The notes under the pieces: generated by a model
The model's input: only the letters and a program-made list of their open reading frames with translations
Told to the model about the DNA's origin: nothing
Database searches by the model: none
From: an uncultured bacterium
Lineage (GTDB): Bacteria > Planctomycetota > UBA1135 > GCA-002686595
Reading direction: 5' to 3'
Length of the DNA: 64,000 nt
Assembly: GCA_943787795.1 (NCBI GenBank)
Contig: CALSNU010000001.1
Location: 1-64,000, forward strand
In this document: in pieces, positions 1-64,000 of the stretch
How the letters are laid out: each line of letters begins with the position of its first letter
Numbering within the stretch: position 1 is the first letter of the stretch
Translations under genes and position numbers: made by a program

Positions 1-28
1 CCCCGACCGTGACCGGGCACGACCAAGC

Positions 29-1090
29 ATGGAGATCACAGACATTCCCGTCGAGGGTTACGAGCGCGTCGCGCGCTGCATCGACCAAGAATCCGGGCTC
101 CACGCGCTGATCGCGGTCCACGACACGACCTTGGGCCCGGCCCTGGGCGGACTGCGCTTCCTGCAATACGAGTCCGAGGAGGACGCGCTCTTCGATGTGG
201 TTCGGCTCGCCCGGGGGATGACCCGCAAGTCAGCGGTCGCTGACACGGGGCTCGGCGGCGGGAAGTCCGTCATCATCGGAAACCCAGAGACTCAGAAGTC
301 CCCGGAGCTGTTCCGGGCCATGGGTCGATTCGTCGACAACTTCGGCGGGTCGTACATCACCGCCGAGGACATGAACATCTCGATCGCGGACCTGCGCCAT
401 GTGCGTGAGGGCACTCCGCATGTCACGGGGCTCTCACGTGAGGAGGGGGGCTCGGGGAACCCCAGCCCGTACACCGCGTATGGCTGCGTGGTCGGGATCG
501 AGGCGGCGGCCAAGCACCGCTACGGATCCACCGACCTGTCGGGCAAGCGCATTCTGATCCAGGGCGTCGGCGCCGTGGGCGGAGAGATGGCTCGGCTGCT
601 CAAGGAGCGTGGCGCGGACGTGATCATCTGCGACATCAAGGAGGACCGCGTGGCTGATCTCTGCGAGGAGTTCGGCTACCGCTCGGTCTCGGAGGAGAAC
701 CACCTCGACGAGGAGTGCGACATCTACGCGCCCTGTGCCCGTGGTGCTGGGATCAACGACGAGACCATCCCTCGCCTGACCTGCGATATTGTCGCGGGGT
801 GCGCGAACAACATGCTGCTCGAGCCCCGCCACGGCGACGAGCTCGGCCAGCGCGGCATCCTCTACGCGCCGGACTACGTGGTGAACGCGGCGGGGATCAT
901 CAACGTCAGCGTGGAGCGCCACGAGGGAGGCTACGTCGAGGAGGTTGCGATGGAGAAGATCCACCGTATTGCCGAGAACCTCGAGGAGGTCTTCCAGCTG
1001 GCCGAGGAGCGGGGGATCGGAACTCACACCGCCGCGCAGCTCCTCGCCGAGCTTCGTATCGAGAGGGCCAAGGCCCAGCGGACGAGCTGA
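29..1090 (+). CDS. Glu/Leu/Phe/Val dehydrogenase (leucine dehydrogenase-like)
   Basis: HDTTLGPALGGLR, GGGKSVI, YITAEDM, GSGNPSPYTAYG, QGVGAVG and YAPDYVVNAAG motifs. Confidence 0.93.
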   Translation: MEITDIPVEGYERVARCIDQESGLHALIAVHDTTLGPALGGLRFLQYESEEDALFDVVRLARGMTRKSAVADTGLGGGKSVIIGNPETQKSPELFRAMGRFVDNFGGSYITAEDMNISIADLRHVREGTPHVTGLSREEGGSGNPSPYTAYGCVVGIEAAAKHRYGSTDLSGKRILIQGVGAVGGEMARLLKERGADVIICDIKEDRVADLCEEFGYRSVSEENHLDEECDIYAPCARGAGINDETIPRLTCDIVAGCANNMLLEPRHGDELGQRGILYAPDYVVNAAGIINVSVERHEGGYVEEVAMEKIHRIAENLEEVFQLAEERGIGTHTAAQLLAELRIERAKAQRTS

Positions 1091-1093
1091 TCT

Positions 1094-1205
1094 GCGCCGG
1101 GTGCGGCCTGGCGCCGGGTGCTGCCTGGCGACGGGTGCTGCTTGGCGCCTGGGCGGTGTGCCCTTCTCGCGGTGTGCCCCATCGCTTTGTGCCCTACTCG
1201 CTTTG
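1094..1205. repeat. Two adjacent degenerate minisatellites (17-bp GCGCCGGGTGCTGCCTG x3; ~16-bp (G/T)TGTGCCC..TCGC x3)
   Basis: Read directly from the sequence just after the dehydrogenase stop. Confidence 0.7.
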
Positions 1206-1361
1206 TGAGAGTGTGAGCGCTGAGCTTCACAGGGCCCACGCAGCGAGGCGGGTCGGCCCGGAGGCACCCGGCGGTGCTCGCTGAGCGAGCGCCACGACCG
1301 GGCTCAAGCTGGCCGTGAGGCCCGCCCGCGCTTCACGCGGGCTCTTGCGGTGCTCTCGTGA

Positions 1362-1439
1362 TCAGGGCCGCTGATCAGGGCCACTGTTCAGGGCCACTGT
1401 TCAGGGCCACTGTTCAGGGCCGCTGTTCAGGGCCGCGCT
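1362..1439. repeat. 13-bp tandem repeat TCAGGGCC(A/G)CTGT x6
   Basis: Units start at 1362, 1375, 1388, 1401, 1414 and 1427 with no spacers. Confidence 0.9.
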
Positions 1440-1450
1440 CGGGCAGGGCC

Positions 1451-2575
1451 TCAGCTGGCGGAGCGGCGCTTGCCGTGGGTCGAGGCAGCGCGCTCCTCGG
1501 CGAGCTCGTGGATCCAGCGCACCAACTTGGGCTCCCAGTGGACGGAGCGGAAGCGCTCCCCGGTGATCCGAGCACCCTCCCTCAGGCGGCGGAACAGGGT
1601 GGGGGTCTCGATCAGCCGGCGCATGGCTGCGCCCAGTCCGTTGGGACACTTCGGCGCCACCAGGACACCGTTGGTTCCATCCTCCACGAGCTCGGGGATC
1701 GCCCGCCACCGCGTCGAGATGACGGGCAGGCCAGCCTGCATGGCCTCGAGGATCACCCCGGGCATCCCCTCTCGCTGGTGGTAGCTGGGGAACACCAGGA
1801 CGTCATGGTTCTGGAGCAGCTCGTCCACCCCGCCTTCTGGGGGGGCCTCGCGATATTCGCACCGGCTCCCGAGGTCGACACCTTGCATGGTGAAGTCACC
1901 GTGAGGGGGACCGACGAGCGTGAGGGACGCACCTTCCGGCAATCGCTCCGACGCCTCGATGGCCTCCAAGATGCCCTTCTCCGGGCGGATCGGTCCGACG
2001 TAGAGGAAGCGGCGGGCCTGATCTGGGCGGACCCCGTGACTCCGCGCGGCGTTGCGTGTCGTCGGCCACCAGCGGACCCGCCGGCAGTCGTCCGAGCTCT
2101 TGAATCGATCGCACAGGGAGTGCGTCTGGAGCAGCACGCGATCGGCCATCAGGGTGGAGCGTTCGAACGTCTGGCGGGTCCGTTCGCTCGCCTCATCTGC
2201 GAGCAGATCGAGGTCGCCGCCGAAGACCCGGACCATCAGCGGGACGCCGCGCGCCTTGCAGGCAGACCGGACGATGGCGCCCGAGCGCAGCAGGCCGCCC
2301 GCGGACGTGTTGAAGAGCACCGCATCGAAGCGTGACCACGGGGTCGTGATTCTGCCCACGAGTCTGGCGAAGATACGCGCCTCATCGATGGACTGACGGA
2401 GCGAGCTGCGGCCCTCGCGGATGACCGAGAGGTCGTGGACGACGATGTCGAGCGAGGGCTCCCGCAAGAGCGCCTCTAGCATTGAGGCGAAGGACTGCTG
2501 GATGCCGCTCACGAACTCCTCGTCCGCGGGCACGGGGCCGATGACGAGCACTCGCTTCCGGCGCCGCTCAGCCAC
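1451..2575 (-). CDS. Glycosyltransferase family 4
   Basis: YVGPIRPEKG and EGMPGVILEAMQAGLPVIST...IPELVEDGTNG; GTG start at 2575 is inferred. Confidence 0.9.
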   Translation of the reverse strand: MAERRRKRVLVIGPVPADEEFVSGIQQSFASMLEALLREPSLDIVVHDLSVIREGRSSLRQSIDEARIFARLVGRITTPWSRFDAVLFNTSAGGLLRSGAIVRSACKARGVPLMVRVFGGDLDLLADEASERTRQTFERSTLMADRVLLQTHSLCDRFKSSDDCRRVRWWPTTRNAARSHGVRPDQARRFLYVGPIRPEKGILEAIEASERLPEGASLTLVGPPHGDFTMQGVDLGSRCEYREAPPEGGVDELLQNHDVLVFPSYHQREGMPGVILEAMQAGLPVISTRWRAIPELVEDGTNGVLVAPKCPNGLGAAMRRLIETPTLFRRLREGARITGERFRSVHWEPKLVRWIHELAEERAASTHGKRRSAS

Positions 2576-2890
2576 GTGTTCGCACCGGGCTGGAGGTCGG
2601 GACGAGTGTCCCCCGTGCTTCAAGCTGGAGAGCAGCGGGGACGGTGGAAGGGCACTTCATGACTCGCTCCGATGACGTCTCGATCGACCGCCGCCCCGGT
2701 CCGACTGAAGTCCACCGGGTGATCCGGAGGCCCGAACCGGCCGCCTGACGCCTTGTGGGACCATCGCCACGGCGCCCCCGCTCGCCTGGCAATATTCCTC
2801 GGAAGTGACCAACCAGGGCCGTTCGCCTACCGTTGCATCGATGAGCCGTGCCGGTCTTCCATTTCGGGAGTCGGCCAGCGCAGCCCACGG

Positions 2891-5800
2891 ATGCCCATGA
2901 ACCTCTCGATTCGGACCCTTCCCCTCGCCCTCCTCTGCCTCTCCGCGACCGCGCAGGGCCAGATCCCGCCTCCGCGACAGGCCGGACAGCCAGTCGGCTT
3001 CGAGGAGGTCTTCGCCCTCGCCGAGGATCGTGGGGCTGTCCTCGAGCAGCTCTTGCCCGGGAGCTCGCAGCACTACTTCTACTCGTGCCTGCACCTCCAA
3101 CAGACCGGGGCGCTCGATCGAGCGGACGAACTGATCAGCCGCTGGCGCGAGGAAGGGGCCACGCCTGCGCTGCGCCAGATCGAGGCCCGTCAGGCGCTTC
3201 TGCGGGCGTCCGACGACCCCGCGCGCACCTTCAAGTTCCTCGAGGACGAGCTCGGGCTGAAGTTCAACCATCGCCGCGAATCGTCCGACGCGGTCACCGC
3301 GCTCCCCCAGGCATTCGATCAGGAGGCCGTGGGCGCGGCCGCCCTCATCAAGGCGGCCCTGAACCGCAAGGATGGCCGCTCGGTCAACGAGCTGAGCCCG
3401 GCGGTCAGGCGCACGCTCCTGACCGGGACGACGCTCACCAAGGCCCAGCGCGGCGCCGTGCTCGACCAGCTCGAATGGCCGGATGTCCCCGGGCTCGTCG
3501 CGGCCATCGAAGCCGACCTTCGTGAGCACCCCAAGGCCACCTTCGGGTCGCGAGCTATCCACAAGCGGCTCCTTCTTGACCAGCTCGAGGAGCTCCGTCG
3601 ACGCCGGCCCGCGCTGCTCTCGAACCGGCTCTACGTGGAGTCGGTGCTCCGGCGCCTCGCGCCGGTGGACGGCGCGTCCATGGGGGACCGGGCGGTGCGT
3701 GAGGCCTACCTCGACCGGGCGCTCGCCTTCGCGGATCAGCTCCCCGAGGCCTTCAACTCGGTGAAGGTGCACCTCCTCTACCACCGGCTCGTGCTCGACC
3801 TCGACGCGGGGCAGGTGAACCGGGAGCGCTTCATGCGCTACCTGCGCCTGCCGCGTCAGGTGGGTTACCTGGACCTCGATCCGCAGGCGCGGGCTGCCGC
3901 AGCTGGCCTCGGTGATGTGGTCGGTGGAGCCACCAGGCTTCCCGCTGTGGGGACCGATGAGCCGGTGGTCCAGGAGCTCCTGGAGACGCTGCTAAGGGGC
4001 CAGGCCGGCTATCAGGACTACCTCGCGGTCCTCCCCGAGCGCTTCGTGCGGCGGGCCTGGGCGCGGACCCAGCTGCTCTACGGCGGCGAGGGGGACCAGG
4101 ACGGGCTGATCGAGATGCTCGGCGGCCCCGCCGAGGCCGAGGCCCTGAGGAACATGGTCGAGCTCGAGTTCGAGCGGACCAACCCGAGGAGCTTCGAGGC
4201 GGACGAGGCGGTCTCCCTCTCGGTGCGCCTCAAGAACGTGGACTCGCTCCTGATCAAGGTCTTCCGCGTGGACCCCGTCGCCTACTTTGACCTCTTCAAC
4301 GGGTCCATCGCCACCAACATCAACCTGGACGGGCTCGTCACCAACGACCAGTTCACGGTCGACCTCGACGCCCCGCCCATGCGGCGCGTGGAGCGCCTGA
4401 TCGACCTGCCCGCGGTGGACGAGCCGGGGACCTACGTGGTCGAGCTGATCGGGGGCGGCGTGGCCAGCCGCGCCATCGTCCGCAAGGGGCGCCTCGATCT
4501 CATCGAGCGGGTCGGACCGAACGGGCACGTGTTCGCGGTCTTCGACGGCCAGCGGATGCAGGTCATGGACGCGGTGCTGCGCTTCGGCGAGCGTGACTTC
4601 ACGGCCAACGCGCAGGGCTACATCCGCATCCCCTTCACGACCGAGGAGCAGGACCGGCGGGTGCTCGTCCGCTCGGGCGCGCTGTCGGAGGTCTCGACGT
4701 TCCGCCACCGCCCCGAGGCGTACTCGCTCGACGGCGCGACCCACATCGCCGCCGAGGCCCTGATCGAGGGCAACCGCGCGCGGATCATCGTGCGCCCGCG
4801 CCTCACGCTGAACGGTCAGCGCCTCTCGCTGGACCGGGTGGAGGACCTCCAGCTGGAGATCGAGTCCTGGGACTTCGAGCAGGCGATCTCGACCCTCACG
4901 GTCGAGGATCTGCGGGCCGCGTCCGCGGCGCTCCTTGAGTCCGATGGGGAAGGGGCCGCATCGCAGGGGATCCTGGTGGCGGAGATCCAGGTCCCCGAAC
5001 GACTGCGTCAGCTCAGGGTTCAGCTCAAGGGGAAGGTCCGCCGCTCGGTGGACGGGGAGCGGGTGGAGCTCTCCTCGAGTCAGAGGAACATCGCGGTCAA
5101 CGGGATGGCCCGGACCGCGACGGTCGGGCAGGCGATGCTCCGCCGAGACCCCGGCGCCTTCAAGATCGAGCTGCGGGGCCGGAACGGAGAGGCCCTCGCG
5201 GGTCGGGCGGCGCGCGTCTCCGTCTGGACCCGCTACTCCTCCCGATCCATCACCAAGGAGCTCCGCTCCAATGAGCTGGGGCACCTCGACCTCGGCGCGC
5301 TCCAGGGGGCGACGAGGATCCGGGTCACCGGCGAGGGGATCGGGACGAACGACTGGTCGCTCCCGGACAGGGAGGTGAGCGGGCTGGCCGGTGAGCTCAA
5401 CACCACCGTGGGCCGGGCGCTCCGCGTCCCCTTCGAGATGGCGGATGGGCTCGAGCCGTCCGACGTCTCGCTGGTCGAGCTCCGGGCCGAACACCCGGTG
5501 GCTGATCGATTCTCCGCGCTCTCCCTCGAGCCAGGCTACCTCGTGCTCAAGGGCCTCGAGCGAGGGAGCTACGCGCTCCGGATCCGCCGCAGCGGGGAGT
5601 CCTTCCGCGTCCAGGTCGAGGAGGGCGAGGTGCGCGCGGGGTTCGTGCTCAGCCAGCACCGCGCCCTGCCACTCTCGAGCGACGCGCCGCTCACGATCCG
5701 GCAGGTCCAATCCACGGGCGACGGCCTCACCGTCGAGCTCGCCGGCGTCTCGGCCGGCACCCAGGTGGCGGTCCTCGGGTCGCGCTACCAGGGACACCAG

Positions 5801-8800
5801 GACCCCGCGGAGGAGCTCGCCCTTGGACACGTGTCGGGCCGCTCACCGCGGACCCTGGTCAGCCCCGCGACCACCTACGACTCTGGCCGCGCCATCGGTG
5901 AGGAGTACCGCTACATCCTCAGTCGACGCGCGCAGGAGATCTACCCGGGCAACATGCTCGCCCGGGCCTCGATCCTCCTGAACCCCTGGGTCCTCTCGGA
6001 GACCACGGACCGCATGGAGTCTGCCTTCGAGGTGACCAATGAACTGATCGGCTTGGGGGGCGGCGCCGGTGGGAAGTTCGGCGGTCGTCTAGGCGGTCGC
6101 GCGCGTAAACAGAAGCGGGAGCGGGTCGAGTCCCTCGACCTGAACTTCCTGGCGAGGCCCGCGGTGATCCTCGCGGGGCTGACCCCGGACGCCCAGGGGC
6201 GCGTGCGGATCCCCGCGGGGGCCTTCGATGGGCTCCAGCAGTTCCGCATCGTGGCCTTCGATGGCGCAGTGGCCACCTCCCGTGAGGTCCTCCGAACTCC
6301 GCGGCCGATCGCGCTGCGCGATGAGCGCCTTGCCGACGGCCTCGACCCCGCGCGTCCGATGACGCAGCAGCGTCAGATCAAGGTCCTGGAGGCGGGCGAT
6401 ACGCTCGTCATCCGGGATGGTCCCAACGCCGACGCGCAGACCTTCCAGACTCTCGGGGACGTGTTCCGGCTCTACGCCACGATGACGGCGGGCGCCCCCG
6501 GGCGGTCCGCGCTGGAGCCCTTCGAGTTCCTCACCCGCTGGCCGGCGCTCGACGGCGACGAGAAGCGGACGCTCTACTCGGAGTTCGCGTGCCACGAGGT
6601 CAACGTCTTCATCAACGAGAAGGACCCGGTGTTCTTCCGTGAGGTCGTCGGCCCCTACCTCGCCAACAAGGGGGCCAGGACGTTCATGGACGACTGGCTC
6701 CTTGGGGAAGACCTCGCGGGCTACCTCGAGCCGTGGCGGTACCAGAGGCTGAATGCCGTGGAGCGCATCCTCCTGCTCCGGCGGTTGAACCTCGACGCCG
6801 ACCGGTCCGCGCAGGATCTCCTGGCGACGGTGCCCGCGGGCGTCTTCTCCCTGGACCGGGTCTTCTCGTCGGTGCTGGCAAGCCGCAGCATGGACCGGCG
6901 CCGCTCCCTCCTCGACACCAAGCTGGCCGAGGTCCGCAAGCAGGCGGCGCCCACTCAGTCCGCCGCGCCTGCGCCGCCGCGCGGCGGCGGCGGTGGGGGA
7001 GGCGGGCCGGCGAGCCCGGGGCCCTCAGGGCCGTCCTCGCCAGCGCCGACCGCGCCGGCGCTGGCCCAGGACAGTCTCCGTGAGCTCGGATATGGCGGTG
7101 GCGGAGAGAGCGGGTCCGATGACTTCTTCCTCGGCCGAGGGGTCGCGGACCGCCCCGTGGAGCGGGGGCGCGAGCAGCAACAGACCGAGTCGATGGCCGG
7201 GGAGGTCAACGAGGAGTTCGAGGTCTTCGCGGGCGTGGAAGGACTGTGGTTTGCGGACGAAGGCCTCGACTCGTCGCGCGCCCTCTACCGGGGCCTCGAT
7301 CCGACCCAGGCCTTCGCCGAGACGCACTACTGGCGCGTACGGCGCGAGAGCATGACCTATGGCCTCGTGCCGATCTCGCCCTTCTGGGCTGACTTCGCTG
7401 CCGCGGAAGGGCCCTTCTTCTCGACCCACTTCCCGACCGCGACCCGCAGCGCCACCGAGGCGCTGCTGGCCCTGGCGTTCCTGGACCTGCCCTTCTCCGC
7501 GGAGGAGAGCGAGGTCGAGTTGGACGGGCGCAGCGTACGCCTGACCGTGGGCTCCCCGGCCCTGGTGGCTCTCGAGGACATCGCGCCCTCCGCAGCGGAC
7601 CCGGGTCAGCAGCAGCGGATCCTGGTGGGCCAGGACTTCTTCGAGTTGAGCCGCCCGACAGAGAAGGTCGACGGCGTCGATCGAGACCGGTTCATCACCG
7701 GTGAGTTCCTGGTGGGGGTGCCCTATGGCTGCCGCATGGTGCTCTCCAACACCTCCTCCGCTCCGGTGGAGCTGGTGGCGCTCGTGCAAATCCCGGAGGG
7801 CGCCCTGCCCGTCAACGGGGATCGTGTGACCAACGGGGAGCTGGTGACCCTGCCGGCCTATGGGACCCAGTCCCTCGAGGTGGCGTTCTACTTCCCCTCC
7901 CCTGGCGACTTTCAGGACTACCCCATCCACGCTGGGCGGGGAGAGGTCCTCCTCGGTGCGGCGCCGGCTCGGACGTTGGCCGTGGTCGAGGAGCTCTCCG
8001 AGGTGGATCGATCCACCTGGGATTGGATCTCACAGAACGGCTCGGTCGAGGACGTGGTGGCCTACCTCGAGGCGGGCAACCCCCGGACGGTTGACCTCTC
8101 GCGGATCGCCTGGCGTATGGGCGACCAGGGAGCGTTCGAGGCGATCACCGCCTCGCTGACCGCCCGGCAGGTGAGCGCTCCGGTGCTCGATCAGTACGCC
8201 ATCAAGCTGAGGGACGAGGCGGGCACCCGGCGCTTCCTCTCGACCAACGGGAGGATCCTCGGGCTCGTCCAAGCGCCCTTCCAGTCTCCGCTCTACACGG
8301 TGAGCGCCCTCGACCGAGGTCTCTACGAGCACCTCGCCTTCGAGCCGCTCGTCCGCGGGAGGAGCCACGAAGCCGGCTCGGAGCGACGGATCCTCAACGA
8401 TGAGTTCGCGGCCCAGTACCGGCGGTTCCTGCGGCGGATCAGCCTCGGGACCGTCATGACCGGCTCGGATCGGATGGAGCTCGCCTACTACCTGCTCCTC
8501 CAGAACCGGATCGGCGAGGCGCTCGCGGCCTTCGACGGCGTGCAGCCGGACGGCGTCGAGATGGCGCTGCAGTACGACTACATGTCGGCCTACATGGACT
8601 TCTATCGCGGCGACACGGCCCACGCCAGGGAGGTGGCGTCGCGCCACGTGGATCACCCGGTGGACCGCTGGAGTGAGCGCTTCAGGGGGGTCATCGCCCA
8701 GCTCGATGAGATCGAGAGCGGCAAGGTCGGGGACGCGGACCTCGGCGACAGCCGCGACGCGGCGCAGAACGCCCTCGCGGCCACCGAGCCGATCCTGGAG

Positions 8801-9358
8801 TTCGAGATCGACGGGAGCCTCCTGAAGATCTCCCACGAGCGGGTCGGCGACATCGAGCTGCGCTACCACCTGATGGACGTGGAGTTCCTCTTCTCCGCCA
8901 ACCCCTTCGTGCGCGGTGAGGTGGGCCAGTCGAGCCTGATCGAGCCGAACCGCGTGGAGGTGGTCTCCCTCGACGGGGCGAGCCTCTCGACGTCGATCCC
9001 GCTCCCCGAGGATCTGGAGCGGTCGAACCTGTTCGTCGAGGTCCGCGGGGCGGGCATCACGCGCCGGGGGACCTACTTCTCCTCGCGCCTCACGGTCCAG
9101 GGCCTCGAGCGCTACGGACAGCTGCGGGTGGTGGACAGCGAGGGGCTCGGGCCCATCTCGAAGGCCTACGTGAAGGTCTACGGCATGGCCGGGGGCGAGG
9201 TGCGCTTCATCAAGGACGGGTACACCGACCTGCGCGGCCGCTTCGACTACGCCTCGGTCTCGGGGTACGAGGGCCCGCCGGTCTCGCGCTACTCGGTGCT
9301 GGTGCTCCACGAGGAGGCCGGCGCGACCATCACGGAGCTCTCGCCGCCCATTCGCTGA
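2891..9358 (+). CDS. Large secreted hypothetical protein (~2150 aa), alpha-2-macroglobulin-like layout
   Basis: Signal peptide MNLSIRTLPLALLCLSATAQG; coding-like codon bias; beta-sandwich-like segments; Gly/Pro-rich linker; C-terminal KAYVKVY...KDGYTDLRGRFDYAS. Confidence 0.8.
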   Translation: MPMNLSIRTLPLALLCLSATAQGQIPPPRQAGQPVGFEEVFALAEDRGAVLEQLLPGSSQHYFYSCLHLQQTGALDRADELISRWREEGATPALRQIEARQALLRASDDPARTFKFLEDELGLKFNHRRESSDAVTALPQAFDQEAVGAAALIKAALNRKDGRSVNELSPAVRRTLLTGTTLTKAQRGAVLDQLEWPDVPGLVAAIEADLREHPKATFGSRAIHKRLLLDQLEELRRRRPALLSNRLYVESVLRRLAPVDGASMGDRAVREAYLDRALAFADQLPEAFNSVKVHLLYHRLVLDLDAGQVNRERFMRYLRLPRQVGYLDLDPQARAAAAGLGDVVGGATRLPAVGTDEPVVQELLETLLRGQAGYQDYLAVLPERFVRRAWARTQLLYGGEGDQDGLIEMLGGPAEAEALRNMVELEFERTNPRSFEADEAVSLSVRLKNVDSLLIKVFRVDPVAYFDLFNGSIATNINLDGLVTNDQFTVDLDAPPMRRVERLIDLPAVDEPGTYVVELIGGGVASRAIVRKGRLDLIERVGPNGHVFAVFDGQRMQVMDAVLRFGERDFTANAQGYIRIPFTTEEQDRRVLVRSGALSEVSTFRHRPEAYSLDGATHIAAEALIEGNRARIIVRPRLTLNGQRLSLDRVEDLQLEIESWDFEQAISTLTVEDLRAASAALLESDGEGAASQGILVAEIQVPERLRQLRVQLKGKVRRSVDGERVELSSSQRNIAVNGMARTATVGQAMLRRDPGAFKIELRGRNGEALAGRAARVSVWTRYSSRSITKELRSNELGHLDLGALQGATRIRVTGEGIGTNDWSLPDREVSGLAGELNTTVGRALRVPFEMADGLEPSDVSLVELRAEHPVADRFSALSLEPGYLVLKGLERGSYALRIRRSGESFRVQVEEGEVRAGFVLSQHRALPLSSDAPLTIRQVQSTGDGLTVELAGVSAGTQVAVLGSRYQGHQDPAEELALGHVSGRSPRTLVSPATTYDSGRAIGEEYRYILSRRAQEIYPGNMLARASILLNPWVLSETTDRMESAFEVTNELIGLGGGAGGKFGGRLGGRARKQKRERVESLDLNFLARPAVILAGLTPDAQGRVRIPAGAFDGLQQFRIVAFDGAVATSREVLRTPRPIALRDERLADGLDPARPMTQQRQIKVLEAGDTLVIRDGPNADAQTFQTLGDVFRLYATMTAGAPGRSALEPFEFLTRWPALDGDEKRTLYSEFACHEVNVFINEKDPVFFREVVGPYLANKGARTFMDDWLLGEDLAGYLEPWRYQRLNAVERILLLRRLNLDADRSAQDLLATVPAGVFSLDRVFSSVLASRSMDRRRSLLDTKLAEVRKQAAPTQSAAPAPPRGGGGGGGGPASPGPSGPSSPAPTAPALAQDSLRELGYGGGGESGSDDFFLGRGVADRPVERGREQQQTESMAGEVNEEFEVFAGVEGLWFADEGLDSSRALYRGLDPTQAFAETHYWRVRRESMTYGLVPISPFWADFAAAEGPFFSTHFPTATRSATEALLALAFLDLPFSAEESEVELDGRSVRLTVGSPALVALEDIAPSAADPGQQQRILVGQDFFELSRPTEKVDGVDRDRFITGEFLVGVPYGCRMVLSNTSSAPVELVALVQIPEGALPVNGDRVTNGELVTLPAYGTQSLEVAFYFPSPGDFQDYPIHAGRGEVLLGAAPARTLAVVEELSEVDRSTWDWISQNGSVEDVVAYLEAGNPRTVDLSRIAWRMGDQGAFEAITASLTARQVSAPVLDQYAIKLRDEAGTRRFLSTNGRILGLVQAPFQSPLYTVSALDRGLYEHLAFEPLVRGRSHEAGSERRILNDEFAAQYRRFLRRISLGTVMTGSDRMELAYYLLLQNRIGEALAAFDGVQPDGVEMALQYDYMSAYMDFYRGDTAHAREVASRHVDHPVDRWSERFRGVIAQLDEIESGKVGDADLGDSRDAAQNALAATEPILEFEIDGSLLKISHERVGDIELRYHLMDVEFLFSANPFVRGEVGQSSLIEPNRVEVVSLDGASLSTSIPLPEDLERSNLFVEVRGAGITRRGTYFSSRLTVQGLERYGQLRVVDSEGLGPISKAYVKVYGMAGGEVRFIKDGYTDLRGRFDYASVSGYEGPPVSRYSVLVLHEEAGATITELSPPIR

Positions 9359-9405
9359 GCGAGCGGCCCTGGGCTCGGTGGAGCCTTGTCGACGTGAGCT
9401 GGACG

Positions 9406-9438
9406 GCGCGCGGCGCCCCCGAGCGGGGCGCCGCGCGC
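9406..9438. terminator. Perfect 14-bp GC-rich hairpin (terminator-like, weak U-tract)
   Basis: GCGCGCGGCGCCCC / GGGGCGCCGCGCGC inverted repeat downstream of the large gene. Confidence 0.45.
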
Positions 9439-9483
9439 TATCTTCTGCCCCGAGGCCGCCGCGGCAATCGCCCGGCTCCCCCC

Positions 9484-9846
9484 ATGAAGATCCCCACCCG
9501 CGATGAGCTCCGCGCCGAGCTCGCAGGCTTCGACGACACCCGCAAGAAGGTGGTCGGCGGCATGCTGGCCCTCATGTTCCAGTCGCCGGAGAAGGCGCGG
9601 GACCGGGACTGGCTCGCCGAGCAGTTCACCCAGGTCTCCCTGCTCACCGGTCAGTTCGAGGACATTGAGCACGCCCACGAGGGGGTCGAGGTCGCCCAGG
9701 GCTGGATCCGGGAGAACATCGACCCGGTCCTGAACGCCTGCTTCGCGCTCTTCGTCCTGGTGGCCGAGGACGTCCAGCAGGACGAGGCCGCGGCCGAGCT
9801 CACGACCTCGGACGCGATGCTGCGGGCCCTGAGCTACTTCGGTTGA
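9484..9846 (+). CDS. Hypothetical helical protein (120 aa)
   Basis: ATG at 9484 (MKIPTRDEL...), high GC3, protein-like composition. Confidence 0.75.
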   Translation: MKIPTRDELRAELAGFDDTRKKVVGGMLALMFQSPEKARDRDWLAEQFTQVSLLTGQFEDIEHAHEGVEVAQGWIRENIDPVLNACFALFVLVAEDVQQDEAAAELTTSDAMLRALSYFG

Positions 9847-10442
9847 GCGTCGGCGGCGCGGAGCGCGTCACGGCGCTCCTCCAGCCAGAGCGTGGCCTCG
9901 GGCCAGACCTCGAGCACGCAGGCCTCGATCTCCACGTAGCGCCGGCCCAGCTCACCGAAGCCGCTCGCGATGGGGGTCTGCCGCCGCATGCGCCGGGCGA
10001 TCCCCTCGAGCGCGCGCTGGACGTTCCGGCGCTCGCCGTAACCCTGGAGCCAGTCCTCGGCGGCCATGCGGGGAGCCACCTCGACGAGCCGTGGGGGCAG
10101 GAGGTGGGCGAAGGTCTCGAAGGAGCGGTAGAGGCTGCTCGTCACCTCATGGAGAGGCCGTGGGTGGAGCACGTCCCAGCGCCGGGCCAGGACGTGATCG
10201 GCGAACACGTCGAGGAGGATGCCGGAGAAGCGGCGCAGCTCTTCGGGGAACCGCGCGCGCTCGGCACGCACGCGGGGGTGGTCGTCGAACCACTGGTCCA
10301 GGGCGCGGTGCTCGTACAGCGCGAAGCGCATGTCCGCGGGGAGGGACTCCACGTCGAGCCCTCGCCCGAAGTCACCGAGCAGCGCGCCGAGCCGGGCCGC
10401 CTCGGTGGGCTCGGCGAGGGTCACATGCGCGAGGTAATTCAC
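9834..10442 (-). CDS. acpH: Acyl carrier protein phosphodiesterase
   Basis: MNYLAH...LGDF...HRALD...ILLDVFADHVLARRW...WLQGY signature. Confidence 0.9.
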   Translation of the reverse strand: MNYLAHVTLAEPTEAARLGALLGDFGRGLDVESLPADMRFALYEHRALDQWFDDHPRVRAERARFPEELRRFSGILLDVFADHVLARRWDVLHPRPLHEVTSSLYRSFETFAHLLPPRLVEVAPRMAAEDWLQGYGERRNVQRALEGIARRMRRQTPIASGFGELGRRYVEIEACVLEVWPEATLWLEERRDALRAADAQPK

Positions 10443-10458
10443 CGTCGGCGCCGAGGGG

Positions 10459-11373
10459 TCATGACCCCGCCCGGAGGGCGGAGAGCGCGGCGCTGAGGTC
10501 GGGCGGCAGGGGGGCCTCGAAGGTGAGGCGCTCGCCGGTGCGGGGGTGATCGAAGCTCAGCCGCTCGGCGTGGAGGGCGAGGCGGACGCGGCCCCCCGGC
10601 AGGTCCACGTGGGCGCGGGTGCCGTAGAGGTTGTCGCCCGCGACGGGCAGACCCCGGGCCGTGAGGTGGACGCGGATCTGGTGGCGGCGACCGGTGCGGA
10701 TCGTGCAGGCGAGGAGCGCGTGCTGCGGGAACTGTTCCAGCACCTCGACCTCGGTCGTGGCCTCCTTGCCGTCGGCGTCGTCGATCATCTGCCGATCGGC
10801 CTTCCCCGGGACAGGCCCCAGCGGCGCGTCCACGATGAAGTTCCCTTCGGGGCGGCCGGTCGCCAGCGCGAGGTAGCGCTTGCCCACGGTGTGGGCACGG
10901 AACTGGTCCTGGAGGATCTTCAGGGTCTCCTCGTTGCGGGCGAAGACGAGCACGCCGCTGGTATCCCGGTCGAGGCGGTGCACCACGCCGGGCCGGTCCA
11001 CCCCACGGGAGGTGGGGAGCGGGCCGTGGAGGGCCTCCAGGTGGCCCGCGAGGTCAATGACCTTGGAGCGGTCGGCCGCGTGGGTCAACCAGCCCGCGGG
11101 CTTGACCACGACCAGGAAGTCGGGCTCCTCGTGCAGGATCGAGACCTGGGGTCCGGCCTCGGACCGCTCGCGGGCGACCTCCAGCACGGCGCCCTTCGCG
11201 ACCTTGCCGTTGGACCGGAGGACCTTGCGGCCGTTCAGGCGGACCTGCCCGCGGCGCACGAGCTTCTGGAGCTGGGCCTTGGAGAGGTCCCCGTGGAGCT
11301 GGTCGAGGACGCGGTCGAGGCGCTGTCCGGAGAGGGCGGCGGGGACCTCGATGCGGTCGTATTCGGGGGGCAT
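10459..11373 (-). CDS. RluA/RluD-family pseudouridine synthase with S4 domain
   Basis: RLDRVL S4 domain, VVKPAG, VHRLDRDTSG catalytic motif, TGRRHQIRVH, LALHA. Confidence 0.93.
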   Translation of the reverse strand: MPPEYDRIEVPAALSGQRLDRVLDQLHGDLSKAQLQKLVRRGQVRLNGRKVLRSNGKVAKGAVLEVARERSEAGPQVSILHEEPDFLVVVKPAGWLTHAADRSKVIDLAGHLEALHGPLPTSRGVDRPGVVHRLDRDTSGVLVFARNEETLKILQDQFRAHTVGKRYLALATGRPEGNFIVDAPLGPVPGKADRQMIDDADGKEATTEVEVLEQFPQHALLACTIRTGRRHQIRVHLTARGLPVAGDNLYGTRAHVDLPGGRVRLALHAERLSFDHPRTGERLTFEAPLPPDLSAALSALRAGS

Positions 11374-11547
11374 GGCGTGGCGCGCGGCGGAGCAGGGGCG
11401 CGGACAGGAGGGTATCCGATGGACGGGGTCGGCGCTGATCGCGGGGCTGGCCTGGCACGAGGGGCCCCAGGATCCACCTCGAATGAACAGGAGCGCGCGA
11501 GGCCATGGCCGCGCGCGCTCCCTTGATCGGGCTGGTGTGGTGCTCGG

Positions 11548-12474
11548 TCAGTCCTTGCGGAGGAAGTCCACGAGGTCCGTCTCGAGCTCTTCGAGGCCGT
11601 ACTCCTGCACGGTGAGGCAGCGGTACACGATGGTGGCGAGCGCCTCGGGGGTGTTCGGGTTGAGGTCCTTCGGCGGCGTGTAGCTGAGGAAGAAGCTCAG
11701 CGACAGGCGCTCGGTCTCTCCGCCCTGCTCCCTGCCGGCGTACTGCCACGGCACCTCGTCGAAGGGCAGGACGCCCGTGAGGATCTCGTAGAGCATCACG
11801 CCGATACCCATGACGTCCGCCTTGCTCTCCCGGAGGAGGAAGGGGTTGTAGTGGGGCGTCGTGGTGATGACGCCGCGCTCATCGGCGCGCATGGCGGGGT
11901 CCACCAGGACCACCGAGCCAGACGGCTTGACGATGATGTTCTCGGGCTTGAGGTCGCCGTGGTAGTCCATCGTGCCTGCGGCCTTGAGCTTCTGCAGGGA
12001 GCGGACAATGGTCAGGAACCAGTTGAGCCGGATGCCTTCGAGGGCGCGGATCTTCTCGCGCAGCGTCTTGCCGCGTACGAAGTCCATGACCATCACGGGG
12101 CGGCCGTCGTGTCGGAAGCAGTCGCGGACGGTGACCACGTTCGGGCTCTTGACCTCCTGGAGGAGCTCGGACTCCTCGCGGACGAGGTCATCGATCTCGT
12201 GGACGTCCAGGAAGTCAATGCGCACCCCGTCCTGTCGGAAGAAGATGGCCTCCGCCGGCGTCTCGTCAGGGCTGATGCCCTCGGCCTGACGCTTGTTCGT
12301 GATCTCCAAGAAGCGGGTCACGTAACGGCCGCCGCCGGCGACGTCCCCGATCTTGAGGGCGACCTTTTGGCCCTCCTCATCTTCAGCGAGGTAGACCAGC
12401 GAGAATCCGCCGCGTGCGATGAAGTCGAGCACTCGGTACGTGCCGATGCGTTCGCCTGCTTCGAGTTTGATCAT
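11548..12474 (-). CDS. Atypical soluble Hanks-type Ser/Thr protein kinase
   Basis: IARGGFSLVY, VALK, HGDLKPENI, DVMGIGVMLYEILTGVLPF; DFG replaced by DPA. Confidence 0.85.
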   Translation of the reverse strand: MIKLEAGERIGTYRVLDFIARGGFSLVYLAEDEEGQKVALKIGDVAGGGRYVTRFLEITNKRQAEGISPDETPAEAIFFRQDGVRIDFLDVHEIDDLVREESELLQEVKSPNVVTVRDCFRHDGRPVMVMDFVRGKTLREKIRALEGIRLNWFLTIVRSLQKLKAAGTMDYHGDLKPENIIVKPSGSVVLVDPAMRADERGVITTTPHYNPFLLRESKADVMGIGVMLYEILTGVLPFDEVPWQYAGREQGGETERLSLSFFLSYTPPKDLNPNTPEALATIVYRCLTVQEYGLEELETDLVDFLRKD

Positions 12475-12670
12475 CGAGACTGCCTCGGGATCCGGAGAGC
12501 GTGAAGGAGAGGGGTGCTGGGAGGACTGAAGTGAATGCGCGATGGGGGGCTGCTTGAGCGTGCCCGGAACCGCGCCTTCACTCCCTCATCGAGAGAATCG
12601 GGCCGGGGATTGAGGGAATACCGAGGTCGGTCTGCGCTCAAATCCGTCGGGCGGGGCCAGGGGGGGCGGG

Positions 12671-13111
12671 TTATCCGCCAATTCCGCCTGGCAGCCGGGC
12701 CCGTTCGGCCCGGGTTCGGGCCTCCAGCTGTTGGATCGGGAGCTCGGCCATCCGAGCCTCCTCACCGACCCCGAGGATCTGCTGGACGCCCTCCAGCACC
12801 GTTCCGGTGCCAAGCCAGGCGTCTTCCTCGTGGGGGATCCGCTTCCAGGAGCGCCCCAGGTGGTCGATCATTCCGACGTCCTGGTCCCAGGGATTGCGAA
12901 CCATGAAGAAGAACTCCTCGGGATCGCTCTGGCCGGCGAAGCGCACCACGGAGCCCAGGAAGGACTTCCCATCTTCGACGACCCAGGCGCGCTCGGCGGG
13001 GACGACCGAGATGAGGGCGCCTCTGGTCTCGACGGCCCCCACGGTCGTGGTCGAGGTGACGCAGCCGGCCACGAAGAGGCCTAGCCAGGGGAGCAGCGAA
13101 GAGGGGCGCAT
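12671..13111 (-). CDS. Hypothetical lipoprotein
   Basis: MRPSSLLPWLGLFVAGC lipobox; 3' part of the 385-aa ORF whose 5' part is antisense to map. Confidence 0.75.
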   Translation of the reverse strand: MRPSSLLPWLGLFVAGCVTSTTTVGAVETRGALISVVPAERAWVVEDGKSFLGSVVRFAGQSDPEEFFFMVRNPWDQDVGMIDHLGRSWKRIPHEEDAWLGTGTVLEGVQQILGVGEEARMAELPIQQLEARTRAERARLPGGIGG

Positions 13112-13222
13112 GGGGGAAATCAGGCCGGGGAGTGTCTCGGGCGGAGGATCCCCGCTTCTTCCGGTGATCCACCGGCGACATCTCCTCCCGACGGGAGAGC
13201 CATCGGCGGTAACATCCCTTCG

Positions 13223-14116
13223 ATGAACGACGAAGGTCTGGAAAAGACGCGGCGTGCCGGGAAGATCGCCGCCGCGTGTCGAGAGTGGGCCCGGGGTGCG
13301 ATCCAGCCCGGCGTAGAGCTGCGCCACGTGCTCGAGACGATCGAGTCGATGATCCGGGAGGCCGGAGCGGCGCCCGCCTTCCCGGCGCAGACTTCTCGTA
13401 ACGAGTGCGCGGCCCACTACTGCTCTGCTCCGGAGGACACGATGGTGTACGAGGAGGGCGACGTGGTGAAGGTCGACATGGGGGTCCACGTGGACGGGTG
13501 GATCGCCGACACCGCCTGCACGGTTGACCTGTCCGGGAACGGCGAGAACGCGGACCTGATCGGCGCCTCTGCCGATGCGCTCGCCGCGGCCATCGCTCTT
13601 GTCGAGCCTGGGCGTCCGGTCTCCGAGATCGGCGCCGCTGTGGAGCGGACCATCACCCGCGCCGGCTTCGAGCCCGTCCGGAACCTGACCGGGCATGGCC
13701 TCGATCGATGGAAGGTGCATTGCGCGCCCCAGATCCCCAGTTACGGGGAGCGGGGTGGAGGTCGCCTCCAGGAAGGATCGGTCATCGCCATCGAACCCTT
13801 CGCTTGCACCGGGCGTGGCTTCATCCACGAGGCGGGCAAGGCCGAGGTCTTCATGCTCGTCCGCCCCCCGCGGAAGGCCAAGGGCATCGACAAGCAGGTC
13901 CTGCGCGCGATGCAGGGCTGGAAGGGGCTCCCGATCGCCCGGCGGTACTTCAACGAGCTCGATCGTGAGGTGCTCGAGGACACCATCTCCAAGCTGGCGA
14001 AGCAGGGGTCACTGGTCCGCTACCCGCCCCTCGTCGAGCAGCCTGGCGTCCTCGTGGCGCAGACCGAGCACACGCTGCACGTGGCCTCGAGCGGCGTCGA
14101 GATCATCACGGCCTGA
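13223..14116 (+). CDS. map: Methionine aminopeptidase, type 2 (archaeal/eukaryotic type)
   Basis: AFPAQ, AAHY, KVDMGVHVDGWIADTA, NLTGH, IAIEPFA, helical insert (LPIARRYF...YPPLVE), VAQTEHT. Confidence 0.92.
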   Translation: MNDEGLEKTRRAGKIAAACREWARGAIQPGVELRHVLETIESMIREAGAAPAFPAQTSRNECAAHYCSAPEDTMVYEEGDVVKVDMGVHVDGWIADTACTVDLSGNGENADLIGASADALAAAIALVEPGRPVSEIGAAVERTITRAGFEPVRNLTGHGLDRWKVHCAPQIPSYGERGGGRLQEGSVIAIEPFACTGRGFIHEAGKAEVFMLVRPPRKAKGIDKQVLRAMQGWKGLPIARRYFNELDREVLEDTISKLAKQGSLVRYPPLVEQPGVLVAQTEHTLHVASSGVEIITA

Positions 14117-14183
14117 TCCGGCGCTGCTCTCGGCGGAGTGCCTAGCCGTTGAGGGGTATACCCTTATGTGCTAGCCTGGCCGC

Positions 14184-16428
14184 GTGATCACGCGCCTCAC
14201 TCGAGAGGGGAGTCCTGCGGTCGCTCGATCTCTCGCGGACCTTCTCGCCGAGCGCACACGCGGCCGGAGTGGTCTGGCCCCTGTCGGGGGAGAGGTCCAG
14301 CGGCTCTGTCTGGCGTTGTGTGGCGCGGTGGAGGCCCTCCATGCGAGCGGCAAGGCCCACGGCGCCCTGCGCCCCTCGGTCTTTCAACTGAGCGTCGATG
14401 GGGCCGTGACTCTGCTCCCGGCCACCACGTCATCTGCGCGAGTCACGGTGCTCAGGTATGCGTCCCCCGAGGTCGCGGGCGGGTCGACGCCGACGCTGGC
14501 GTCAGACACCTTCTCCCTCGCCCTCGTGTTGTTCGAGGTCCTCGCGGGCGTGCCGTCGCGCATGGGTTCAGAGCAGGAGATCACGGCGCAGGCAGAGGAC
14601 GGACGGGTTCCGGTGCCCGAAGGGCTCCCTGAGCGTCTCTCTGGCCTCGCGGTGCGCTCAACCGCGGCCGAGCCGGGCCATCGGCCCACTCCAGCTCAGT
14701 GGCGGGCCGCGTTCGAGCGGCCCACGCCTGCCGGGATCCCAAGGAACATCACCCTGCTCCTCGGTACATGCGTGCTGGCGCTGGGGGCTGTCATGGGCGC
14801 CACGCAGAAGAGCGCCTCGGAGGCGCGTGAGCTCACCGCGAGCCAGCTGGACGACGCGCGTCTCACCTTCGACAAGCTGCTGATCGGGACCTTTGATGAG
14901 CTCGAGCGGGTACAGGACATCGGCCCGCTCGCGGCCGTCGGGGCGCGCGCCCTCGCGTCCATCGAAGCCGCAGATCAAGCGGGGGAGCTGGACGATCGAG
15001 AGTCGTTGGCCGTGGCCCTGGTCTGGAACGGACGTGCGCAGCGGCTCCTCGGTGCTGAACCTGAGGCCACGCAGTACTTCAAGCGAGCCATCGATGTCGC
15101 GTCTGAACTGCCGGAGAGCCCGTTGGCGGCCGAGGGTGAGATCGCGGCCAGGGTGGGCCTGGGTGAGCTGGCGGTCGCGGGGCGGGACTTCAAGGCTGCG
15201 CGAGCTCACTTCATCAGAGCGATCGAGCTGTGTGAGCGGGCCATCGAGGGGGGGCTCGCAGATCGTGCCCTTCGGCTGACCCATGTGCGCGCGTTGATCA
15301 GCCTCGGGGACGTGGTGATGTCGACGGGGAAGTCCAGCGCGGCGAATGCTCTGCGGCTCTTCCGTCGCGCGCGCAGAGCGCTGGAGGACCCCGAGGGCGG
15401 AGTGGACACGGGGTCGTTGGAGGTGCTCGCCCTGCGCTGCGATCTACGCAAGCTCGAGGCCAACATGGCGTTCCAAGCGGGAGAGCGGGGAGCTGTCGTG
15501 GACCTCCTGAAGGAACATGTCGAACTCGCCCAGGAACTGATCGAGGGGGACCCGGGCTCCGCGCGCGCCCGCCGCAACCTCGCCCGCGGCGCGGACCTGC
15601 TGGCGAGGACCCAGCGGGAACTCGGGCAGCTCGTCGACGCGATCGAGTCTCACCGGATCTCCGTGGAGGCCTGGCGCCTCCTCCGGGAGATGGAGCCGGG
15701 GAACGTCACCTGGCAGCGGGAGTGGGCGAGGTCGACCTCCCGGCTGGCCCACTCGCTGCGTGTCCTCGGGAAGGGAGAGGAGTCCTTCCGGTTGCACCGA
15801 GCCAGCATTGATCTGTTGGTGGTGCTGATGGCGGCCGGAGATCTCTCCCGATCGTTCTCCCTGGACGTGATGCAGCAGCAGCTGAGCTGTGCCGAGGGCC
15901 ATCTGGCGGCGGGGGGCGCTGCGGAAGGCCCGCAGCGAGCTCCGTGAGCTTCGGTCGCGGCTCGCCAAGGCCGCACCCGCGTCCTCGGAGATGCGCCGGG
16001 GCGGCGACATCAGGATTCGTATCAGCCTCGTGGAGGCCGAGCTCTTGCTCGCCGAGGGGCGGTGGGCGGCCGCGAGATCGAAGTCGCTCGACGTCATGGC
16101 GGCGATCCAGGCCGAGGCGATGGGGGGACGTGATCGCAGGCTGAGGTTAGACCGGGCACGGGCGCTGCTGGTGAGCGGCTCTGTGGCGGAGTCAGAAGGA
16201 GCGACAGAGCTCGCGGCCAGCAGTCGTGAGCGGGCCATGAACCTGCTCGGTGAACTGCAGGCGGAGCGTCCGTCGGACCCCGAGCTCTTGTTGTTGCGGG
16301 CACGAACGCTCTTCGTCATGGGGCGGGGAGCGGAGGCCGATCAAGCGGTCATGGCTCTCGATGCGCTGGGAGTGACGGACGCGCGACTCACTGCGATGAG
16401 CGTCGCGGCGAGTCAACGGCGTCGGTGA
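14184..16428 (+). CDS. Pseudokinase + transmembrane helix + TPR-like protein, frameshifted in the G6 run at 15911-15916
   Basis: HGALRP, YASPE, SDTFSLALVLFEVLAG, TM helix and TPR-like repeats; deleting one G joins ORFs 14184-15947 and 15889-16428 (HLAAGALRKARSEL). Confidence 0.7.
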
Positions 16429-16711
16429 ACAGACCTGTCGCCCCTCCACGCTGGGGCCGGACTGGCGCGGTGGCACCGGGTGCGTGGTCTCGAGGCAAGG
16501 GGTCGCCTGGTTTCGAGGCAAGAACGGGCGCGAGCCTGCCGATGGTCCTCTCACCAGGGCGCTCGGTAGCCTGCCTTCAAGCCTCGATACCTGTGATGTT
16601 CAGGGCAGCACACCGTCGCCCTGGTGTACCCCGCACAAGGGTCGCGCCAGGGACTCACCCGGCTTCGACCGTCTTACAAGGCGTCGACGGATTCGCCTGG
16701 CGCTGACGGAC

Positions 16712-17215
16712 TCACCCGGCGCTCACGGGGCGCTCGAGCATCGCGACCTCGGACTCGGGATCGTAGGGCCGCTTTCGAGCCACCTCCGTGAACCCAAGGT
16801 GGGCGTGGAATCGGAGCGAGCGATCGTTGGCGGGGACGGTGTTCACCTCGGCGCAGAAGACCGGCCGCGCGCCAGCGCGGGCGCGCGAGACGGCCTCGCG
16901 GTAGAGCGCCTGGCCGATGCCGAGGCTGCGATGCGATGCGTCGACAGCGATCCTGTCCACATAGTAGAAGCTCGCGTGTCGCTCGCCGAACCAGCGGTAG
17001 TTGGGGCTCCCGTAGTCCGCTCCCTCGGTCAAGAAGACGGCGAATGCCGCCACCTGGCCGTCCACCTCGACGACGGGTAGCCAGGCGGCGCTGGCTGCGA
17101 AGGCAGCCAGCTTGGTGGCGTCCATCTCGCCGACCTCGGGGATGTTGGCGGCGTTGATGTCGAGGACCGCGGCCGCGTCCTCGGCCCGGTAGTCGCGAAT
17201 CGTGAAGGTGCTCAT
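16712..17215 (-). CDS. GNAT-family N-acetyltransferase
   Basis: YVDRIAVDASHRSLGIGQALY, CAEVN...N..SLRFHAHLGF. Confidence 0.88.
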   Translation of the reverse strand: MSTFTIRDYRAEDAAAVLDINAANIPEVGEMDATKLAAFAASAAWLPVVEVDGQVAAFAVFLTEGADYGSPNYRWFGERHASFYYVDRIAVDASHRSLGIGQALYREAVSRARAGARPVFCAEVNTVPANDRSLRFHAHLGFTEVARKRPYDPESEVAMLERPVSAG

Positions 17216-17222
17216 GAGGAGC

Positions 17223-19886
17223 TCAGCGCAGGCCCTTGAGGTGGGCGAGGAGGGCCAGGGCTTCCATCGGCGTGGTCGCCTCGACGTCGACCTCGTCCAC
17301 GGCCTTCTCCAGGTCGGACGGTTCGTTGTCGAAGAGCCCCAGCTGCATGCCGGGAGGGAGCTCGAAGGCCGCGAAGCGGGCGGGGTCGAGGACCCTGCCG
17401 CCGAGATCCTCGGACTCTCGCTCGATGTTCTTGAGCACGGCTCGGGCTCGTTCGATCAGCTCGGACGGCACCCCCGCGAGGCGCGCGACCTGGATGCCGT
17501 AGGAGCGATCGGTCCCACCCTCGACGATCTGGTGGAGGAAGACGATCTCATCGTCCCACTCGCGCACCGCGACCGAGAGGTTATGGACCCCCGCGAGTTC
17601 TCCGGAGAGCTCGGTGAGCTGGTGGTAGTGGGTGGCGAAGAGGGTGCGTGCGCGCACATGCTCGTGCAGGTGCTCGACGATGGCCCAGGCCAGCGCGAGG
17701 CCGTCGAACGTGCTCGTCCCGCGGCCGACCTCGTCAAGGACCACCAGGCTCTTCGCCCCGGCGTTGTTGAGGATGTTGGCGATCTCCACCATCTCGACCA
17801 TGAAGGTCGAGGCGCCGCGGGAGAGGTCGTCGGCGGAGCCGATGCGCGTGAAGATCCGGTCGCAGACCCCAACCTTGGCAGAGGCGGCCGGAACAAAGGA
17901 GCCGATCTGGGCCAGGAGGACGATCAGGGCGGTCTGGCGGATATAGGTCGACTTACCCGCCATGTTGGGCCCGGTGATGATCCCCACGCTGCGCTTCTTG
18001 CGATCGAGCGAGGTGTCGTTGGGGACGAAGGTGACGTCGGTCTGGGTGGCCTCGATCACGGGGTGGCGACCGGACTCGATCTCGATGCCGTCGCCGCCGT
18101 CCACGCTGGGAGCACAGTACCTCCGCGCGGCCGCGGTCTGTGCGAGGCCGGCCAGCACGTCCACCTCGGCGAGGGCTCGCGCGGTGACGAGGATGCGCGG
18201 CACCTCGAGCGCGACCTCCTCCTTGAGCGCCTGGAAGATGTCGTACTCCAGGTCCTTCGCACGCTCCTCGGCGCGCAGCACCTTGTCCTCGAACTCCTTC
18301 AGCTCAGGCGTGATGTAGCGCTCGGCGTTCTTGAGGGTCTGCTTTCGGACGAACTCCGGCGGGACCTGGGCGACCTGCCCCCGGGGCACCTCCAGGAAGT
18401 AGCCGAACACGCTGTTGAAGCCGATCTTGAGGCCCGGGATCCCGTAGCGCTCGATGGCCTCGGCCTGAAAGCGCGCCATCCAGGCCTTCCCGTCGCCCGC
18501 GATCTGACGGAGCTCGTCGAGGTCGGGGTCGACCCCGGTGGCGATGACCCCACCCTCCTTGATGGTCATCGGGGGAGCGTCCACCACGCGGGTGTCGATG
18601 GCCCCGATGACGTCCTCGAGGGGATCCAGGGCGACCCGGAGGTCACCGAGGGCCTTGGAGAAGACGGCGTCCAGCTTGGCCACGAGGGGGGCCACAACGC
18701 GGAGCGACCCGGCCAGTGCCACCAGGTCCCGGGCGTTGACGCGGCCTGTCGCGACCTTGGCCACGAGGCGCTCGATGTCCAGCACGCTGTTCAGGTGCTC
18801 ACGCACCTCTTCGCGCAGGAAGGGGGCGTCCACGAACTCGGCCACGCCGCGCTGCCTGTGGAGGATGAGCTCGACGTCGCGCAGGGGGGTCAGGAGCCAG
18901 TCGCGCATCAGGCGGCCGCCCATGGGCGTCAGCGTGGCGTCGATCGTGTCCAGCAGCGAGCCCTCTCGACGGGCGCCGCGCTGGGTCTGCGTCAGCTCCA
19001 GGCAGGAGCGGGTCGCGCGGTCGAGGACCAGGTGCTGGCCGGTATCCACGCGCTCGAGTCGCAGCAGGTGCTCGCAGCTCCCCCGCTGGGTCTCCAGGGC
19101 ATACTCGACCGCGGCGCCCGCGGCGCACACCCCGAGGTCGTCGTCGTCGAAGCCGAAGCCCTCCAGGGTCTTCACCTTGAACTGTTCAAAGAGCACGCGG
19201 CGGCAGGTGTCTCTGGCGAAGCGCCAGGGTTCCCGCCAGGTGATTCGCTGGGCGAGGTCCAGCTGCAGCTGTTCGGCCAGCTCGGGTGCCGTGCGGGGGA
19301 GATCCTCGGGGACGAGCAGCTCCGCCGGAGCGATGCGCGCAAGCTCATCGACGACACGGTCCAGCGAGACGTCGCAGGCGGCGGCGCGACCCGTCGAGAG
19401 GTCCACCCAGGCGAGGCCGGCGCGTCCCCCGTCGAGGAGCAGCGAAGCGAGGTAGTTACTCGCCCGTGAGTCGAGTTCGTCCTCCTCGGTGATCGTCCCG
19501 GCGGTGACCACGCGCACGATGCCGCGGTCCACGATGCCCTTGGTCGTCCGCGGGTCTCCCGTCTGCTCGCACACCGCGACCTTGTGCCCGGCCCGGACCA
19601 GCCGCATGAGGTAGGGCTCCATGGACTTCACGGGGACGCCTGCCATGGGCATGGCGTCCGCCCCCTTGGCTCGTGACGTGAGCGCGATGCCCAGCTCGCG
19701 GCTTGCGACCTCGGCGTCGGTCCCGAAGAGCTCGTAGAAGTCGCCCATGCGGAAGAACAGCAGGGCGTCGCCAGCCTCTCGCTTCGCAGCGTGAAACTGA
19801 TCCATCATCGTCACCTTCGGCTTCTTGCCGGAGTCGCGCTGGGTCTTCGCGGAGGACGTGGTCGTGGGATGTTCGGTGCTCGTCAT
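17223..19886 (-). CDS. mutS: DNA mismatch repair protein MutS
   Basis: FFRMGDFYELF, ITGPNMAGKSTYIRQ, STFMVEM, LDEVGRGTSTFDG, FATHYH, SYGIQVARLAG; start at MTSTEH is inferred. Confidence 0.97.
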   Translation of the reverse strand: MTSTEHPTTTSSAKTQRDSGKKPKVTMMDQFHAAKREAGDALLFFRMGDFYELFGTDAEVASRELGIALTSRAKGADAMPMAGVPVKSMEPYLMRLVRAGHKVAVCEQTGDPRTTKGIVDRGIVRVVTAGTITEEDELDSRASNYLASLLLDGGRAGLAWVDLSTGRAAACDVSLDRVVDELARIAPAELLVPEDLPRTAPELAEQLQLDLAQRITWREPWRFARDTCRRVLFEQFKVKTLEGFGFDDDDLGVCAAGAAVEYALETQRGSCEHLLRLERVDTGQHLVLDRATRSCLELTQTQRGARREGSLLDTIDATLTPMGGRLMRDWLLTPLRDVELILHRQRGVAEFVDAPFLREEVREHLNSVLDIERLVAKVATGRVNARDLVALAGSLRVVAPLVAKLDAVFSKALGDLRVALDPLEDVIGAIDTRVVDAPPMTIKEGGVIATGVDPDLDELRQIAGDGKAWMARFQAEAIERYGIPGLKIGFNSVFGYFLEVPRGQVAQVPPEFVRKQTLKNAERYITPELKEFEDKVLRAEERAKDLEYDIFQALKEEVALEVPRILVTARALAEVDVLAGLAQTAAARRYCAPSVDGGDGIEIESGRHPVIEATQTDVTFVPNDTSLDRKKRSVGIITGPNMAGKSTYIRQTALIVLLAQIGSFVPAASAKVGVCDRIFTRIGSADDLSRGASTFMVEMVEIANILNNAGAKSLVVLDEVGRGTSTFDGLALAWAIVEHLHEHVRARTLFATHYHQLTELSGELAGVHNLSVAVREWDDEIVFLHQIVEGGTDRSYGIQVARLAGVPSELIERARAVLKNIERESEDLGGRVLDPARFAAFELPPGMQLGLFDNEPSDLEKAVDEVDVEATTPMEALALLAHLKGLR

Positions 19887-20229
19887 AGGCCTCGTTGCAA
19901 GAATGTAACCGAGCGCGGCCGCTTGCCCCGCACTTGTAGGGGGCACCGTGCTCGGCCCCTCGCTGGACGTCCCGTGGGCTCCGAGCGGATTCGCTCCCCG
20001 CATGCCTCCTGGGTGCGCCCGCCCGACCCCTTCGAGTCGGTCCTCCACTTCTCGTCGGCGACCCCTTCTCGTCGGCCGCCCTGTCGGCGCGGTCCACCTG
20101 CCGAGCCAGCCCGCCCTGGGGGCGCGGACTTTTGAGGGCAGAGCGGACCTGCATGTCTTATTGTCACTCCAAGAGCCAACTCGCTGCCTCTCCGGACCTA
20201 TCCCCGGCGAGGAATCAGGCTCCTTCAAC

Positions 20230-21600
20230 GTGATCTCCCGACCTCGATCGGACCGGCAGGCCGCCGCGCCCCTGGTCCTTGCGCTCTCGCTCAGCGCCTG
20301 CGCGACCTACAACGACCGGGTAGAGGCCCCTGTCCGTGCCTTCGAGGCAGGTGACTTCATCGCCGCCGAGGCCATGTTCGTGGAGGGAGAGGCGATCGGC
20401 TCCCCGTTCCTCTCCGCCGCGGAGGCCGGAACATCAGCGTTCGTGGGAGGCGACTTCGAGGGAGCGCTCGACTACCTGCACGGCGCTGAGGATGCGGTCC
20501 GTGAGGTGGAGGAGCGAGCCGTGCTCGGCGGGGAGGCGCTCACGGAGGACCTGCTCTCGCTGGTGATCAACGAGGGGCAGAAGGCGTATGTGGGCGAGGG
20601 GTACGAGCGCGTGATGCTCCACTCGATGCTCGGGATGTGCTACCTGGCGCGCGGCGCGCCCGATGACGTCCTGGTGGAGGCTCGGCGGGTGGACCAGCTG
20701 TTGACTGCGGAGCAGCAGCTCTACGACACGGACTACCGTGCCGGCGGGCTCGGGCACCTGCTCTCGGCCATCGCTTACGAGCTCGTCGGGAAGCCCGGGG
20801 AGGCCTTTATCGACTACAAGCGCATGCTCGAGAAGGACGTGGGGGGAGAGCTGACGACCTCCGCCCTGCGGCGGCTTGGCGGAAGGCTCGGGCGCCTCGA
20901 TGAGCTCGACCTCCCCGAGGGAGGCGACGTTGTCCCGCGGGACTGGCCCAGCGTGGTGCTCGTTGGTGGACTGGGTATGGGACCCGTCAAGCGCGAGATC
21001 CGCATCGACGTCCCGATCGACGGCGGCGTCTTCGCCTGGGCCGTCCCCGATTTTGACGAAGGGACCTCTCCGGCCTCTGCGCTCGACGTCGTCCTCCCGG
21101 GGCGGTCCATGCGAGTCCGCGCGTCCGAGGTCGAGGATGTCGCCGCGGTGGCCGAACAGAACCTGAAGGACCGGATCGCCTGGCTCGCGGTTCGCTCGGC
21201 CGTGAGGGGGCTCCTGAAGCGCCAGGCGGCGGAGCAGCTCCGGAAGAACTCGGACACCGAGTGGCTCGCGCTCGCCATGGACGTCTTCACCATTGCCTCC
21301 GAGCGTGCCGACCTGCGCACCTGGCGGACCTTGCCCCAGCGATGGGTCGCCGCCCGCATCTTCCTGCCGCCGGGCGAGGAGGTGGCCCTCGAGCTCGCCA
21401 CCGATACTGGCGCCTCCGTGGAGCTCGGCTCCTTCCGTTTACAGCGTGAGGAGACCATGTTCATCCTCGCCCGAGCGCTGCAGAGCGGCATCACAGCCCA
21501 CGTCATCGGCGGAGAGAAGCTCCCAGCTTCACTGCCGGAGACTCCCCAAGCCTCCAACCCATCCCAACCCGCGTCGGACGCACCGGCGCCCAAGCCATGA
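20230..21600 (+). CDS. Lipoprotein, COG3014-like (commonly upstream of lpoB)
   Basis: LSLSAC lipobox, YVGEGYERVMLH, ERADLRTWRTLP; overlaps the lpoB start (ATGA). Confidence 0.8.
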   Translation: MISRPRSDRQAAAPLVLALSLSACATYNDRVEAPVRAFEAGDFIAAEAMFVEGEAIGSPFLSAAEAGTSAFVGGDFEGALDYLHGAEDAVREVEERAVLGGEALTEDLLSLVINEGQKAYVGEGYERVMLHSMLGMCYLARGAPDDVLVEARRVDQLLTAEQQLYDTDYRAGGLGHLLSAIAYELVGKPGEAFIDYKRMLEKDVGGELTTSALRRLGGRLGRLDELDLPEGGDVVPRDWPSVVLVGGLGMGPVKREIRIDVPIDGGVFAWAVPDFDEGTSPASALDVVLPGRSMRVRASEVEDVAAVAEQNLKDRIAWLAVRSAVRGLLKRQAAEQLRKNSDTEWLALAMDVFTIASERADLRTWRTLPQRWVAARIFLPPGEEVALELATDTGASVELGSFRLQREETMFILARALQSGITAHVIGGEKLPASLPETPQASNPSQPASDAPAPKP

Positions 21601-22247
21601 AACTCACCACCACGGCGCTGCTCGCGGCGCTCCTCGCCTCCTCGTTCCAGGCCACCGGCTGCAGCTCGATCCGGTACGGCGACGCTGACAAGACGGAGAC
21701 CACGACCATCGACTGGGGCTCCAAGGACCTCCAACAGTTCGCCGACTTCATGGTCGGTTCGCTGATCGAGAGCCCCGGCCTGAACTACATGGACGGCGAG
21801 GGGAAGGGCGCAGACAAGCGCATCATCGTCGCCTTCGGTGGCATCGCCAACGAGACCAGCGAGCACATCAACACCGAGATGATCTCTCGACGGATCCAGG
21901 ACCAGCTTCTGGAGAGCGGCAAGTTCCGCTTCGTTGCGCGCAAGGAGGCCGCTGGCCAGAACGAGATCGAGGACGAGGTCCGCTTCCAGCAGGGATCGGG
22001 CCGGGTCAAGCCGGAGATGGCGAAGGCCTTCGGGCAGCAGCTTGGGGCCGATATCGTGCTCTACGGCGCCCTCGCCGATATCTCCAAGAGCACCGGCCGC
22101 TCGGTTGAGAGCGTCGGGACGAAGAAGAAGGACGTCTACTACCAGTTCTACATGTCCGCCGTGAACATCACGACGGGTGAGATCCTCTGGGGAAAGACCG
22201 AGGACATCCGCAAGGAGGCCACCGTCGGGCTCTTCGGACGGGGCTGA
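21597..22247 (+). CDS. lpoB: LpoB-like penicillin-binding-protein activator lipoprotein
   Basis: Lipobox ATGC, WGSKDLQ, IANETSEHINT, SGKFRFV, GQQLGAD, TGEILW. Confidence 0.8.
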   Translation: MKLTTTALLAALLASSFQATGCSSIRYGDADKTETTTIDWGSKDLQQFADFMVGSLIESPGLNYMDGEGKGADKRIIVAFGGIANETSEHINTEMISRRIQDQLLESGKFRFVARKEAAGQNEIEDEVRFQQGSGRVKPEMAKAFGQQLGADIVLYGALADISKSTGRSVESVGTKKKDVYYQFYMSAVNITTGEILWGKTEDIRKEATVGLFGRG

Positions 22248-22395
22248 GCCAGAATTATCCGGTTCCTGCGTTCGCGCGATCCGCAGCGTCGGCTGGTCCC
22301 CCCTAGCGGGACGTTGGAGAGCGCCTCGTTGGTAGGAGTTGAGAGAGAGAATTCGTATCGAGGTCCCAAGCGTCCTCGTCTCGAAATCGGAGTCG

Positions 22396-22436
22396 CCGGC
22401 TTCCGTGGTCTTATCCCGGAAGCCGGTCTTTTTCTT
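22396..22436 (+). terminator. Intrinsic terminator
   Basis: CCGGCTTCCG / CGGAAGCCGG 10-bp stem followed by TCTTTTTCTT. Confidence 0.8.
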
Positions 22437-22555
22437 GTCCTGGGTTCCTGCCGGGACCGTGACGCTCCCCTACCGCTCTCGTGGCCCGGACCGCCCTTGC
22501 CTCCGGACGACTGCAGGGCCCGGATCACTGCGGGGCCAAGAGCACTGAGGCGCCA

Positions 22556-22606
22556 AGACCACTGCGCCGTGGAGACCACTGCGCCGTCGAGACCACTGCG
22601 CCGTCT
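22556..22606. repeat. 17-bp tandem repeat AGACCACTGCGCCGTNN x3
   Basis: Units start at 22556, 22573 and 22590. Confidence 0.85.
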
Positions 22607-22760
22607 GTGGCCACTGTGGGATCCCCGGCGGGGCGGTTCGCCTCGGTCGGTGATCGGTCGGACAGAAACTTCTGATTTGTGGTTCGGTCGGAGCCCGTAG
22701 GCGGCTCTTCGAGGCACAGCTAAGAGCTGTGCTGGGGATCCTGACTCTCACGAGTCAATT

Positions 22761-22788
22761 AGGCCCGCCGGAGCCCTCCGGCGGGCCT
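22761..22788. terminator. 12-bp perfect hairpin, possible terminator
   Basis: AGGCCCGCCGGA-GCCC-TCCGGCGGGCCT downstream of the convergent RimJ-like gene. Confidence 0.55.
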
Positions 22789-22856
22789 TCTCCGTGTCGA
22801 GGCGGCGGGTGGCCTGGAGGGCAGGGGCCTGGAGGGCAGCGGCCCGGCGGGAGCTG

Positions 22857-23600
22857 CTAGGTGGTCGACCGAAGTGAGCGAGTCGCGCCCCCGGCTTGGC
22901 TCGTGCCCGCCTCGCTGAGTGGCTCTTCTCCGGGTCTTTGGGCTTGCTCGTCCGCGGTCCTCAGGGCACCGGGGGTGGGACGGATCAGCGCCGTCAGGAC
23001 ATGATCTCGCCACGCGCCGTCGATAAAGAGGTAGTCCCGCGCGAAGCCCTCTTTCTCGAAGCCCAGCCGCTGGAGGACGGCCTCGCTGCGCTCATTCTCG
23101 GGGCGGTAGGCTGCCATGACCCGGTGGAGTTGGAGCTCCTCGAAGGCGTACCGGAAGATCCGGTCGAGAGCCTCGCGCATGAGGCCCTGGCCCACCATCT
23201 CTTCATCCAGGCTGTAGCCGACGACGGCGGATTGGAACGCGCCTCGGACGATCTGGCTGAGGTTGGCGACGCCGATGATCCGCTCGGCGCCGAGGGCACC
23301 AGGGGGGGCGCCGGGGGGGGCACTGTGGGGGGCACGGTGGGGGGCACTGTGGGGGGCACCCGATTGTCGTAGCCGAAGGACCGTGCGCACGCTCTGCCCG
23401 GCGTGGAACTCATCGAGAGCCGCCCTGAGCTGCCGGACCCAGAATGAGCGGCTGTGGTAGTCCAGGGGCCGCGCCGGCTCCCATGGCCCGAGGTGAGCCC
23501 GGTTCCGGCGACAATAGTCGGCCATCTGGTCCGCCGCCGAGACTCCGGGGACCTCGACCACCAAGCGTTCGGTCAGCAATTGCAGCACGCGTCGTGTCAC
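22857..23600 (-). CDS. RimJ/RimL-family N-acetyltransferase with an internal 12-bp repeat insertion
   Basis: NRAHLGPWEP, RGAFQSAVVGYSLD, LHRVMAAYRPENERS, EGFARDYLFIDGAWRDHVLTAL; APHS/APPG x5 insert. Confidence 0.88.
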   Translation of the reverse strand: MTRRVLQLLTERLVVEVPGVSAADQMADYCRRNRAHLGPWEPARPLDYHSRSFWVRQLRAALDEFHAGQSVRTVLRLRQSGAPHSAPHRAPHSAPPGAPPGALGAERIIGVANLSQIVRGAFQSAVVGYSLDEEMVGQGLMREALDRIFRYAFEELQLHRVMAAYRPENERSEAVLQRLGFEKEGFARDYLFIDGAWRDHVLTALIRPTPGALRTADEQAQRPGEEPLSEAGTSQAGGATRSLRSTT

Positions 23601-23730
23601 TCCGCTAACGTACTTTGATGCGCACCGAGGCGCAGTTCATTCATGCCTCTCGGCGGCCCGCTCGGCGAATCCGAGACATCTTCGCGGTCCGTCCGTGGTC
23701 CCTGGCGGGGTCATGGCCCCCCTCAACATC

Positions 23731-24705
23731 ATGTCCCTCACCCTGGTCACTGGCGGCGCCGGCTTCATCGGCTCCCATCTTGTGGACGCGCTCGTCGCTC
23801 GTGGGGGACAGGTTCGCGTGCTGGACAACCTCTCCAGCGGCAAGCTCAAGAACCTCGAGGCCCATGACCCTGGGCCGCTGGGATCCGGCGCCCAGGTCGA
23901 ATTCATCGAGGGCGACATCGTCGACCCCGCCGCCTGCGCGAGGGCCATGGGGGGCGTGAGCAACGTGCTCCATGAGGCGGCTCAGGTCTCCGTGCCCGCC
24001 AGCATCGAGGACCCGCTGCGGAGCTACGCGGTCAATGTTCAGGGGACCCAGCAGCTCCTGGAGGCGGCGCGGAACCAGGGCGCTGGGCGATTCGTGATGG
24101 CGGCGTCGTCGGCTGCCTACGGCGAGTCCCCCGAGCTCCCCAAGCACGAGAATATGGTGCCAGCACCCCTGTCGCCGTACGCCTCAGGCAAGGTCGCCGG
24201 GGAGCACCTGCTGCGCGTCTACGGCACCTGCTACGGGATCAAGACGGTGGCGCTGCGCTACTTCAATGTCTTCGGTCCACGTCAGGCAGACGACAGCCCC
24301 TACACCGGGGTCATCGCGATCTTCGTCAGGGAGCTGCTCCAGGGGCGGACGCCGACCATCTTCGGGGACGGCGGGCAGACGCGCGACTTCACCTTCGTGG
24401 ACAACGTGGTGGCTGCGAACCTTGCGGCCCTCGAGTGCGAGGCGGAGCCGGGCGCGGTGGTCAACGTGGGGGGCGCCGAGCGGGTGTCGCTCAACGACCT
24501 CTATGGGGTCATCGCCAAGGAGCTGGGGGGGCCGCCCGAGCCGGCCCGTGGCCCGGAGCGCGCGGGCGATATCAGGCACAGCCTGGCGTCGATCGACAGG
24601 GCGCGGGAGCTGCTCGGATTCGAGCCCTCGGTCCGGTGGCAGGACGGCCTGCGGCGGACGCTGGACTGGTATCGGGACGCTGCCGACGCCGAGCGATCCA
24701 GCTGA
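23731..24705 (+). CDS. NAD-dependent epimerase/dehydratase (UDP-glucose/UDP-GlcNAc 4-epimerase-like)
   Basis: TGGAGFIGSH, YASGK, LRYFNVFGPRQ, GDGGQTRDF. Confidence 0.92.
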   Translation: MSLTLVTGGAGFIGSHLVDALVARGGQVRVLDNLSSGKLKNLEAHDPGPLGSGAQVEFIEGDIVDPAACARAMGGVSNVLHEAAQVSVPASIEDPLRSYAVNVQGTQQLLEAARNQGAGRFVMAASSAAYGESPELPKHENMVPAPLSPYASGKVAGEHLLRVYGTCYGIKTVALRYFNVFGPRQADDSPYTGVIAIFVRELLQGRTPTIFGDGGQTRDFTFVDNVVAANLAALECEAEPGAVVNVGGAERVSLNDLYGVIAKELGGPPEPARGPERAGDIRHSLASIDRARELLGFEPSVRWQDGLRRTLDWYRDAADAERSS

Positions 24706-24896
24706 GTGGTCGGGGGCGTCGGCTCTCGACCCGGGACTCAGCCGAGTCTCCCCCGATCTGTTTGCCCGCTCCGAGGGGCCCCGGTACCCTTTTTGCGCAT
24801 AAAGGGCCCTCGGCTGCGCCAGAGGGCCCTCTCGGCTGGGGGGTGCGCTATTTTGCCCCAGCCTCACCCCATCACTGCCGTCACGAAATCGAACCC

Positions 24897-26555
24897 ATGG
24901 GCCTCCAAGACGACCTCCAAGCTCAGTTCGGTCTGACCGACTGCTCGTATCGAGCCAACCTCTCCAAGGACGAGCTCTTTCACGCGGCGATCGAGAACGA
25001 CCGAGGCCGGATCCGAGCGGGCGGCCCCGATGATGAGCCGAAGGCCTACGCCAGCAAGCTGGGCGTCGACGGCCCGCTGTTCTTCTACAGCGACCCGAGC
25101 TGCACGGGCCGACCGGTCAAGGACACCTTCGCCGTGGCCCACCCCAGCCTCGACGAGAAGATCTGGTGGAAGAACGACCTGCAGAAGTTCGACCCCGCGA
25201 ACTTCGACGCGCTGCTGGGCCGCGTCGCGGAGCACCTGAACGCGAGGCGTTCCACGCTCTTCGTGAAGGACGTCTATTGCGGGACCGACCCGAGCTACGC
25301 CGTGCCGTATCGCTTCGTCGGTGAGTACGCCACGCACGCGATGTTCGTGCACAACATGTTCCCCAAGGGGATTGAGGGCGTCGAGGGCGAGGACGGCAAG
25401 CGCTGGACGCTCCTGAACGTCCCCAGCTTCCGCGCTGACCCCGCCATCGACGGGACCCTCAGCAAGCGCGCCGTCATCGCCGACTTCGAGCGCCGCATCA
25501 TGCTGGTCGTGGGCCGCGCGGACTATTGCGGCGTGAACAAGAAGGGGATGTTCACGGTCATGAACTACCTCCTGCCCGAGCTCGGGCACATGTCCATGCA
25601 CTGCTCTGCCAACATCGGCGCCGGCGGTGACGGGGCGATCCTCTTCGGGCTCTCGGGCACCGGCAAGACCACCCTCTCCGCGGACCCGGACCGCAAGCTC
25701 ATCGGCGACGACGAGCACGCCTGGACGGACGCGGGCGTGTCGAACCTCGAGGATGGCTGCTACGCCAAGCTCATCGACCTCGACAAGGACGCTGAGCCGA
25801 TCATCGCGGCGGCCCTCAGCACGCGCGGGACGGTGGTGGAGAACGTGCCGGCGCTGCCGGGCAAGGCGCTCGCCGACACCGACCCCCAGGACCTGGACCT
25901 CACGGACGGCTCGATCACGGAGAACACCCGGATCAGCTACCCGCTGGACGCCAACCCCAACGTCGCAGAGGGCGGCCGCGGCGGCCACCCCGAGACCATC
26001 GTGCTGCTCACCGCGGACGCCTTCGGCGTGCTCCCGCCGGTCTCGATTCTCGACGCGCGAGAGGTCATGTACCACTTCGTCCAGGGCTTCACGGCGAAGC
26101 TCGCGGGCACCGAGGTGGGGGTCACGGAGCCCACGGCGGCCTTCTCGGCCTGCTTCGGCGCACCCTTCATGCCCCACCGCCCGCCGGTGTACGCGAAGAA
26201 GCTCTCCGAGAAGATGGCGCAGCACGAGACGCGCTGCGTGCTCCTGAACACCGGTTGGACCGGCGGCGCCTACGGCGAGGGGAAGCGGATCTCCATCAAG
26301 GACACCCGCGCCCTGCTGAACGCAGCGCTCGCGGGCGACCTCCACGCCGAGGGGATGGAGTACGACGAGCACCCCATCTTCGGGCTCAAGATGCCCAAGA
26401 GCTGCCCTGGCGTGGACTCGGAGATCCTCGACCCGCGGAAGTGCTGGTCCGATAAGGCCGCGTACGACGCCGCTGCGAACAAGCTCGCGACCATGTTCCG
26501 GGAGAACTTCGAGAAGAAGGGCTTCGCGGACCTCGGGATCGAGGCCGCCATTTGA
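24897..26555 (+). CDS. pckA: Phosphoenolpyruvate carboxykinase (ATP)
   Basis: SMHCSAN, FGLSGTGKTTLSAD, LIGDDEH, GCYAK, TENTR, DAFGVLPP, FSACFGAPF, NTGWTGG. Confidence 0.96.
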   Translation: MGLQDDLQAQFGLTDCSYRANLSKDELFHAAIENDRGRIRAGGPDDEPKAYASKLGVDGPLFFYSDPSCTGRPVKDTFAVAHPSLDEKIWWKNDLQKFDPANFDALLGRVAEHLNARRSTLFVKDVYCGTDPSYAVPYRFVGEYATHAMFVHNMFPKGIEGVEGEDGKRWTLLNVPSFRADPAIDGTLSKRAVIADFERRIMLVVGRADYCGVNKKGMFTVMNYLLPELGHMSMHCSANIGAGGDGAILFGLSGTGKTTLSADPDRKLIGDDEHAWTDAGVSNLEDGCYAKLIDLDKDAEPIIAAALSTRGTVVENVPALPGKALADTDPQDLDLTDGSITENTRISYPLDANPNVAEGGRGGHPETIVLLTADAFGVLPPVSILDAREVMYHFVQGFTAKLAGTEVGVTEPTAAFSACFGAPFMPHRPPVYAKKLSEKMAQHETRCVLLNTGWTGGAYGEGKRISIKDTRALLNAALAGDLHAEGMEYDEHPIFGLKMPKSCPGVDSEILDPRKCWSDKAAYDAAANKLATMFRENFEKKGFADLGIEAAI

Positions 26556-26580
26556 GGGCCCTCGGGCTTACGCTTTGCGT

Positions 26581-26976
26581 ATGACTGACTCCATCGAAGA
26601 GCGCCGGCAGGCGCCCTACCTCGAGGGACTCGCGCTCTTCGGCGAGGACCGGCACGAAGAGGCCATCCTGAAGTACGAGGAGTCCCTCGCGGTGGACCCG
26701 ACGTGGACCGAGTCCATGCACGGCAAGGCCATGGCCCTGATGCAGCTCGAGCGCTACGACGAGGCCATCGAGCTCGGGCTGCGGATCGTCGAGCTCGACC
26801 CGAACGACGCCTTCGCGCACACCTCCCTCTCGATCTTCTACCAGCGCAAGGGGCTGATCGATGAGGCGGAAGAGGAGGGGGCGAAGGCCCGCATGATCTC
26901 CTGGAAGGAGGAGCTCAAGTCCAACCCGGACGCGCGCCCGCCGGGGCCAGCCGGAAACCTCGACGTCTTCCAGTAG
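26581..26976 (+). CDS. Small TPR-repeat protein
   Basis: TPR patterns (EAILKYEESLAVDP; YDEAI...LDPNDAFAHTSLS). Confidence 0.85.
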   Translation: MTDSIEERRQAPYLEGLALFGEDRHEEAILKYEESLAVDPTWTESMHGKAMALMQLERYDEAIELGLRIVELDPNDAFAHTSLSIFYQRKGLIDEAEEEGAKARMISWKEELKSNPDARPPGPAGNLDVFQ

Positions 26977-26991
26977 GTCGGGAGCCAGCGG

Positions 26992-27033
26992 CGGGGCGGT
27001 GAGCCGCGGACCCACCGCGGGCCCTCCGCCCCG
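26992..27033. terminator. Imperfect hairpin between convergent genes
   Basis: CGGGGCGG...CCGCGG-ACCCA-CCGCGG...CCGCCCCG. Confidence 0.35.
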
Positions 27034-27054
27034 AGCCGTCCGGTCGTCCCGGAC

Positions 27055-27381
27055 TCAGTCGTCGCTGTCGTCCCCGTCCTCGGAGTCCATCCCGAGGGCC
27101 TTGCGCCCCTCGTCGGAGATGAGGTGCGGGGTCCACGCGGGCTCGAAGACGATCTCGATGTCCGTCTCGTCGATGCCGTCCAGGCTGTTGCAGCGGCGAC
27201 GCATCACGTCCGGGATCGTGCGCGCCTCGGGGCAAGACTGGGAGGTGAGGGTCATGGTGATGAGGACCTTGGGGTCCTCGACCTTGACGTCGTAGATCAG
27301 CCCGAGGTCGACGATGTTGACGGGGATCTCGGGATCGAAGACCTGCTTGAGCTGGTCGTAGACTTCTTCGGTGGTGGGCAT
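27055..27381 (-). CDS. Metal-sulfur cluster assembly factor (DUF59/SufT/PaaD-like)
   Basis: VFDPEIPVNIVDLGLIY, MTLTSQSCP, VFEPAWTP. Confidence 0.92.
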   Translation of the reverse strand: MPTTEEVYDQLKQVFDPEIPVNIVDLGLIYDVKVEDPKVLITMTLTSQSCPEARTIPDVMRRRCNSLDGIDETDIEIVFEPAWTPHLISDEGRKALGMDSEDGDDSDD

Positions 27382-27589
27382 GGGGGGGCTCCTGGGGGGG
27401 GATTCTGAGCACAGGGAATAAGCCCGCCGCGGCGCGCCGTCCAGCCGCGAACGCAGAACTCGCGACCCGGACGGGGGAGCGAGGGCCTCACCTCGGGATC
27501 GTGTCCTGCTCCGCGGTGGGGAACTGCAGCCTCTGGCCCAATTCACCGGGGGGGTTTGGCTCAGTGGGGGGAGTGGGGGATAATCAGGC

Positions 27590-28540
27590 ATGTCGGAAGG
27601 GAGCGGAGTGCAGCCGGTGGCCTTTGAGCCCGTCTACAAGGAGCGCGTCTGGGGCGGGCGCGTCCTCGAGACGGACCTTCAGCGCCAGCTCCCGGACGCG
27701 GAGATGCCCTTCGGGGAGGCCTGGGACGTGGTCGACCGCCCCGACGATCGGGGGCGCGTCGCAACCGGGGCCCACGCGGGGCGGACCCTCCACGAGCTCT
27801 GGATCGAGCAACGCGAGGAGCTCTTCGGGGCTGGCCTGGAGCATGCCGGGCCGGACTTCCCGCTCCTCCTCAAGATCCTGGACGCGCGGCGCCACCTCTC
27901 GGTTCAGGTGCACCCGCCGGCGTCGGCCGTCGCTGAGCTCGGCGGTGAGGCCAAGACCGAGATGTGGTACGTGCTCGCCGCGGACCCTGGTGCGAAGCTC
28001 TTCGTCGGGGTCAAGGAGGGCGTGAACCGCGAGGTCTTCGAGAGGGCGGTCGCGGAGGGTCGCACCGAGGAGACGCTCCACGTACTGGAGCCGAAGGCGG
28101 GGGAGTTCCTCTTCATTCCGAGCGGCCGGCTTCACGCGATCGGCGCGGGGTTGCTGCTCTTCGAGATGCAGCAGAACAGCGACACGGTCTACCGCGTCTT
28201 CGACTGGAACCGCTTGGGCCTCAGCGGGGCCCCGCGTGAGCTCCACACGGACCAGGCCCTCCGGTGTATCGACTTCGACGATGTGGAGCCATCCATGGGC
28301 GAGGCGCAGGGCGAGCGACTCGTGAGCTGCGAGCACTTTCGGGTCGAGCGCTGGGAGATCGAGCCAGGCACAGCCCGCGGCGGCGGCGAGGCTCGCTTTG
28401 CGCTCTACACCGTGGTGGAGGGTGCCGTGGACTGCGGCCAGTCCACCTTCGGGCCAGGCCGCTCCTTCCTGCTCCCCGTGGGCGGCGTCTCGCTCGAGGC
28501 CCCCGCCAGATCGGTGGTCCTCCGGACCACGCTCGCCTGA
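27590..28540 (+). CDS. manA: Mannose-6-phosphate isomerase, class I
   Basis: VWGG, GEAW, FPLLLKILDA..LSVQVHP, KTEMWY, HAIGAG, QQNSDTVYRVFDWNR. Confidence 0.92.
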   Translation: MSEGSGVQPVAFEPVYKERVWGGRVLETDLQRQLPDAEMPFGEAWDVVDRPDDRGRVATGAHAGRTLHELWIEQREELFGAGLEHAGPDFPLLLKILDARRHLSVQVHPPASAVAELGGEAKTEMWYVLAADPGAKLFVGVKEGVNREVFERAVAEGRTEETLHVLEPKAGEFLFIPSGRLHAIGAGLLLFEMQQNSDTVYRVFDWNRLGLSGAPRELHTDQALRCIDFDDVEPSMGEAQGERLVSCEHFRVERWEIEPGTARGGGEARFALYTVVEGAVDCGQSTFGPGRSFLLPVGGVSLEAPARSVVLRTTLA

Positions 28541-28624
28541 GCGGGGGTTCCGCGGGCAAGGCGCGCAAGGTCCGCGCCAATCTGACCACCCGGCGCGCCC
28601 GAAGAGCGGCTCGGACCGCGCCGA

Positions 28625-28960
28625 TCAGGCCTGGTTGCGCTGGCAGCGAGCGAGGTCGAGCGCCTCGGGCGAGGTCGGTTCGGACCACGGTGGCCGGGGC
28701 TTGGAGTCGGGCTTGTAGCCAGGCTTGGAGCCAGGCTTCTGGCCGGGCCAGAAGACCAGTCGCAACCGCTTCGCGGCGACCCATCCGAGCGCCGCTGCGA
28801 GCAGCGCGAAGGCCACGACAAGGGACCAGGAGACGAGGGGCCTGTGCTGAGACTCGCCCGCCCAGGTGACAAGGCCCCCCACGACGCCGAGTCCGCCGAA
28901 GACAAAGCTGCCGAACGCGAGGAGCTCCGCCCAAATCAGCTGAATGATCCGCTGCTGCAT
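28625..28960 (-). CDS. Small two-TM membrane protein with KPxx repeat tail
   Basis: MQQRIIQLIWAELL start, two hydrophobic segments, 12-bp repeats encoding KPGSKPGYKPDSKP. Confidence 0.6.
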   Translation of the reverse strand: MQQRIIQLIWAELLAFGSFVFGGLGVVGGLVTWAGESQHRPLVSWSLVVAFALLAAALGWVAAKRLRLVFWPGQKPGSKPGYKPDSKPRPPWSEPTSPEALDLARCQRNQA

Positions 28961-29359
28961 GGGCGAGGTATCGGATCTTGCCGGGCAGCACCTGTAATCC
29001 CCTGGGGCGGAACCGGCGCTCGCGGCCGGCCTCAGCGCGCGGGGCTCCGACTCGGTGGGAGGAGCCGATCCTCGTCGTGGACGCCGGGTCCGCAGTGCCT
29101 CCACTTCAGGATGTGGATCCCGAGGCGGCCGTCGGCGACGCCGTCGATCTCCCCCATGGCAGGCCTGACGTCATCTCGCCTCAGCGTGCCGTGCCCGTCG
29201 GGCTTGGCCGTGACGCTGGTGAGGGACCGAGCCGTGAAGCCCAGGCCCTGTTCGAGCTCGGTGACGCGCTCGGTTCTTCCACCGCGAGTGATCGACGGGG
29301 CTTGGCAGGGGCGATTCGCGCGGCAGCCGCGCTGGCTTGCGGGGCTGCAGGGTCTGGGG

Positions 29360-29749
29360 TCACGCGTACGGCGTGAAGCCGGCCTTGCCGAGCTGGTCGA
29401 GCGCCTCGTCGAGCCGATCTCCGGGGACGAGGACGTAGTCGGTGTCAAAGGTCGAGAGGGCGAAGACGCTGATCCCCGCCTCCGCGAGGGTGGCGGTGAT
29501 CTGGGCGAGGAGTCCGACGATGGTGAAGTCCAGGGGCCCCTCGACCTCGAGCGCTCCCCAGTCGCCGCTGACCTCGCCCCACGCGGCCCGCTCGGGGCGC
29601 TGTCGACAGACGATGCTGAGCTCCGCCTCGGTCCGCCCGATCCAGACCATGGGTTCGTCCGCGAGACCCTCGGGAAGCGGGTCGTTGGGGGGCAGGCGGT
29701 GGATACTCCACGCGCCGTTGAGGCGGCGGATGCGGGGTCGACGGTCCAT
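29360..29749 (-). CDS. ACT-domain protein (ACT_7/CASTOR-like)
   Basis: RTEAELSIVC, GPLDFTIVGLLA, LAEAGISVFALSTFDTDYVLV. Confidence 0.9.
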   Translation of the reverse strand: MDRRPRIRRLNGAWSIHRLPPNDPLPEGLADEPMVWIGRTEAELSIVCRQRPERAAWGEVSGDWGALEVEGPLDFTIVGLLAQITATLAEAGISVFALSTFDTDYVLVPGDRLDEALDQLGKAGFTPYA

Positions 29750-29863
29750 GTTCAGGGCTCCTCTCCGCCCAGAGGCCCCGCATGGAGAGGCCGCGGGAGG
29801 AGGCGTCGCGCCGCAGCGAGGCAGGGTCAGGACCCCACCTCGCTGCGGCGATTCCGGGCTAGC

Positions 29864-31792
29864 TCAGTTGGAGTCGCCTTTGGCCTTCGCCGCCTTGCGG
29901 GTCGCGACCCACGCGTACCCGTCCGACTCGGGGGAGCTCTTGACGTCGCCCTTGAGGCTCCCGTCGCCCTGGAGCTTCCCGGTCGCGGTGAGCGTGCCGT
30001 AGCTGTCCGAGTCGTACTGGAACGTCAGCGTCTTCTTGTCCGCGTCCCACTTGCCCTTCTCGAGCTTGCGCCGGTCGTCGCCCATGACCATGGTGCCCGT
30101 CACGCCGCCCTCGCTGTCCATCGCGAGGACGAGGCCGAACTCGAGGCCGGGGGTGGTGAACTCGGCGCTCCAGTCACCGGCGATCGGGGAGTCACCGCTG
30201 GCCTTCTCGGTGTCCTTGGACTCCTCTGCCTTCTTCTCCGCCCCCGCCTTGGCGCCCTCTTCGGTCTTCTCTTCCGTGGCTTCCTTCGGGGCCTCTTCCG
30301 GGGGCGGCTCTGGGATGTAGCGCGGCAGGAGGGTGTCGGCCATGGCCAGGCTGTAGGCCGTCACGGCAGAGCAGGTGGCGGACTGGACCAGGTACTCCTC
30401 GATGGCGTACTCGAGGGTGTCGCGCTGGGTGTGCCAGGAGAAGCGGTAGCCCATACCCTCGAGGCCGGGCCGGTTCTTCTCGGTCCAGAAGAAGCCGGGC
30501 ACGCCCTTGCGGTTGAAGGACGCGTGGTCGGAGCTGCCGCCGCGGGGCATCTTGTCCCGGATCTCGAGGTCGACGGGGAGCTCGGGGAACGCCGCGTTCA
30601 CCGGCGCGACGGCCGCGGAGAGCATGGGCTCCATGCTCTCGATGCAGAAGAGGCCGCCCTGGTAGTAGGTGCCGCCGTCGTCCACGAAGCAGGCGGAGAT
30701 CCCGTCGAGCTCCTCGTCGCTGAGGCTCTCTACGTAGCCGCGGCTGCCGAGCAGCCCCTGCTCCTCACCGGACCAGAGGCAGAAGCGGATGGTGCGTCGG
30801 GGCTGGACGCCCGCGGCCATCAAGATGCGGGCCGTCTCGAGGGTCACGGACGAGCCCGTGCCGTTGTCCTGGGTGCCCTGGGATCCCGGACCGTTCCACG
30901 AGTCGAGGTGGGCGGAGATGATCACGACCTCGTCGGGGAACTCCGAACCGCGGATCTCGGCGATGGTGTTGAAGACGCCGAAGGGGCCCTCGGTGAAGTA
31001 GTGCCTGAGGTCGGCCTCGATCTCGACCTCCTCCCCGTCAGAGAGGCGCGAGTTGATGGCGTCGTAGTCCTGACGTCGGATGGTGATCTCGACGTCGGTG
31101 GGAAGGGTCTCCATGGTCAGCTCCCGCCAGCCGCGGACCCCGCCGGTGGTGATCTCGTCCCGCGAGCTGCCGGTCAGCTTGCCGAGGAAGGTGAACTCCT
31201 CGAGGGCCTCCCTGACCACGCGGCGCTCCTCGCGCTCGGCCTTGGCGGCGTCGCGGTCGCGGTTGCGACGACGGCGGCTCTCCTTGGACAGGAGCCAGGC
31301 GCCCTCAAGCTGGTCGCGGACGGCCTCGAGCTCCTCCATGGTCTTGGGCTCCTTCACGACCCGGCCGCGGACGGGGCCGTCGGTGCCGGCGCCCCAGGCG
31401 CGGGTGGTGAACTCGATCTCACGCTCGACGGGGCCGACCATCTTGACGCTGCTCGGACCGCGGTCGAAGCGGACGGGGACCTCGCCCCAGCGCTGCAGCC
31501 GGGCGCCCGTCAGGCCCAGCTCCGTGAAGCGGTCACGGGACCACACGTTGGCGCGCTCGAGGGCAGAGGAGCCGGTGAGGCGCGGTCCGATCTCCTCGCT
31601 GATGTAGGTCAGGGTCTCCCAGACCTCGGAGTTGTTCTTCCCCTCGTCGATGATCGCGGCGATCACCTCCTCCATGGGGGCGACGTCGTCAGGAGAAGGA
31701 TCGGTGGACGCGTCCTGGGCGCTGGCGCTGGCGGCCGCGCAGAGCAGGATCGGAACGAGGACGGTCCGGGGGGAAAGGAGCGAGAGCGACAT
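29864..31792 (-). CDS. Secreted M28-family metallopeptidase (carboxypeptidase Q-like) with an extra C-terminal beta domain
   Basis: Signal peptide, IGPRLTGS, SAHLDSW, DNGTG, GEEQGLLGS, SDHASF, WHTQRD. Confidence 0.9.
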   Translation of the reverse strand: MSLSLLSPRTVLVPILLCAAASASAQDASTDPSPDDVAPMEEVIAAIIDEGKNNSEVWETLTYISEEIGPRLTGSSALERANVWSRDRFTELGLTGARLQRWGEVPVRFDRGPSSVKMVGPVEREIEFTTRAWGAGTDGPVRGRVVKEPKTMEELEAVRDQLEGAWLLSKESRRRRNRDRDAAKAEREERRVVREALEEFTFLGKLTGSSRDEITTGGVRGWRELTMETLPTDVEITIRRQDYDAINSRLSDGEEVEIEADLRHYFTEGPFGVFNTIAEIRGSEFPDEVVIISAHLDSWNGPGSQGTQDNGTGSSVTLETARILMAAGVQPRRTIRFCLWSGEEQGLLGSRGYVESLSDEELDGISACFVDDGGTYYQGGLFCIESMEPMLSAAVAPVNAAFPELPVDLEIRDKMPRGGSSDHASFNRKGVPGFFWTEKNRPGLEGMGYRFSWHTQRDTLEYAIEEYLVQSATCSAVTAYSLAMADTLLPRYIPEPPPEEAPKEATEEKTEEGAKAGAEKKAEESKDTEKASGDSPIAGDWSAEFTTPGLEFGLVLAMDSEGGVTGTMVMGDDRRKLEKGKWDADKKTLTFQYDSDSYGTLTATGKLQGDGSLKGDVKSSPESDGYAWVATRKAAKAKGDSN

Positions 31793-32011
31793 CAGTGCTG
31801 GGGGGTGTAGGAGCTGGCCCTTCGGGGGACCTCGACCGGTCGGGTGAGGCCCGAGGGCGTGCTCTGCATCGTAGCCGGGGCGGCCCAACCTCGCCGGAGC
31901 CTTGCGCTTCCTGTACAGGCGGTGGGTGCCGACCTGGCGAGGGCCGTGTCAAGTCCAGCGTGGCGCGCTGGGTCCAGAGCAGGGGCTGGAGCCGCCGGGT
32001 AGGATCACCGC

Positions 32012-33274
32012 GTGCTCCCTGCCCTCTCCAGCTGGTTCCTGATCGTGTCGCGGTCGTTGCGAGAGCACCTGCTCTCCACGTCCATCACGGTGGGCGCTGG
32101 CGCGCTGGCGAGCGGGCTGGTCATGGCCGTCTTCGCGATCCACGCGGCGACCTCCGACGCATTCTCGGGGTCCAGCTCGGCCTATGACGCGATCCTCGGG
32201 CCGCCGGGGGGACAGGGCCAGCTGGTGCTCAACTCGCTGTTCCATCTGGACGCCTCGCAGGGGAACCTCCCCTGGTCGATGTACGAGGCCATCGCCGCGG
32301 ACCCCGGGGTGGAGCGCGCGGTGCCCTACGCCCTCGGAGACAACTTCCGTGGCTTCCGGATCATCGGCACGACCCTGGACGCCTTCGTCGGGCGTGAGCC
32401 GGTGAGCCCAGGCGAGTGGTTTGACCCGGCCAAGGGCCAGGCGGTCGTCGGCGCGGCGGTCGCGCGGGAGACCGGGCTGGTGCGCGGGAGCGTCTTCCAG
32501 CCCAGCCACGGGCTGACGTTCGACCCCGAGGATCCGCGCACCCACTCCCGGTGGTTCGTGGTCACGGCGGTCATGGCGCCCACGGGCTCCCCTGACGACC
32601 GTGCGATCTTCATCCCGATCGAGGCGATCTACCGCATGGACGGCCACGAGCTGCGCGGCTCGGGTGAGGCCGTCGACGCGGAGGACTTCCGCGAGCTCGA
32701 GATCCCTGACGAGCACAAGGAGGTCTCGGCCGTGCTCCTCCGGTTTCGGCGCGGCGGCGTCAATCCGGGGCTGCGGCTCAACTATCAGATCAATCAGGCC
32801 GGAGACCAGGCCACCCTCGCGTGGCCCATCGCCCAGGTGCTCGCTGACCTCTATCGCAAGCTCTTCTGGGCGATCGAGGTCCTCCGGATCGTCGCGGTGA
32901 TGGTGGTGGTCGTCGCGGGCGGGGCGCTCCTGGCGAGCCTGTACAACACGATGAACGAGCGGCGCAGGGAGCTGGCGATCCTCCGGAGCCTCGGCGCCAG
33001 CCGCGCGACGATCTTCAGCGTGATCGTGGGGGAGGCGGCGACCATCGCGCTCCTGGGGGCTCTGCTGGGGTTCCTGGTGGAGCGAGCGATCCTCTCCCGG
33101 GTGAGCGAGACGCTGCTCTCCACCACGGGAGTCCTCCTGTCGGCGGGCACCGCGGGCGGTGCGCACCTGTGGACGCCCCTTGGAATGCTCGCGGTGGGCG
33201 TCGTGGCGGGGGTCGTGCCGGCGCTGAAGGCGTACGCTGTGGACCCGTGCCAGACCCTGGCCCGTGGATCATGA
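32012..33274 (+). CDS. ABC transporter permease (MacB/FtsX family)
   Basis: QLVLNSLFH, VPYALGDNFRGFRIIGT, ERRRELAILRSLGA, multiple TM segments. Confidence 0.9.
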   Translation: MLPALSSWFLIVSRSLREHLLSTSITVGAGALASGLVMAVFAIHAATSDAFSGSSSAYDAILGPPGGQGQLVLNSLFHLDASQGNLPWSMYEAIAADPGVERAVPYALGDNFRGFRIIGTTLDAFVGREPVSPGEWFDPAKGQAVVGAAVARETGLVRGSVFQPSHGLTFDPEDPRTHSRWFVVTAVMAPTGSPDDRAIFIPIEAIYRMDGHELRGSGEAVDAEDFRELEIPDEHKEVSAVLLRFRRGGVNPGLRLNYQINQAGDQATLAWPIAQVLADLYRKLFWAIEVLRIVAVMVVVVAGGALLASLYNTMNERRRELAILRSLGASRATIFSVIVGEAATIALLGALLGFLVERAILSRVSETLLSTTGVLLSAGTAGGAHLWTPLGMLAVGVVAGVVPALKAYAVDPCQTLARGS

Positions 33275-34146
33275 AGTCCCGCACCCTCTCCATGTTGCTC
33301 CTCCTGCTGGCGTCCTGTCAGGGAGAGGAGTTACCCCCGGGCGGCGTCCAGGAGCTGACCTACGACGGCGGCGCCCTGGACGGCTCCGACGACGCGCAGC
33401 CCTCCGATGCGTTGATCGCCCAGGGGATCTCGGCCCAGGGATCTTCCGGGCTGACTCCTTCCGGGCTGAGTCCTTCCGGGCAGGAGACAGCTGAGGCGGA
33501 TAGGGAGCACGACCCGGAGCGCCAGGCGGAGCGTCAGGCGGAGCTCGAGGCGCAGGCGGCGGCGTACGAGACCATGCCCATCGACGACCTCCTCGCCTCC
33601 ATGGGGCTGGCGCGCGATGAGGAGACGCAGATGATGGACTTGCCGGACGAGACCATCCGCCAGCTCGCCATCGCGCGGCTCTGGCGCGAGGCGGCGCGGC
33701 CCGATGACGGCGGCGCTCCTCGGAGGCGCGAGGACGGCCACCTCGAGGTGCGCTTCAGGCACCTGGCCCTCGACGACCTCGATGACGAGGCCTACGAGGG
33801 CGTCATGGACGACCTCATGCGCGGGGAGAAGCGCTTCCCCGGCGCGGTCGCAGCGCTCGACGGGGAGCAGGTCGAGATCGTCGGCTACATGATCCCTGAG
33901 GAGTGGCAGCGCCGCGAGGTGACCGAGTTCATGCTCGTCCGTGATCTCCTGGCATGCTGCTTTGGCGGCGCTCCCCAGCCGGATGAGTGGATCCACGTCT
34001 CCATGAAGGCGGGCAGCGGTTCCCCGTATTTTCCCTTCGTCGCGGTGAGCGTGAAGGGAACGCTCCGGATCGAGGGAATTGACGACGGAGCGGGATACGC
34101 CGCCGGTTGCTTCCGTCTCGACGGGACGGCGACCGAGGAGCTCTGA
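33271..34146 (+). CDS. DUF3299-like lipoprotein
   Basis: Lipobox LASC; LDGEQVEIVGYMIP, FMLVRDLLACCFG..PQPDEWI; ATGA overlap with the permease. Confidence 0.8.
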   Translation: MKSRTLSMLLLLLASCQGEELPPGGVQELTYDGGALDGSDDAQPSDALIAQGISAQGSSGLTPSGLSPSGQETAEADREHDPERQAERQAELEAQAAAYETMPIDDLLASMGLARDEETQMMDLPDETIRQLAIARLWREAARPDDGGAPRRREDGHLEVRFRHLALDDLDDEAYEGVMDDLMRGEKRFPGAVAALDGEQVEIVGYMIPEEWQRREVTEFMLVRDLLACCFGGAPQPDEWIHVSMKAGSGSPYFPFVAVSVKGTLRIEGIDDGAGYAAGCFRLDGTATEEL

Positions 34147-34339
34147 GCGAGCGCTCGCTCGGCCCCACGTAAGGGTCGTATCAGAGCTGGTCAGTTCGGG
34201 GGTCGATCGCGGCGTCACGCCCCGGAATCGTGGGCGGGGACTATGCTCGAACGACCGGCGACGCGCGGACTCTACTCGCGCTCGACGGGCCTACCTTTCG
34301 CCCCACCTCGCTCCGGCCGTAGCTGGAGAGGACTCTCCC

Positions 34340-37300
34340 ATGCGACGATATTTTCGCCTCCCGGACTCTCGCCTCCCGGCCCTCTTCCTGACGCTGCTCG
34401 CGTGCTCGTTGGTCCCCGTTGCTGCGGCCTCGCAGGACGAGCTTGGACGCCGCTCCCTGGAGCATGAAGACTATGAGCGATGGAGCTCGGTCCGGAGCTC
34501 CGGGCTGTCGCCGGATGGAGTCTGGGTCGCCTTCACCACTCGGCCCGCAGAGGGCGACGGAACGCTGACGATCCGCAAGGTCGCGACCCAGGAGCAGTTC
34601 ACCGTCGAGCGCGGGACGTCGGCGAGCTTCACTCGGGACAGCAGGTATGCGATCTACCTCGTGCGCCCGGCGAAGAAGGACGGCGAAGAGAGCGGCCGCG
34701 GCGGGGGCGCCTCCAGCCTCGAGATCCTGGATCTCGAGACCGAGCGGACCGTGAGCCTGCCGGATGTGCGCTCATTCCGTCTTCCGGAGGAGGCGTCTGG
34801 CTGGGTGGCCTACACGCCCTCGGGTGGAGGGGATGACGGGGCGGCGCGCAAGGGCGCCTCGGAGATGAGCGAGACCTACAGCATCGCAGGCGGCGCGCTG
34901 GGTCCCGCCGGTGCGGCGCCTGCGGCCAAGCCCGAGGCCAGCGAGGAGGCCGCGGAGCCGAGCGTTGAGGGAGCATCCGCGGGGGCGTCAGAGCAGCCCT
35001 CGAGGAAGCCATCGAAGAAGGGAGCCAAGAAGAAGGACGCGCGCACGAAGAAGAACGGCAGCGTCCTCGTGCTCAGGGACCTCGCGACGGGCATGGAGCA
35101 GCGGATTCCCGATGTCACCTCCCAGAGCTTCAGCAAGTACGGCCGGTGGCTGGTCTACGCGACCTCGGCCACCGACGCAGAAGACGACGGCGTCTTCGCC
35201 ATGGAGCTCTCCACGGGCGTGATCACGCCCCTGATCTCGGGGCGCGGGGCCTATCGGTCCATCGCTATCAGTGAGGACGAGAAGCGGGTGGCGTTCCTTT
35301 CTGACCGTGACGACTACGGGCCCGAGAAGCCGAGCATGTCGCTCTACCACTGGGCGGAGGGCGACGACTCGGCGGCCAAGATCGCGGGGGAGGAGACCGA
35401 GGGCATCCCCGAGGGGTGGTGGGTCGCCGCCTCGGGCCCGCGCTTCACCGAGGACGGCCGACGCCTCCTCTTCAACACGCAGCCCCGTCCCGAGGACGCG
35501 GGCAAGACCAAGGCGCAGCTGGACAAGGAGAAGAAGGCCAAGGCCAAGGATCCGGTCGTCAAGCTCGACATCTGGCACTGGAAGGACGACGCCCTCCAGC
35601 CCCGCCAGCTGCTCCAGGCGGAGCAGGAGCGCCGACGGAGCTACCAGGCCCTCTTCGACATCGAGGCGGGCCGGGTCGTCCAGCTGGCGACCAAGGAGAT
35701 GCCCTCCGTGCGGGTGGATGCTCGCTCGTCCAGCGACCTGGCCGTCGGGACCTCGTCCGCCAAGTACGCGGTGTCGGAGTCGTGGGAGTCGCCTGGCTTC
35801 AGCGACTCGTATGTGGTGGACCTCAAGACCGGCGACGCGCGCATGGTCCTCGAGCGAGTCCGGGGGACGGCGAGGATGTCGCCCGCCGGCAGGTTCCTCA
35901 CCTGGTGGGACCCGGACCAGCGCAAGATGTTCGCGATGCCGACCGCGGGCGGCGACACGGTGGACCTCTCGGAGGGGATCCCCACCTCTCTCGCCAACGA
36001 GCTCCACGACACCCCGGCGCCGCCGCGCTCCTACCGCACCGCTGGCTGGCTGGACGAGGACGCGGCGCTGCTGGTCTATGACCGCTTCGACATCTGGCAG
36101 GTGGACCCCACCGGCGCCGAGGCGGCGCGCTGCCTCACGGGTGAGCGCGGCCGCGCGGAGCGGCTCCGCTACCGCTACCAGTCGCTCGACCGCGAGGCCC
36201 GCTCCATCGACCCCGCTGAGCCCATGCTGCTGACGGTGTTCGACGAGGGGACGAAGGCCTCCGGCGTGGCGCGGCTGGATCCGGCGACCGGTGAGATCAC
36301 CACGCTCCTCATGCTCGACGAGCGGATCGGCGCGCCGGTCAAGGCGAAGGACGCAGACACTCTGGTGATGACGCGTCAGACCTTCCGGCGCTACCCGGAC
36401 CTGTGGGCGACCACCACCGCCTTCGAGAGCCTCAAGCGCCTCAGCTGGGCGAATCCCCAGCAGCGTGAGTACCTCTGGGGGACGTCCGAGCTCGTGCACT
36501 ACGAGACCACCAATGGCGTCCCGCTGGACGGCATCCTCTACAAGCCGGACAACTTCGACCCGACGCGCAAGTACCCCATGATGGTGTACTTCTACGAGCG
36601 CAACTCGGACAACCTGCACCGCTACGTCACCCCGTCAGCGGGCAGCTCGTCGATCAACTACGCGTTCTACGTCAGCCGCGGCTACGTCCTGTTCGTCCCC
36701 GATATCCCCTACACCACCGGGGAGCCGGGGATCAGCTGCGCCAACGCGGTCCTGCCCGGCGTGCAGTCCATCGTGGACATGGGCTTCGTTGACCCCGATC
36801 GGATCGGCGTCCAGGGCCACAGCTGGGGCGGCTATCAGATCGCCTACCTGGTGACCATGAGCAACGTCTTCGCCTGCGCGGAGTCCGGGGCGCCGGTCAG
36901 CAACATGACCAGCGCCTACGGCGGGATCCGCTGGGCCAGCGGCATGAGCCGGATGTTCCAGTACGAGAAGACCCAGAGCCGAATCGGCGGCACCCTCTGG
37001 GAGGCGCGCGACCTGTACCTGAAGAACTCGCCGGTCTTCTACGCCGACAAGATCGAGACGCCGCTCCTGATCCTCCACAACGACGAGGACGGGGCGGTCC
37101 CGTGGTACCAGGGGATCGAGCTCTTCGTGGCCATGCGCCGCCTCGGCAAGCCCGCTTGGATGCTGAACTACAACGGTGAGGCCCACGGGCTCCGCCGCAA
37201 GGAGAACCGGGTCGACTTCGCCCGGCGCATGCAGCAGTTCTTTGACCACTATCTGATGGACGGTCCGGCGACACGCTGGATTGCTGAGGGGGTCCCCGCC

Positions 37301-37399
37301 GTCGACAAGGGACGCGACTTCGGCTTCGAGCCGGTCGAGGCGCCTGCGGCTCTCGAGGCCGAGGAGCCGCCCGCGGCGGGCGCCATGAGCGGGGAGTGA
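34340..37399 (+). CDS. Secreted S9-family peptidase (prolyl oligopeptidase/acylaminoacyl peptidase)
   Basis: Beta-propeller N-terminus; GHSWGG nucleophile, DGAV, EAHGL triad. Confidence 0.93.
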   Translation: MRRYFRLPDSRLPALFLTLLACSLVPVAAASQDELGRRSLEHEDYERWSSVRSSGLSPDGVWVAFTTRPAEGDGTLTIRKVATQEQFTVERGTSASFTRDSRYAIYLVRPAKKDGEESGRGGGASSLEILDLETERTVSLPDVRSFRLPEEASGWVAYTPSGGGDDGAARKGASEMSETYSIAGGALGPAGAAPAAKPEASEEAAEPSVEGASAGASEQPSRKPSKKGAKKKDARTKKNGSVLVLRDLATGMEQRIPDVTSQSFSKYGRWLVYATSATDAEDDGVFAMELSTGVITPLISGRGAYRSIAISEDEKRVAFLSDRDDYGPEKPSMSLYHWAEGDDSAAKIAGEETEGIPEGWWVAASGPRFTEDGRRLLFNTQPRPEDAGKTKAQLDKEKKAKAKDPVVKLDIWHWKDDALQPRQLLQAEQERRRSYQALFDIEAGRVVQLATKEMPSVRVDARSSSDLAVGTSSAKYAVSESWESPGFSDSYVVDLKTGDARMVLERVRGTARMSPAGRFLTWWDPDQRKMFAMPTAGGDTVDLSEGIPTSLANELHDTPAPPRSYRTAGWLDEDAALLVYDRFDIWQVDPTGAEAARCLTGERGRAERLRYRYQSLDREARSIDPAEPMLLTVFDEGTKASGVARLDPATGEITTLLMLDERIGAPVKAKDADTLVMTRQTFRRYPDLWATTTAFESLKRLSWANPQQREYLWGTSELVHYETTNGVPLDGILYKPDNFDPTRKYPMMVYFYERNSDNLHRYVTPSAGSSSINYAFYVSRGYVLFVPDIPYTTGEPGISCANAVLPGVQSIVDMGFVDPDRIGVQGHSWGGYQIAYLVTMSNVFACAESGAPVSNMTSAYGGIRWASGMSRMFQYEKTQSRIGGTLWEARDLYLKNSPVFYADKIETPLLILHNDEDGAVPWYQGIELFVAMRRLGKPAWMLNYNGEAHGLRRKENRVDFARRMQQFFDHYLMDGPATRWIAEGVPAVDKGRDFGFEPVEAPAALEAEEPPAAGAMSGE

Positions 37400-37477
37400 T
37401 CGCCGGCCTGACGGGCGGCCAGAGATTGATGGACCTCTCCCTCGCAGCTTGAGCGGGGGAGAGAACACAATGTCGGC

Positions 37478-39601
37478 ATGCCCAGGCCCCGCCACGAATC
37501 TGTCCTCCTGATCTCATTCATCGCGCTGGCGTCTGCCTGCACGGACGACGCCTCGATCTTTGACGATCAGACGCCGCCCACTGCGACCCTCGACTACCCG
37601 TTCGACGGTGCGCTGGCCAGCGGACCGGTGCTCACTTTCACCGGCACTGCCGAGGATTCCTACGGGGTGACCTCGGTCACCGTCGACCTGGTGGAGGCCA
37701 CCACCTCGGACGGGTATGCGACCTGGGATGTGTCTCTCGACCTCCCGACCGGCGACCTGTTCGTCCAGGTGGGGACGCGGGACGAGTTCAACTACGACCC
37801 GCAGGCGGTGACCATCGACATGCAGCGCCAGGGAGAGCTGGTGGCGCCGACGGCCCTGACGTTCAACCCCTCCACGAGCCAGCTGGTGTTTACGGACGAG
37901 GGGCTCGAGGGCCTCACGGGGCTGATCCCTGATCTGGGGTTCACTCAGAACCTGAGCGCGCCCAACATCGGCACGGGGCCGCCCCTCTCGAGCTGCACTG
38001 GCGTGGCGGTGGATGGGGCCTCGGAGACGGCTTACGTGGTGGACGCCAGCGCCCCGGGGCTCTTGGCGGTGAACCTCAGCGACGGCACGCGGACGGCCTT
38101 CTCGGACGCGGTGACGGGCGTTGGGGCGAACTTCTCCGCCCCTGTGGACGTCGCGCTGGACACGACCGGCGCCCGCTTGCTGGTGACGGATGACGGGCTC
38201 GATGCGGTGATCGCAGTGGACCTCATCACGGGGGACCGCACGGTGTTCTCGGACGGCACGACCGGGACCGGGGCGGCGCTGATCTCGCCTGCTGGCGTCG
38301 CCATCGACAGCGTCGGCGGAGCGCTCTACGTGGCCGACGGGTCGGGGTCCGTGGTGCAAGTGGACCTCACCACCGGGGACCGCGCGCCGATCTCGGGCGG
38401 CGGCACCGGGGCAGGCGTGGCCCTCTCGGCGCCGACCTACCTGAGCCTCGACCTCACCATGGACCGGCTCCACGTCAGCGACCTTGGCCTCGGGGCGATC
38501 CTCGAGGTGAACCTGACGACGGGGGACAGGGCGGAGGTCTCGGGCCCGGGCGTGGGAGCGGGAGACCTCTTCGATCAGCTGGAGGACCTCTGGCTCGATG
38601 AGGCCATGGGGCGCCTGCTCGTGCTCGACAGCGACCTCCCCGCGGTGTGGTCCGTCGACGTCGCCACCGGTGACCGGACGATCTTCTACGAGTTCCGTCG
38701 CGGCACCGGGGACAGAGACGTGACCCTCGACGCGGTCGCCGCAGCGCCCCAGGGAGCGGACGCCATCTTCGGCGTCGCTCGCGGGGACGCCGCCGTCCTC
38801 CGGCTCGCGACGCCGAGCGGGGACCGGACGGTGCTCTCCGACGCCGTGACCGGCGCAGGGCCGGCCCTCGTCGAGCCGACCGACGTGCAGCCCCTCGCGC
38901 CCGGCGGCGCGGCTGGGCTCAGCGGGAGCCTCCTCGTGGTCGATCGCGGCCTGGGCGCTCTGCTCGCCGTGGACCCCGCCACAGGAGATCGCACGGTGCT
39001 CTCCGACGGCGTGACCGGGGCGGGCGCGGCCTTCGCCGACCCCTCAGGCGTCGCGGTCGACGCCGCGGGGGCGGTGGCCTGGGTCACCGACATCGGTGCT
39101 GACACGGTGGTGGAGGTGGACCTCGCCACCGGCGATCGGGTCACGATCTCGGGCGGCGGCTCGGGGGCTGGACCTGCCTTCGATGCTCCGGTCCGAGCCC
39201 TCCAGGACCCGTCCGATCCGGGGCGCCTGCTCGTCATGGATCGCGGCCTGCTGGCCGTCGTCGCGGTGCAGCTCACCGCTGGCGCCGGCGCCGGGGACCG
39301 GACGATCCTCTCCGACGGGACTACGGGTGCGGGTGACCCCTTCCAGTCCCTCGCCGGAGCCTCGATGACCGACGCTGGCCTCCTGGTCTGCGACCCCACC
39401 GCTGCGCAGCTGGTCCTGGTGGACCTGGCCTCCGGCGACCGGGTGCTGGCCGCGGGGGGGGACGTCGGCTTCGGCCCGCGCCTCTTCGCTCCCAGCGGCC
39501 TCGCGGCGCGGACGGGAGGAGGCGGTCTCTACCTGGTCGCGGGGGGCGCGACGCTCCTGGTCGAACCCACGGTCGGCGACCGCGTGGTCCTGTCCCTCTG
39601 A
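37478..39601 (+). CDS. Lipoprotein with an Ig-like domain and about 12 NHL/YVTN-like beta-propeller repeats
   Basis: Lipobox ASAC; repeated xDLxTGDRTV(L/F)SxxxxGxGxxxxxP units. Confidence 0.82.
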   Translation: MPRPRHESVLLISFIALASACTDDASIFDDQTPPTATLDYPFDGALASGPVLTFTGTAEDSYGVTSVTVDLVEATTSDGYATWDVSLDLPTGDLFVQVGTRDEFNYDPQAVTIDMQRQGELVAPTALTFNPSTSQLVFTDEGLEGLTGLIPDLGFTQNLSAPNIGTGPPLSSCTGVAVDGASETAYVVDASAPGLLAVNLSDGTRTAFSDAVTGVGANFSAPVDVALDTTGARLLVTDDGLDAVIAVDLITGDRTVFSDGTTGTGAALISPAGVAIDSVGGALYVADGSGSVVQVDLTTGDRAPISGGGTGAGVALSAPTYLSLDLTMDRLHVSDLGLGAILEVNLTTGDRAEVSGPGVGAGDLFDQLEDLWLDEAMGRLLVLDSDLPAVWSVDVATGDRTIFYEFRRGTGDRDVTLDAVAAAPQGADAIFGVARGDAAVLRLATPSGDRTVLSDAVTGAGPALVEPTDVQPLAPGGAAGLSGSLLVVDRGLGALLAVDPATGDRTVLSDGVTGAGAAFADPSGVAVDAAGAVAWVTDIGADTVVEVDLATGDRVTISGGGSGAGPAFDAPVRALQDPSDPGRLLVMDRGLLAVVAVQLTAGAGAGDRTILSDGTTGAGDPFQSLAGASMTDAGLLVCDPTAAQLVLVDLASGDRVLAAGGDVGFGPRLFAPSGLAARTGGGGLYLVAGGATLLVEPTVGDRVVLSL

Positions 39602-39682
39602 AGTCGGAGGGAGCCCGCGCCGAAGCTGCGGCCTCCCCCCTGCGTGCTCGCGGGTCAGCGGAGCTCCGTGCCCCGCGGTCCC

Positions 39683-40201
39683 TCACCTGAAGCTCAGGAG
39701 CTCCATCTCGAACTTCAGGTCACCCCTGCCCCGGTAGGCGAGGGCCTCCGGCATGAGGATCACAAAGGAGTCGCCAACGCGCATGCGCGCGACCACCTTG
39801 TCCCAGCCAGCGATGGCCTGTCCGGAGCCAACCTGGAAGGTGAACGGGCGGCTGCCGGGGTCCAGCACCTCTCCGTCGGCCTTCATGGCCTTGTAGGCGA
39901 GGGTGGCCGTCTTGCCGATCCCGCAGGCCGGCCCGGTCCCGTTGCCGCGGACCTCGAGGATCTCGATGTCGGGGACGCCGGTGAGTTCCGAGGAGATGGT
40001 GTCCCCCACGGCCCAGGCCTTCGCTGCGGCGGCCACGGTCTCGGGTTCCACCTCGGGGGAGGGCGCGGGGGCCTGTGGGGTGGAGGGAGCCTGCTTGGTG
40101 GAGGGACCCTGCGGGCCCGCGGTGCCAGTGGTGGGCGTCTCACTGGCGCAAGCGGTGAGAGCAGCTGCCAGGAGAGCAGCGGTGAGGTGATAGACGTTCA
40201 T
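39683..40201 (-). CDS. FKBP-type peptidyl-prolyl isomerase lipoprotein
   Basis: Lipobox LTAC; FTFQVGSGQAIAGWD..MRVG..PEALAY..LKFEMELL. Confidence 0.88.
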   Translation of the reverse strand: MNVYHLTAALLAAALTACASETPTTGTAGPQGPSTKQAPSTPQAPAPSPEVEPETVAAAAKAWAVGDTISSELTGVPDIEILEVRGNGTGPACGIGKTATLAYKAMKADGEVLDPGSRPFTFQVGSGQAIAGWDKVVARMRVGDSFVILMPEALAYRGRGDLKFEMELLSFR

Positions 40202-40298
40202 GGTCCCTGAAGGCTATGGGATTCAGAGGCGGGGTACGACCCCCCGGCCTTGGCGCGCCCGGTCCGCGGCCACTCCGGCCCCCGCACCGCTGGGTTCC

Positions 40299-41591
40299 TT
40301 AGAAGGGGTGCTGGATGTCGACCAGCACGGCGTACTCCTCGGGGCCGGCCGCGATGTCGAAGCGGAAGAGCGCCTTCTTGGCGAAGATCCGGAGGGAGAT
40401 GCCGGCGTCCCACTTGAGGTCCTCATGGAGGAGCTCTGCGTCCCACGAGGGCGCGACCCGTCCGGCCTCGGCGAAGACCGCGAACTGCCACCAGTCCACC
40501 GAAGCCCGCCGGATGCTCTCCACCCTCGGTAGAGGCTGCCAGCCCGGGATGAAGCGGTACTCGGCCCAGTAGTGGACCGCGCTCCGGTCGTTGAAGCGAT
40601 AGGCGGGGTAGGCCCGCAGTCGCTTGCGGCCCCCGAGGGTGGCGCCCATGAAGTAGGGGGGCCGGCCGCTCCCGTCGTCGTCCCAGGTCGGTGTGTCGGC
40701 GGCCCAGGCCCCGAAGGCCAGGACCTGCTGCCGTGCCCAGTCGGTCCGCCCGAGGTCCACGTACTTGGTGGCCAGGGCCTCCACCGACGTCCAGCTACCG
40801 GCGCTGTCCAGCTGTCCGAAGTCGCGCCAGACGCGCACCTGCTGGAGGCTCCCGCGGGAGGGATTGCGGGGGAAGTCCCGGTTGTCGTAGGTCAGGGCGA
40901 GGGCGGCGCCGTTGGTGGCGAGGGCGCCGCGCTGGCCCGCGTCGTCGTATTCCTGGCGGCGATAGAAGGGGCGCAGGTCGAGGAATGTCCGCCCGCTCTC
41001 GAGGGGATCCCAGGCCCACCCGCCCGTGCCCTTGCCGGTGAGGAGGCCGTCCTCGAGTTCGTAGCGCTGGATCGGCTCCCTGGCGCCCGGCCCGAGGGGC
41101 AGCACCGCCCGCAGCGGGAGTTCGAACCGGACGTCATACGCCTCGTCCTGCAGGTAGTTGTCCTTGGCTGAACCGTTGCTACCAGCGCGCTCTCCGCTCC
41201 CGTCCACGCCGGTGTAAGCACGCAGCTGGGTGTAGTCACCCACCGACAGGTAGCCGTCGAGGAAGAGCCGGTCCGTCCCGGCCAACCGCAGGTTGGCGAA
41301 GCCGAGCTGCAGCTCCGAGGTCTCGTTGGTGCTGACCGCCACGGCGCCGAACAGCTGCAGCTGATCCTGGAAGAAACCCGTCCCCACCGCGCCGTAGCCG
41401 ATCGCGAAGTCCCAGGACGCCGATGAGAAGGCGTAGGGCATCTGGAACACCTCCGACTCGGGAGCGGTCTCTCCCTCGTCGACGTCGACGATCACTTCCT
41501 GCCCCGTTGCCGGAGCCATGAGCAGGAGCCCGAAGATCCATCGTGCGAGCCGTGGTCGGTCTCTTGTCGTGGCTTGTGCGGCTCGGGACAT
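40299..41591 (-). CDS. BamA/TamA-like (Omp85 barrel) outer-membrane protein lacking POTRA domains
   Basis: YDNRDFPRNPSRG, LGG..RLRAY..YRF, EYR, C-terminal ...IQHPF. Confidence 0.75.
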   Translation of the reverse strand: MSRAAQATTRDRPRLARWIFGLLLMAPATGQEVIVDVDEGETAPESEVFQMPYAFSSASWDFAIGYGAVGTGFFQDQLQLFGAVAVSTNETSELQLGFANLRLAGTDRLFLDGYLSVGDYTQLRAYTGVDGSGERAGSNGSAKDNYLQDEAYDVRFELPLRAVLPLGPGAREPIQRYELEDGLLTGKGTGGWAWDPLESGRTFLDLRPFYRRQEYDDAGQRGALATNGAALALTYDNRDFPRNPSRGSLQQVRVWRDFGQLDSAGSWTSVEALATKYVDLGRTDWARQQVLAFGAWAADTPTWDDDGSGRPPYFMGATLGGRKRLRAYPAYRFNDRSAVHYWAEYRFIPGWQPLPRVESIRRASVDWWQFAVFAEAGRVAPSWDAELLHEDLKWDAGISLRIFAKKALFRFDIAAGPEEYAVLVDIQHPF

Positions 41592-41666
41592 GGTGGGCGT
41601 GGTAGGAGATCCTAGCCACACGGCCGGGGGGGCGGAGCGGCCCGTATCGTCAGGACTTGCCCCGCC

Positions 41667-41711
41667 TCCTGACCCGGGATTCCTGACCCTTGGGATTCCT
41701 GACCCTCGGGA
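41667..41711. repeat. Three direct repeats TCCTGACCC(NN)GGGA in a divergent promoter region
   Basis: Units start at 41667, 41681 and 41697. Confidence 0.7.
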
Positions 41712-41736
41712 CGGCTGCCAAGTCGGAGCTCCTACG

Positions 41737-42717
41737 ATGTCATTCATGAGACCCACACCCCTCGAGTCCCTGGCCCTCGCCGCGATCACCTGCGCCTCCT
41801 GCGCCAGCGTTGGTCCGCGCTCCGTCCCCGATGGAGCTGTCCCGAGGATGCTGGTAAGTGACGGTGGGCGGGGGTCGACCGCACCCTCACCGGGTGAGTG
41901 GGCCGCGTCCGTGGGCCCCTCGGTCGGTGCCCTCGATCGGGACGGCGCCGTGGTCTCTGGAAGCGCGACCCCCTGGTCGACCTTCGGCTTCGAGGCGGGG
42001 AGCGTCTCCTCGGCGATCGACAGCACGGTGCGGGTCGGGCTCGCGGGGGCAGGCCTGGGGCTCGACCTCGAAGATCTGCTCGGACTCAACAGCTCGAACA
42101 CGACCATCAAGGCCAAGGCCTTCTGGCGGTTCACGGAGAACCAGCGCCATCGGGTGGACCTCTCCTGGCTGGACCTCAACCGGCAAGGGAGCAAGACGGT
42201 CTCCCAGGACATCAACATCGGCAACGGCGAGGTGATCACCGCCGGCACCACCGCGACCACCAAGCTCGACCTGCGGCTCATCAGGGCTCAGTACAGCTAC
42301 TCGTTCTTCCAGGACGAGCGGGTCGACCTTGGCGTGTGCGGCAGCCTCTACGTGTTGCCCATCGACTTCGAGCTGGAGGCCACCGGGGTGTCGGATGCCT
42401 CGGACTCGTTCGGGGTGACCGCTCCGCTTCCCGCGGTGGGCCTGCGCTTCGACTTCGCCATCACCCCGCGCTGGTTGCTCCAAAGTGACCTGAACCTCTT
42501 CTATCTGGAGTTCGATGACTACAAGGGCGCCCTCACCAGCTGGTCGGGGGGCGTCGAGTACCGTCCGTGGGATCACTTCGCCGTCGGCCTTGGCCTGGAG
42601 ACGTTCTCGCTGGGCGTCGAGCAGAACGGCAGGACGGACGTTCCTGGCGTGAACGAGGCGGGCTCCATCGATCTGGGATACGTGGGCCTTGGCTTCTCTG
42701 TGAAGACGCGCTGGTGA
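41737..42717 (+). CDS. Outer-membrane beta-barrel protein
   Basis: LDLEDLLGL, HRVDLSW, YSYSFF, APLPAVG, alternating beta strands, terminal aromatic W. Confidence 0.75.
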   Translation: MSFMRPTPLESLALAAITCASCASVGPRSVPDGAVPRMLVSDGGRGSTAPSPGEWAASVGPSVGALDRDGAVVSGSATPWSTFGFEAGSVSSAIDSTVRVGLAGAGLGLDLEDLLGLNSSNTTIKAKAFWRFTENQRHRVDLSWLDLNRQGSKTVSQDINIGNGEVITAGTTATTKLDLRLIRAQYSYSFFQDERVDLGVCGSLYVLPIDFELEATGVSDASDSFGVTAPLPAVGLRFDFAITPRWLLQSDLNLFYLEFDDYKGALTSWSGGVEYRPWDHFAVGLGLETFSLGVEQNGRTDVPGVNEAGSIDLGYVGLGFSVKTRW

Positions 42718-42823
42718 GCGTGTCAGCCCGGTCCGCCGCGAGCCGGAGCGCGGCGTGATAGGTTGGCGACGGCGCCTTGGCTCAAGGCCGCCCTGATCCC
42801 CGACGGCTCCCACGCTGACCGCC

Positions 42824-43798
42824 ATGCTCCGAACCCTCCTTCTCTCCGCCGCGGTATGCGCGGCCCCGCTCTTCGCCCACGAGGGAGCTGAGGCTCCCAA
42901 GAAGCCCGTCCAGGTCTTCATCCTCGCGGGCCAGTCCAACATGGTCGGCGCGGGCGCGATGCGCTCCAACCCGGACCGCAACGGGGGCCAGGGGAGCCTG
43001 GAGTATCTGGTCACCGCCAAGGAGTCCAAGAAGCGGTGGGCCCACCTGGTGGACCGTCAGGGCGAGTGGGTCGCGAGAGACGACGTCTGGATCAACTACT
43101 TCGACCGCCACGGCGAGCTGGCCCCTGGCTACGGGGGGAACGAGGAGCAGATCGGCCCCGAGCTCGGCTTCGGGCACGCGGTCGGCGAGGGGTGCGAGGA
43201 GCAGGTCCTCCTGATCAAGGTCGCCTGGGGCGGCAAGAGCATCGGCAAGGACTTCCGGCCGCCCAGCGCCGGCGGAGAGGTCGGCCCCGAGTACACCAAG
43301 CTGTTCGAGGAGGTCCGCGCCGCCCTGGGCTCGCTCGAGGAGCGCTTCGAGGGCGACAAGGGGCAGGGCGTCGAGCTCGCTGGCATCGGTTGGCACCAGG
43401 GCTGGAACGACCGGGTGAACCAGGCCTTCAACGACGAGTACGAGAAGAACCTGGCCTGCTTCATCCGGGACGCGCGCAAGGAGCTGGAGGCCCCCGACCT
43501 GCCCTTCGTCATCGCGGAGACGGGCATGAGCGGTAACGAGGAGAAGCACCCCAGGGCGCTCTCGCTCATGCGGGCGCAGGCGAATGTCGCCGCGTACCCC
43601 GAGTTCAAGGGCAACGTCGCCTTCGTCGGGACCCGGGACTTCTACCGGCCCGGCGACCAGTCACCCTCGAACCAGGCCTACCACTGGAACAGCAACGCAG
43701 AGACGTACCTCCTCATCGGTGAGGGCATGGGAGAGGCCATGCTCGACCTCCTTCCGAAGTATCGGAAGAAGCGTGCCAAGGCGGCCCGCCGCCGCTGA
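42824..43798 (+). CDS. Sialate O-acetylesterase (SASA/SGNH) family carbohydrate esterase
   Basis: Signal peptide, ILAGQSNMVG, GPELGFG, IKVAWGGKS, WHQGWND, YHW. Confidence 0.88.
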   Translation: MLRTLLLSAAVCAAPLFAHEGAEAPKKPVQVFILAGQSNMVGAGAMRSNPDRNGGQGSLEYLVTAKESKKRWAHLVDRQGEWVARDDVWINYFDRHGELAPGYGGNEEQIGPELGFGHAVGEGCEEQVLLIKVAWGGKSIGKDFRPPSAGGEVGPEYTKLFEEVRAALGSLEERFEGDKGQGVELAGIGWHQGWNDRVNQAFNDEYEKNLACFIRDARKELEAPDLPFVIAETGMSGNEEKHPRALSLMRAQANVAAYPEFKGNVAFVGTRDFYRPGDQSPSNQAYHWNSNAETYLLIGEGMGEAMLDLLPKYRKKRAKAARRR

Positions 43799-43941
43799 GT
43801 GGACCCTGGCGCCTCTGTCCTGGCGCCACTGTCACGGCGCCTCTACCCTGGCGCACCGGCCTGGACGTCGATAGCTATCGAGGACCGTGAGGTTCGCGCA
43901 GAGTGGGCGCAGTCTCGGCGCAGGGCGATCGAGTGGGCGCG

Positions 43942-46503
43942 TCAGGCGGGCGCCGCGTCGGCCATCTGTCGGGCGAGGTTTCGGACGGTGCGGGGCAAGA
44001 AACGCTGCCGGCGCGCTCGGTGGATCACGTGATAGGCCGTGAGCCGCGTCACGAGGAGCGCACGGCGTGCGTGGGCGGCATCGCGGACCCACGCCTCCGG
44101 ATCGAGGCGCACGCCGGCGGCGCGCTCGAGGGCGACGCGATGGGCCTCAACCCAGCGGTCCGGATCCTCCGGCCCCACAAAGGCGAGGAGCTCGACGAGA
44201 TCGCGCTGGGGGACGTCGAGGGTGGCGAGCTCCCAGTCATAGGCGACCAGACTGGGACCCGCAGCGGTCCTTCTGAAGCCCACGTTGCGGGGGTTGAAGT
44301 CCCCGTGGATGAGGGTTCGAGGGGTGCCGGAGGGGCCGTCTTGCAGCAGCCGGTCGAGGGCCTGGGGGAGGTCAGCGCTGCCCCACCTCCCGAAGTCATC
44401 CGAGGCGCCCGATGCGAGGGCGCGCCAGAGCGGGGCGAGCCGACAGAGCCGCTCCTGCGTCGGCGGCGCCCCGATCCACCGCTCGCTCTTCAGCGCCTCG
44501 GCGCGGCCCAGGTAGGCCGCGTGGATCGAGGCCAGGCCCTCCACGGCCGCCAAGAGGTGGCCCTCGGTCCAGTCCTCGGGGCGCTCCGCGGAGTCCATGA
44601 GCTCAAGGTCGCCGAGGTCCTCCATCAGGAGCCAGCGCCGTCCCCGTGCCTCGTCCACATGGGTGCCGAGGTGGCGCGGTCTGTGGGCGGCGAGAGCGGG
44701 GTCCGAGAGGAGCGCCGTCTCTCGTAGGTGAGCTCCGAGGAGTCCTGCCTCGAGCCCGTGGTCGCGCCAACATGCGCCCAGCTCCTCGCTCGCCATGGCG
44801 AACACCCGCGCGAGGACGCCGTGGAGCTCCTCGTCCTGTTGCCGGGCCTTGAGGACCGCGGGTCCGTTGGCCCCTCGCCAGCGCGAGAGTCCGCTGGCCG
44901 AACCGAACCTCCACGCGCCCAGCTCGGCGAGGATGCTGCTGCCCTCGAGGCGCTCCACTCCGAGATGGGTCGCGCCGATGAAGCGCTCCACGAAGGCGCG
45001 CTGCGCCGCGCGTTCGCTCGCCGTCTGTCCTTCGGGGCGGGCGAGGGGCGTGGAGGCTGTAGGTGGGGCATCGAGGTACCCCGAGCGCTCGAGGCCCTGG
45101 GTCCAACGTTCGAGCAGGCCCGTCGTGGGCTCCGGGCAGCGGTGGCCATGCTCTTCGAGCCAGCGAGCGCTGGCCCCCGAGTCCACGTGGGTTCGCCGAT
45201 GCTCCTCGTACTGCTGGGGGAGCGTGCAGGCGTGTTCGCCGCCTGGCCGGGACCGAAGGAATGGCAGCAGCGCCGTGAGCGCGTTCGTCGAGGGGGCGGC
45301 CTCAACCCGAGCCAGCCACTCGTCGTAGGGAACGAGTCGGAGGTCGTGCCCGTAGAGCGAGTGCCAGAGCACCACCTCGCGGAAGGGCCGGGGTCGAGGG
45401 CTCACCAGGTGGAGGGTCTCGCGGCCGTCGCTGCCCAGGGCCGTGCGCGCGGCCAGCGCGGCCGCGACGTGGTTCACCGGGACGGCGTCGACATTCCAGT
45501 CAAGGTCGGGCGCCAGGCCTAGCTGAATACAGCCCTTCATGAGCGCGGAGAGAAAGTCCCCGGGGTTGCCCGCCCCCGTGGTCGAGTCACCCGCGATGAG
45601 CGACGGTCGCGCGATCGTGACGGGCAGGCCCCGACGGCCGGCCTCGAGGACCAGCTCCTCTGCCACAGCCTTTCCCTTGGCATAGCCGAGGTCGAGCCCG
45701 GCGAGGTGCCCGAGGGGTTCGGCGCCCTCGTTCAGCTCGTCGACTCCGTCCCGGGCGTAGAGGACCGAGATGGAAGAGCAGAAGTGGAAGGCCTTCGGCC
45801 GGTGTTCGCACGCCAGCCGGAGCAGCTCGCGGGTCCCCTCGGCGTTGGACGCTCGGAGCCTCTCGTAGGGGGAGACCCAGTCCACCTTGGCGGCCAGGTG
45901 GAGCACGGCGTCGATCTCCTCGCTCAGTCGAGCCCACGTCAACGGGTCGAGGCCGAGCCGCGGCTCTTCGAGGTCGCCGCGCAGAACCTCGATCCGGTCC
46001 TCGGTGCCTTCGAGTCCCCTGGAGGACAGCGCGTCGAGCACGCGGGCGCGGTCGCCCCCCCGAGCGAGGCAGGTCACGCGAGCCTCGGTCTGCTGGAGGA
46101 GCTCGGCCAGGGCATGGGCGCCAAGGAAGCCCGTGGCGCCCGTCATGAGCACGTGCCGAGGAGGTCCCGCCCAGCCTTGCGAGGCAGCCGGCGTGATCTC
46201 GACAGGGAGGGTCGCGTCGGAGCTGGGGTCTGCATCGCTGGTCGCGGCCCCGAGAGTGAGCCGCCTGAGGGCCGCGCGGGGCGAGGGGTGCTCGTAGAGC
46301 AGCGTGTCGGGCACGTGCACCTCGAACCGCTGCCGGAGCTCCTCGGTGAGCTCGACGGCGGTGACCGAATCCAGGCCCAGCTCGAAGAGCGGCGCGTCGG
46401 GGTCGACGCTCTCGGCCGTGACGCCGAGGAGGTCGGCGATACGACTCACGAGCCAGGCGAGGTCCGCATCGTTGGCGCTGAGGTCGGGGAGTGCGAGGGT
46501 CAA
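43942..46503 (-). CDS. ACP + thioester reductase + APH/choline-kinase-like phosphotransferase fusion
   Basis: LGLDSVTAVEL phosphopantetheine site; MTGATGFLG, HLAAKVDW, YAKGK reductase motifs; LIHGDFNPRN and YDWELA kinase motifs; TTG start overlaps the FAAL stop. Confidence 0.9.
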   Translation of the reverse strand: MTLALPDLSANDADLAWLVSRIADLLGVTAESVDPDAPLFELGLDSVTAVELTEELRQRFEVHVPDTLLYEHPSPRAALRRLTLGAATSDADPSSDATLPVEITPAASQGWAGPPRHVLMTGATGFLGAHALAELLQQTEARVTCLARGGDRARVLDALSSRGLEGTEDRIEVLRGDLEEPRLGLDPLTWARLSEEIDAVLHLAAKVDWVSPYERLRASNAEGTRELLRLACEHRPKAFHFCSSISVLYARDGVDELNEGAEPLGHLAGLDLGYAKGKAVAEELVLEAGRRGLPVTIARPSLIAGDSTTGAGNPGDFLSALMKGCIQLGLAPDLDWNVDAVPVNHVAAALAARTALGSDGRETLHLVSPRPRPFREVVLWHSLYGHDLRLVPYDEWLARVEAAPSTNALTALLPFLRSRPGGEHACTLPQQYEEHRRTHVDSGASARWLEEHGHRCPEPTTGLLERWTQGLERSGYLDAPPTASTPLARPEGQTASERAAQRAFVERFIGATHLGVERLEGSSILAELGAWRFGSASGLSRWRGANGPAVLKARQQDEELHGVLARVFAMASEELGACWRDHGLEAGLLGAHLRETALLSDPALAAHRPRHLGTHVDEARGRRWLLMEDLGDLELMDSAERPEDWTEGHLLAAVEGLASIHAAYLGRAEALKSERWIGAPPTQERLCRLAPLWRALASGASDDFGRWGSADLPQALDRLLQDGPSGTPRTLIHGDFNPRNVGFRRTAAGPSLVAYDWELATLDVPQRDLVELLAFVGPEDPDRWVEAHRVALERAAGVRLDPEAWVRDAAHARRALLVTRLTAYHVIHRARRQRFLPRTVRNLARQMADAAPA

Positions 46504-48234
46504 GGCGCCGTGACCTCCGCGGGACGATCGGCGCGCAGGAGCGCGGCGCAGGCGTGGCGCTGGGTCTTCCCGGACGTCGTCTTCGGGAGCTTCCTCGCCG
46601 GTAGGAAGAGGAGCCTGGCGATCGGAGCCTCGTGATCCTTCGAGACCGCGGCGCGGATGGCGCGCTCGACCTCCCTGCGCGTCGGCTCGTCGCAGTCCTC
46701 CACCTCACAGACCAGTCCGACGCCCTCGACGGCGCCAGGGCGCGCGTTCCACGCGACGGCGGCCGCGCCCCCCCGGGCGTACAAGGGCGTGGGCGGCCTC
46801 GGCCGTGCGCTCGATGTCCTGGGGGTAGAGCTTGCGGCCCCGGAGGATGATCAGGTCCTTGATCCTCCCGGTGACGAAGAGCTCCCCGCCCTCGAGGGCG
46901 CCGAGGTCGCCGGTACGGAGCCAGGGTCCGCGACCGTCCGTGAGGTACGCCCCGAAGGTCCGCTCGTTCTCCTGCTCCCGTCCCCAATAGCCGTCGGCCG
47001 CGCTGGGTCCCTTGACCCAGATCTCGCCCACGGCGCCCACAGGCAGGGCCTGCGAGGTCATGGGGTCTGCGATCACGAGCTCCTGCTCGGCGACCGGCGT
47101 CCCGCACGAGACGAGCGTCCTCGACCGTCCGTGGCTCGCGGCGCCGCGCAGCAGGTCTTCGCGGTCCAGCGCGGCGGCGTCCGCCTCCAGAAGGCGCGGC
47201 TGGACGTTCCTCCGGCTGGAGGAGACCAGCAGGGTGTTCTCCGCCAGCCCATACGCCGGGAAGAAGGTCTCGGGTTGGAAGCCAGCGCCAGCGAAGGCCT
47301 CGCTGAAGCGCTCGATGGTGTCGGCGCGCACGGGCTCTGCGCCGTTGGCGGCCATGGTCCAGCGGCTCAGGTCGAGGGTGGCCCGCTCCTCCGGCGTGGT
47401 CCGGCGGACGCACAGCTGATAGCCGAAGTCGGGGGACGCTGCGTTGGTGCCGCCGAGCCGGCTCAGGGCCTCCAGCCAGGTCATTGGCCGTGCCAGGAAC
47501 GCGGCTGGAGACATGAGGTAGCCAGGCTGACGGCGGAAGAGCGGGTGGAGCACGCCTTCGATCAGGCCCATGTCGTGCTGTACCGGGAGCCAGGAGACGC
47601 CGGGCCCCTGGTCCGGGCCGCCGCACATCTCGTAGATGCTCGCGAGGTTGGCGAGCAGGTTGGCGTGGGTCACGCGGACTCCCCTGGGACTGGACGTGGA
47701 CCCCGAGGTGTACTGGAGGAAGGCGAGGCTGTCCGCCTTGGCGGAGGGCCGCTCTGCCGCTGGGAGCTCCGCAGCCGCGGGGAGCCCGTCGACCGCGAGG
47801 CGTTCCAGCGCGCCGAACGGACTCGACGTCTCCGCGTCCAGGGCCGCGACATGTCCCAGGAGGGCGGCTGTGGACAGCACGATCGAGGGCGTGCAGTCGG
47901 CGGCCACGGCGGCCAGCCGCTCGAGGCCCCGTGGACCCAGGGAGGGAGAGGGCGGGAAGACCGGTGCTGCGATGACGCCGGCGCGCAGGCAGCCGAAGAA
48001 GGCGGCGAGGAAGTCGAGGCCGGGGGCGAAGAGCAGCAGGGCGCGATCCCCAGGGCGCAGCCGACCGGCGAGGGCCGCGGCGACGCTCGCGCTGCGGGCC
48101 TCGAGCTCCGCGTAGGTCCAGCTCGCCTCGAGCTCGCCGTCCCTCCCGAGGAAGCCGTAGGCGAGCGCGTCGCCGGCGTCCTGGGCGCGGCTGCTCAGGA
48201 GGTCGACGAGCGAATCGTGTCGGGAGTGCTTCAT
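46500..48234 (-). CDS. Fatty acyl-AMP ligase (FAAL), frameshifted in the C7 run at 46768-46774
   Basis: LQYTSGSTSSPRGV, SWLPVQHDMGLI, PAYGLAENTL, FAAL-type insertion, LRTGDLG, GRIKDLII; LPKTTSGKTQR lies in the shifted frame. Confidence 0.9.
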
Positions 48235-49034
48235 GCTCGGCTCCGTTGCCTCGATGTCTTCCGTCGCTGGTGGACGGCGTTCAGGGCGTCGAACACGGCG
48301 GCTCGTTGCTCGTCGAGCGCTTCGACCGTCCAGCCGCCGGTGTCGATGGTGGGGAGGACCTCGACCGTCACCGTGCCAGGGCGTACGTCGAGGCCCAGGC
48401 CAGGGTCCACGTCAGGGGGGACCTCGATGTAGAAGGGGACGATGGGCGCCTGGAGGTCGGTCGCCATATGGAAGGCTCCCCTGTTGAAGGCGCCGAGCTC
48501 GCCGGTGGTGACTCGCATTCCCTCCGGGGAGAGGTAGACGGACTCCCCCGTGCGCTTGAGGGTGGCCGCAGCGCCGGCGAAGATCCTCTTGCGCGCCTCG
48601 GGGTACTCCTGGGGCACGGTCCAGAAGATCCCCGTCACGTAACCGATCAGCCCGATCGGCAGGATCTTGCGCAGGAAGCCGGAGAGGAAGAACCGGGTCC
48701 CGGGCATGCCGAGCGCGATCAGCACGAACATGTCCACCGAGGACGTGTGGTTCGACACGTAGACCGTCTGCGTGCGCGGGAACGGCAGGGCCCCGGCGAC
48801 CTCGAGGCGGACGCCCCAGAGGGCGAGCACCGCGCGCCCGATCCAGGTGCTCAGGGCGAGGTACATGCGCCGGAACTGGAAGAGCGTCAGGACAGCGACC
48901 AGGAAGAGCAGGAGGCTCCCAAGGGAGAGCGTCGTGAGGACGACCGCTGAGAGACACCAGAGGCGCAGGGTCGCCCGAAGCGAGCGCTCCTCGTCGCCGC
49001 GGGCCGAGCGGCCGACGCCGAGGAAGGTGCTCAT
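48231..49034 (-). CDS. Lysophospholipid acyltransferase (PlsC family)
   Basis: N-terminal TM, SNHTSSVD (HX4D), SPEGMR, GAFHMA..APIVP; ATGA overlaps at both ends. Confidence 0.88.
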   Translation of the reverse strand: MSTFLGVGRSARGDEERSLRATLRLWCLSAVVLTTLSLGSLLLFLVAVLTLFQFRRMYLALSTWIGRAVLALWGVRLEVAGALPFPRTQTVYVSNHTSSVDMFVLIALGMPGTRFFLSGFLRKILPIGLIGYVTGIFWTVPQEYPEARKRIFAGAAATLKRTGESVYLSPEGMRVTTGELGAFNRGAFHMATDLQAPIVPFYIEVPPDVDPGLGLDVRPGTVTVEVLPTIDTGGWTVEALDEQRAAVFDALNAVHQRRKTSRQRSRA

Positions 49035-50053
49035 GCGGGCCTCCGGCAGACCACGGTCTGCATGGCGAGGTTGTTCCTGCGGGCGAGCATCAGCCACGGG
49101 CTGACGAGCGCCTGGCCGAGCAGGTAGCGGCCGAGCTCCTCGCGGGGCACGAAGCCGCGACCGTTCAGCTGTCCGAACCGCCACCCCGCATAGATGTAGA
49201 ACCAGGGCGGGAAGGCGCCGTAGGGGAGATGCGTCTCGACCTCAAGACCGGCGCGCTCCACGGCGCGGAGCAGCTGCTCGCGCGAGAAGAGCACCGTGTG
49301 CTGGGGCGCCTGGAGACCCGGCCAGCGGTCGCCGTACCAGCGCGCGGTGCGGCTGTCGAGGCGCGGCACCTCGATGACCATCTGGCCGCCGGGCCGCAGA
49401 ACCTCAAGGCAGCGCTCGAGCGTCGCGGGCGGGTCGTAGTCGTGCTCGAGGTAGTGCCACATGGTCACGAGGTCCATGGACCCCGGCTCGATGGCGGCCT
49501 CGCTGAAGAGCCCCCGGATGAACCGGTTGTGCTCGAACGCAGGGGCATCGGAGAGGTCCTTGAAGTCCACGCCGATCCCGGAGCAGCCGTGCCGCCGGCG
49601 GACCTCCTCCAGGAAGGTCCCCGCCGCGCAGCCGATGTCGAGCACCCGGGACCCGGCGTCGAGCGGCACGAAGCGGTCGACGAGCTTGCGCTTGTCGCGG
49701 TCGTGCTTGCCCATCACCCACCGGTAGAAGGGGGTCAGCACGCCGAAGTCCGAGCTCTTGCGGTGAGCGATATAGGTGTCGTCGTACCACTCCGCGATCC
49801 CGTCCGCGGGGACGCGCGGGTCCTGGTAGGCGAGCCCGCAGTCATCGCAGGTGTGGAAGGTGAAGCGGCCGGGCTTGCCCCCGAGGTCGTCCTTGGCCTC
49901 GGTGAGGAACGTCTTGTTCGAGCTCCCGCAGGCGTAGCAGTTGACCGGCTCGAGGTCGTGGTGTCCCACCAGCGGCGGGGCCGCGACGGCGGGGACGGGG
50001 GCCGTGGCGGTGGCCGCTTCGGTCGCCTGTTGGTCGGGGTCGGTGAGGGTCAT
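49031..50053 (-). CDS. Class I SAM-dependent methyltransferase with N-terminal zinc ribbon
   Basis: CYAC...CDDCGLAYQDPR, VLDIGCAAG, MWHYLEH, LRPGG. Confidence 0.88.
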   Translation of the reverse strand: MTLTDPDQQATEAATATAPVPAVAAPPLVGHHDLEPVNCYACGSSNKTFLTEAKDDLGGKPGRFTFHTCDDCGLAYQDPRVPADGIAEWYDDTYIAHRKSSDFGVLTPFYRWVMGKHDRDKRKLVDRFVPLDAGSRVLDIGCAAGTFLEEVRRRHGCSGIGVDFKDLSDAPAFEHNRFIRGLFSEAAIEPGSMDLVTMWHYLEHDYDPPATLERCLEVLRPGGQMVIEVPRLDSRTARWYGDRWPGLQAPQHTVLFSREQLLRAVERAGLEVETHLPYGAFPPWFYIYAGWRFGQLNGRGFVPREELGRYLLGQALVSPWLMLARRNNLAMQTVVCRRPA

Positions 50054-50637
50054 CGAAGCTCCGGGTCAGTGGCTCGCTCGTGGAGGACGAGCGCGGCGTA
50101 CAGCAGCGCCATGGCGGCGACGCGTGGGGGGGTATCGGCGCCTTCGGTGCCGAGCAGGGCTGCGAGGGCGGGGTACTTGGCGAGGAGGATGAGGGCGTGG
50201 ATCCAGGGGCCCTGGCGGGGCATCGCATACCAGCTGCCCAGGGCGATCAGGAGCGCCACGAGCCCGGCGGCCCGGGCGGGTGCGAGGCCATGGAGCGCGA
50301 CGAGCCCGAACGCGAGGCCGCCGCAGAGCGCCGCCACATGGGGGCTCGTGGAGGCGGCGCGCACGAGGCTGCGCTCGGGGTGGCGGAGGCGGTCGGGCGC
50401 GCGGTCCACGAGGTCGTCGAGCAGCCGCAGGCAGACCACCAGCAGGTAGGCGAGGCCGAGCCGGAGGGCGGCGTCCGTCGCACCAGGCCACGGCGCGCCC
50501 GCCAGGCCAGCGCCGACGATCGCCGTCGCGAGGAGGGGGAAGCGCCACGCTCCGGAGCCAGAGAGCACGCGCTCGGAGAACCATGCGGCGGGTCCTGAGG
50601 CTGCACGGTGCGGACTACTCGTCGACGATACGGACAT
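50050..50637 (-). CDS. Minimal UbiA-superfamily prenyl/alkyl-transferase-like membrane protein
   Basis: RLLDDLVDRAPDRLRHPERSL matches the UbiA DDxxDxxxD..PxR motif; several TM segments; only 195 aa. Confidence 0.65.
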   Translation of the reverse strand: MSVSSTSSPHRAASGPAAWFSERVLSGSGAWRFPLLATAIVGAGLAGAPWPGATDAALRLGLAYLLVVCLRLLDDLVDRAPDRLRHPERSLVRAASTSPHVAALCGGLAFGLVALHGLAPARAAGLVALLIALGSWYAMPRQGPWIHALILLAKYPALAALLGTEGADTPPRVAAMALLYAALVLHERATDPELR

Positions 50638-53150
50638 GACCGCGGCCTCCGTCCACTCTGATCTTCTGGCCGGTCTCAAGGGCCCCGGTGACCCCGGGGA
50701 CCCCCACCACGGTGGGCAGTCCGTACTCTCGGGCGAGGATCGCGCCGTGGGAGAGGAGGCCGCCGCGCTCCACGACGAGCCCGGAGATCAGGGGGAACAG
50801 GGGCGCCCATCCCGGATCGGTCTGTCGCGTGACGAGGATGTCGCCGGGCGCGACCTCCCCGGCGTCCGCGAGGTCGGTCAGGACCACGGCGCGCCCCGTG
50901 ATGACCCCGGCGCACGCGCCCGCCCCGTCGAGGCGCGAGGTGTCCCCGGCCTCCTCCTCGCTGCCGATCCACACCTCACCCTCGGGGAGCATGAAGGCGC
51001 TCGGTGGACGGACGTCGGCCTGTCGGGTGTGTTCCTCGCGGCGCACGGCGGCGACTCGAGTCGCGCTGGACGGCTGGAGCGCGGTGCCCGCGGCGAGGTC
51101 ACAGAGCTCCTCAAGGGAGAAGTACACCGCGTCATCTGCGTGCTCCACCATTCCCTCTCGGACCATGGCGGCGCCCAGCGCGAGGGCGACGTCCCGCAGC
51201 CGGCGGTAGAGCAGCGCCTGCTTGCCGCGCGCGCGCTCACGCATGGTGACCGACCGGCCGCAGGCCCGGGCGATGGGACCGAGCACGAGGCCCCGCCAGC
51301 CGCCGAGCTCGCGGCGCAGCCGCGCGACCGCGCGCAGGCGCTCGGCGGCTCGGACAGCCGCGACCTCGGCGGGGGCTGGGCCCTCGGCGTCGAGGTACGC
51401 GCGAAGCAGGGCCAGGACGCGGGACGGCTCCTCCTGGTAGCTCGGGACCGTGAACACGAGCTCACCGGAGCACCGGTGGCCGTGGTTCTCGAGCCACGCC
51501 TCGAAGGCGGCGCGGAAGCCCGCGTGTCTGGGTCTCTCCCGGATCGCCGCCAGGGCGACGGCGTCGTCGCCGCTGCGCAGGAGGGCCTCGAGCTCGCCGT
51601 CGGGCGCCGCGTGGACGAGGCGCGCCAGATCCCAAAGCCCGGCCGCGGGAGCGGCGCTCACCACGTCGAGGCCCTGGAGCAGCTCGCCGGCGGCAGCGCG
51701 CGGATCTCCGCTCACCGGGGAGAGCACCTTGAGGAGCAGGCCGTGGGTGATCATGGCGCTCGCGTCCGCCAGCCCAGCGTCGGTCCACTGGTGGCGACGA
51801 ATGCGCGTGAATCCCCCCACGCGGCCGCCGAGCTCCACGCGGTCGAGCTCGGCGAGGACCTCTCTGGAGGTGGATCGTGCGTAGGCGTCGACCCTCGACT
51901 CGAAGCGCTCGACGCCCCGCTCCAGGCCAAGCCAGGCCTGCGTCATACGAAACGCCGTGCCGCAGAGCCGCAGGGCGCCTCGCAGGCGCCCCTCCGGTGC
52001 CAGGCGATCGGCCTCTGGGAAGCCCTCTGCGCCTGTGAAGGCGTTGAAGGACGAGGTCAGGAACGCCCCGCCCGGCGCCTCCCGCATGACCGCGTGCAGG
52101 TTGGTCAGGTGGTAGTACAGCCGGCCCTCGTGGGCGCCGACGAGGCGCTGCAGGCGGGGCTCCGAGCGCTGCGAGCGCCGTCTCCGAGACCCCGATCACC
52201 CGAGCGAGGCCGCGGAAGTAGTGGGTGTAGCCAGTGGCAGCGACCGAGTACTGGAGCGGCGTGATCGGCGTGGGGAAGTTCTCGTCCACGTTGGCGTTGG
52301 TCCAGGCGACCTTCGGTCGGGAGCTTGCGACCGCCGTGATGGGGCGTGACTGGACCACGTGCAGCTCACCGTCCCGGGCGAGGACCCACTCCACGTCCTG
52401 CTCGGAGCCCCCGGTGCGCCGCGCCTGGGCCGCGAGGCGTGCGAGCTTGTCCCTGGCGCCGAGCAGCGCGGCGGGGTCGACCTCGTCCTCGAGCCGCTGC
52501 AGTTCAGTGACCGCTCCGGCCGCGTCGAGGGAGAGCCGCCCGGGGGTGACGCGCCCGGAGACCAGGTCCTCGCCCGGCCCGTGGACGTACTCCACCAGCG
52601 TCCGCTTCGCGCTGGGCTCGGCGGGGTCACAGGTGAAGAGGACCCCGGCGAAGTGGGCGCGGATCTGGCGCTGGACGAGCACGGCCAGCCCGCCGAGCGG
52701 GCGGCCCCTCCGCTCCTCATAGGCCCGCACGCGCTCGGCGGCGCGGGCGCCCCAGCACTCCCTTAGCGCACGCTCGAGTTGGTCCGCCCCGTCCACATCG
52801 GCGATGGACTCCAACATGCCCGCGAAGGAGGCGTCCGCGGAGTCCTCCCCGAGCCCAGAGCTGCGCACGATCAGCGTGCCGTCGAGATGTCGGCAGGCGT
52901 CGAGCAGCGCGACCCGGAGCGGCTCGGGGAGCGGGGTGCGGCGGATGCCGTCGGCGTCCATCTCTTCGAGCCCGGTGGCCTCGAGGTACTCCCGTCGGAA
53001 GGTGTCGCTGACCACGACGCCGACCGGGACCGGGAGGCCGGTCGCGGCCAGCGCCGCCTGGCTCGCGGCCTTGGCGCCGAAGAGCGCGGGGTCGAGGGCG
53101 GCTTCGAGCTTGACGAAGGGCGCCGCCTCGGCGGTGGAGTGGAGGCCCAT
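50615..53150 (-). CDS. PEP-utilising dikinase (rifampin phosphotransferase/PEP synthase-like), frameshifted near 52162
   Basis: GAKA, VRSSGLGEDSADASFAG, QDVEW, QSRPIT ATP-grasp domain; TDPGW...GGLLSHGAILAREYGLP phospho-His domain; deleting one base joins the two ORFs (ALEPRLQRLVGAHEGRLYYHLTN). Confidence 0.88.
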
Positions 53151-53734
53151 CAGGCGGGGCGCGCCTTGAAGCCCCGGCGCCAGAGGAGGACGTTGAAGAG
53201 CCAGTGGACGACCGGTCCCGCGAGCAGGACCACGAGCCACGTGCCGGCGGGGAGGCCGAAGGTGAGGTGCACTGCGAGGAGCAGGCCGAGGATGGAGTCG
53301 AGGCGGTCGGCGAGGAAGCAGGCGGTGGCAGCGAGCCGGCCGCGGGGGGCGCCGCCGGGGGCCACGTCCAGCTGCCGCTTCACGAACGAGTTGGGCAGCT
53401 CGCCCAGCATGAAGCCGAGCCCGCCGACGAGCCCGAGCAGCGAGTAGCCCGCGGGGCTGAGGTCCCAGAGGTGCTCGGCGGCTGGCGTGACGGCCGTGAG
53501 CACGACGCCGAGGGCGAGGCAGGTGAGCCCCGACGCGGGCACCATCACCACGAGGCCGCGGAGCGTCTTGTTGGCGCCGAACAGGCGCCGCCCGCGGAAG
53601 CGGAGGCCGGCGTCGAGGGGGATCCGGAGGGACTCGAGGGCGGAGCCGGGGAGCCAGCGGGTCTGGAGCCAGCCGGAGAGAGAGAAGGCCGTGAGCAGGA
53701 ACAGCCCGCGGGCCAGGGCGTCGGGTTCGATCAC
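53150..53734 (-). CDS. CDP-archaeol synthase (CarS)-like CTP-transferase
   Basis: PLDAG...GRRLFGANKTLRG, GELPNSFVKRQLDVAPG, ADRLDS; GTGA overlap with the desaturase stop. Confidence 0.85.
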   Translation of the reverse strand: MIEPDALARGLFLLTAFSLSGWLQTRWLPGSALESLRIPLDAGLRFRGRRLFGANKTLRGLVVMVPASGLTCLALGVVLTAVTPAAEHLWDLSPAGYSLLGLVGGLGFMLGELPNSFVKRQLDVAPGGAPRGRLAATACFLADRLDSILGLLLAVHLTFGLPAGTWLVVLLAGPVVHWLFNVLLWRRGFKARPA

Positions 53735-54705
53735 AGCTGGAACTCCGTGGTGCTCGAGTTCTCGAAGAGGAAGCGCTCGCCGGAGAGGCGCTTGGCGCCG
53801 CGCAGGAACTGCCAGGCGCTGACCCGACGCGGCGGCACCCACGGCACCTGGTGGAGGCGATAGCCGGGGACCTGCGGGTAGGCGTGGTGCCGCTCGTGTT
53901 CGCCCGTGCCGCAGAGGAGCCCGAGGCTGATCCACGGGGGGAAGGCCACGGAGCGGGTGTACTCGGTCTGATCGGTCCCGAGCCTCGGGCGGACGGGGTC
54001 CGCGCCCGCGGTGGGCATGGGGATGTGGGTGTGCTGGCTGAGGATCAGCGGGTCCTGGAAGGCGAGGCCGAGGACGAGCCCGGGGCCGACGAGCCAGAGC
54101 AGCTGCAGGGGACCGACCGCAGCGGCGAGAGCGGCGTAGGCCAGGAGGTGGACCAGCGCGGCGCGCCGCGCGGCTGGCCCCCTTCCCGGGTGGAATTGCT
54201 CCAGGCGACGGACGTTCCAGAAGTTGTTCCACCGGTAGGCGATCGAGAACAGCGGGAGCCAGGTGCGCCACGCGAGGTTGGCGAGCCGGCGCTCCAGCCG
54301 GCCGCGGGTCCGCGGGGCCAGGGACTCGGTGGTCGAGTCCCGGTCCTGCCAGCCCGTCCAGCGGTGGTGCCCCGCGTGGACGAGGCGCCAGGTGGAGAAG
54401 GGGATCAGCGCGATGAATCCCGCCACGTGACCCGCGACGCGGTTCAGGGAACGAGAGGGGAAGAGGTTTCCGTGCCCGGCCTCGTGGAGCAGGCAGAACC
54501 ACTGCAGGCTCCCGAGCCCGATCAGCAGCTGCCCGGTGGCCCAGAGGAGGAGCGATCCCTGGGCAGCTAGCGCCACGCCACCGCCGACCAGCGCGAGGCC
54601 GCTGGCGACGAACGCGGCCCCGGCAGCGCTGACGGGACGGAGTCCGTCGACGGTCTGAGGGTCAGGGATGAGTGCAGGCGAGGAGGCAGGATCCTTGATC
54701 GGCAT
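53731..54705 (-). CDS. Membrane fatty-acid desaturase family protein
   Basis: His boxes HEAGH, HAGHH and HERHH; TM segments. Confidence 0.88.
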   Translation of the reverse strand: MPIKDPASSPALIPDPQTVDGLRPVSAAGAAFVASGLALVGGGVALAAQGSLLLWATGQLLIGLGSLQWFCLLHEAGHGNLFPSRSLNRVAGHVAGFIALIPFSTWRLVHAGHHRWTGWQDRDSTTESLAPRTRGRLERRLANLAWRTWLPLFSIAYRWNNFWNVRRLEQFHPGRGPAARRAALVHLLAYAALAAAVGPLQLLWLVGPGLVLGLAFQDPLILSQHTHIPMPTAGADPVRPRLGTDQTEYTRSVAFPPWISLGLLCGTGEHERHHAYPQVPGYRLHQVPWVPPRRVSAWQFLRGAKRLSGERFLFENSSTTEFQL

Positions 54706-54724
54706 CACGACCACACCATGCGCT

Positions 54725-56941
54725 TCAGCCGGCGCTGATCCGAGGGTGTTCCCGCTGATCGACGGACCAAGCGAGGCTTATCGACCGGACGCCGTGCGCC
54801 GGACGCCGTGCGCTGGGCAGCGGACGGAGCTGCTCGAGCTCAAGGTCGGCAACAGGGAGCACTCCTGGGGTGCTGCGGCCGGCAGAGGGCCTCCGAGGAG
54901 TGCCCGCCATGTGCCGGCCTGGTTCGCCTGCCCCGTGTTCGCCTGCCCCGTGTTCGCCTGCCCCGTGTTCGCCTGCACTGTGCTCGCCTGCACTGTGCTC
55001 GCCTGCGCCGTGCTTGCTTGCGCCGGGGGCAGCGCCCGGGAGGGGTCGCCTCCGGGACCGTCCGCGCCCGTCAGTCGACGGTGTCCGCCGACGGCCCGTC
55101 GGGGGCCCGTCGGGGGCCGGCGCCGCAGGGGCGCCCTCGGGGTCCTCGCCTCGGCCCCTGACGCGAATGCGTGCCACGTAGATCGCGGTGCGCAGCTCAT
55201 GGCTCGAGTAGTACGAGAGGAGCAGGTCGTCCCCGTCGAGCACCGCGCCCGGATAGCTCGTGTCTCCCCCTGAGGGGAGCACCAGGAGGCTTTGGAACGC
55301 GCCGTCCAGGGTCACCTCTCCCACGGCGGTCCGGGGCGTACCGTCCCGGTAGACGCGGCCGGCGGCGAGCATGCGCCCATCGTCGAGGACGATCAGCTCC
55401 GGGCCGCCGAGGTGCTCGGGGAGGTCCACCCAGGTCCACTCTTCGAAGGGGGGCGAGGCGTGGCCGATGCGCGCGGTGGCGCTGAAGGGGTCCCGCCGAA
55501 CGAGGGCGACCAGTCGGCCGTCCGGGAGGGCGCGGAGCGTGGCCTCGTTGGGCTGGCCTGGATGATCGAAGGAGGCGACGAGGTCGTACCGGACGCCGCC
55601 CTCGGTGCGCACTAGGTGGTGGCCCGGGGGGCTCGCTTGCGGCTGATACACGACGCCGAAGCCGGCCTTCTTGGCCCAGGTCACGCGCCATAGCCAGTCG
55701 TCCTTGGACGCGATCTTCGCGTCCAGCGTGGCGGCTCGCATTCGAGTCGGGAACTCGGCCCCACGCCCCCAGAAGGCGACCCTCGGCGCCCGCCCCTGGA
55801 GCACGCCGTCGAGGTACCTGGAGCCGCCCGCGAGGATCATGAGCTCCCCGCCAGGGGTCACGCTCACCTTCGGGTCGCGCAGGTCCACGCCGGGCTCCTC
55901 AAGGAGGCCCCGTGAGCTCCAGGTCAGGCCGTCCCGCGAGGTGAGCACCCGCACCCTCCCGTCGGCGCCGTTCACGTGCCCGTCGCCCTCTCGGAAGGTC
56001 AGGACGAGGTCCTCGCCGAAGCGGCAGAGGTCGGTGAAGGCCTGGTGGGGGGCGTCGTCCCACGCGCGCTGCACGTCGAGCAGCTCCAGCGTGAGGAGGC
56101 CGGCCTCGTCGCTGGCGGGGCGCGGGTGGGCCTCGAAGAACCTCGCCGCGAGCCCGTGGAAGTCAGGGTGCCTGCGATGGCCGCCGCCGTGCTCGAAGAG
56201 CAGGACGTCGCCGTGGCTGCCGCTCGGGTAGCGGGTGACCCGCTCGTCGACGGCCCAGGGGCGGCCCGCCTCACAGGCGCGCTGCGCGCGGAGCTTGCGA
56301 AGAGCGTCGTCCTGCCAGGCCCACTGCACCACGCGATCCCCCCGGCAGCCCGCGTGGAAGACCGGCCGCGGGGGCAGGGTCGCACCGCCCCGGAGCAGCC
56401 GTGACGCGGCCGATGACGGCGCCACCGAGGCGAGCACGTCGCCGCGGGTGGCGAGGAGCAGGTAGGTGAAGCCGCCACCGTTGGAGTGTCCGGTGGCGTG
56501 CACCCGGTCGGGGTCCACGCGGAAGTCCACCCTCGCCCGGGCAAGGAGGGCATCAAAGAAGGCGAGGTCCCGGTCGCCCTCGTCGCCCGGCGCGTGCTGC
56601 CAGCCGGAGAGCTTGCCCTCCGGGTCCGTGAACCCGGCGGTGGCGAGGCCCTGGGGGTAGATGACCACCGCTTCTGGCCACGCCCTGTGGAGGGGAGCCC
56701 CCCGCGCGGTCGCCCGAGCGCGGCCGCCGTGGCCGTGGAAGGCGAAGACCAGCGGTGCGGCGGGCCCGCGCTCATCCTCGCCACGAAGGGCCTCGTCCGG
56801 CGCGAAGACGAGCGCCTCACGAGCGACCCCGTCCACCTCGAGGGTCCAGCGCTCCTGCGCGCTCGCTTCAGCCGAGCCGAGCACGGCGGCCACGAGGACC
56901 AGGGCCTGAGCGGCGCGTCGGAGGATGCAGAGGCCGCTCAA
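54725..56941 (-). CDS. Secreted fusion: PHB-depolymerase/esterase-like hydrolase + sialidase (BNR)-like propeller; true 3' end uncertain
   Basis: Signal peptide; FHGHGG, GHSNGG; AFTDL, DLRDPK, WLWRVTW, PSGGDTSYPG; TTG start just after the upstream stop. Confidence 0.75.
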   Translation of the reverse strand: MSGLCILRRAAQALVLVAAVLGSAEASAQERWTLEVDGVAREALVFAPDEALRGEDERGPAAPLVFAFHGHGGRARATARGAPLHRAWPEAVVIYPQGLATAGFTDPEGKLSGWQHAPGDEGDRDLAFFDALLARARVDFRVDPDRVHATGHSNGGGFTYLLLATRGDVLASVAPSSAASRLLRGGATLPPRPVFHAGCRGDRVVQWAWQDDALRKLRAQRACEAGRPWAVDERVTRYPSGSHGDVLLFEHGGGHRRHPDFHGLAARFFEAHPRPASDEAGLLTLELLDVQRAWDDAPHQAFTDLCRFGEDLVLTFREGDGHVNGADGRVRVLTSRDGLTWSSRGLLEEPGVDLRDPKVSVTPGGELMILAGGSRYLDGVLQGRAPRVAFWGRGAEFPTRMRAATLDAKIASKDDWLWRVTWAKKAGFGVVYQPQASPPGHHLVRTEGGVRYDLVASFDHPGQPNEATLRALPDGRLVALVRRDPFSATARIGHASPPFEEWTWVDLPEHLGGPELIVLDDGRMLAAGRVYRDGTPRTAVGEVTLDGAFQSLLVLPSGGDTSYPGAVLDGDDLLLSYYSSHELRTAIYVARIRVRGRGEDPEGAPAAPAPDGPPTGRRRTPSTDGRGRSRRRPLPGAAPGASKHGAGEHSAGEHSAGEHGAGEHGAGEHGAGEPGRHMAGTPRRPSAGRSTPGVLPVADLELEQLRPLPSARRPAHGVRSISLAWSVDQREHPRISAG
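54922..55025. repeat. 15-bp tandem repeat GTTCGCCTGCCCCGT-like x7
   Basis: Three identical units grading into GCTCGCCTGCACTGT variants. Confidence 0.88.
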
Positions 56942-56942
56942 C

Positions 56943-58427
56943 TCACTCCCCCTGGAAGCACCAGAGGCTGTTCTCGGTCCGGACGAACAGGGCTCCGTCC
57001 ACCACCGCGGGGGTCGCGAAGAGCCCGTCCTTGAGGTCGACGTAGTGCACGATCTCGAGCCCCTCCGCCTCGGCGTCGAGCACGTAGAGGGTGCCCTCCG
57101 CGGATCCCACGAGGACGTGTCCGGCCAGGCCCATGGGTGACATGTAGTACTCGCTGCGGTCCGGCAGCCGCTCACGGTCGAGGACGCGCTTGCCGGTCGC
57201 CGCGTCAATGGCGCTCACGATGCCGCCCGCCTTCATGAGCCAGATGCGGCCCCGGTAGAGCAGCGGAGAGGCGACGTAGGGGAGGCCGCGTTTCCACGTC
57301 CACTCCACGTGGCTCGCGGTGACGTCGCCCTCGCCGCCGCGGCGGATGGCCATCAAGACGTTGGCGCCCGGGCTCTCAGCCCCTCCGGGGGGCGTGATGA
57401 GCTCCGGCCGCTCCCATACGCCGTTCTTGTTCTGGTCGAGGAACCCGAAGGCGTCCTTGGCCCGGCACTCGGGGAGCTCGTCCAGCTCGACCGTCCCGTT
57501 GTCGTTGGCGTCGAGCCGGTCGAAGAGCAGGTTCGGATCGGCCACCTCCTCGTCCGAGAGCTCCAGCGAGCGACCAAAGCCGGCGTCCCAGAAGGACCGG
57601 CCCGTGGCGTTGGGGGTGCTCCAGGCGCCGAAGAAGAGGGTGTCCGCGTTGGCGGTGGGGGTCGTGCAGCTGAAGACCGTGACGCCGCTCACGTTCCACA
57701 GGGGCGCGCCCGTCTTCGGGTCGAAGGAGCACACCTGGCTCGTCCCCCCGATGATCAGCTCCTCGCGGTCCGCGTTGCTCCAGAGGAAGGGCGTCCCGTG
57801 GCTCTCGATGAAGCCAAAGCGATCGATCTTCCAGGCGACCTCGCCGCTCTCGGCGTCGAAGGCGAAGACCGCCGCCTCCGGCGCGCCGTCGCGCGAGAGG
57901 ATCACGTTGCCGCCGGCAAGGATGGGTGAGGTGCCGACGCCGAAGCCGTAGCCGGGGTGGGGCATGCGCTCTTCCCAGAGCAGCTGCCCCTCGAGGTCGA
58001 GTGCCACGAGGCCGTAGGAGTCCACGTAGACGAAGAGCCGCTCGCCGTCCGTACAGGGCGTCGAGACCGCAGGGACCGCGTCCGCGTGGGAGTAGCTCGG
58101 CGGGTTCTCGGCGAGGAAGCTCCGGCGCCACAGCTCATCGCCCGTGTCCGTATCGATGCCGACCACCACGCCGCGGGCCCCGACCTGCCCCGTGAGGAAG
58201 ACCTTGCGCTCGTGGACGCAGGGCGAGGAGTGCCCCGCGGGCAGCGCGGCGCGCCAGAGCAGGTGCCGCTCGGGTCCAAAGTCGAGGGGGATCGTGGAGT
58301 CCTCGGAGACCGGATGTCCACCGGGCCCGCGGAACTGGGGCCACGAGGAGGCCTCATCATGCTGCGCCGCGAGGACGGGACCGAGCGACGTGATGAAGAG
58401 CGACAGCGGTAGAGCGAGGAGGCGCAT
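56943..58427 (-). CDS. PQQ-binding-like beta-propeller (BamB-like) protein with an EF-hand insert
   Basis: WPQFRGPGG, GHSSPCV, TGDELWR, YVASPLL, FATPAV; DANDNGTVELDE and DQNKNGVWERPE loops. Confidence 0.88.
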   Translation of the reverse strand: MRLLALPLSLFITSLGPVLAAQHDEASSWPQFRGPGGHPVSEDSTIPLDFGPERHLLWRAALPAGHSSPCVHERKVFLTGQVGARGVVVGIDTDTGDELWRRSFLAENPPSYSHADAVPAVSTPCTDGERLFVYVDSYGLVALDLEGQLLWEERMPHPGYGFGVGTSPILAGGNVILSRDGAPEAAVFAFDAESGEVAWKIDRFGFIESHGTPFLWSNADREELIIGGTSQVCSFDPKTGAPLWNVSGVTVFSCTTPTANADTLFFGAWSTPNATGRSFWDAGFGRSLELSDEEVADPNLLFDRLDANDNGTVELDELPECRAKDAFGFLDQNKNGVWERPELITPPGGAESPGANVLMAIRRGGEGDVTASHVEWTWKRGLPYVASPLLYRGRIWLMKAGGIVSAIDAATGKRVLDRERLPDRSEYYMSPMGLAGHVLVGSAEGTLYVLDAEAEGLEIVHYVDLKDGLFATPAVVDGALFVRTENSLWCFQGE

Positions 58428-58471
58428 CGGAGGGGCGGGCACGGGAATGCTGGGCACGGGGATGCCGGGGA

Positions 58472-58550
58472 AAGGGACGCGGGGAAGGGGACGCGGCGAA
58501 GAAGGCGCGGTGAAGAGGACGCGGTGAAGGGGACGCAGGGGAAGGGGCGG
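58472..58550. repeat. Degenerate ~14-bp purine-rich tandem repeat (GGGACGCGGTGAAG-like)
   Basis: About five imperfect units upstream of the PQQ-repeat gene. Confidence 0.55.
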
Positions 58551-58729
58551 CAGAGGACAGCCCCGTCCATGATGACCTCAGGGATGCCGAGCGCCTTGGC
58601 TGCGCCGAAGAAGTTCTCCTCTCTGGATAGGGGAGAAGGGCGGGCGCTAAAGGAATGGCGGAGGTGCGCCGATTGACACCGTACGGACACATCCGCCTCC
58701 CCTTGAACCCTGCGAGCCCGCCCTTCCCC

Positions 58730-59224
58730 ATGAGTTTCAACAAGCAGAAGTCCCAGCGATACGCCTTCGCCAACGAGCGCATGAAGCGCGCGATGGCGCA
58801 AGGGTTCTACCTGGAGGCCATCACGATCTCCGAGTCGTTGATCACCGATCGCCTCCTCTCGAGCCTCGATCGCCGCCACGGTGTGAAGCGCAACCCGCGC
58901 ACGGGCCTGCACCGCTTGATCAACGCCCACCTCGACGAGACGCTCCTCGACCGCTCATCCCAGACCAGGGAGGAGAAGCTGATCGACGTGTTCTCTGCGC
59001 TCCGGGTCTGGAAGGACAAGCGCAACGAGCTGCTCCACGGCATTGCCAAGTGTCTCCCTGGTGATGAACTGCAATCCGGCTCGATCCTCATGGAGCGCGC
59101 GAAGACCGCGGCGGAGGAGGGCCTCCGCCTGTTCCGCCACCTCGATAACTGGCATGGCCGCCATGCCCGAAGGGCGGCGAGCGCCGCCGCACCCTCGGCG
59201 AGTACCGCGAAGCGGGCCGCCTAG
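58730..59224 (+). CDS. Hypothetical protein with HEPN-like RX4H motif
   Basis: FYLEAITISESLITDRL near the N-terminus and WKDKRNELLH near the C-terminus. Confidence 0.7.
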   Translation: MSFNKQKSQRYAFANERMKRAMAQGFYLEAITISESLITDRLLSSLDRRHGVKRNPRTGLHRLINAHLDETLLDRSSQTREEKLIDVFSALRVWKDKRNELLHGIAKCLPGDELQSGSILMERAKTAAEEGLRLFRHLDNWHGRHARRAASAAAPSASTAKRAA

Positions 59225-59254
59225 GAGCGGACCCCGAAGTCACGGTGGGGCGGG

Positions 59255-59845
59255 CTAGCTCGCCAACCTTCCGAAGGCTTGCAGCGCTGCGTCGGCCGCG
59301 GCGCGGGCGCGGGGGAGCTCCTCGCGGCCCTCGTCGCCGTGGCCGTCGGCGGCCATGCTCCAGGCCCGGTTGAGGAGCCGCTCGCAGGTGGCGAAGTGGC
59401 TCCACACCGAGGCGTAGGCGTCGAAGCCCACCGAGGCCGCGAACTCATCGCTCTGGCTCCCCAGCTCGAAGAGCACGCCGCCGCGCAGCTCGTCGATCTC
59501 ACGGATGAGGTCGGCGTCCGCGGGGCGGGTCTCGTCGAGGTGTACGACGGCCTGGCGGACCGCGTTGAGGTGCTCGCGGATGGAGGCGAGCCCGTCCTGG
59601 TGAGCGGCGCCACCTGACCTGCGGCTCATCTTCGACACGAGGCCGCCGGCGATGAGCGCCGCGAGGCCAGCCCCGAGCAGCGTCCAGGCCAGCGGTTCGG
59701 TGGGCCCGAGGTCTTCGGCAGCGGCACCGCCGTCCACCATGGCCTTACCGTTGGCCGAGTCGGCGGGTGAGTGAAAACCCGTGGCGCCGATGGTGGCGAC
59801 GACGAACCCGACCAGGACGAGCGCTTGAGAGATCTTCTGCTGCAT
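59255..59845 (-). CDS. Hypothetical membrane protein
   Basis: Two hydrophobic segments then a helical domain (FATCERLLNRAWSMAADGH); directly downstream of the OPT gene. Confidence 0.75.
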   Translation of the reverse strand: MQQKISQALVLVGFVVATIGATGFHSPADSANGKAMVDGGAAAEDLGPTEPLAWTLLGAGLAALIAGGLVSKMSRRSGGAAHQDGLASIREHLNAVRQAVVHLDETRPADADLIREIDELRGGVLFELGSQSDEFAASVGFDAYASVWSHFATCERLLNRAWSMAADGHGDEGREELPRARAAADAALQAFGRLAS

Positions 59846-59858
59846 GGTGGTCTCGGGA

Positions 59859-61730
59859 TCAGAGGGTGCCGGCGACCTTGACGACCGCGTTGGTGATGTT
59901 GACCAGGGCGTCGCCCACGATGAGGCCCGCGGCCAGCGGGACGCCCTTGTCCTCGACGAAGCGCGGCCCCTTGCTCTTCGTGACGAAGATGCTGATCAAC
60001 CCGCCGAGCCCGAAGACGATCATGTACTTGAAGGGCAGGTACAGGGACAGGCCGATCATGACGCCCATGCCGGGTGAGACCAGGAGGGAGACCACCAGGC
60101 CGAGCAGCGCACCGGTGAGGTACTTGCCCACGGGGACGTCGCCTGACTGGACGATGTCAATCGCGGCCTGGAGAGCCCCCGCCTGGGGCGCACCAAGGAG
60201 CGGGATCCCCTCGGCGAGCTGCTCGGCGGATCCGCCGCTCGCGGCGTATTGCACCTCGGTCCCGGCGGCGACCGCGCGGTCCCACATGATCTGCGCCTGA
60301 TCGGGGCCGAAGGCGTAGGCGTTCCAGAGCACAAAGACCACCAGGAGGGAGACGCCGGGTCCGATCCAGCACGTGGCGATCTGCGCGATCTGCTGCTTCA
60401 GCGGGCGTCCGCCCACGAGGTAGCCCGTCTTGAGGTCCGCCATCATGTCGGCGCACATGGACGTCGCCACGCAGACCGCGGCGCCCAGCGTGACCGCCGG
60501 GATGATGGAGCTGACCTCGCTCGGGCCGAGGATGCCCATCAGGATCGCGATGGCGATGAGGGAGAGGCCTGAGAGGGGGGACCAGTCCGTACGCCCCGTG
60601 GTCTGCGCCACCACGAGGCTGGCGAGCCAGAGCCAGGTGATGCCGGCGACCGTGACCAGACCCGCCTCGAACCAGCTGACGTCGTCGCCGCCGGAGAGCT
60701 TCGCGGCGGCAAAGAAAAGGCCGCCGCCGATCAGGGTGCCGGTGCCGACGATGTTCATGGACACCTCCTCTCGTCGCCCGCCGGCCTCCTCGCCGCCGCC
60801 GCGGAGGCTGGCGAGTGCGGCCTTGAGCGCAGGCAGCGCGATCATGATTCCGGCGATCGCGCCGCCGAGGATCATGCCGATCCCCACCTTGTTCGCGGTG
60901 AAGTTGCGGAAGCCGTTGGCGAGGGCGTCTGCGTCCATGTAGTCACTGGAGCCTCTGCCGAAGACGTCGAACGCGGCATATTGCGGCTCCACCCAGCCGA
61001 GCCAGACGCACGCGGGGATCAGGACCCAGAAGTTCAGGATCGTGCCGTACAGGATCGCGAGGCCAGGGCGGCCCGCGATGAAGCCAGCGCCGAGCGAGAG
61101 CAGGCTCGCGGCGAAAACCAGCCGGATCCCTGCGGGTAGGCCGAGGAGCTCGCCCACGTGGAAGGAGTCGCTGATGACCGCGCCGGAACCGTTCCAATCC
61201 AGCGTCAGGCCGGTGAAGACCGCGGCGACCACGATGCCGATGGTGAGGAGCCGCGCCTTCTCGATACCGGCGCCGGGGGAGCGGAGGATCGTCCCCACGG
61301 CGATGGCGGAGGGGAAGCGCAGGCGCTCCAGGTCGATGATCTGCCGGCGCAGCGGGATGATCATCACCACGCCGAGGAGCGAGCCCGCGACACCGGCCAT
61401 CACCACCGCCGTCCAGTCAACGCTGTCACTCAGGCGCGCACCGTTCCGCTCCAGCAGGAACAGCACCGGGATGGTGAAGATGATCCCGGAGTTCACCGTG
61501 TTCACGGACGAGGCGATCGTCTGGAAGACGTTGACCTCGAGGATCGACCCCTGGCGCAGGATGCCGCGCAGGATGCCGAAGCCGATGATGGCGCCGACGG
61601 TGGATCCGACGATGGTGAAGCCGATCTGCAGGCCGGCGAACACGATGCCCATGTTGAGCACGAGTCCGACAAGCACGCCGCCGATCAGCGCCTGGGGGGT
61701 GAGCTCTCGATAGGTGCCTCGAGGTGTCAC
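59859..61730 (-). CDS. OPT/YSL-family oligopeptide transporter
   Basis: YRELT, ILEVNVFQTIAS, IPLRRQII..LRFPS, DMMADLKTGYLVG..PLKQQ, APQA, AAGLIVGD. Confidence 0.92.
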   Translation of the reverse strand: MTPRGTYRELTPQALIGGVLVGLVLNMGIVFAGLQIGFTIVGSTVGAIIGFGILRGILRQGSILEVNVFQTIASSVNTVNSGIIFTIPVLFLLERNGARLSDSVDWTAVVMAGVAGSLLGVVMIIPLRRQIIDLERLRFPSAIAVGTILRSPGAGIEKARLLTIGIVVAAVFTGLTLDWNGSGAVISDSFHVGELLGLPAGIRLVFAASLLSLGAGFIAGRPGLAILYGTILNFWVLIPACVWLGWVEPQYAAFDVFGRGSSDYMDADALANGFRNFTANKVGIGMILGGAIAGIMIALPALKAALASLRGGGEEAGGRREEVSMNIVGTGTLIGGGLFFAAAKLSGGDDVSWFEAGLVTVAGITWLWLASLVVAQTTGRTDWSPLSGLSLIAIAILMGILGPSEVSSIIPAVTLGAAVCVATSMCADMMADLKTGYLVGGRPLKQQIAQIATCWIGPGVSLLVVFVLWNAYAFGPDQAQIMWDRAVAAGTEVQYAASGGSAEQLAEGIPLLGAPQAGALQAAIDIVQSGDVPVGKYLTGALLGLVVSLLVSPGMGVMIGLSLYLPFKYMIVFGLGGLISIFVTKSKGPRFVEDKGVPLAAGLIVGDALVNITNAVVKVAGTL

Positions 61731-62049
61731 GCGCTGCTCCGTGGTAAGGGGGGGAAGGGACCGGCGCCAGCATGCACGATCGGCGAGGCTGGCGCACGGT
61801 CGCTGTGATGCTCTTCGAAGGTCCTTGCGCCGCGGGCGACGGGACGGGGCCCAGATCGCCCGGAGCGCTCGTCGGGAGCGCGCGGCGACGAAATGGGTCC
61901 TCTGGCGGGTCCATGGCTCGGGGCCGCATCTCGTCTGCGAGGGATCCGCGTGGCGGCGCGGGGACCGCTGTCCTTCCCGCGCCCGGCGTGATGCCTGCGG
62001 CGCCGTTTCGACATGGCGCTCGATCCGGCAGGCGAGTACACCGGGACCC

Positions 62050-62985
62050 ATGATTCGCCCTCTCGGCCTCTCCGCTCTCCTCGTTCTCGCCGTCTCCTGC
62101 AGCAGCACTCCCGTGGCGCCGTCGCCGGGAGAGGTCTTCGTGGAGGGGTCCCTCCAGAACCTGGCGACGGGGCTGGGGTTCACCGAGGGGCCGGTGTGGC
62201 TCCCCGCGGATGAGCGTCTCATCTTCAGCGACATCCCTGCCGCGCAGCTCATGGCGTGGAGCGAAGCGGACGGACTCTCCGTCTTCCGCGAGTCCCCCAA
62301 GCCCAACGGCAATCTGCTCGACAACGAAGGGCGCCTGCTCACCTGTCGCCACGGCGCCCGCGACGTGGTGCGTACAGAACTGGACGGATCCATCACCGTG
62401 CTCGCCACCGGTTGGGACTCCAAGCGCTTCAACTCTCCGAACGATCTGGCGGTCGACGGCTCGGGCGCGCTCTGGTTCACCGACCCGCCCTGGGGCCTGC
62501 CGGATCAACGGGACGGCCGCGAGATCGAGGTGAACGGCGTCTATCGGCTCGACGTGGAGACCGGCGTCGTCGTGCAGGTGTCAACGACCCACGCGATGCC
62601 CAACGGGATCGCTCTCTCGCCCGACGGGGACGCTCTCTATGTCACGGACACAGGAGGACACCCCGCTCACCCGGACGAGGCCATGCGACGCTCGGAGGGG
62701 AACGTGACCTGCTACGCGGTCGGAGACGACGGTTCGCTGGCGGTGAGGTGGCAGGCGCCGGTGATCAGCGACGGCATCGCGGTGGACGAATTCGGCCGTG
62801 TTTACACGACGACCGGGCAGGGGGTCGTCGTGCTCGACCCCGCGGACGGCGAGGTCGTCACGACGCTTGAGCTCCCCGAGCAGCCGGCAAACTGCTGCTT
62901 CGGTGATGCGGATGACCGCACGCTCTTCATCACGGCGCGCACTGGCCTCTACAGCGTCCGAACGGGTGCGGCCGGCGCCCGCTAA
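62050..62985 (+). CDS. SMP-30/gluconolactonase-family lipoprotein
   Basis: Lipobox AVSC; FTEGPVW, FNSPND, WFTDP, PNGIALSPD, DGIAVD, PANCCFG. Confidence 0.92.
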   Translation: MIRPLGLSALLVLAVSCSSTPVAPSPGEVFVEGSLQNLATGLGFTEGPVWLPADERLIFSDIPAAQLMAWSEADGLSVFRESPKPNGNLLDNEGRLLTCRHGARDVVRTELDGSITVLATGWDSKRFNSPNDLAVDGSGALWFTDPPWGLPDQRDGREIEVNGVYRLDVETGVVVQVSTTHAMPNGIALSPDGDALYVTDTGGHPAHPDEAMRRSEGNVTCYAVGDDGSLAVRWQAPVISDGIAVDEFGRVYTTTGQGVVVLDPADGEVVTTLELPEQPANCCFGDADDRTLFITARTGLYSVRTGAAGAR

Positions 62986-63003
62986 GGTCTGGGGATCGGC
63001 CGT

Positions 63004-63825
63004 CTAGCCGCCGACCGTGGAGCGCAGGAAGCGCTCCACGCGCTCGCTGACCTCGGATTGGAAGAGGACTCCGGGGCTGTTGTGTCCGCCTTCGCCCTGG
63101 ATCCACTCCGCGCGCGTGCTGGCAGCCTCGGCGAGGGCTGTCCCCATCGCGATCGGGATCAGCTCGTCGTCGGGCGAGTGGGCGACAGCGAGGGGGACGG
63201 TGACCCCGTCGACCTTCGCCAGGTTGTCGTACTTGATGCCGGGGAGCCAGCGCAGCGGGATCCAGGGATAGAGGAGCTCCGCCATGTCCGGGACCGAGGT
63301 GAAGGTGCTCTCGAGGAACAGCCCGGCCACGGGTTGGCGCAAGGCGAGCTCAAGGGCGATGGCGCCGCCGAGCGAGCGGCCGTAGGAGACGACCTTTGAA
63401 GGGTCAAAACCCCCAGCGGTGGTGACCCAACGATAGGCGGCCTCCGCGTCGAGGTAGGTGCCCTCCTCGTCGGGGGACCCCGTGCTCGCGCCGTAGCCCC
63501 TGTAGTCATAGAGCAGGACCGAGAAACCCATGGCGACCAGCGCCCGTGCTGATCCGCCCCGACCCTCGATGTTGCCGGCATTGCCGTGGCTGAAGACGAC
63601 CGCGCCGACGGCCTCCGGCGCGGGCAGGAACCAGGCGCTCAGGGTCTCCCCGTCCCTGGTCTCGATCGAGATCGACTGGCCCGGAAGACCCAGTTCCTGC
63701 GGCGTCCGCGATGGCGGCGGGCCGGGGAAGTAGATGAGCCTCGGTTGGAGCACGAGGACCGCCACGAGGCAGACGAGGTAGATGGCCGCGAGTCCACCCG
63801 TGATCCGCAGGAGCCGGCGAGGCAT
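63004..63825 (-). CDS. Alpha/beta hydrolase (ABHD13/YfhR-like)
   Basis: HGNAGN, DYRGYGASTG, GRSLGG, DELIP, GGHN. Confidence 0.92.
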   Translation of the reverse strand: MPRRLLRITGGLAAIYLVCLVAVLVLQPRLIYFPGPPPSRTPQELGLPGQSISIETRDGETLSAWFLPAPEAVGAVVFSHGNAGNIEGRGGSARALVAMGFSVLLYDYRGYGASTGSPDEEGTYLDAEAAYRWVTTAGGFDPSKVVSYGRSLGGAIALELALRQPVAGLFLESTFTSVPDMAELLYPWIPLRWLPGIKYDNLAKVDGVTVPLAVAHSPDDELIPIAMGTALAEAASTRAEWIQGEGGHNSPGVLFQSEVSERVERFLRSTVGG

Positions 63826-63829
63826 GGAG

Positions 63830-64000
63830 TTAGCGAGGCTCCTGGCGCCCGAGGTTGTAGCCGAGGCCCCTGAGCTTGCGTTCGAGCTCCTCGGAGAGCG
63901 GCGCAGTGTTCGACGGCCGGCGGAGCTTCGAGAACTCGGAGGCCACCTGGTCAACGTCCTTGGGCGCGGCGGCCTCAGGGGGCGACGCAGCGTCGAAGGC
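63830..64000 (-). CDS. 3' end of a gene cut by the window edge (possibly sulfatase-like)
   Basis: Open frame ...LSEELERKLRGLGYNLGRQEPR*; LxxLGY tails are common in sulfatase-like proteins. Confidence 0.5.
   Translation of the reverse strand, partial: AFDAASPPEAAAPKDVDQVASEFSKLRRPSNTAPLSEELERKLRGLGYNLGRQEPR

Follow-up and report, generated by a model that had tools for sequence, protein, structure and literature searches.

A widespread eight-gene bacterial cassette that pairs a dikinase-type phosphotransferase with a UbiA-fold protein and probably builds an unusual membrane phospholipid

Operon organization and integrity

The window (the whole 64,000-nt stretch of planctomycete DNA analyzed here) carries, on its minus strand at 43942–54714, an eight-gene operon in which stop and start codons overlap at every junction. 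Its genes, in order, are as follows:

53731..54714, minus strand: fatty-acid-desaturase-family membrane enzyme, 327 aa (FA_desaturase PF00487, 100 bits)
53150..53731, minus strand: CarS-like CTP-dependent membrane enzyme, 193 aa (PF01864, 43.4 bits; cut-off 22)
50615..53150, minus strand: dikinase-type phosphotransferase, here PEPk, ~844 aa (PPDK_N, 131 bits; PEP-utilizers, 83.7 bits)
50050..50637, minus strand: minimal six-helix UbiA-fold transferase, 195 aa (PF01040, 26.5 bits, under the cut-off of 34.2)
49031..50053, minus strand: class I SAM methyltransferase, 340 aa, its N terminus bearing a CxxC...CxxC element (Methyltransf_23, 101.6 bits)
48231..49034, minus strand: PlsC-type acyltransferase, 267 aa (Acyltransferase PF01553, 57.8 bits)
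46500..48234, minus strand: fatty acyl-AMP ligase (FAAL), ~581 aa (AMP-binding, 194.7 bits)
43942..46503, minus strand: tri-domain protein of acyl carrier (ACP), thioester reductase, and APH-fold small-molecule kinase, 853 aa (PP-binding, 73 bits; NAD_binding_4, 192.6 bits; APH, 42.8 bits)

Adjacent genes share GTGA at 53731, TGATG at 53150, ATGA at 50050, 49031, and 48231, and TTGA at 46500, and the end of PEPk overlaps the start of the UbiA-like gene by 23 bases (50615–50637). The eight minus-strand genes and their positions had been proposed in an original prediction, and they are borne out by Pfam matches; the junctions that it listed are all real upon inspection of the sequence. It was also right that the operon needs frame correction: FAAL is interrupted in the window near 46768–46790 by an extra base within a run of G (G7), and PEPk is interrupted by one extra base near 52162. 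The first of these bases is absent from the contigs of all four marine metagenome runs compared, the second is absent from those of all three runs covering the site, and each gene is a single open frame in two same-genus MAGs (L005 and L006) of ~85% nucleotide identity; both frameshifts are therefore single-base errors of the window alone. Domains and catalytic motifs are intact in all eight proteins (by Pfam, NCBIfam, and motif inspection), and the operon is predicted to be intact and translationally coupled.

Acyl-activating, tailoring, and activating enzymes

The PF00487 protein has the histidine boxes HEAGH, HAGHH, and HERHH and could be either a desaturase or a hydroxylase; homologues occur in 75 of the best 80 of 186 related loci (described below). 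In the CarS-like protein, the motifs NKTLRG, SFVKR, and DRLDS fall in invariant columns, and its family profile (A1) matches A. pernix CarS (5GUF, E 1e-7, residues 37–193). An ordinary CdsA is encoded elsewhere in the same genome. The methyltransferase (CYAC, CDDC, and VLDIGCAAG all found) and PlsC (with an HX4D motif, HTSSVD, and PEG) have homologues in 68 and 66 of the same best 80 loci, respectively.

The top NCBIfam matches of FAAL are FAAL families (e.g., FadD32, E 1.7e-107), at scores below their cut-offs. The tri-domain protein exceeds the cut-off of the TIGR01746 thioester reductase family (288.4 versus 213) and contains the motifs GLDSV, GATGFLG, YAKGK, HGDFNPRN, and DWE. Catalytic residues of its APH kinase are invariant across 24 sequences, the APH piece is detected in 54 of the best 80 of 186 loci, and the reductase-kinase fusion is conserved. 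The kinase domain, modeled at pLDDT 88.1, has structural matches in corramycin kinase, APH, 25-hydroxysteroid kinase, and choline kinase.

PEPk and the UbiA-fold protein form the core of the cassette

PEPk consists of an ATP-grasp PPDK_N domain, a central domain without assigned specificity, and a swivelling His domain, and its His motif (GGLLSHGAILAR) is present. Among solved structures, that of the Listeria rifampin phosphotransferase is closest (5FBS/5HV1, E 4e-48), and PEPk resembles RedH, PigC, and RPH but scores under their NCBIfam cut-offs. PEPk shares the PPDK_N ATP-grasp and swivelling His domain, as well as the lack of a PEP/pyruvate barrel, with dikinases of the rifampin phosphotransferase, PigC/RedH, and phenylphosphate synthase type, whose phosphoryl acceptors are hydroxyl or carbonyl oxygens on substrates other than pyruvate. 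In contrast to the rifampin phosphotransferase/PigC/RedH type, PEPk misses all equivalog thresholds widely, has a central substrate domain unrelated in name, and is always paired with a UbiA-fold gene, a pairing not reported for these enzymes in the literature searched.

The window's UbiA-like protein is without helices 7 to 9, and the six-helix form, a feature that the original prediction overlooked, is that of this genus; the alignment columns of both acidic motifs (DDLVDRAPD and ERATD) are invariant or nearly so. Its AF2 model (pLDDT 92.8) best matches the DGGGP synthase structure 7BPU (Z 13.2, over 168 aligned residues that cover residues 7–177 of the 279-residue chain), with other UbiA and prenyl synthase folds at Z 11 to 12, such that the Z values obtained with this model do not single out DGGGP synthase. 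The second-best match, a membrane phosphoribosyltransferase (8J8J; Z 11.8, 171 residues aligned), would fit a role like that of the mycobacterial enzyme, in which PRPP is the donor, the reductase-kinase fusion provides an alkyl phosphate acceptor, and the outcome is the start of a lipid-linked sugar phosphate, not an ether lipid. We regard phosphoribosyl transfer as very unlikely, given that the Z values fail to separate one UbiA fold from another, that the cassette holds no sugar-modifying or glycosyltransferase genes, that its PlsC and CarS-like genes and the PssA-like genes near some cassettes suggest phospholipid assembly, and that PEPk would be left unexplained.

The UbiA-like gene is present in 71 of the best 80 of 186 loci, the remaining nine being contig-end cuts. 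Across a 401-genome sample of the phylum, PEPk adjoins the UbiA or UbiA-like gene at 10 of the 12 sites detected with the UbiA-like profile (the window and G006 counted), and the two sites with no adjoining PEPk are on contigs of 4.1 and 3.0 kb. The pair also recurs in a different type of cluster, where an AMP-binding enzyme comes before a full-length UbiA and PEPk, with DUF3419 and PAP2 after them; in one such case (L097), an HMG-CoA-reductase-family gene lies beside the pair. From these comparisons, PEPk and the UbiA-fold protein are the invariant, conserved core of the cassette, which the original prediction overlooked. A full-text literature search returned no description of this pair or of the eight-gene cassette, nor any already characterized cluster that matches it.

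Distribution

Relatives of the CarS-like protein were found in 186 stretches of species-representative genomes, and loci were compared for the best 80 of these. The gene set is conserved well outside the window: among the best 80 of 186, 52 loci have all eight genes (48 colinear and 4 rearranged), contig ends truncate 18, and the other 10 are variants. Colinearity here means that the same nine query pieces are found in order, and its recurrence in 48 of 80 loci therefore places the gene grouping far beyond chance. By phylum label, these best 80 loci belong to the Acidobacteriota (33), Planctomycetota (17), Gemmatimonadota (16), Myxococcota (4), Verrucomicrobiota (2), Pseudomonadota (2), and Omnitrophota (1), with 5 unlabelled; the cassette is common to at least seven bacterial phyla, with gene order kept.

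At finer scale, the CarS-like gene occurs in 3 of 17 other genomes of the same genus and in none of 23 additional genomes from its family and order, and strong matches to the UbiA-like profile (E < 1e-30) occur in only 3 of the 401 genomes sampled from the phylum. The cassette is probably accessory and horizontally shared, apart from core lipid metabolism. Such patchy spread, along with the AfsA, P450, and MMPL genes that adjoin some related PEPk-UbiA pairs, would suit a biosynthetic gene cluster for a diffusible or signaling lipid or secondary metabolite of low abundance, as opposed to a bulk membrane lipid. This seems improbable to us: the CarS-like, PlsC, and PssA-like proteins are typical enzymes of membrane phospholipid assembly, and no regulator or exporter conserved with the cassette was seen among the neighboring genes of related loci.

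Proposed pathway and its alternatives

It is very likely that the locus is genuine and functional as a lipid-assembly cassette and that its end product is CDP-activated or of the phospholipid type. The operon probably builds an unusual, specialized membrane phospholipid, which may be an ether lipid formed through a new route. As a whole, the best explanation, which we advance tentatively, is an operon for a specialized membrane phospholipid with a working order of six steps; steps 1 and 4 through 6 derive from established family chemistry, and steps 2 and 3 are what we infer.

(i) FAAL would adenylate a fatty acid and pass it to the carrier domain of the last protein, whose thioester reductase would release a fatty alcohol or aldehyde.

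(ii) The fused APH-fold kinase and PEPk may take the lipid alcohol to the monophosphate and then the diphosphate, or PEPk may transfer a pyrophosphoryl group in a single step.

(iii) The two acidic motifs of the UbiA-fold protein may bind Mg-diphosphate, the protein transferring the hydrocarbon group to the hydroxyl of a glycerol-phosphate-type acceptor and thereby forming an ether bond.

(iv) PlsC would acylate the remaining hydroxyl.

(v) The CarS-like enzyme would activate the lipid phosphate with CTP, the ordinary CdsA apparently not serving that substrate, and CDP-alcohol transferases, in some lineages encoded beside the cassette, would add the head group.

(vi) The desaturase-family enzyme and methyltransferase would tailor the chains or head group.

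In total, 11 Pirellulales/Omnitrophota loci and a variant from Arhodomonas carry PssA-like CDP-alcohol phosphatidyltransferase genes beside the cassette, and because of these neighbors, a CDP-activated phospholipid end product gains support, as does the CDP activation of the original prediction, the product itself being something that we infer. That PEPk and the UbiA-fold protein make an ether from a diphosphate donor we put somewhat short of an even chance. The alkyl-diphosphate ether route originally proposed is plausible; that the donor is, as in that proposal, a fatty alkyl chain derived from the reductase is doubtful. Known UbiA enzymes use allylic prenyl diphosphates or PRPP as donors, and to our knowledge, none uses a saturated alkyl diphosphate. 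Also counting against the best explanation as a whole are the presence of three candidate phosphotransfer enzymes (APH, PEPk, and CarS-like) for two phosphorylations, the lack of a glycerol-phosphate gene in the cluster, and a UbiA-like protein that scores below the Pfam threshold and misses helices 7 to 9.

Seven loci (L051, L067, L076, L077, L104, L095, and L099) have PEPk, UbiA-like, methyltransferase, and PlsC genes but no FAAL, ACP-reductase, or kinase in the locus DNA, and two of them (L095 and L099) additionally lack CarS. In two of the seven variants' genomes, whose completeness is not established, no reductase-kinase homologue was found (best NAD_binding_4 match, E 1e-15). The PEPk-UbiA pair is therefore not strictly dependent on the cluster's reductase, and these variants count against the strict form of the alkyl-diphosphate route. 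They would be accounted for by a hybrid isoprenoid-acyl phospholipid, for which the UbiA-fold protein, acting like archaeal DGGGP synthase, draws on prenyl diphosphate from housekeeping metabolism, PEPk generates or regenerates this donor from prenol or prenyl phosphate, PlsC supplies the acyl chain, the CarS-like enzyme is required since CdsA accepts so bulky an isoprenoid lipid poorly, and the FAAL-reductase-kinase module gives an optional extra moiety. Such a product would rely on known UbiA-family chemistry, and it agrees with the top structural matches (prenyl-diphosphate enzymes, among them the DGGGP synthases 7BPU and 6M31) and with the HMG-CoA-reductase-family gene of L097. An archaeal-lipid review (PMC9385802) states that CarS and CdsA each discriminate among lipid substrates and that CarS favors isoprenoid lipids over phosphatidate. 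We nonetheless judge the hybrid lipid unlikely: the cluster has no prenyl synthase or GGGP synthase, as first noted from the sequence, and no G1P dehydrogenase; a profile search for the GGGP synthase PcrB (PF01884) did not find it in the 85%-complete genome; and no role is left for the FAAL-ACP-reductase-kinase module, which is complete in 52 of the best 80 loci. Furthermore, we know of no dikinase that acts on prenols.

The Arhodomonas variant retains only CarS, PEPk, UbiA-like, reductase-kinase, and CDP-alcohol transferase genes, with no acyltransferase, and no glycerol-phosphate gene occurs in any cassette examined. Both observations, as well as the reductase-kinase fusion, which suggests an alkyl phosphate, would accord with a glycerol-free phospholipid whose backbone is a reduced fatty acid, that is, a fatty alcohol or, where the desaturase-family enzyme adds a hydroxyl, a long-chain diol. 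An alkyl-1-phosphate would then come from the fused kinase, PlsC would acylate the second hydroxyl, the CarS-like enzyme would yield a CDP-alkanol or CDP-diol lipid, and the head group would be attached by a CDP-alcohol transferase, with PEPk and UbiA acting elsewhere. Long-chain 1,2-diol phospholipids do exist in Thermomicrobium, yet there are no Chloroflexota carriers among the best 80 of 186 loci, and although PF00487 includes hydroxylases, there is no sign of hydroxylase activity here. With no role for PEPk and UbiA, the sole invariant pair, a glycerol-free product is quite unlikely.

Comparison with known systems

Compared by domain description, the cassette's FAAL, ACP, reductase, and PlsC reproduce the domain set of ElbD from the elb operon of Myxococcus xanthus, a likeness that the original prediction overlooked; as described in a review (PMC9131029), ElbD has an acyl-activating enzyme, a carrier domain, a reductase, and an AGPAT-like acyltransferase. 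A fatty acid is the starting point of both systems, and how ElbD forms the ether is likewise not established. The cassette differs in splitting these domains over three genes in another order (PlsC, FAAL, and ACP-reductase), in bearing a kinase domain on the reductase, in adding CarS-like, PEPk, UbiA-fold, methyltransferase, and desaturase genes, and in lacking equivalents of ElbB (HAD) and of ElbE/ElbA (NAD epimerase family).

Like the archaeal sequence from DGGGP synthase to CarS, the cassette encodes a UbiA-fold membrane transferase together with a CarS-family CTP enzyme. Here, however, the carriers are bacterial and the two are linked to fatty-acid enzymes, the UbiA-like protein of this genus is limited to six helices, and the CarS-like protein misses the NCBIfam CarS equivalog threshold (54.9 versus 148).

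Plant phytol salvage employs the VTE5 and VTE6 kinases and the UbiA-type phytyltransferase VTE2, and one of its members is a CTP-dependent membrane enzyme of the CdsA/CarS clan. The logic proposed for the cassette is alike, running from lipid alcohol to phosphate, diphosphate, and UbiA-type transfer, whereas its kinases belong to other families (APH fold and dikinase), its alcohol would be a fatty alcohol from the thioester reductase, and its acceptor is probably glycerol phosphate, not homogentisate.

Operon structure and reading frames

The cassette comprises eight open reading frames on the minus strand of the window (~70% G+C), between positions 43942 and 54714, which are listed here from the desaturase, the head gene, onward.

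Genes of the cassette (43942-54714) and their family assignments
Desaturase, minus strand: fatty-acid-desaturase family (Pfam/NCBIfam)
CarS-like, minus strand: PF01864
PEPk (dikinase-type protein), minus strand: PPDK_N and PEP-utilizers domains, third domain absent (Pfam)
UbiA-like, minus strand: 195 residues, sub-threshold UbiA match (26.5 versus 34.2 bits)
Methyltransferase, minus strand: Methyltransf_23
PlsC, minus strand: PlsC-type acyltransferase
FAAL, minus strand: AMP-binding, best NCBIfam matches being fatty acyl-AMP ligases
ACP-reductase-kinase, minus strand: 853 residues, carrier domain, thioester reductase (TIGR01746, above cut-off), and APH-type kinase

Reading the sequence confirms the overlapping stop and start codons that the original prediction had described at each listed junction, including the 23-base overlap of the PEPk and UbiA-like genes, and all eight proteins contain the known catalytic motifs of their families.

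As assembled, the FAAL frame of the window is interrupted within a run of seven G and the PEPk frame near 52162. Contigs from four marine metagenome runs, representing four studies, were aligned to 46500-52400: the base at 46768 is absent from 4/4 runs, and the base at 52162 is absent from 3/3 runs spanning that position. Two MAGs of the same genus span the whole region at ~85% nucleotide identity and encode FAAL and PEPk as single open frames. Both frameshifts are assembly errors in this MAG (8 contigs, 85% complete), and a pseudogene reading of the two genes is ruled out by the metagenome contigs together with the frames of the same-genus MAGs. The operon is to be read as intact because the extra bases are missing from the metagenome runs and the frames are open in these MAGs. 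It had been proposed to express a frame-corrected operon; the breaks in FAAL and PEPk are indeed there, but intact copies occur naturally and make a designed correction unnecessary. One of the four runs (X3) carries a 12-base insertion at window position 49999, in the N-terminal part of the methyltransferase, that looks like in-frame population variation. The window organism itself is detected in marine metagenome runs from 12 studies.

Conservation and distribution of the cassette

The CarS-like protein has 1643 database relatives (E ≤1e-5), mostly of ~194 residues and ~55% identical, and scanning one genome per species recovers 186 stretches that encode it. We took the best 80 of these 186 with 10-kb flanks and searched them by tblastn with nine query pieces from the cassette. 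Matches were obtained to CarS-like in 80/80 loci, PEPk in 78/80, the desaturase in 75/80, the methyltransferase in 68/80, PlsC in 66/80, FAAL in 60/80, the ACP-reductase in 59/80, and the kinase in 54/80; the UbiA-like gene, for which a profile was used, is found in 71/80, and the remaining 9 loci all end short of its position. The 80 loci divide into 48 that are complete and colinear, 4 that are complete and rearranged (two from myxobacteria in which the desaturase lies on the opposite strand, one with PlsC at the end, and one coordinate artefact), 18 cut by contig ends only, and 10 variants. The original prediction presumed a gene set conserved beyond this genome, and the 52 complete loci among the best 80 of 186 bear this out. 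According to submitters' labels, the 80 loci belong to Acidobacteriota (33), Planctomycetota (17), Gemmatimonadota (16), Myxococcota (4), Verrucomicrobiota (2), Pseudomonadota (2), and Omnitrophota (1), with 5 unlabelled.

In the lineage to which the window belongs, few genomes carry the cassette. The CarS-like protein occurs in 3/17 other genomes of the genus and in 0/23 further genomes of the family and order, and strong matches (E <1e-30) to the UbiA-like profile occur in 3/401 genomes sampled across the Planctomycetota. A FastTree phylogeny of 62 PEPk sequences (leaving out 16 loci whose PEPk match was short, broken, or truncated) implies 10 changes of phylum label versus a minimum of 6; Planctomycetota appear at two places, and Pyrinomonadaceae lie inside a Gemmatimonadota-rich clade, with the position of the window's genus unsure because of its long branch. 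These sequences suggest an accessory cassette that passes down within clades and has now and then moved from one clade to another. Two genomes hold two copies each: L015 and L016 lie head to head on one 39-kb Gemmatimonadaceae contig, where one copy has a weak UbiA-like match (23 bits), and L057 and L058 belong to one MAG.

CarS-like, dikinase-type, and UbiA-like proteins

The CarS-like protein matches PF01864 at 43.4 bits (threshold, 22), and its family profile (A1) matches CarS of A. pernix (5GUF) at E 1e-7 over residues 37-193, nearly the full length, and no other PDB chain at E ≤1. Its score against the archaeal CarS equivalog model (NF003114) is 54.9 bits, below the cut-off of 148. Dolichol and phytol kinases are CTP-dependent lipid-alcohol kinases related to CarS, and by analogy the CarS-like protein may instead have such an activity. 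An ordinary CdsA is encoded elsewhere in the window genome (PF01148, 111 bits), and no GGGP synthase was found in this genome, which is 85% complete.

PEPk scores 131.3 bits for PPDK_N and 83.7 bits for PEP-utilizers and contains the His motif GGLLSHGAILAR; Pfam reports no C-terminal PEP/pyruvate-binding barrel. Among NCBIfam models it resembles RedH, PigC, and RPH, with scores against these and PEP synthase all far below cut-offs (e.g., 232 versus 883); among solved structures, the closest is the Listeria rifampin phosphotransferase (E 4e-48). Judged by its sequence, PEPk is no PEP synthase but a dikinase-type phosphotransferase whose substrate would not be pyruvate.

The UbiA-like protein matches PF01040 at 26.5 bits, below the gathering threshold of 34.2, over profile positions 1-149 of 250; for a relative with nine helices (P0134) the score is 28.4 bits, over positions 5-228, and the full-length relative in L097 reaches 53.6 bits. 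Enzymes of the UbiA superfamily bind Mg-diphosphate through two motifs, (N/D)DxxDxxxD after helix 2 and (D/E)xxxD after helix 6. Corresponding acidic motifs are present in the window protein (DDLVDRAPD at 74-82 and ERATD at 187-191). In an alignment of 28 sequences, R23, R71, D74, D75, D82, R89, Y137, K154, Y155, and E187 are invariant, and conservation at D78 and D191 is ≥90%; together they give the pattern DDxxDxxxD plus a C-terminal ExxxD.

The AlphaFold model of this protein is confident (pLDDT 92.8). Archaeal DGGGP synthases and UbiA homologues occupy the top Foldseek ranks, weakly (E 0.07-0.4, TM ~0.6). VIA-align places the DGGGP synthase 7BPU first (Z 13.2, 168 residues aligned), the match spanning the whole model and residues 7-177 of the 279-residue chain (its first two thirds), with the acidic motifs at the same places as in UbiA enzymes. 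Next come a membrane phosphoribosyltransferase (8J8J, Z 11.8), the A. pernix UbiA (11.4), MoeN5 (11.2), and soluble prenyl synthases (~10); Z values of this size discriminate only moderately among helical bundles. Phosphoribosyl transfer, to which the 8J8J match corresponds, is one, less likely, rival to transfer of a fatty-alkyl chain. An ESM Atlas search returned only "hypothetical" or "putative UbiA" clusters. For the predicted complex of the CarS-like and UbiA-like proteins, the score of 0.26 against a mark of 0.32 is evidence neither way.

The window protein ends 4 residues past its second acidic motif. Family members among 1.84 billion representatives number 401 at E ≤1e-30, 783 at 1e-10, and 1599 at 1e-3, and we measured the tail beyond the second motif in 142 of the best 150. 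Tails of 51-120 residues (78 representatives) form three further hydrophobic helices, as read in three long sequences, and tails of 16-50 residues (50 representatives) form one further helix, as read in two; 12 representatives have tails of ≤15 residues, like the window, and 2 have tails of >120. With six helices, the window protein thus represents the shortest form of a family whose members elsewhere have seven or nine. This minimal form is conserved and does not reflect gene breakage; the candidate reading as a truncated UbiA pseudogene was rejected on the conservation of the short form, the confident fold, and the retention of both motifs. A search for longer forms recovered only one fusion, a single database sequence (P0121, 485 aa) in which the UbiA-like domain is joined to the neighbouring methyltransferase; it may be genuine or may come from gene calling across an ATGA overlap.

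Predicted enzymes of fatty acid activation, reduction, and tailoring

The top NCBIfam matches of FAAL are FAAL families (E 1e-113 to 1e-97), below cut-offs, with the window copy scored in two pieces. A carrier domain is encoded downstream of FAAL, followed by a thioester reductase that scores 288.4 bits against TIGR01746 (cut-off, 213.35) and has the NAD(P) motif GATGFLG and the YxxxK motif YAKGK. In the APH-type kinase domain, K72, H253, D255, N260, and D276 are invariant across 24 sequences. A sequence search of the PDB with this domain gave no match at E ≤0.01; its model (pLDDT 88.1) resembles small-molecule kinases with generic APH and choline-kinase folds, among them corramycin kinase, aminoglycoside kinases, a 25-hydroxysteroid kinase, and choline kinases.

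PlsC matches PF01553 at 57.8 bits (threshold, 23) and has the HX4D motif HTSSVD; its acceptor is uncertain because it scores 50.6 bits against TIGR00530, below the 102.95 cut-off. A glycerol-free lipid is a less likely rival to a product built, as in the original prediction, on a glycerol phosphate. Against the PDB, the desaturase has no meaningful match, and the methyltransferase matches generic class I methyltransferases only.

Natural variants and the PEPk-UbiA core

Five kinds of variation occur among the related loci.

(a) An extra gene lies just upstream of the cassette in 11 loci, ten from Planctomycetota (mostly with Pirellulales/Pirellulaceae labels) and one from Omnitrophota. In the examples searched (2 of the 11 with Pfam, 3 with NCBIfam), this ninth gene carries PF01066 and resembles (archaetidyl)serine synthases below cut-off. 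Apart from this PssA-like gene, the 10-kb flanks contain no conserved extra genes upstream beyond lineage-specific synteny; regions 3′ of the last cassette gene fall mostly beyond these flanks.

(b) Arhodomonas sp. AD133 (L086) has five genes: CarS-like, PEPk, UbiA-like, reductase-kinase, and a CDP-alcohol phosphatidyltransferase. The locus lacks FAAL, PlsC, methyltransferase, and desaturase, and its reductase-kinase has no detected carrier domain.

(c) L051, L067, L076, and L077 (Planctomycetota), along with L104, are without FAAL, ACP-reductase, and kinase and retain the desaturase, CarS, PEPk, UbiA-like, methyltransferase, and PlsC genes. A second acyltransferase is present in two of them: in L076, from a Planctomycetaceae MAG, as a domain fused to the desaturase (a single 593-residue frame, 8133-9914), and in L104 between CarS and PEPk. 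A reductase-kinase homologue was not found in the genomes of L076 and L077, whose completeness is unknown; the best NAD_binding_4 match there (E 1e-15) is at a level also reached by 14/14 control genomes. In L051, a second PEPk-like gene and a class-III aminotransferase fusion (16088-20582) lie on the opposite strand directly after the shortened cassette of this Pirellulales MAG.

(d) L095 and L099 consist of desaturase, PEPk, UbiA-like, methyltransferase, and PlsC, without CarS.

(e) Lower-scoring relatives of the UbiA-like protein have the full UbiA length (274-331 residues) and adjoin a PEPk homologue (29-33% identity). They define a second cluster type (L096, L097, L098, L100, and L102, in the sampled genomes G395, G160, G310, G249, and G246, respectively), whose neighbours include an AMP-binding enzyme, DUF3419, PAP2 phosphatases, and an MMPL transporter or AfsA; L097 also has an HMG-CoA-reductase-family enzyme and a P450. 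Two further, less likely rivals to the fatty-alkyl scheme, an isoprenoid donor and a signalling lipid as product, may be set beside these neighbours, and in the same clusters an acid-activating enzyme accompanies the pair.

In the phylum-wide sample, PEPk adjoins a UbiA or UbiA-like gene at 10 of 12 UbiA-like profile sites (counting the window and G006), and the other 2 are on contigs of 4.1 and 3.0 kb. From these variants and this adjacency, the PEPk-UbiA pair is thus the invariant core, and the modules set around it are CarS, the reductase-kinase unit, and the acyltransferases.

A possible route to ether phospholipids

The cassette is a bacterial lipid biosynthesis cluster whose parts fit a phospholipid assembly line, and it is very probably functional and of phospholipid type. 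By the established chemistry of the families, a fatty acid would be activated, loaded onto the carrier, and reductively released as an aldehyde or an alcohol; PlsC would acylate, the CarS-family enzyme would activate the product with CTP, and CDP-alcohol transferases would attach a head group. Between these steps, the lipid alcohol might be phosphorylated twice, by the fused kinase and then by PEPk, or pyrophosphorylated by PEPk, and the UbiA-fold enzyme could use the resulting diphosphate to alkylate the hydroxyl of a glycerol-phosphate-type acceptor.

This alkyl-diphosphate scheme, which is essentially that of the original prediction, is favoured because the dikinase and UbiA genes always occur side by side, kinase and reductase form one protein, the second cluster type joins PEPk-UbiA to another acid-activating enzyme and in one case also to a reductase-family enzyme, and CDP-alcohol transferases adjoin the cassette in some loci. 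Plant phytol salvage (VTE5, VTE6, and VTE2), in which an alcohol is converted to a diphosphate for UbiA transfer, is a precedent for its logic. In its strict form, the scheme is disfavoured because the pair persists in variants (c) and (d) although the reductase is missing there, because there is one phosphotransfer enzyme too many, and because a saturated alkyl diphosphate donor would be unprecedented: we know of no UbiA enzyme that uses one. It is speculation that an allylic alkenyl phosphate made by the desaturase, whose gene always heads the cassette, would remove this last objection. Weighing these points, we put ether formation by the PEPk-UbiA pair at a little under an even chance, and regard a fatty-alkyl chain as a rather unlikely donor for it. 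An unrecognised multi-phylum route to ether phospholipids, in which carrier-bound reduction, an APH-fold kinase, and a dikinase would yield a diphosphate (perhaps allylic after desaturation) for UbiA-fold transfer onto glycerol phosphate, is a tentative proposal, with the odds against it.

Comparison with known systems

The domain set of ElbD (acyl-activating, carrier, reductase, and AGPAT) is matched by the FAAL, carrier, reductase, and PlsC of the cassette, but ElbD is a single multidomain protein in an elbB-elbE operon, whereas the cassette domains are split over three genes; how ElbD itself forms the ether bond is likewise unresolved (PMC9131029). No HAD (ElbB) or NAD-epimerase (ElbE) gene is present in the cassette. 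Since FAAL searches of two myxobacterial carrier genomes return too many paralogues to name an ElbD orthologue, ElbD is compared by architecture. Elb-like clusters of sponge symbionts have acyltransferases, diacylglycerol kinases, and CDP-alcohol transferases among their neighbours, and section 14 of the preprint describing them mentions no CarS, dikinase, or UbiA genes beside them (10.64898/2026.06.23.733905). Going by gene content, the cassette is neither an elb operon nor the archaeal pathway.

Neither the gene set nor the dikinase-UbiA pair is described in the full-text literature searched, which includes a review of archaeal lipids (PMC9385802) but few subscription journals, so that an earlier description is possible. 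The novelty claimed by the original prediction therefore holds within that literature, where no characterised cluster matches.

That the cassette encodes a new route to ether lipids is possible, if improbable on present evidence. Were it so, the cassette would parallel the archaeal DGGGPS-CarS pathway with fatty acids as its starting material, and the dikinase and UbiA enzymes would be a general, undescribed module making transferable diphosphates from lipid alcohols. Soils and oceans widely contain non-isoprenoid ether lipids, which serve as environmental proxies and whose bacterial sources and ether-forming step are only partly known; the groups to which carriers belong (Acidobacteriota, Gemmatimonadota, Planctomycetota, and Myxococcota) dominate the soil- and ocean-type habitats where such lipids occur. 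CarS-family and UbiA-fold enzymes, usually discussed as archaeal, here occupy a bacterial fatty-acid setting, which bears on the "lipid divide." The eight-gene unit is defined and clonable, a five-gene minimal variant exists in an apparent cultured isolate (Arhodomonas sp. AD133), and the chemistry of the new enzyme pair is directly testable.

Flanking regions

The flanks of the cassette (40299-43798 and 56943-58457) encode an Omp85-family protein, a SASA-family esterase, and a PQQ-type beta-propeller protein, which look unrelated to lipid synthesis. Positions 54785-56950 of the window are missing in the two same-genus MAGs, which align on either side; this segment contains most of an 827-codon minus-strand frame (54725-57208) that has no Pfam match. 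Within the frame, a 15-base tandem repeat of 6-7 copies (54922-55025) encodes a GEH(G/S)A repeat.

Follow-up and report, generated by a model that had tools for sequence, protein, structure and literature searches.

The window, the whole 64,000-nucleotide stretch of DNA analysed here, encodes an 853-aa protein in which a carrier domain and a thioester reductase (R) domain are followed by a small-molecule kinase of the APH fold. These domains, with intact catalytic residues, are conserved among homologues, the kinase family occurs in two independent reductase-kinase fusions, and the genes keep conserved neighbours. We give slightly better than even chances to a reading, drawn from domain content and gene context, in which such proteins turn acyl-ACP into a fatty alcohol and the alcohol into an alkyl phosphate, which would then be CDP-activated or transferred into a lipid.

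Domains and active sites of the fusion protein

The gene and its three domains were assigned as follows.

43942..46503, minus strand: ACP-R-kinase fusion gene (P0001), 853 aa, TTG start (Pfam, NCBIfam, AF2)
46264..46455, minus strand: carrier (PP-binding) domain, residues 17-80, Ser46 in GLDS (Pfam PF00550, E 2.3e-20)
45073..46155, minus strand: thioester reductase (R) domain, residues 117-477 (TIGR01746)
43954..45036, minus strand: APH-fold kinase domain, residues ~490-850 (Pfam APH, AF2, Foldseek)

All motifs named in the first-pass annotation were located in the translated 853-aa protein, namely GLDS of the ACP (residues 43-46), GATGFLG and YxxxK of the reductase (122-128 and Y274xxxK278) and HGDFNPRN and YDWE of the kinase (733-740 and 755-758), and Pfam and NCBIfam agree with these assignments. 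The PP-binding, NAD_binding_4 and APH architecture that it had proposed was detected by Pfam in all three parts, with NAD_binding_4 (PF07993) at residues 121-349 (E 8.7e-57) and APH (PF01636) at residues 611-793 (E 6.9e-11, 42.8 bits vs a gathering cut-off of 23.2), and the NCBIfam thioester-reductase model TIGR01746 scored 288.4 bits (cut-off 213.35). The C-terminal kinase part is likewise present, its APH fold being indicated by Pfam, AF2 and Foldseek, but comprises ~370 aa rather than the ~350 aa first given.

An AF2 model of residues 480-853 (pLDDT 89.7, pTM 0.90) contains one kinase domain with a bilobal kinase fold, which Foldseek matched with probability 1.00 to APH-fold small-molecule kinases (TM (target) 0.5-0.64), including 3dxp as the top match, 2q83, 4h05, 2ppq, YtaA, 25-hydroxysteroid kinase, and APH(3'). 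In the full-length model (pLDDT 91.8, pTM 0.88), the low-confidence linker is limited to three residues, which together with the pTM suggests that the modelled R domain and kinase form one fixed body. The best fold match of the R domain was the myxalamid R domain (4u7w/4w4t; 37-38% identity, TM (target) 0.88-0.89).

The kinase follows the R domain in every one of 100 aligned full-length homologues. Across these, the carrier serine S46, the R-domain residues T121, G122, G125 and G128 (TGxxGxxG) and S243/Y274/K278, and K552, R594, E595, H733, D735, N740, D756, W757 and E758 of the kinase are invariant, which at the level of sequence far exceeds chance. The protein therefore holds the upstream carrier serine, the NAD(P)H motif TGxxGxxG and the SDR Ser/Thr-Tyr-Lys triad, and its kinase carries the catalytic loop HxDxxxxN, a metal-binding D-x-E, a beta-3 Lys and a helix-C Glu, residue roles being assigned by analogy.

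An aldehyde-stopping R domain is not told from an alcohol-forming one by sequence alone. The alcohol-forming, four-electron activity that we propose here is supported, by analogy, by the nearest structure, MxaA-R, and by a parallel fusion to an HMGR-like domain described below. In PMC8024701, the myxalamid terminal R domain is cited for primary-alcohol production and AusA-R is given as the only aldehyde-forming R structure.

Distribution and sister architectures of the kinase

The first-pass annotation had named a fusion unique to this assembly as grounds for refutation, but the fusion proved to be common rather than rare: hundreds of full-length homologues were found in Acidobacteriota, Gemmatimonadota, Planctomycetota, and Proteobacteria, 432 loci were confirmed among 185,579 species genomes, and 502 representative clusters were obtained at E <= 1e-30. 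The best 150 representative clusters comprise 74 R-kinase (ACP-R), 35 HMGR-kinase, one PPDK-like-kinase and 40 kinase-only proteins, the last of which may be either gene fragments or truly independent genes. Two thioester reductases of unrelated kind, R and an HMG-CoA-reductase-like (HMGR-like) domain, serve as fusion partners of the kinase family, and a reductase partner is present in 109/150 of these best representatives. We regard the two fusions as the strongest new evidence for a reduce-then-phosphorylate logic. Triple fusions also occur, as FAAL-ACP-R-kinase (P0138, P0260) and as FAAL-PP-binding-HMGR-kinase (P0261). Genuine HMG-CoA reductases yield primary alcohols, and the HMGR-like domain aligned end to end with the solved HMGR 6hr7 (E 2.3e-80) with the conserved Glu, Asp, Lys and His motifs kept. 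By analogy the HMGR type is alcohol-forming, and the solved domain nearest to the R type forms an alcohol.

In a quick tree of the kinase domain, the backbone was weak (support 49). After removal of the stand-alone kinase L033, the 27 HMGR-fused rows formed a single clade (SH-aLRT 100), and two groups were seen among the 17 R-fused rows. L033 (403 aa) adjoins a radical-SAM/SPASM gene, and no reductase was found in its 12.9-kb locus by tblastn, nor among six Pfam-scanned ORFs in the first 7 kb. R-type carriers were not found among cultured strains, and each of the 78 loci examined is a MAG record. The sister HMGR-kinase gene, in contrast, occurs in the culturable strains Fluviicoccus keumensis DSM 105135, Thalassolituus marinus IMCC1826 and Atopomonas hussainii JCM 19513. 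Since the annotation of the fusion proteins reads 'thioester reductase domain-containing protein' only, their kinase part goes unnoticed at present.

An isoprenoid (mevalonate or archaeal-type) pathway was considered for the HMGR-type clusters and is unlikely: the HMGR-like domain scores 301 against a TIGR00533 cut-off of 441.8, a fatty-acid CoA ligase adjoins, and in P0261 the HMGR-like domain follows FAAL and PP-binding domains. Other mevalonate-pathway genes were not seen in the loci examined.

Gene neighbourhood and a predicted route to alkyl phosphates

Upstream of the fusion gene, the window holds a run of lipid-type genes on the same strand.

46705..48234, minus strand: fatty acyl-AMP ligase-like (FAAL) gene, 509 aa (Pfam AMP-binding, E 2.7e-57)
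48231..49034, minus strand: AGPAT-type acyltransferase, NHTSSVD (HX4D) motif (Pfam Acyltransferase, E 1.9e-15)
49031..50053, minus strand: SAM-dependent methyltransferase (Pfam Methyltransf_23, E 4.8e-29; 30/37 R-type loci)
50050..50679, minus strand: short UbiA-like membrane protein of a ~190-aa family (Pfam UbiA 26.2 bits, below the cut-off of 34.2)
50615..53240, minus strand: PPDK/rifampin-phosphotransferase/PigC-like dikinase, frameshifted near 52163 (PEP-utilizers mobile domain, E 5.9e-24)
53153..53725, minus strand: CarS-like (CDP-archaeol synthase family) membrane protein (PF01864, E 4.5e-11, 43.5 bits vs a cut-off of 22)
53731..54714, minus strand: membrane fatty-acid desaturase/hydroxylase family (Pfam FA_desaturase, E 2.5e-28; 27/37 R-type loci)

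The FAAL partner named in the first-pass annotation is a separate gene and not part of the fusion protein; NCBIfam FAAL models match it best, yet with scores under their cut-offs. An acyl-activating gene lies directly upstream of the fusion in 29/37 R-type loci, a count that pools two queries (the window FAAL or the CoA-ligase of L029). The AGPAT-type ORF extends over 48231-49184 with a probable start at M51, and the gene occurs in 31/37 R-type and 0/40 HMGR-type loci. Alignment of the short UbiA-like family (A3) with gammaproteobacterial UbiA prenyltransferases (A4) by hhalign gave a probability of 96.2 (E 2.2e-9), and an Asp-rich motif is common to both. Conserved across loci are CarS-like proteins (30/37 R-type, 17/40 HMGR-type; homologues scored 74.3 and 38.5 against the NF003114 archaeal equivalog cut-off of 148), PPDK/RPH/PigC-like dikinases (30/37 and 30/40), UbiA-like transferases, and CDP-alcohol phosphatidyltransferases. 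A minimal Burkholderiales module (L030, L069) consists of an R-kinase without ACP, a CarS-like gene and a CDP-OH_P_transf gene, with neither dikinase nor AGPAT, and in six HMGR-type loci none of the genes assigned to later pathway steps was seen within the DNA fetched around them. Judged by their families, CarS-like and CDP-alcohol transferase genes are of the kinds that consume a lipid phosphomonoester.

The dikinase of the window carries a 1-nt insertion near 52163 relative to L001 and L002, in which the gene is a single ORF. With the intact L037 dikinase as tblastn query, the match ran in frame -3 (52877-52188) and continued in frame -1 (52153-50621), so that the domains are split over two reading frames, the first ~150 residues being unmatched. 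Residues 189-489 match rifampin phosphotransferase (5fbs/5hv1, E 1.4e-31), and homologues hold the ATP-grasp PPDK_N, the substrate-binding and the swivel phosphohistidine domains in one protein. A reading of the 490-aa ORF as a histidine-domain protein without an ATP domain, possibly charged by the kinase, was rejected, as tblastn and DNA alignment pointed to an ordinary gene for all three domains that is frameshifted by one nucleotide. Two plus-strand ORFs (52359-52766 and 52779-53447) looked conserved and proved to be antisense to the dikinase and CarS-like genes. Three of the five matching congeners of the window organism retain just a C-terminal kinase remnant and, given this and the frameshifted dikinase, the pathway may be decaying in the window lineage.

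From these data we infer that the reduction takes four electrons, which substrate the kinase uses, and all downstream steps. The stand-alone FAAL would adenylate a fatty acid and load it onto the carrier serine, Ser46; with NADPH, the R domain would reduce the thioester via the aldehyde to the primary fatty alcohol, and the fused APH-fold kinase would use ATP to convert this alcohol to a long-chain alkyl phosphate, the predicted committed precursor on which the operon's membrane enzymes would draw. From it, the CarS-like protein could form a CDP-alkanol with CTP or, alternatively, the alkyl phosphate would be raised to a diphosphate with the PPDK/PigC-like dikinase; UbiA-like or CDP-alcohol-transferase enzymes would couple the activated alkyl chain to an acceptor, and AGPAT, methyltransferase and desaturase may tailor the final lipid. 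The reduce-then-phosphorylate step of the first-pass annotation thereby gains support from the architecture, the intact kinase active site and the comparative data, whereas the free fatty alcohol, its choice of substrate, is a probable candidate judging from fusion partners and gene neighbours. The nearest characterised kinases (ACAD11, ACAD10 via 3dxp, and 25-hydroxysteroid kinase) act on lipid hydroxyls, which we count in favour. Against a plain fatty alcohol, the ACAD10/11 relatives, whose kinship is remote, phosphorylate 4-hydroxyacyl-CoA or 1-O-alkylglycerol according to the studies cited below, and the kinase-only representatives, L033 with no reductase found in its locus and the six HMGR-type loci in which the later pathway genes were not seen in the fetched DNA likewise fit it less well. 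As a second phosphotransferase is present in most clusters, it is ambiguous which enzyme phosphorylates what.

The kinase might instead act later, on a glycerol-containing intermediate, converting 1-O-alkylglycerol to 1-alkyl-glycerol-3-phosphate; here the reductase product would acquire its ether bond through the UbiA-like protein and the PPDK/PigC-like dikinase, AGPAT would acylate and the CarS-like protein would CDP-activate. This improbable scheme has the merit of using every window-type enzyme once (AGPAT in 31/37, CarS-like and PPDK-like each in 30/37 loci). PigC/RedH-type enzymes use phosphate to activate oxygen atoms, and the NCBIfam family names of the dikinase include this type. The 1-O-alkylglycerol kinase domain of ACAD10 has the same DWE motif, with 3dxp named as its nearest structure in the preprint (bioRxiv 10.1101/2025.09.10.675409). 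However, the minimal Burkholderiales module contains neither an ether-forming candidate nor AGPAT, AGPAT is missing from all 40 HMGR-type clusters, and fusion of the kinase to a reductase, rather than to AGPAT or CarS, is left unexplained.

We consider it marginally less probable still that the kinase phosphorylates a hydroxyl of an acyl chain tethered to ACP or CoA, such as a 3- or 4-hydroxyacyl thioester, with the phosphate serving as an elimination leaving group or a modification, as in ACAD10/11 or LvaA-type kinases, and the reductase acting independently on the same substrate. This reading would also agree with fusion to a domain binding that thioester, 25-hydroxysteroid kinase is among the top fold matches, and the only solved relatives detectable by sequence are 3dxp and the kinase domain of ACAD11, the best match in a profile search of the PDB (8v3v, E 1.7e-5). 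The ACAD10/11 kinase domains phosphorylate 4-hydroxyacyl-CoAs, as stated in PMC12440821 and PMC11342911. The ACAD11 match, however, spans just ~80 residues round the catalytic loop, and no elimination partner (ACAD-like domain) was seen in any cluster examined. In addition, the CarS-like and CDP-alcohol-transferase neighbours need a persisting lipid phosphomonoester, not a transient leaving group, and fusion specifically to reductases (109/150 representatives) better suits consecutive steps.

A role other than that of a lipid kinase (as a protein kinase or regulator, as an APH for self-resistance, or as an ATP module charging the swivel histidine of the dikinase) is very improbable. In its favour, antibiotic kinases share the APH fold, the window dikinase ORF has its histidine domain without an in-frame ATP-grasp part, and in representative P0262 the kinase is joined to the middle domain of a PPDK-like protein, but the missing ATP-grasp part reflects the 1-nt frameshift and intact homologues have their own PPDK_N domain, the Burkholderiales modules are without any dikinase, no antibiotic-type cluster or regulator context was seen in the loci examined, and P0262 may be a fragment or chimera, since it gave no Pfam match and starts inside the PPDK-like domain.

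Returning to the fatty alcohol as the favoured substrate, the conserved kinase behind R and HMGR-like reductases predicts a bacterial fatty-alcohol kinase that makes alkyl phosphates, an activity that is absent from the literature searched, and the reductase-kinase genes mark a conserved operon family. Descriptions of the fusion, of a fatty-alcohol kinase, of alkyl diphosphates or of this gene combination were not found in full-text searches of the main text of papers open without subscription. As a tentative extension, which we hold to be distinctly less likely, the fusion would stand at the head of a widespread bacterial lipid pathway, so far unrecognised, with long-chain alkyl phosphates in place of acyl-glycerol phosphate as its starting material; archaeal-type membrane enzymes would handle the alkyl phosphate. 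In one route, a CarS-like enzyme would form a CDP-alkanol and an archaetidylserine-synthase-like enzyme would add the head group, giving glycerol-free alkyl-phospho-head-group lipids. In the other, a second phosphorylation by the PigC/RPH-like dikinase and alkyl transfer by the UbiA-like protein would create an ether bond of non-isoprenoid type with no need for AGPS or a plasmalogen-type reductase; if true, this route would be a candidate answer to the alkyl ether lipids of aerobic Acidobacteriota, Gemmatimonadota, and Planctomycetota. Given the kinship of the neighbours with archaeal lipid enzymes, bacterial ether lipids or glycerol-free phospholipids that are so far unassigned could be explained by the pathway, which would also allow fatty acids to be converted biocatalytically to alkyl phosphates.

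Comparison with known systems

In textbook cases, a terminal R domain closes its polypeptide and serves to release the chain as a free aldehyde or alcohol. The R domains of NRPS/PKS/FAAL systems (MxaA-R, M. tuberculosis NRPS R, CAR) share with our protein a carrier followed by an SDR-type R domain, but they end the polypeptide, whereas here a kinase of ~370 aa is added behind R. The Myxococcus xanthus protein ElbD, encoded in the lipid operon elbA-E, combines acyl-activating, ACP, reductase and AGPAT-like domains on one protein according to PMC9131029, and the parts list is the same. In that paper, however, ElbD has no kinase and lies beside HAD-like and epimerase-family genes, while in the window FAAL and AGPAT are encoded apart from the fusion, which has an extra kinase, and the neighbours (CarS-like, PPDK/PigC-like, UbiA-like, methyltransferase, desaturase) are unlike those of elb. 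Identity of the cluster with the M. xanthus elb operon was rejected because the domain order and these neighbours differ (PMC9131029). A preprint on sponge-symbiont elb names kinases solely as DAG kinases.

With the ACAD10/11 kinases and 3dxp, as described in the above sources, the window kinase has in common the APH fold, the DWE metal motif, lipid hydroxyls as (here predicted) substrates and fusion to an enzyme of an adjoining step. The ACAD10/11 kinases, in contrast, carry HYDxK and are fused to acyl-CoA dehydrogenase and HAD phosphatase domains, whereas the window kinase has HGDFNPRN, a reductase partner and no ACAD domain.

In the mevalonate pathway, HMG-CoA reductase takes a thioester through a four-electron reduction to the primary alcohol, which is then phosphorylated by mevalonate kinase at the expense of ATP. 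The logic proposed here is alike, and the HMGR-kinase sister architecture uses an HMGR-like domain itself. Mevalonate kinase, however, is a GHMP kinase, whereas the kinase studied here has the APH fold and would receive its substrate from FAAL/ACP or a fatty-acid CoA ligase. Finally, families homologous to archaeal CarS, DGGGP synthase (UbiA family) and archaetidylserine synthase (PF01864, NF004617, CDP-OH_P_transf) adjoin the reductase-kinase genes. These homologues all score below the archaeal equivalog cut-offs and reside in bacterial hosts, and the lipid chain would here come from a fatty acid, in contrast to the archaeal chain, which comes from an isoprenoid diphosphate.

Domain organisation of the fusion protein

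The first-pass annotation had read 43942-46503 as a carrier domain (ACP) and thioester reductase (R) followed by an APH-type kinase on a single ORF. Pfam and NCBIfam searches confirmed this architecture, and all of the motifs it quoted were found in the translation. The ORF lies on the minus strand, starts with TTG and encodes 853 aa; its GC3 of 0.87 shows the third-position bias typical of a real gene, in a window of ~70% G+C. Domains of the fusion protein, by residue:

17-80, PP-binding (Pfam)
117-477, thioester-reductase domain TIGR01746 (NCBIfam, exceeding the cut-off)
121-349, NAD_binding_4 (Pfam)
611-793, APH (Pfam, 42.8 bits versus a cut-off of 23.2)

By every feature testable here, the protein belongs to the TIGR01746 and PF01636 families. 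Across 100 aligned full-length homologues, the carrier serine S46, the NADPH motif (T121, G122, G125, G128), the SDR triad (S243, Y274, K278) and kinase residues K552, R594, E595, H733, D735, N740 and D756-W757-E758 were invariant. An AF2 model of the kinase part (residues 480-853; pLDDT 89.7, pTM 0.90), built on 45 aligned domains, was grouped by Foldseek with APH-fold small-molecule kinases (3dxp, YtaA, 25-hydroxysteroid kinase, APH(3'), corramycin phosphotransferase and type II homoserine kinase). Judging from conserved residues and predicted fold, the C-terminal half is a complete kinase and probably active. In the model of the whole protein (pLDDT 91.8, pTM 0.88), low confidence in the linker was limited to residues 484-486, so that R and kinase are predicted to form a single body. 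The best structural match of the R part was the myxalamid terminal R domain (4u7w/4w4t; 37-38% identity, TM 0.88-0.89); a paper on this domain, MxaA-R, cited in PMC8024701, concerns, by its title, the production of primary alcohols.

Distribution and a second reductase partner

A fusion confined to this assembly, which by the first-pass annotation would have refuted its reading, was ruled out, since homologues are widespread across several phyla. A word-indexed search scored 732 proteins at E <= 1e-3 among 8000 candidates; among the matches listed, 117 of 120 covered at least 95% of the query and were 841-936 aa long, and source records, where these gave a name, had only 'thioester reductase'. 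In one-genome-per-species contigs, relatives of a first alignment were encoded in 432 of 498 candidate stretches, and the full-length alignment as query gave relatives in 236 of 353; the 78 loci of the latter search were all of MAG origin. Hosts include Acidobacteriota (Vicinamibacterales, Pyrinomonadaceae, Thermoanaerobaculia), Gemmatimonadota, Planctomycetota, Burkholderiales, Propionivibrio and further Proteobacteria.

Read against 1.84 billion representatives, a kinase-domain profile matched 3687 proteins at E <= 1e-3, 1022 at 1e-10 and 502 at 1e-30. Many genome matches to the fusion were limited to residues ~500-850 and proved to be C-terminal domains of ~800-960-aa proteins with an N-terminal HMG-CoA_red domain (Pfam, E 1e-98 to 1e-119), carried by Fluviicoccus, Thiomargarita, Myxococcales, a deltaproteobacterium and Nocardia.

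Architectures of the best 150 kinase-domain representatives (phmmer versus reference pieces)
ACP-R + kinase: 74/150 (69 simple, 3 split hits, 2 FAAL-ACP-R-kinase)
HMGR + kinase: 35/150 (34 simple, 1 FAAL-PP-binding-HMGR-kinase, P0261, Pfam agreeing)
PPDK-like middle domain + kinase: 1/150 (P0262, without Pfam match, possibly a fragment)
Kinase only: 40/150 (fragments or genuine stand-alone genes)

The metagenomic protein P0262 (832 aa) joins the middle, substrate-binding part of the dikinase directly to the kinase domain; either this is a Rosetta-stone protein that links the dikinase with the kinase, or the gene call is truncated or a chimera.

The HMGR-like domain aligned full length with the solved HMGR 6hr7 (E 2.3e-80) and kept the SEGALVAS, GDAAGQNM, DKK and ARAH stretches, which correspond to the catalytic Glu, Asp, Lys and His residues. 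HMG-CoA reductase is a four-electron thioester reductase that forms an alcohol. Because two unrelated thioester reductases, one of them inherently alcohol-forming, carry the same kinase family, the kinase would be expected to take the alcohol made by its fused reductase; by analogy, this two-reductase pattern is the best available evidence for an alcohol as kinase substrate. A quick tree built from 45 kinase domains placed the 27 HMGR-fused rows in one clade (SH-aLRT 100) and split the R-fused rows into two groups, with a weak backbone. Not among the 27 is the stand-alone kinase of L033:1743-4186 (403 aa), which is followed by a radical-SAM/SPASM gene, with FAD-oxidoreductase fragments upstream, in a context unrelated to the reductase clusters.

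Gene neighbourhoods and cluster loss

In the window, the fusion gene follows a series of genes whose order was found again in Acidobacteriota and Planctomycetota loci, from upstream to downstream:

53731-54714 (-), desaturase family
53153-53725 (-), CDP-archaeol-synthase-like (CarS-like)
~53240-50615 (-), dikinase with PPDK_N, substrate and swivel-histidine domains
50050-50679 (-), short UbiA-like membrane protein
49031-50053 (-), methyltransferase
48231-49034 (-), acyltransferase (AGPAT) with NHTSSVD motif
46705-48234 (-), fatty acyl-AMP ligase (FAAL)-like, directly upstream of the fusion

Plus-strand ORFs 52359-52766 and 52779-53447 pass a GC3 filter and have tblastn matches in relatives, yet were rejected because they lie antisense to the dikinase and CarS-like genes; in DNA of 70% G+C, such shadow ORFs are easily mistaken for genes. 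Between a PQQ-repeat gene and the desaturase lies an 827-aa ORF (54725-57208, -; high GC3, without Pfam family); locus L001 had no match, and L002 matched the first ~90 residues only, there overlapping the PQQ gene; the ORF appears to be a genome-specific insertion. Elsewhere, the coding bias is strong in an ORF of 2201 aa at 2753-9358 (+).

Neighbours in 80 loci (37 R-type, 40 HMGR-type, 2 remnants, 1 stand-alone kinase); counts are lower bounds because tblastn was run at 1e-6
Gene: R-type; HMGR-type
Dikinase: 30/37; 30/40
CarS-like: 30/37; 17/40
AGPAT: 31/37; 0/40
Methyltransferase: 30/37; 0/40
Acyl-activating enzyme: 29/37; 25/40
Desaturase: 27/37; 0/40
Short UbiA-like: 21/37; 0/40
UbiA prenyltransferase: 0/37; 28/40
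370-aa protein of unknown function: 0/37; 26/40
CDP-alcohol transferase: 2/37; 17/40
MMPL transporter: 0/37; 14/40
DUF3419: 0/37; 9/40

By tblastn (1e-6), none of the dikinase, CarS-like, UbiA-like and CDP-alcohol transferase genes was found in five R-type loci, each short or cut upstream, or in six HMGR-type loci of 9-17 kb. NCBIfam assigned the gammaproteobacterial neighbours to 'phosphoenolpyruvate synthase' NF004883 (the dikinase; next-best models RPH, PigC and RedH), 'prenyltransferase' NF004617 (UbiA) and 'fatty acid CoA ligase family' NF006754 (acyl-activating enzyme), alongside an archaetidylserine-synthase-like CDP-alcohol transferase and a CDP-archaeol-synthase-like protein. Burkholderiales carry a minimal module of R-kinase without ACP (787-808 aa), CarS-like and CDP-OH_P_transf genes (L069 by Pfam; L030 CarS-like gene by tblastn), near which tblastn and Pfam found no dikinase, UbiA or AGPAT gene.

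In nine HMGR-type loci of Myxococcota, a deltaproteobacterium and Solirubrobacterales (L072:7557-8684, L012:9667-10803 and seven others), a DUF3419 gene adjoins the HMGR-kinase and CarS-like is absent. The betaine-lipid enzyme BtaA belongs to DUF3419, a hint that the head groups in these clusters may be of another chemistry. In Gammaproteobacteria, the HMGR-kinase clusters of Fluviicoccus, Marinobacter, Atopomonas and related hosts start with LolA-like, 418-aa unknown and MMPL/HpnN-like RND transporter genes (e.g. L029:2782-7196); this gene content suggests that the lipid product may be exported to the outer membrane.

At 85% completeness (4.7 Mb in 8 contigs), the assembly contains one fusion copy. 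A 1-nt insertion near 52163 (within 52140-52190) splits the dikinase frame, which is a single ORF in L001 and L002, two relatives at 82% identity; the insertion could be a sequencing error, a real frameshift or recent inactivation. Among 60 related genomes, matches occurred in 5 of 17 congeners and in 0 of 43 genomes from elsewhere in the family or order. Two congeners had full-length genes and three (G003, G017, G004) only remnants of the last 100-175 kinase residues; L004:10001-10504 and L003:1-501 are remnants of this kind. L004 lacks everything from the PQQ-repeat gene to kinase residue ~680; as the remnant directly follows that gene, the whole ~12-kb lipid cluster has been lost down to this stump. 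From these counts, remnants and the missing L004 cluster, the cluster is patchy and being lost in this lineage.

Proposed route and comparison with known systems

The most economical reading, to which we give slightly better than even chances, is that a carrier-bound acyl group is reduced to an alcohol, phosphorylated to an alkyl phosphate, CDP-activated and coupled to an acceptor. FAAL would load a fatty acid onto the carrier, R would reduce it to the alcohol and the kinase would convert this to the alkyl phosphate. CarS-family enzymes convert a lipid phosphomonoester and CTP to a CDP-lipid; the CarS-like enzyme would thus activate the alkyl phosphate, and a CDP-alcohol transferase or the UbiA-like enzyme would couple the activated alkyl to the acceptor. 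That the RPH/PigC-type dikinase adds a second phosphate or activates another oxygen is a guess, as are pathway roles for AGPAT, methyltransferase and desaturase.

The Burkholderiales minimal module and the reductase-specific fusions speak against each of three rival readings. Phosphorylation of a later, alkylglycerol-type intermediate is improbable; ACAD10 acts on such a compound according to a preprint that gives 3dxp as the structure closest to the ACAD10 kinase and reports a DWE motif in it (bioRxiv 10.1101/2025.09.10.675409). Slightly less probable still is that the kinase, like those of ACAD10/11, phosphorylates a hydroxyl within a tethered acyl chain. A non-lipid role is very improbable.

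Searches of the main text of open-access papers turned up no account of the fusion, of a fatty-alcohol kinase in bacteria or of this operon. The fusion combines known enzyme kinds and stands a fair chance of marking a new lipid pathway. Under alcohol phosphorylation by the fused kinase, it would work as a terminal R domain plus tailoring kinase, with the logic by which mevalonate kinase acts after HMG-CoA reductase. The fusion is neither an ElbD, the Myxococcus xanthus ether-lipid enzyme, nor does it carry an ACAD10/11-type kinase.
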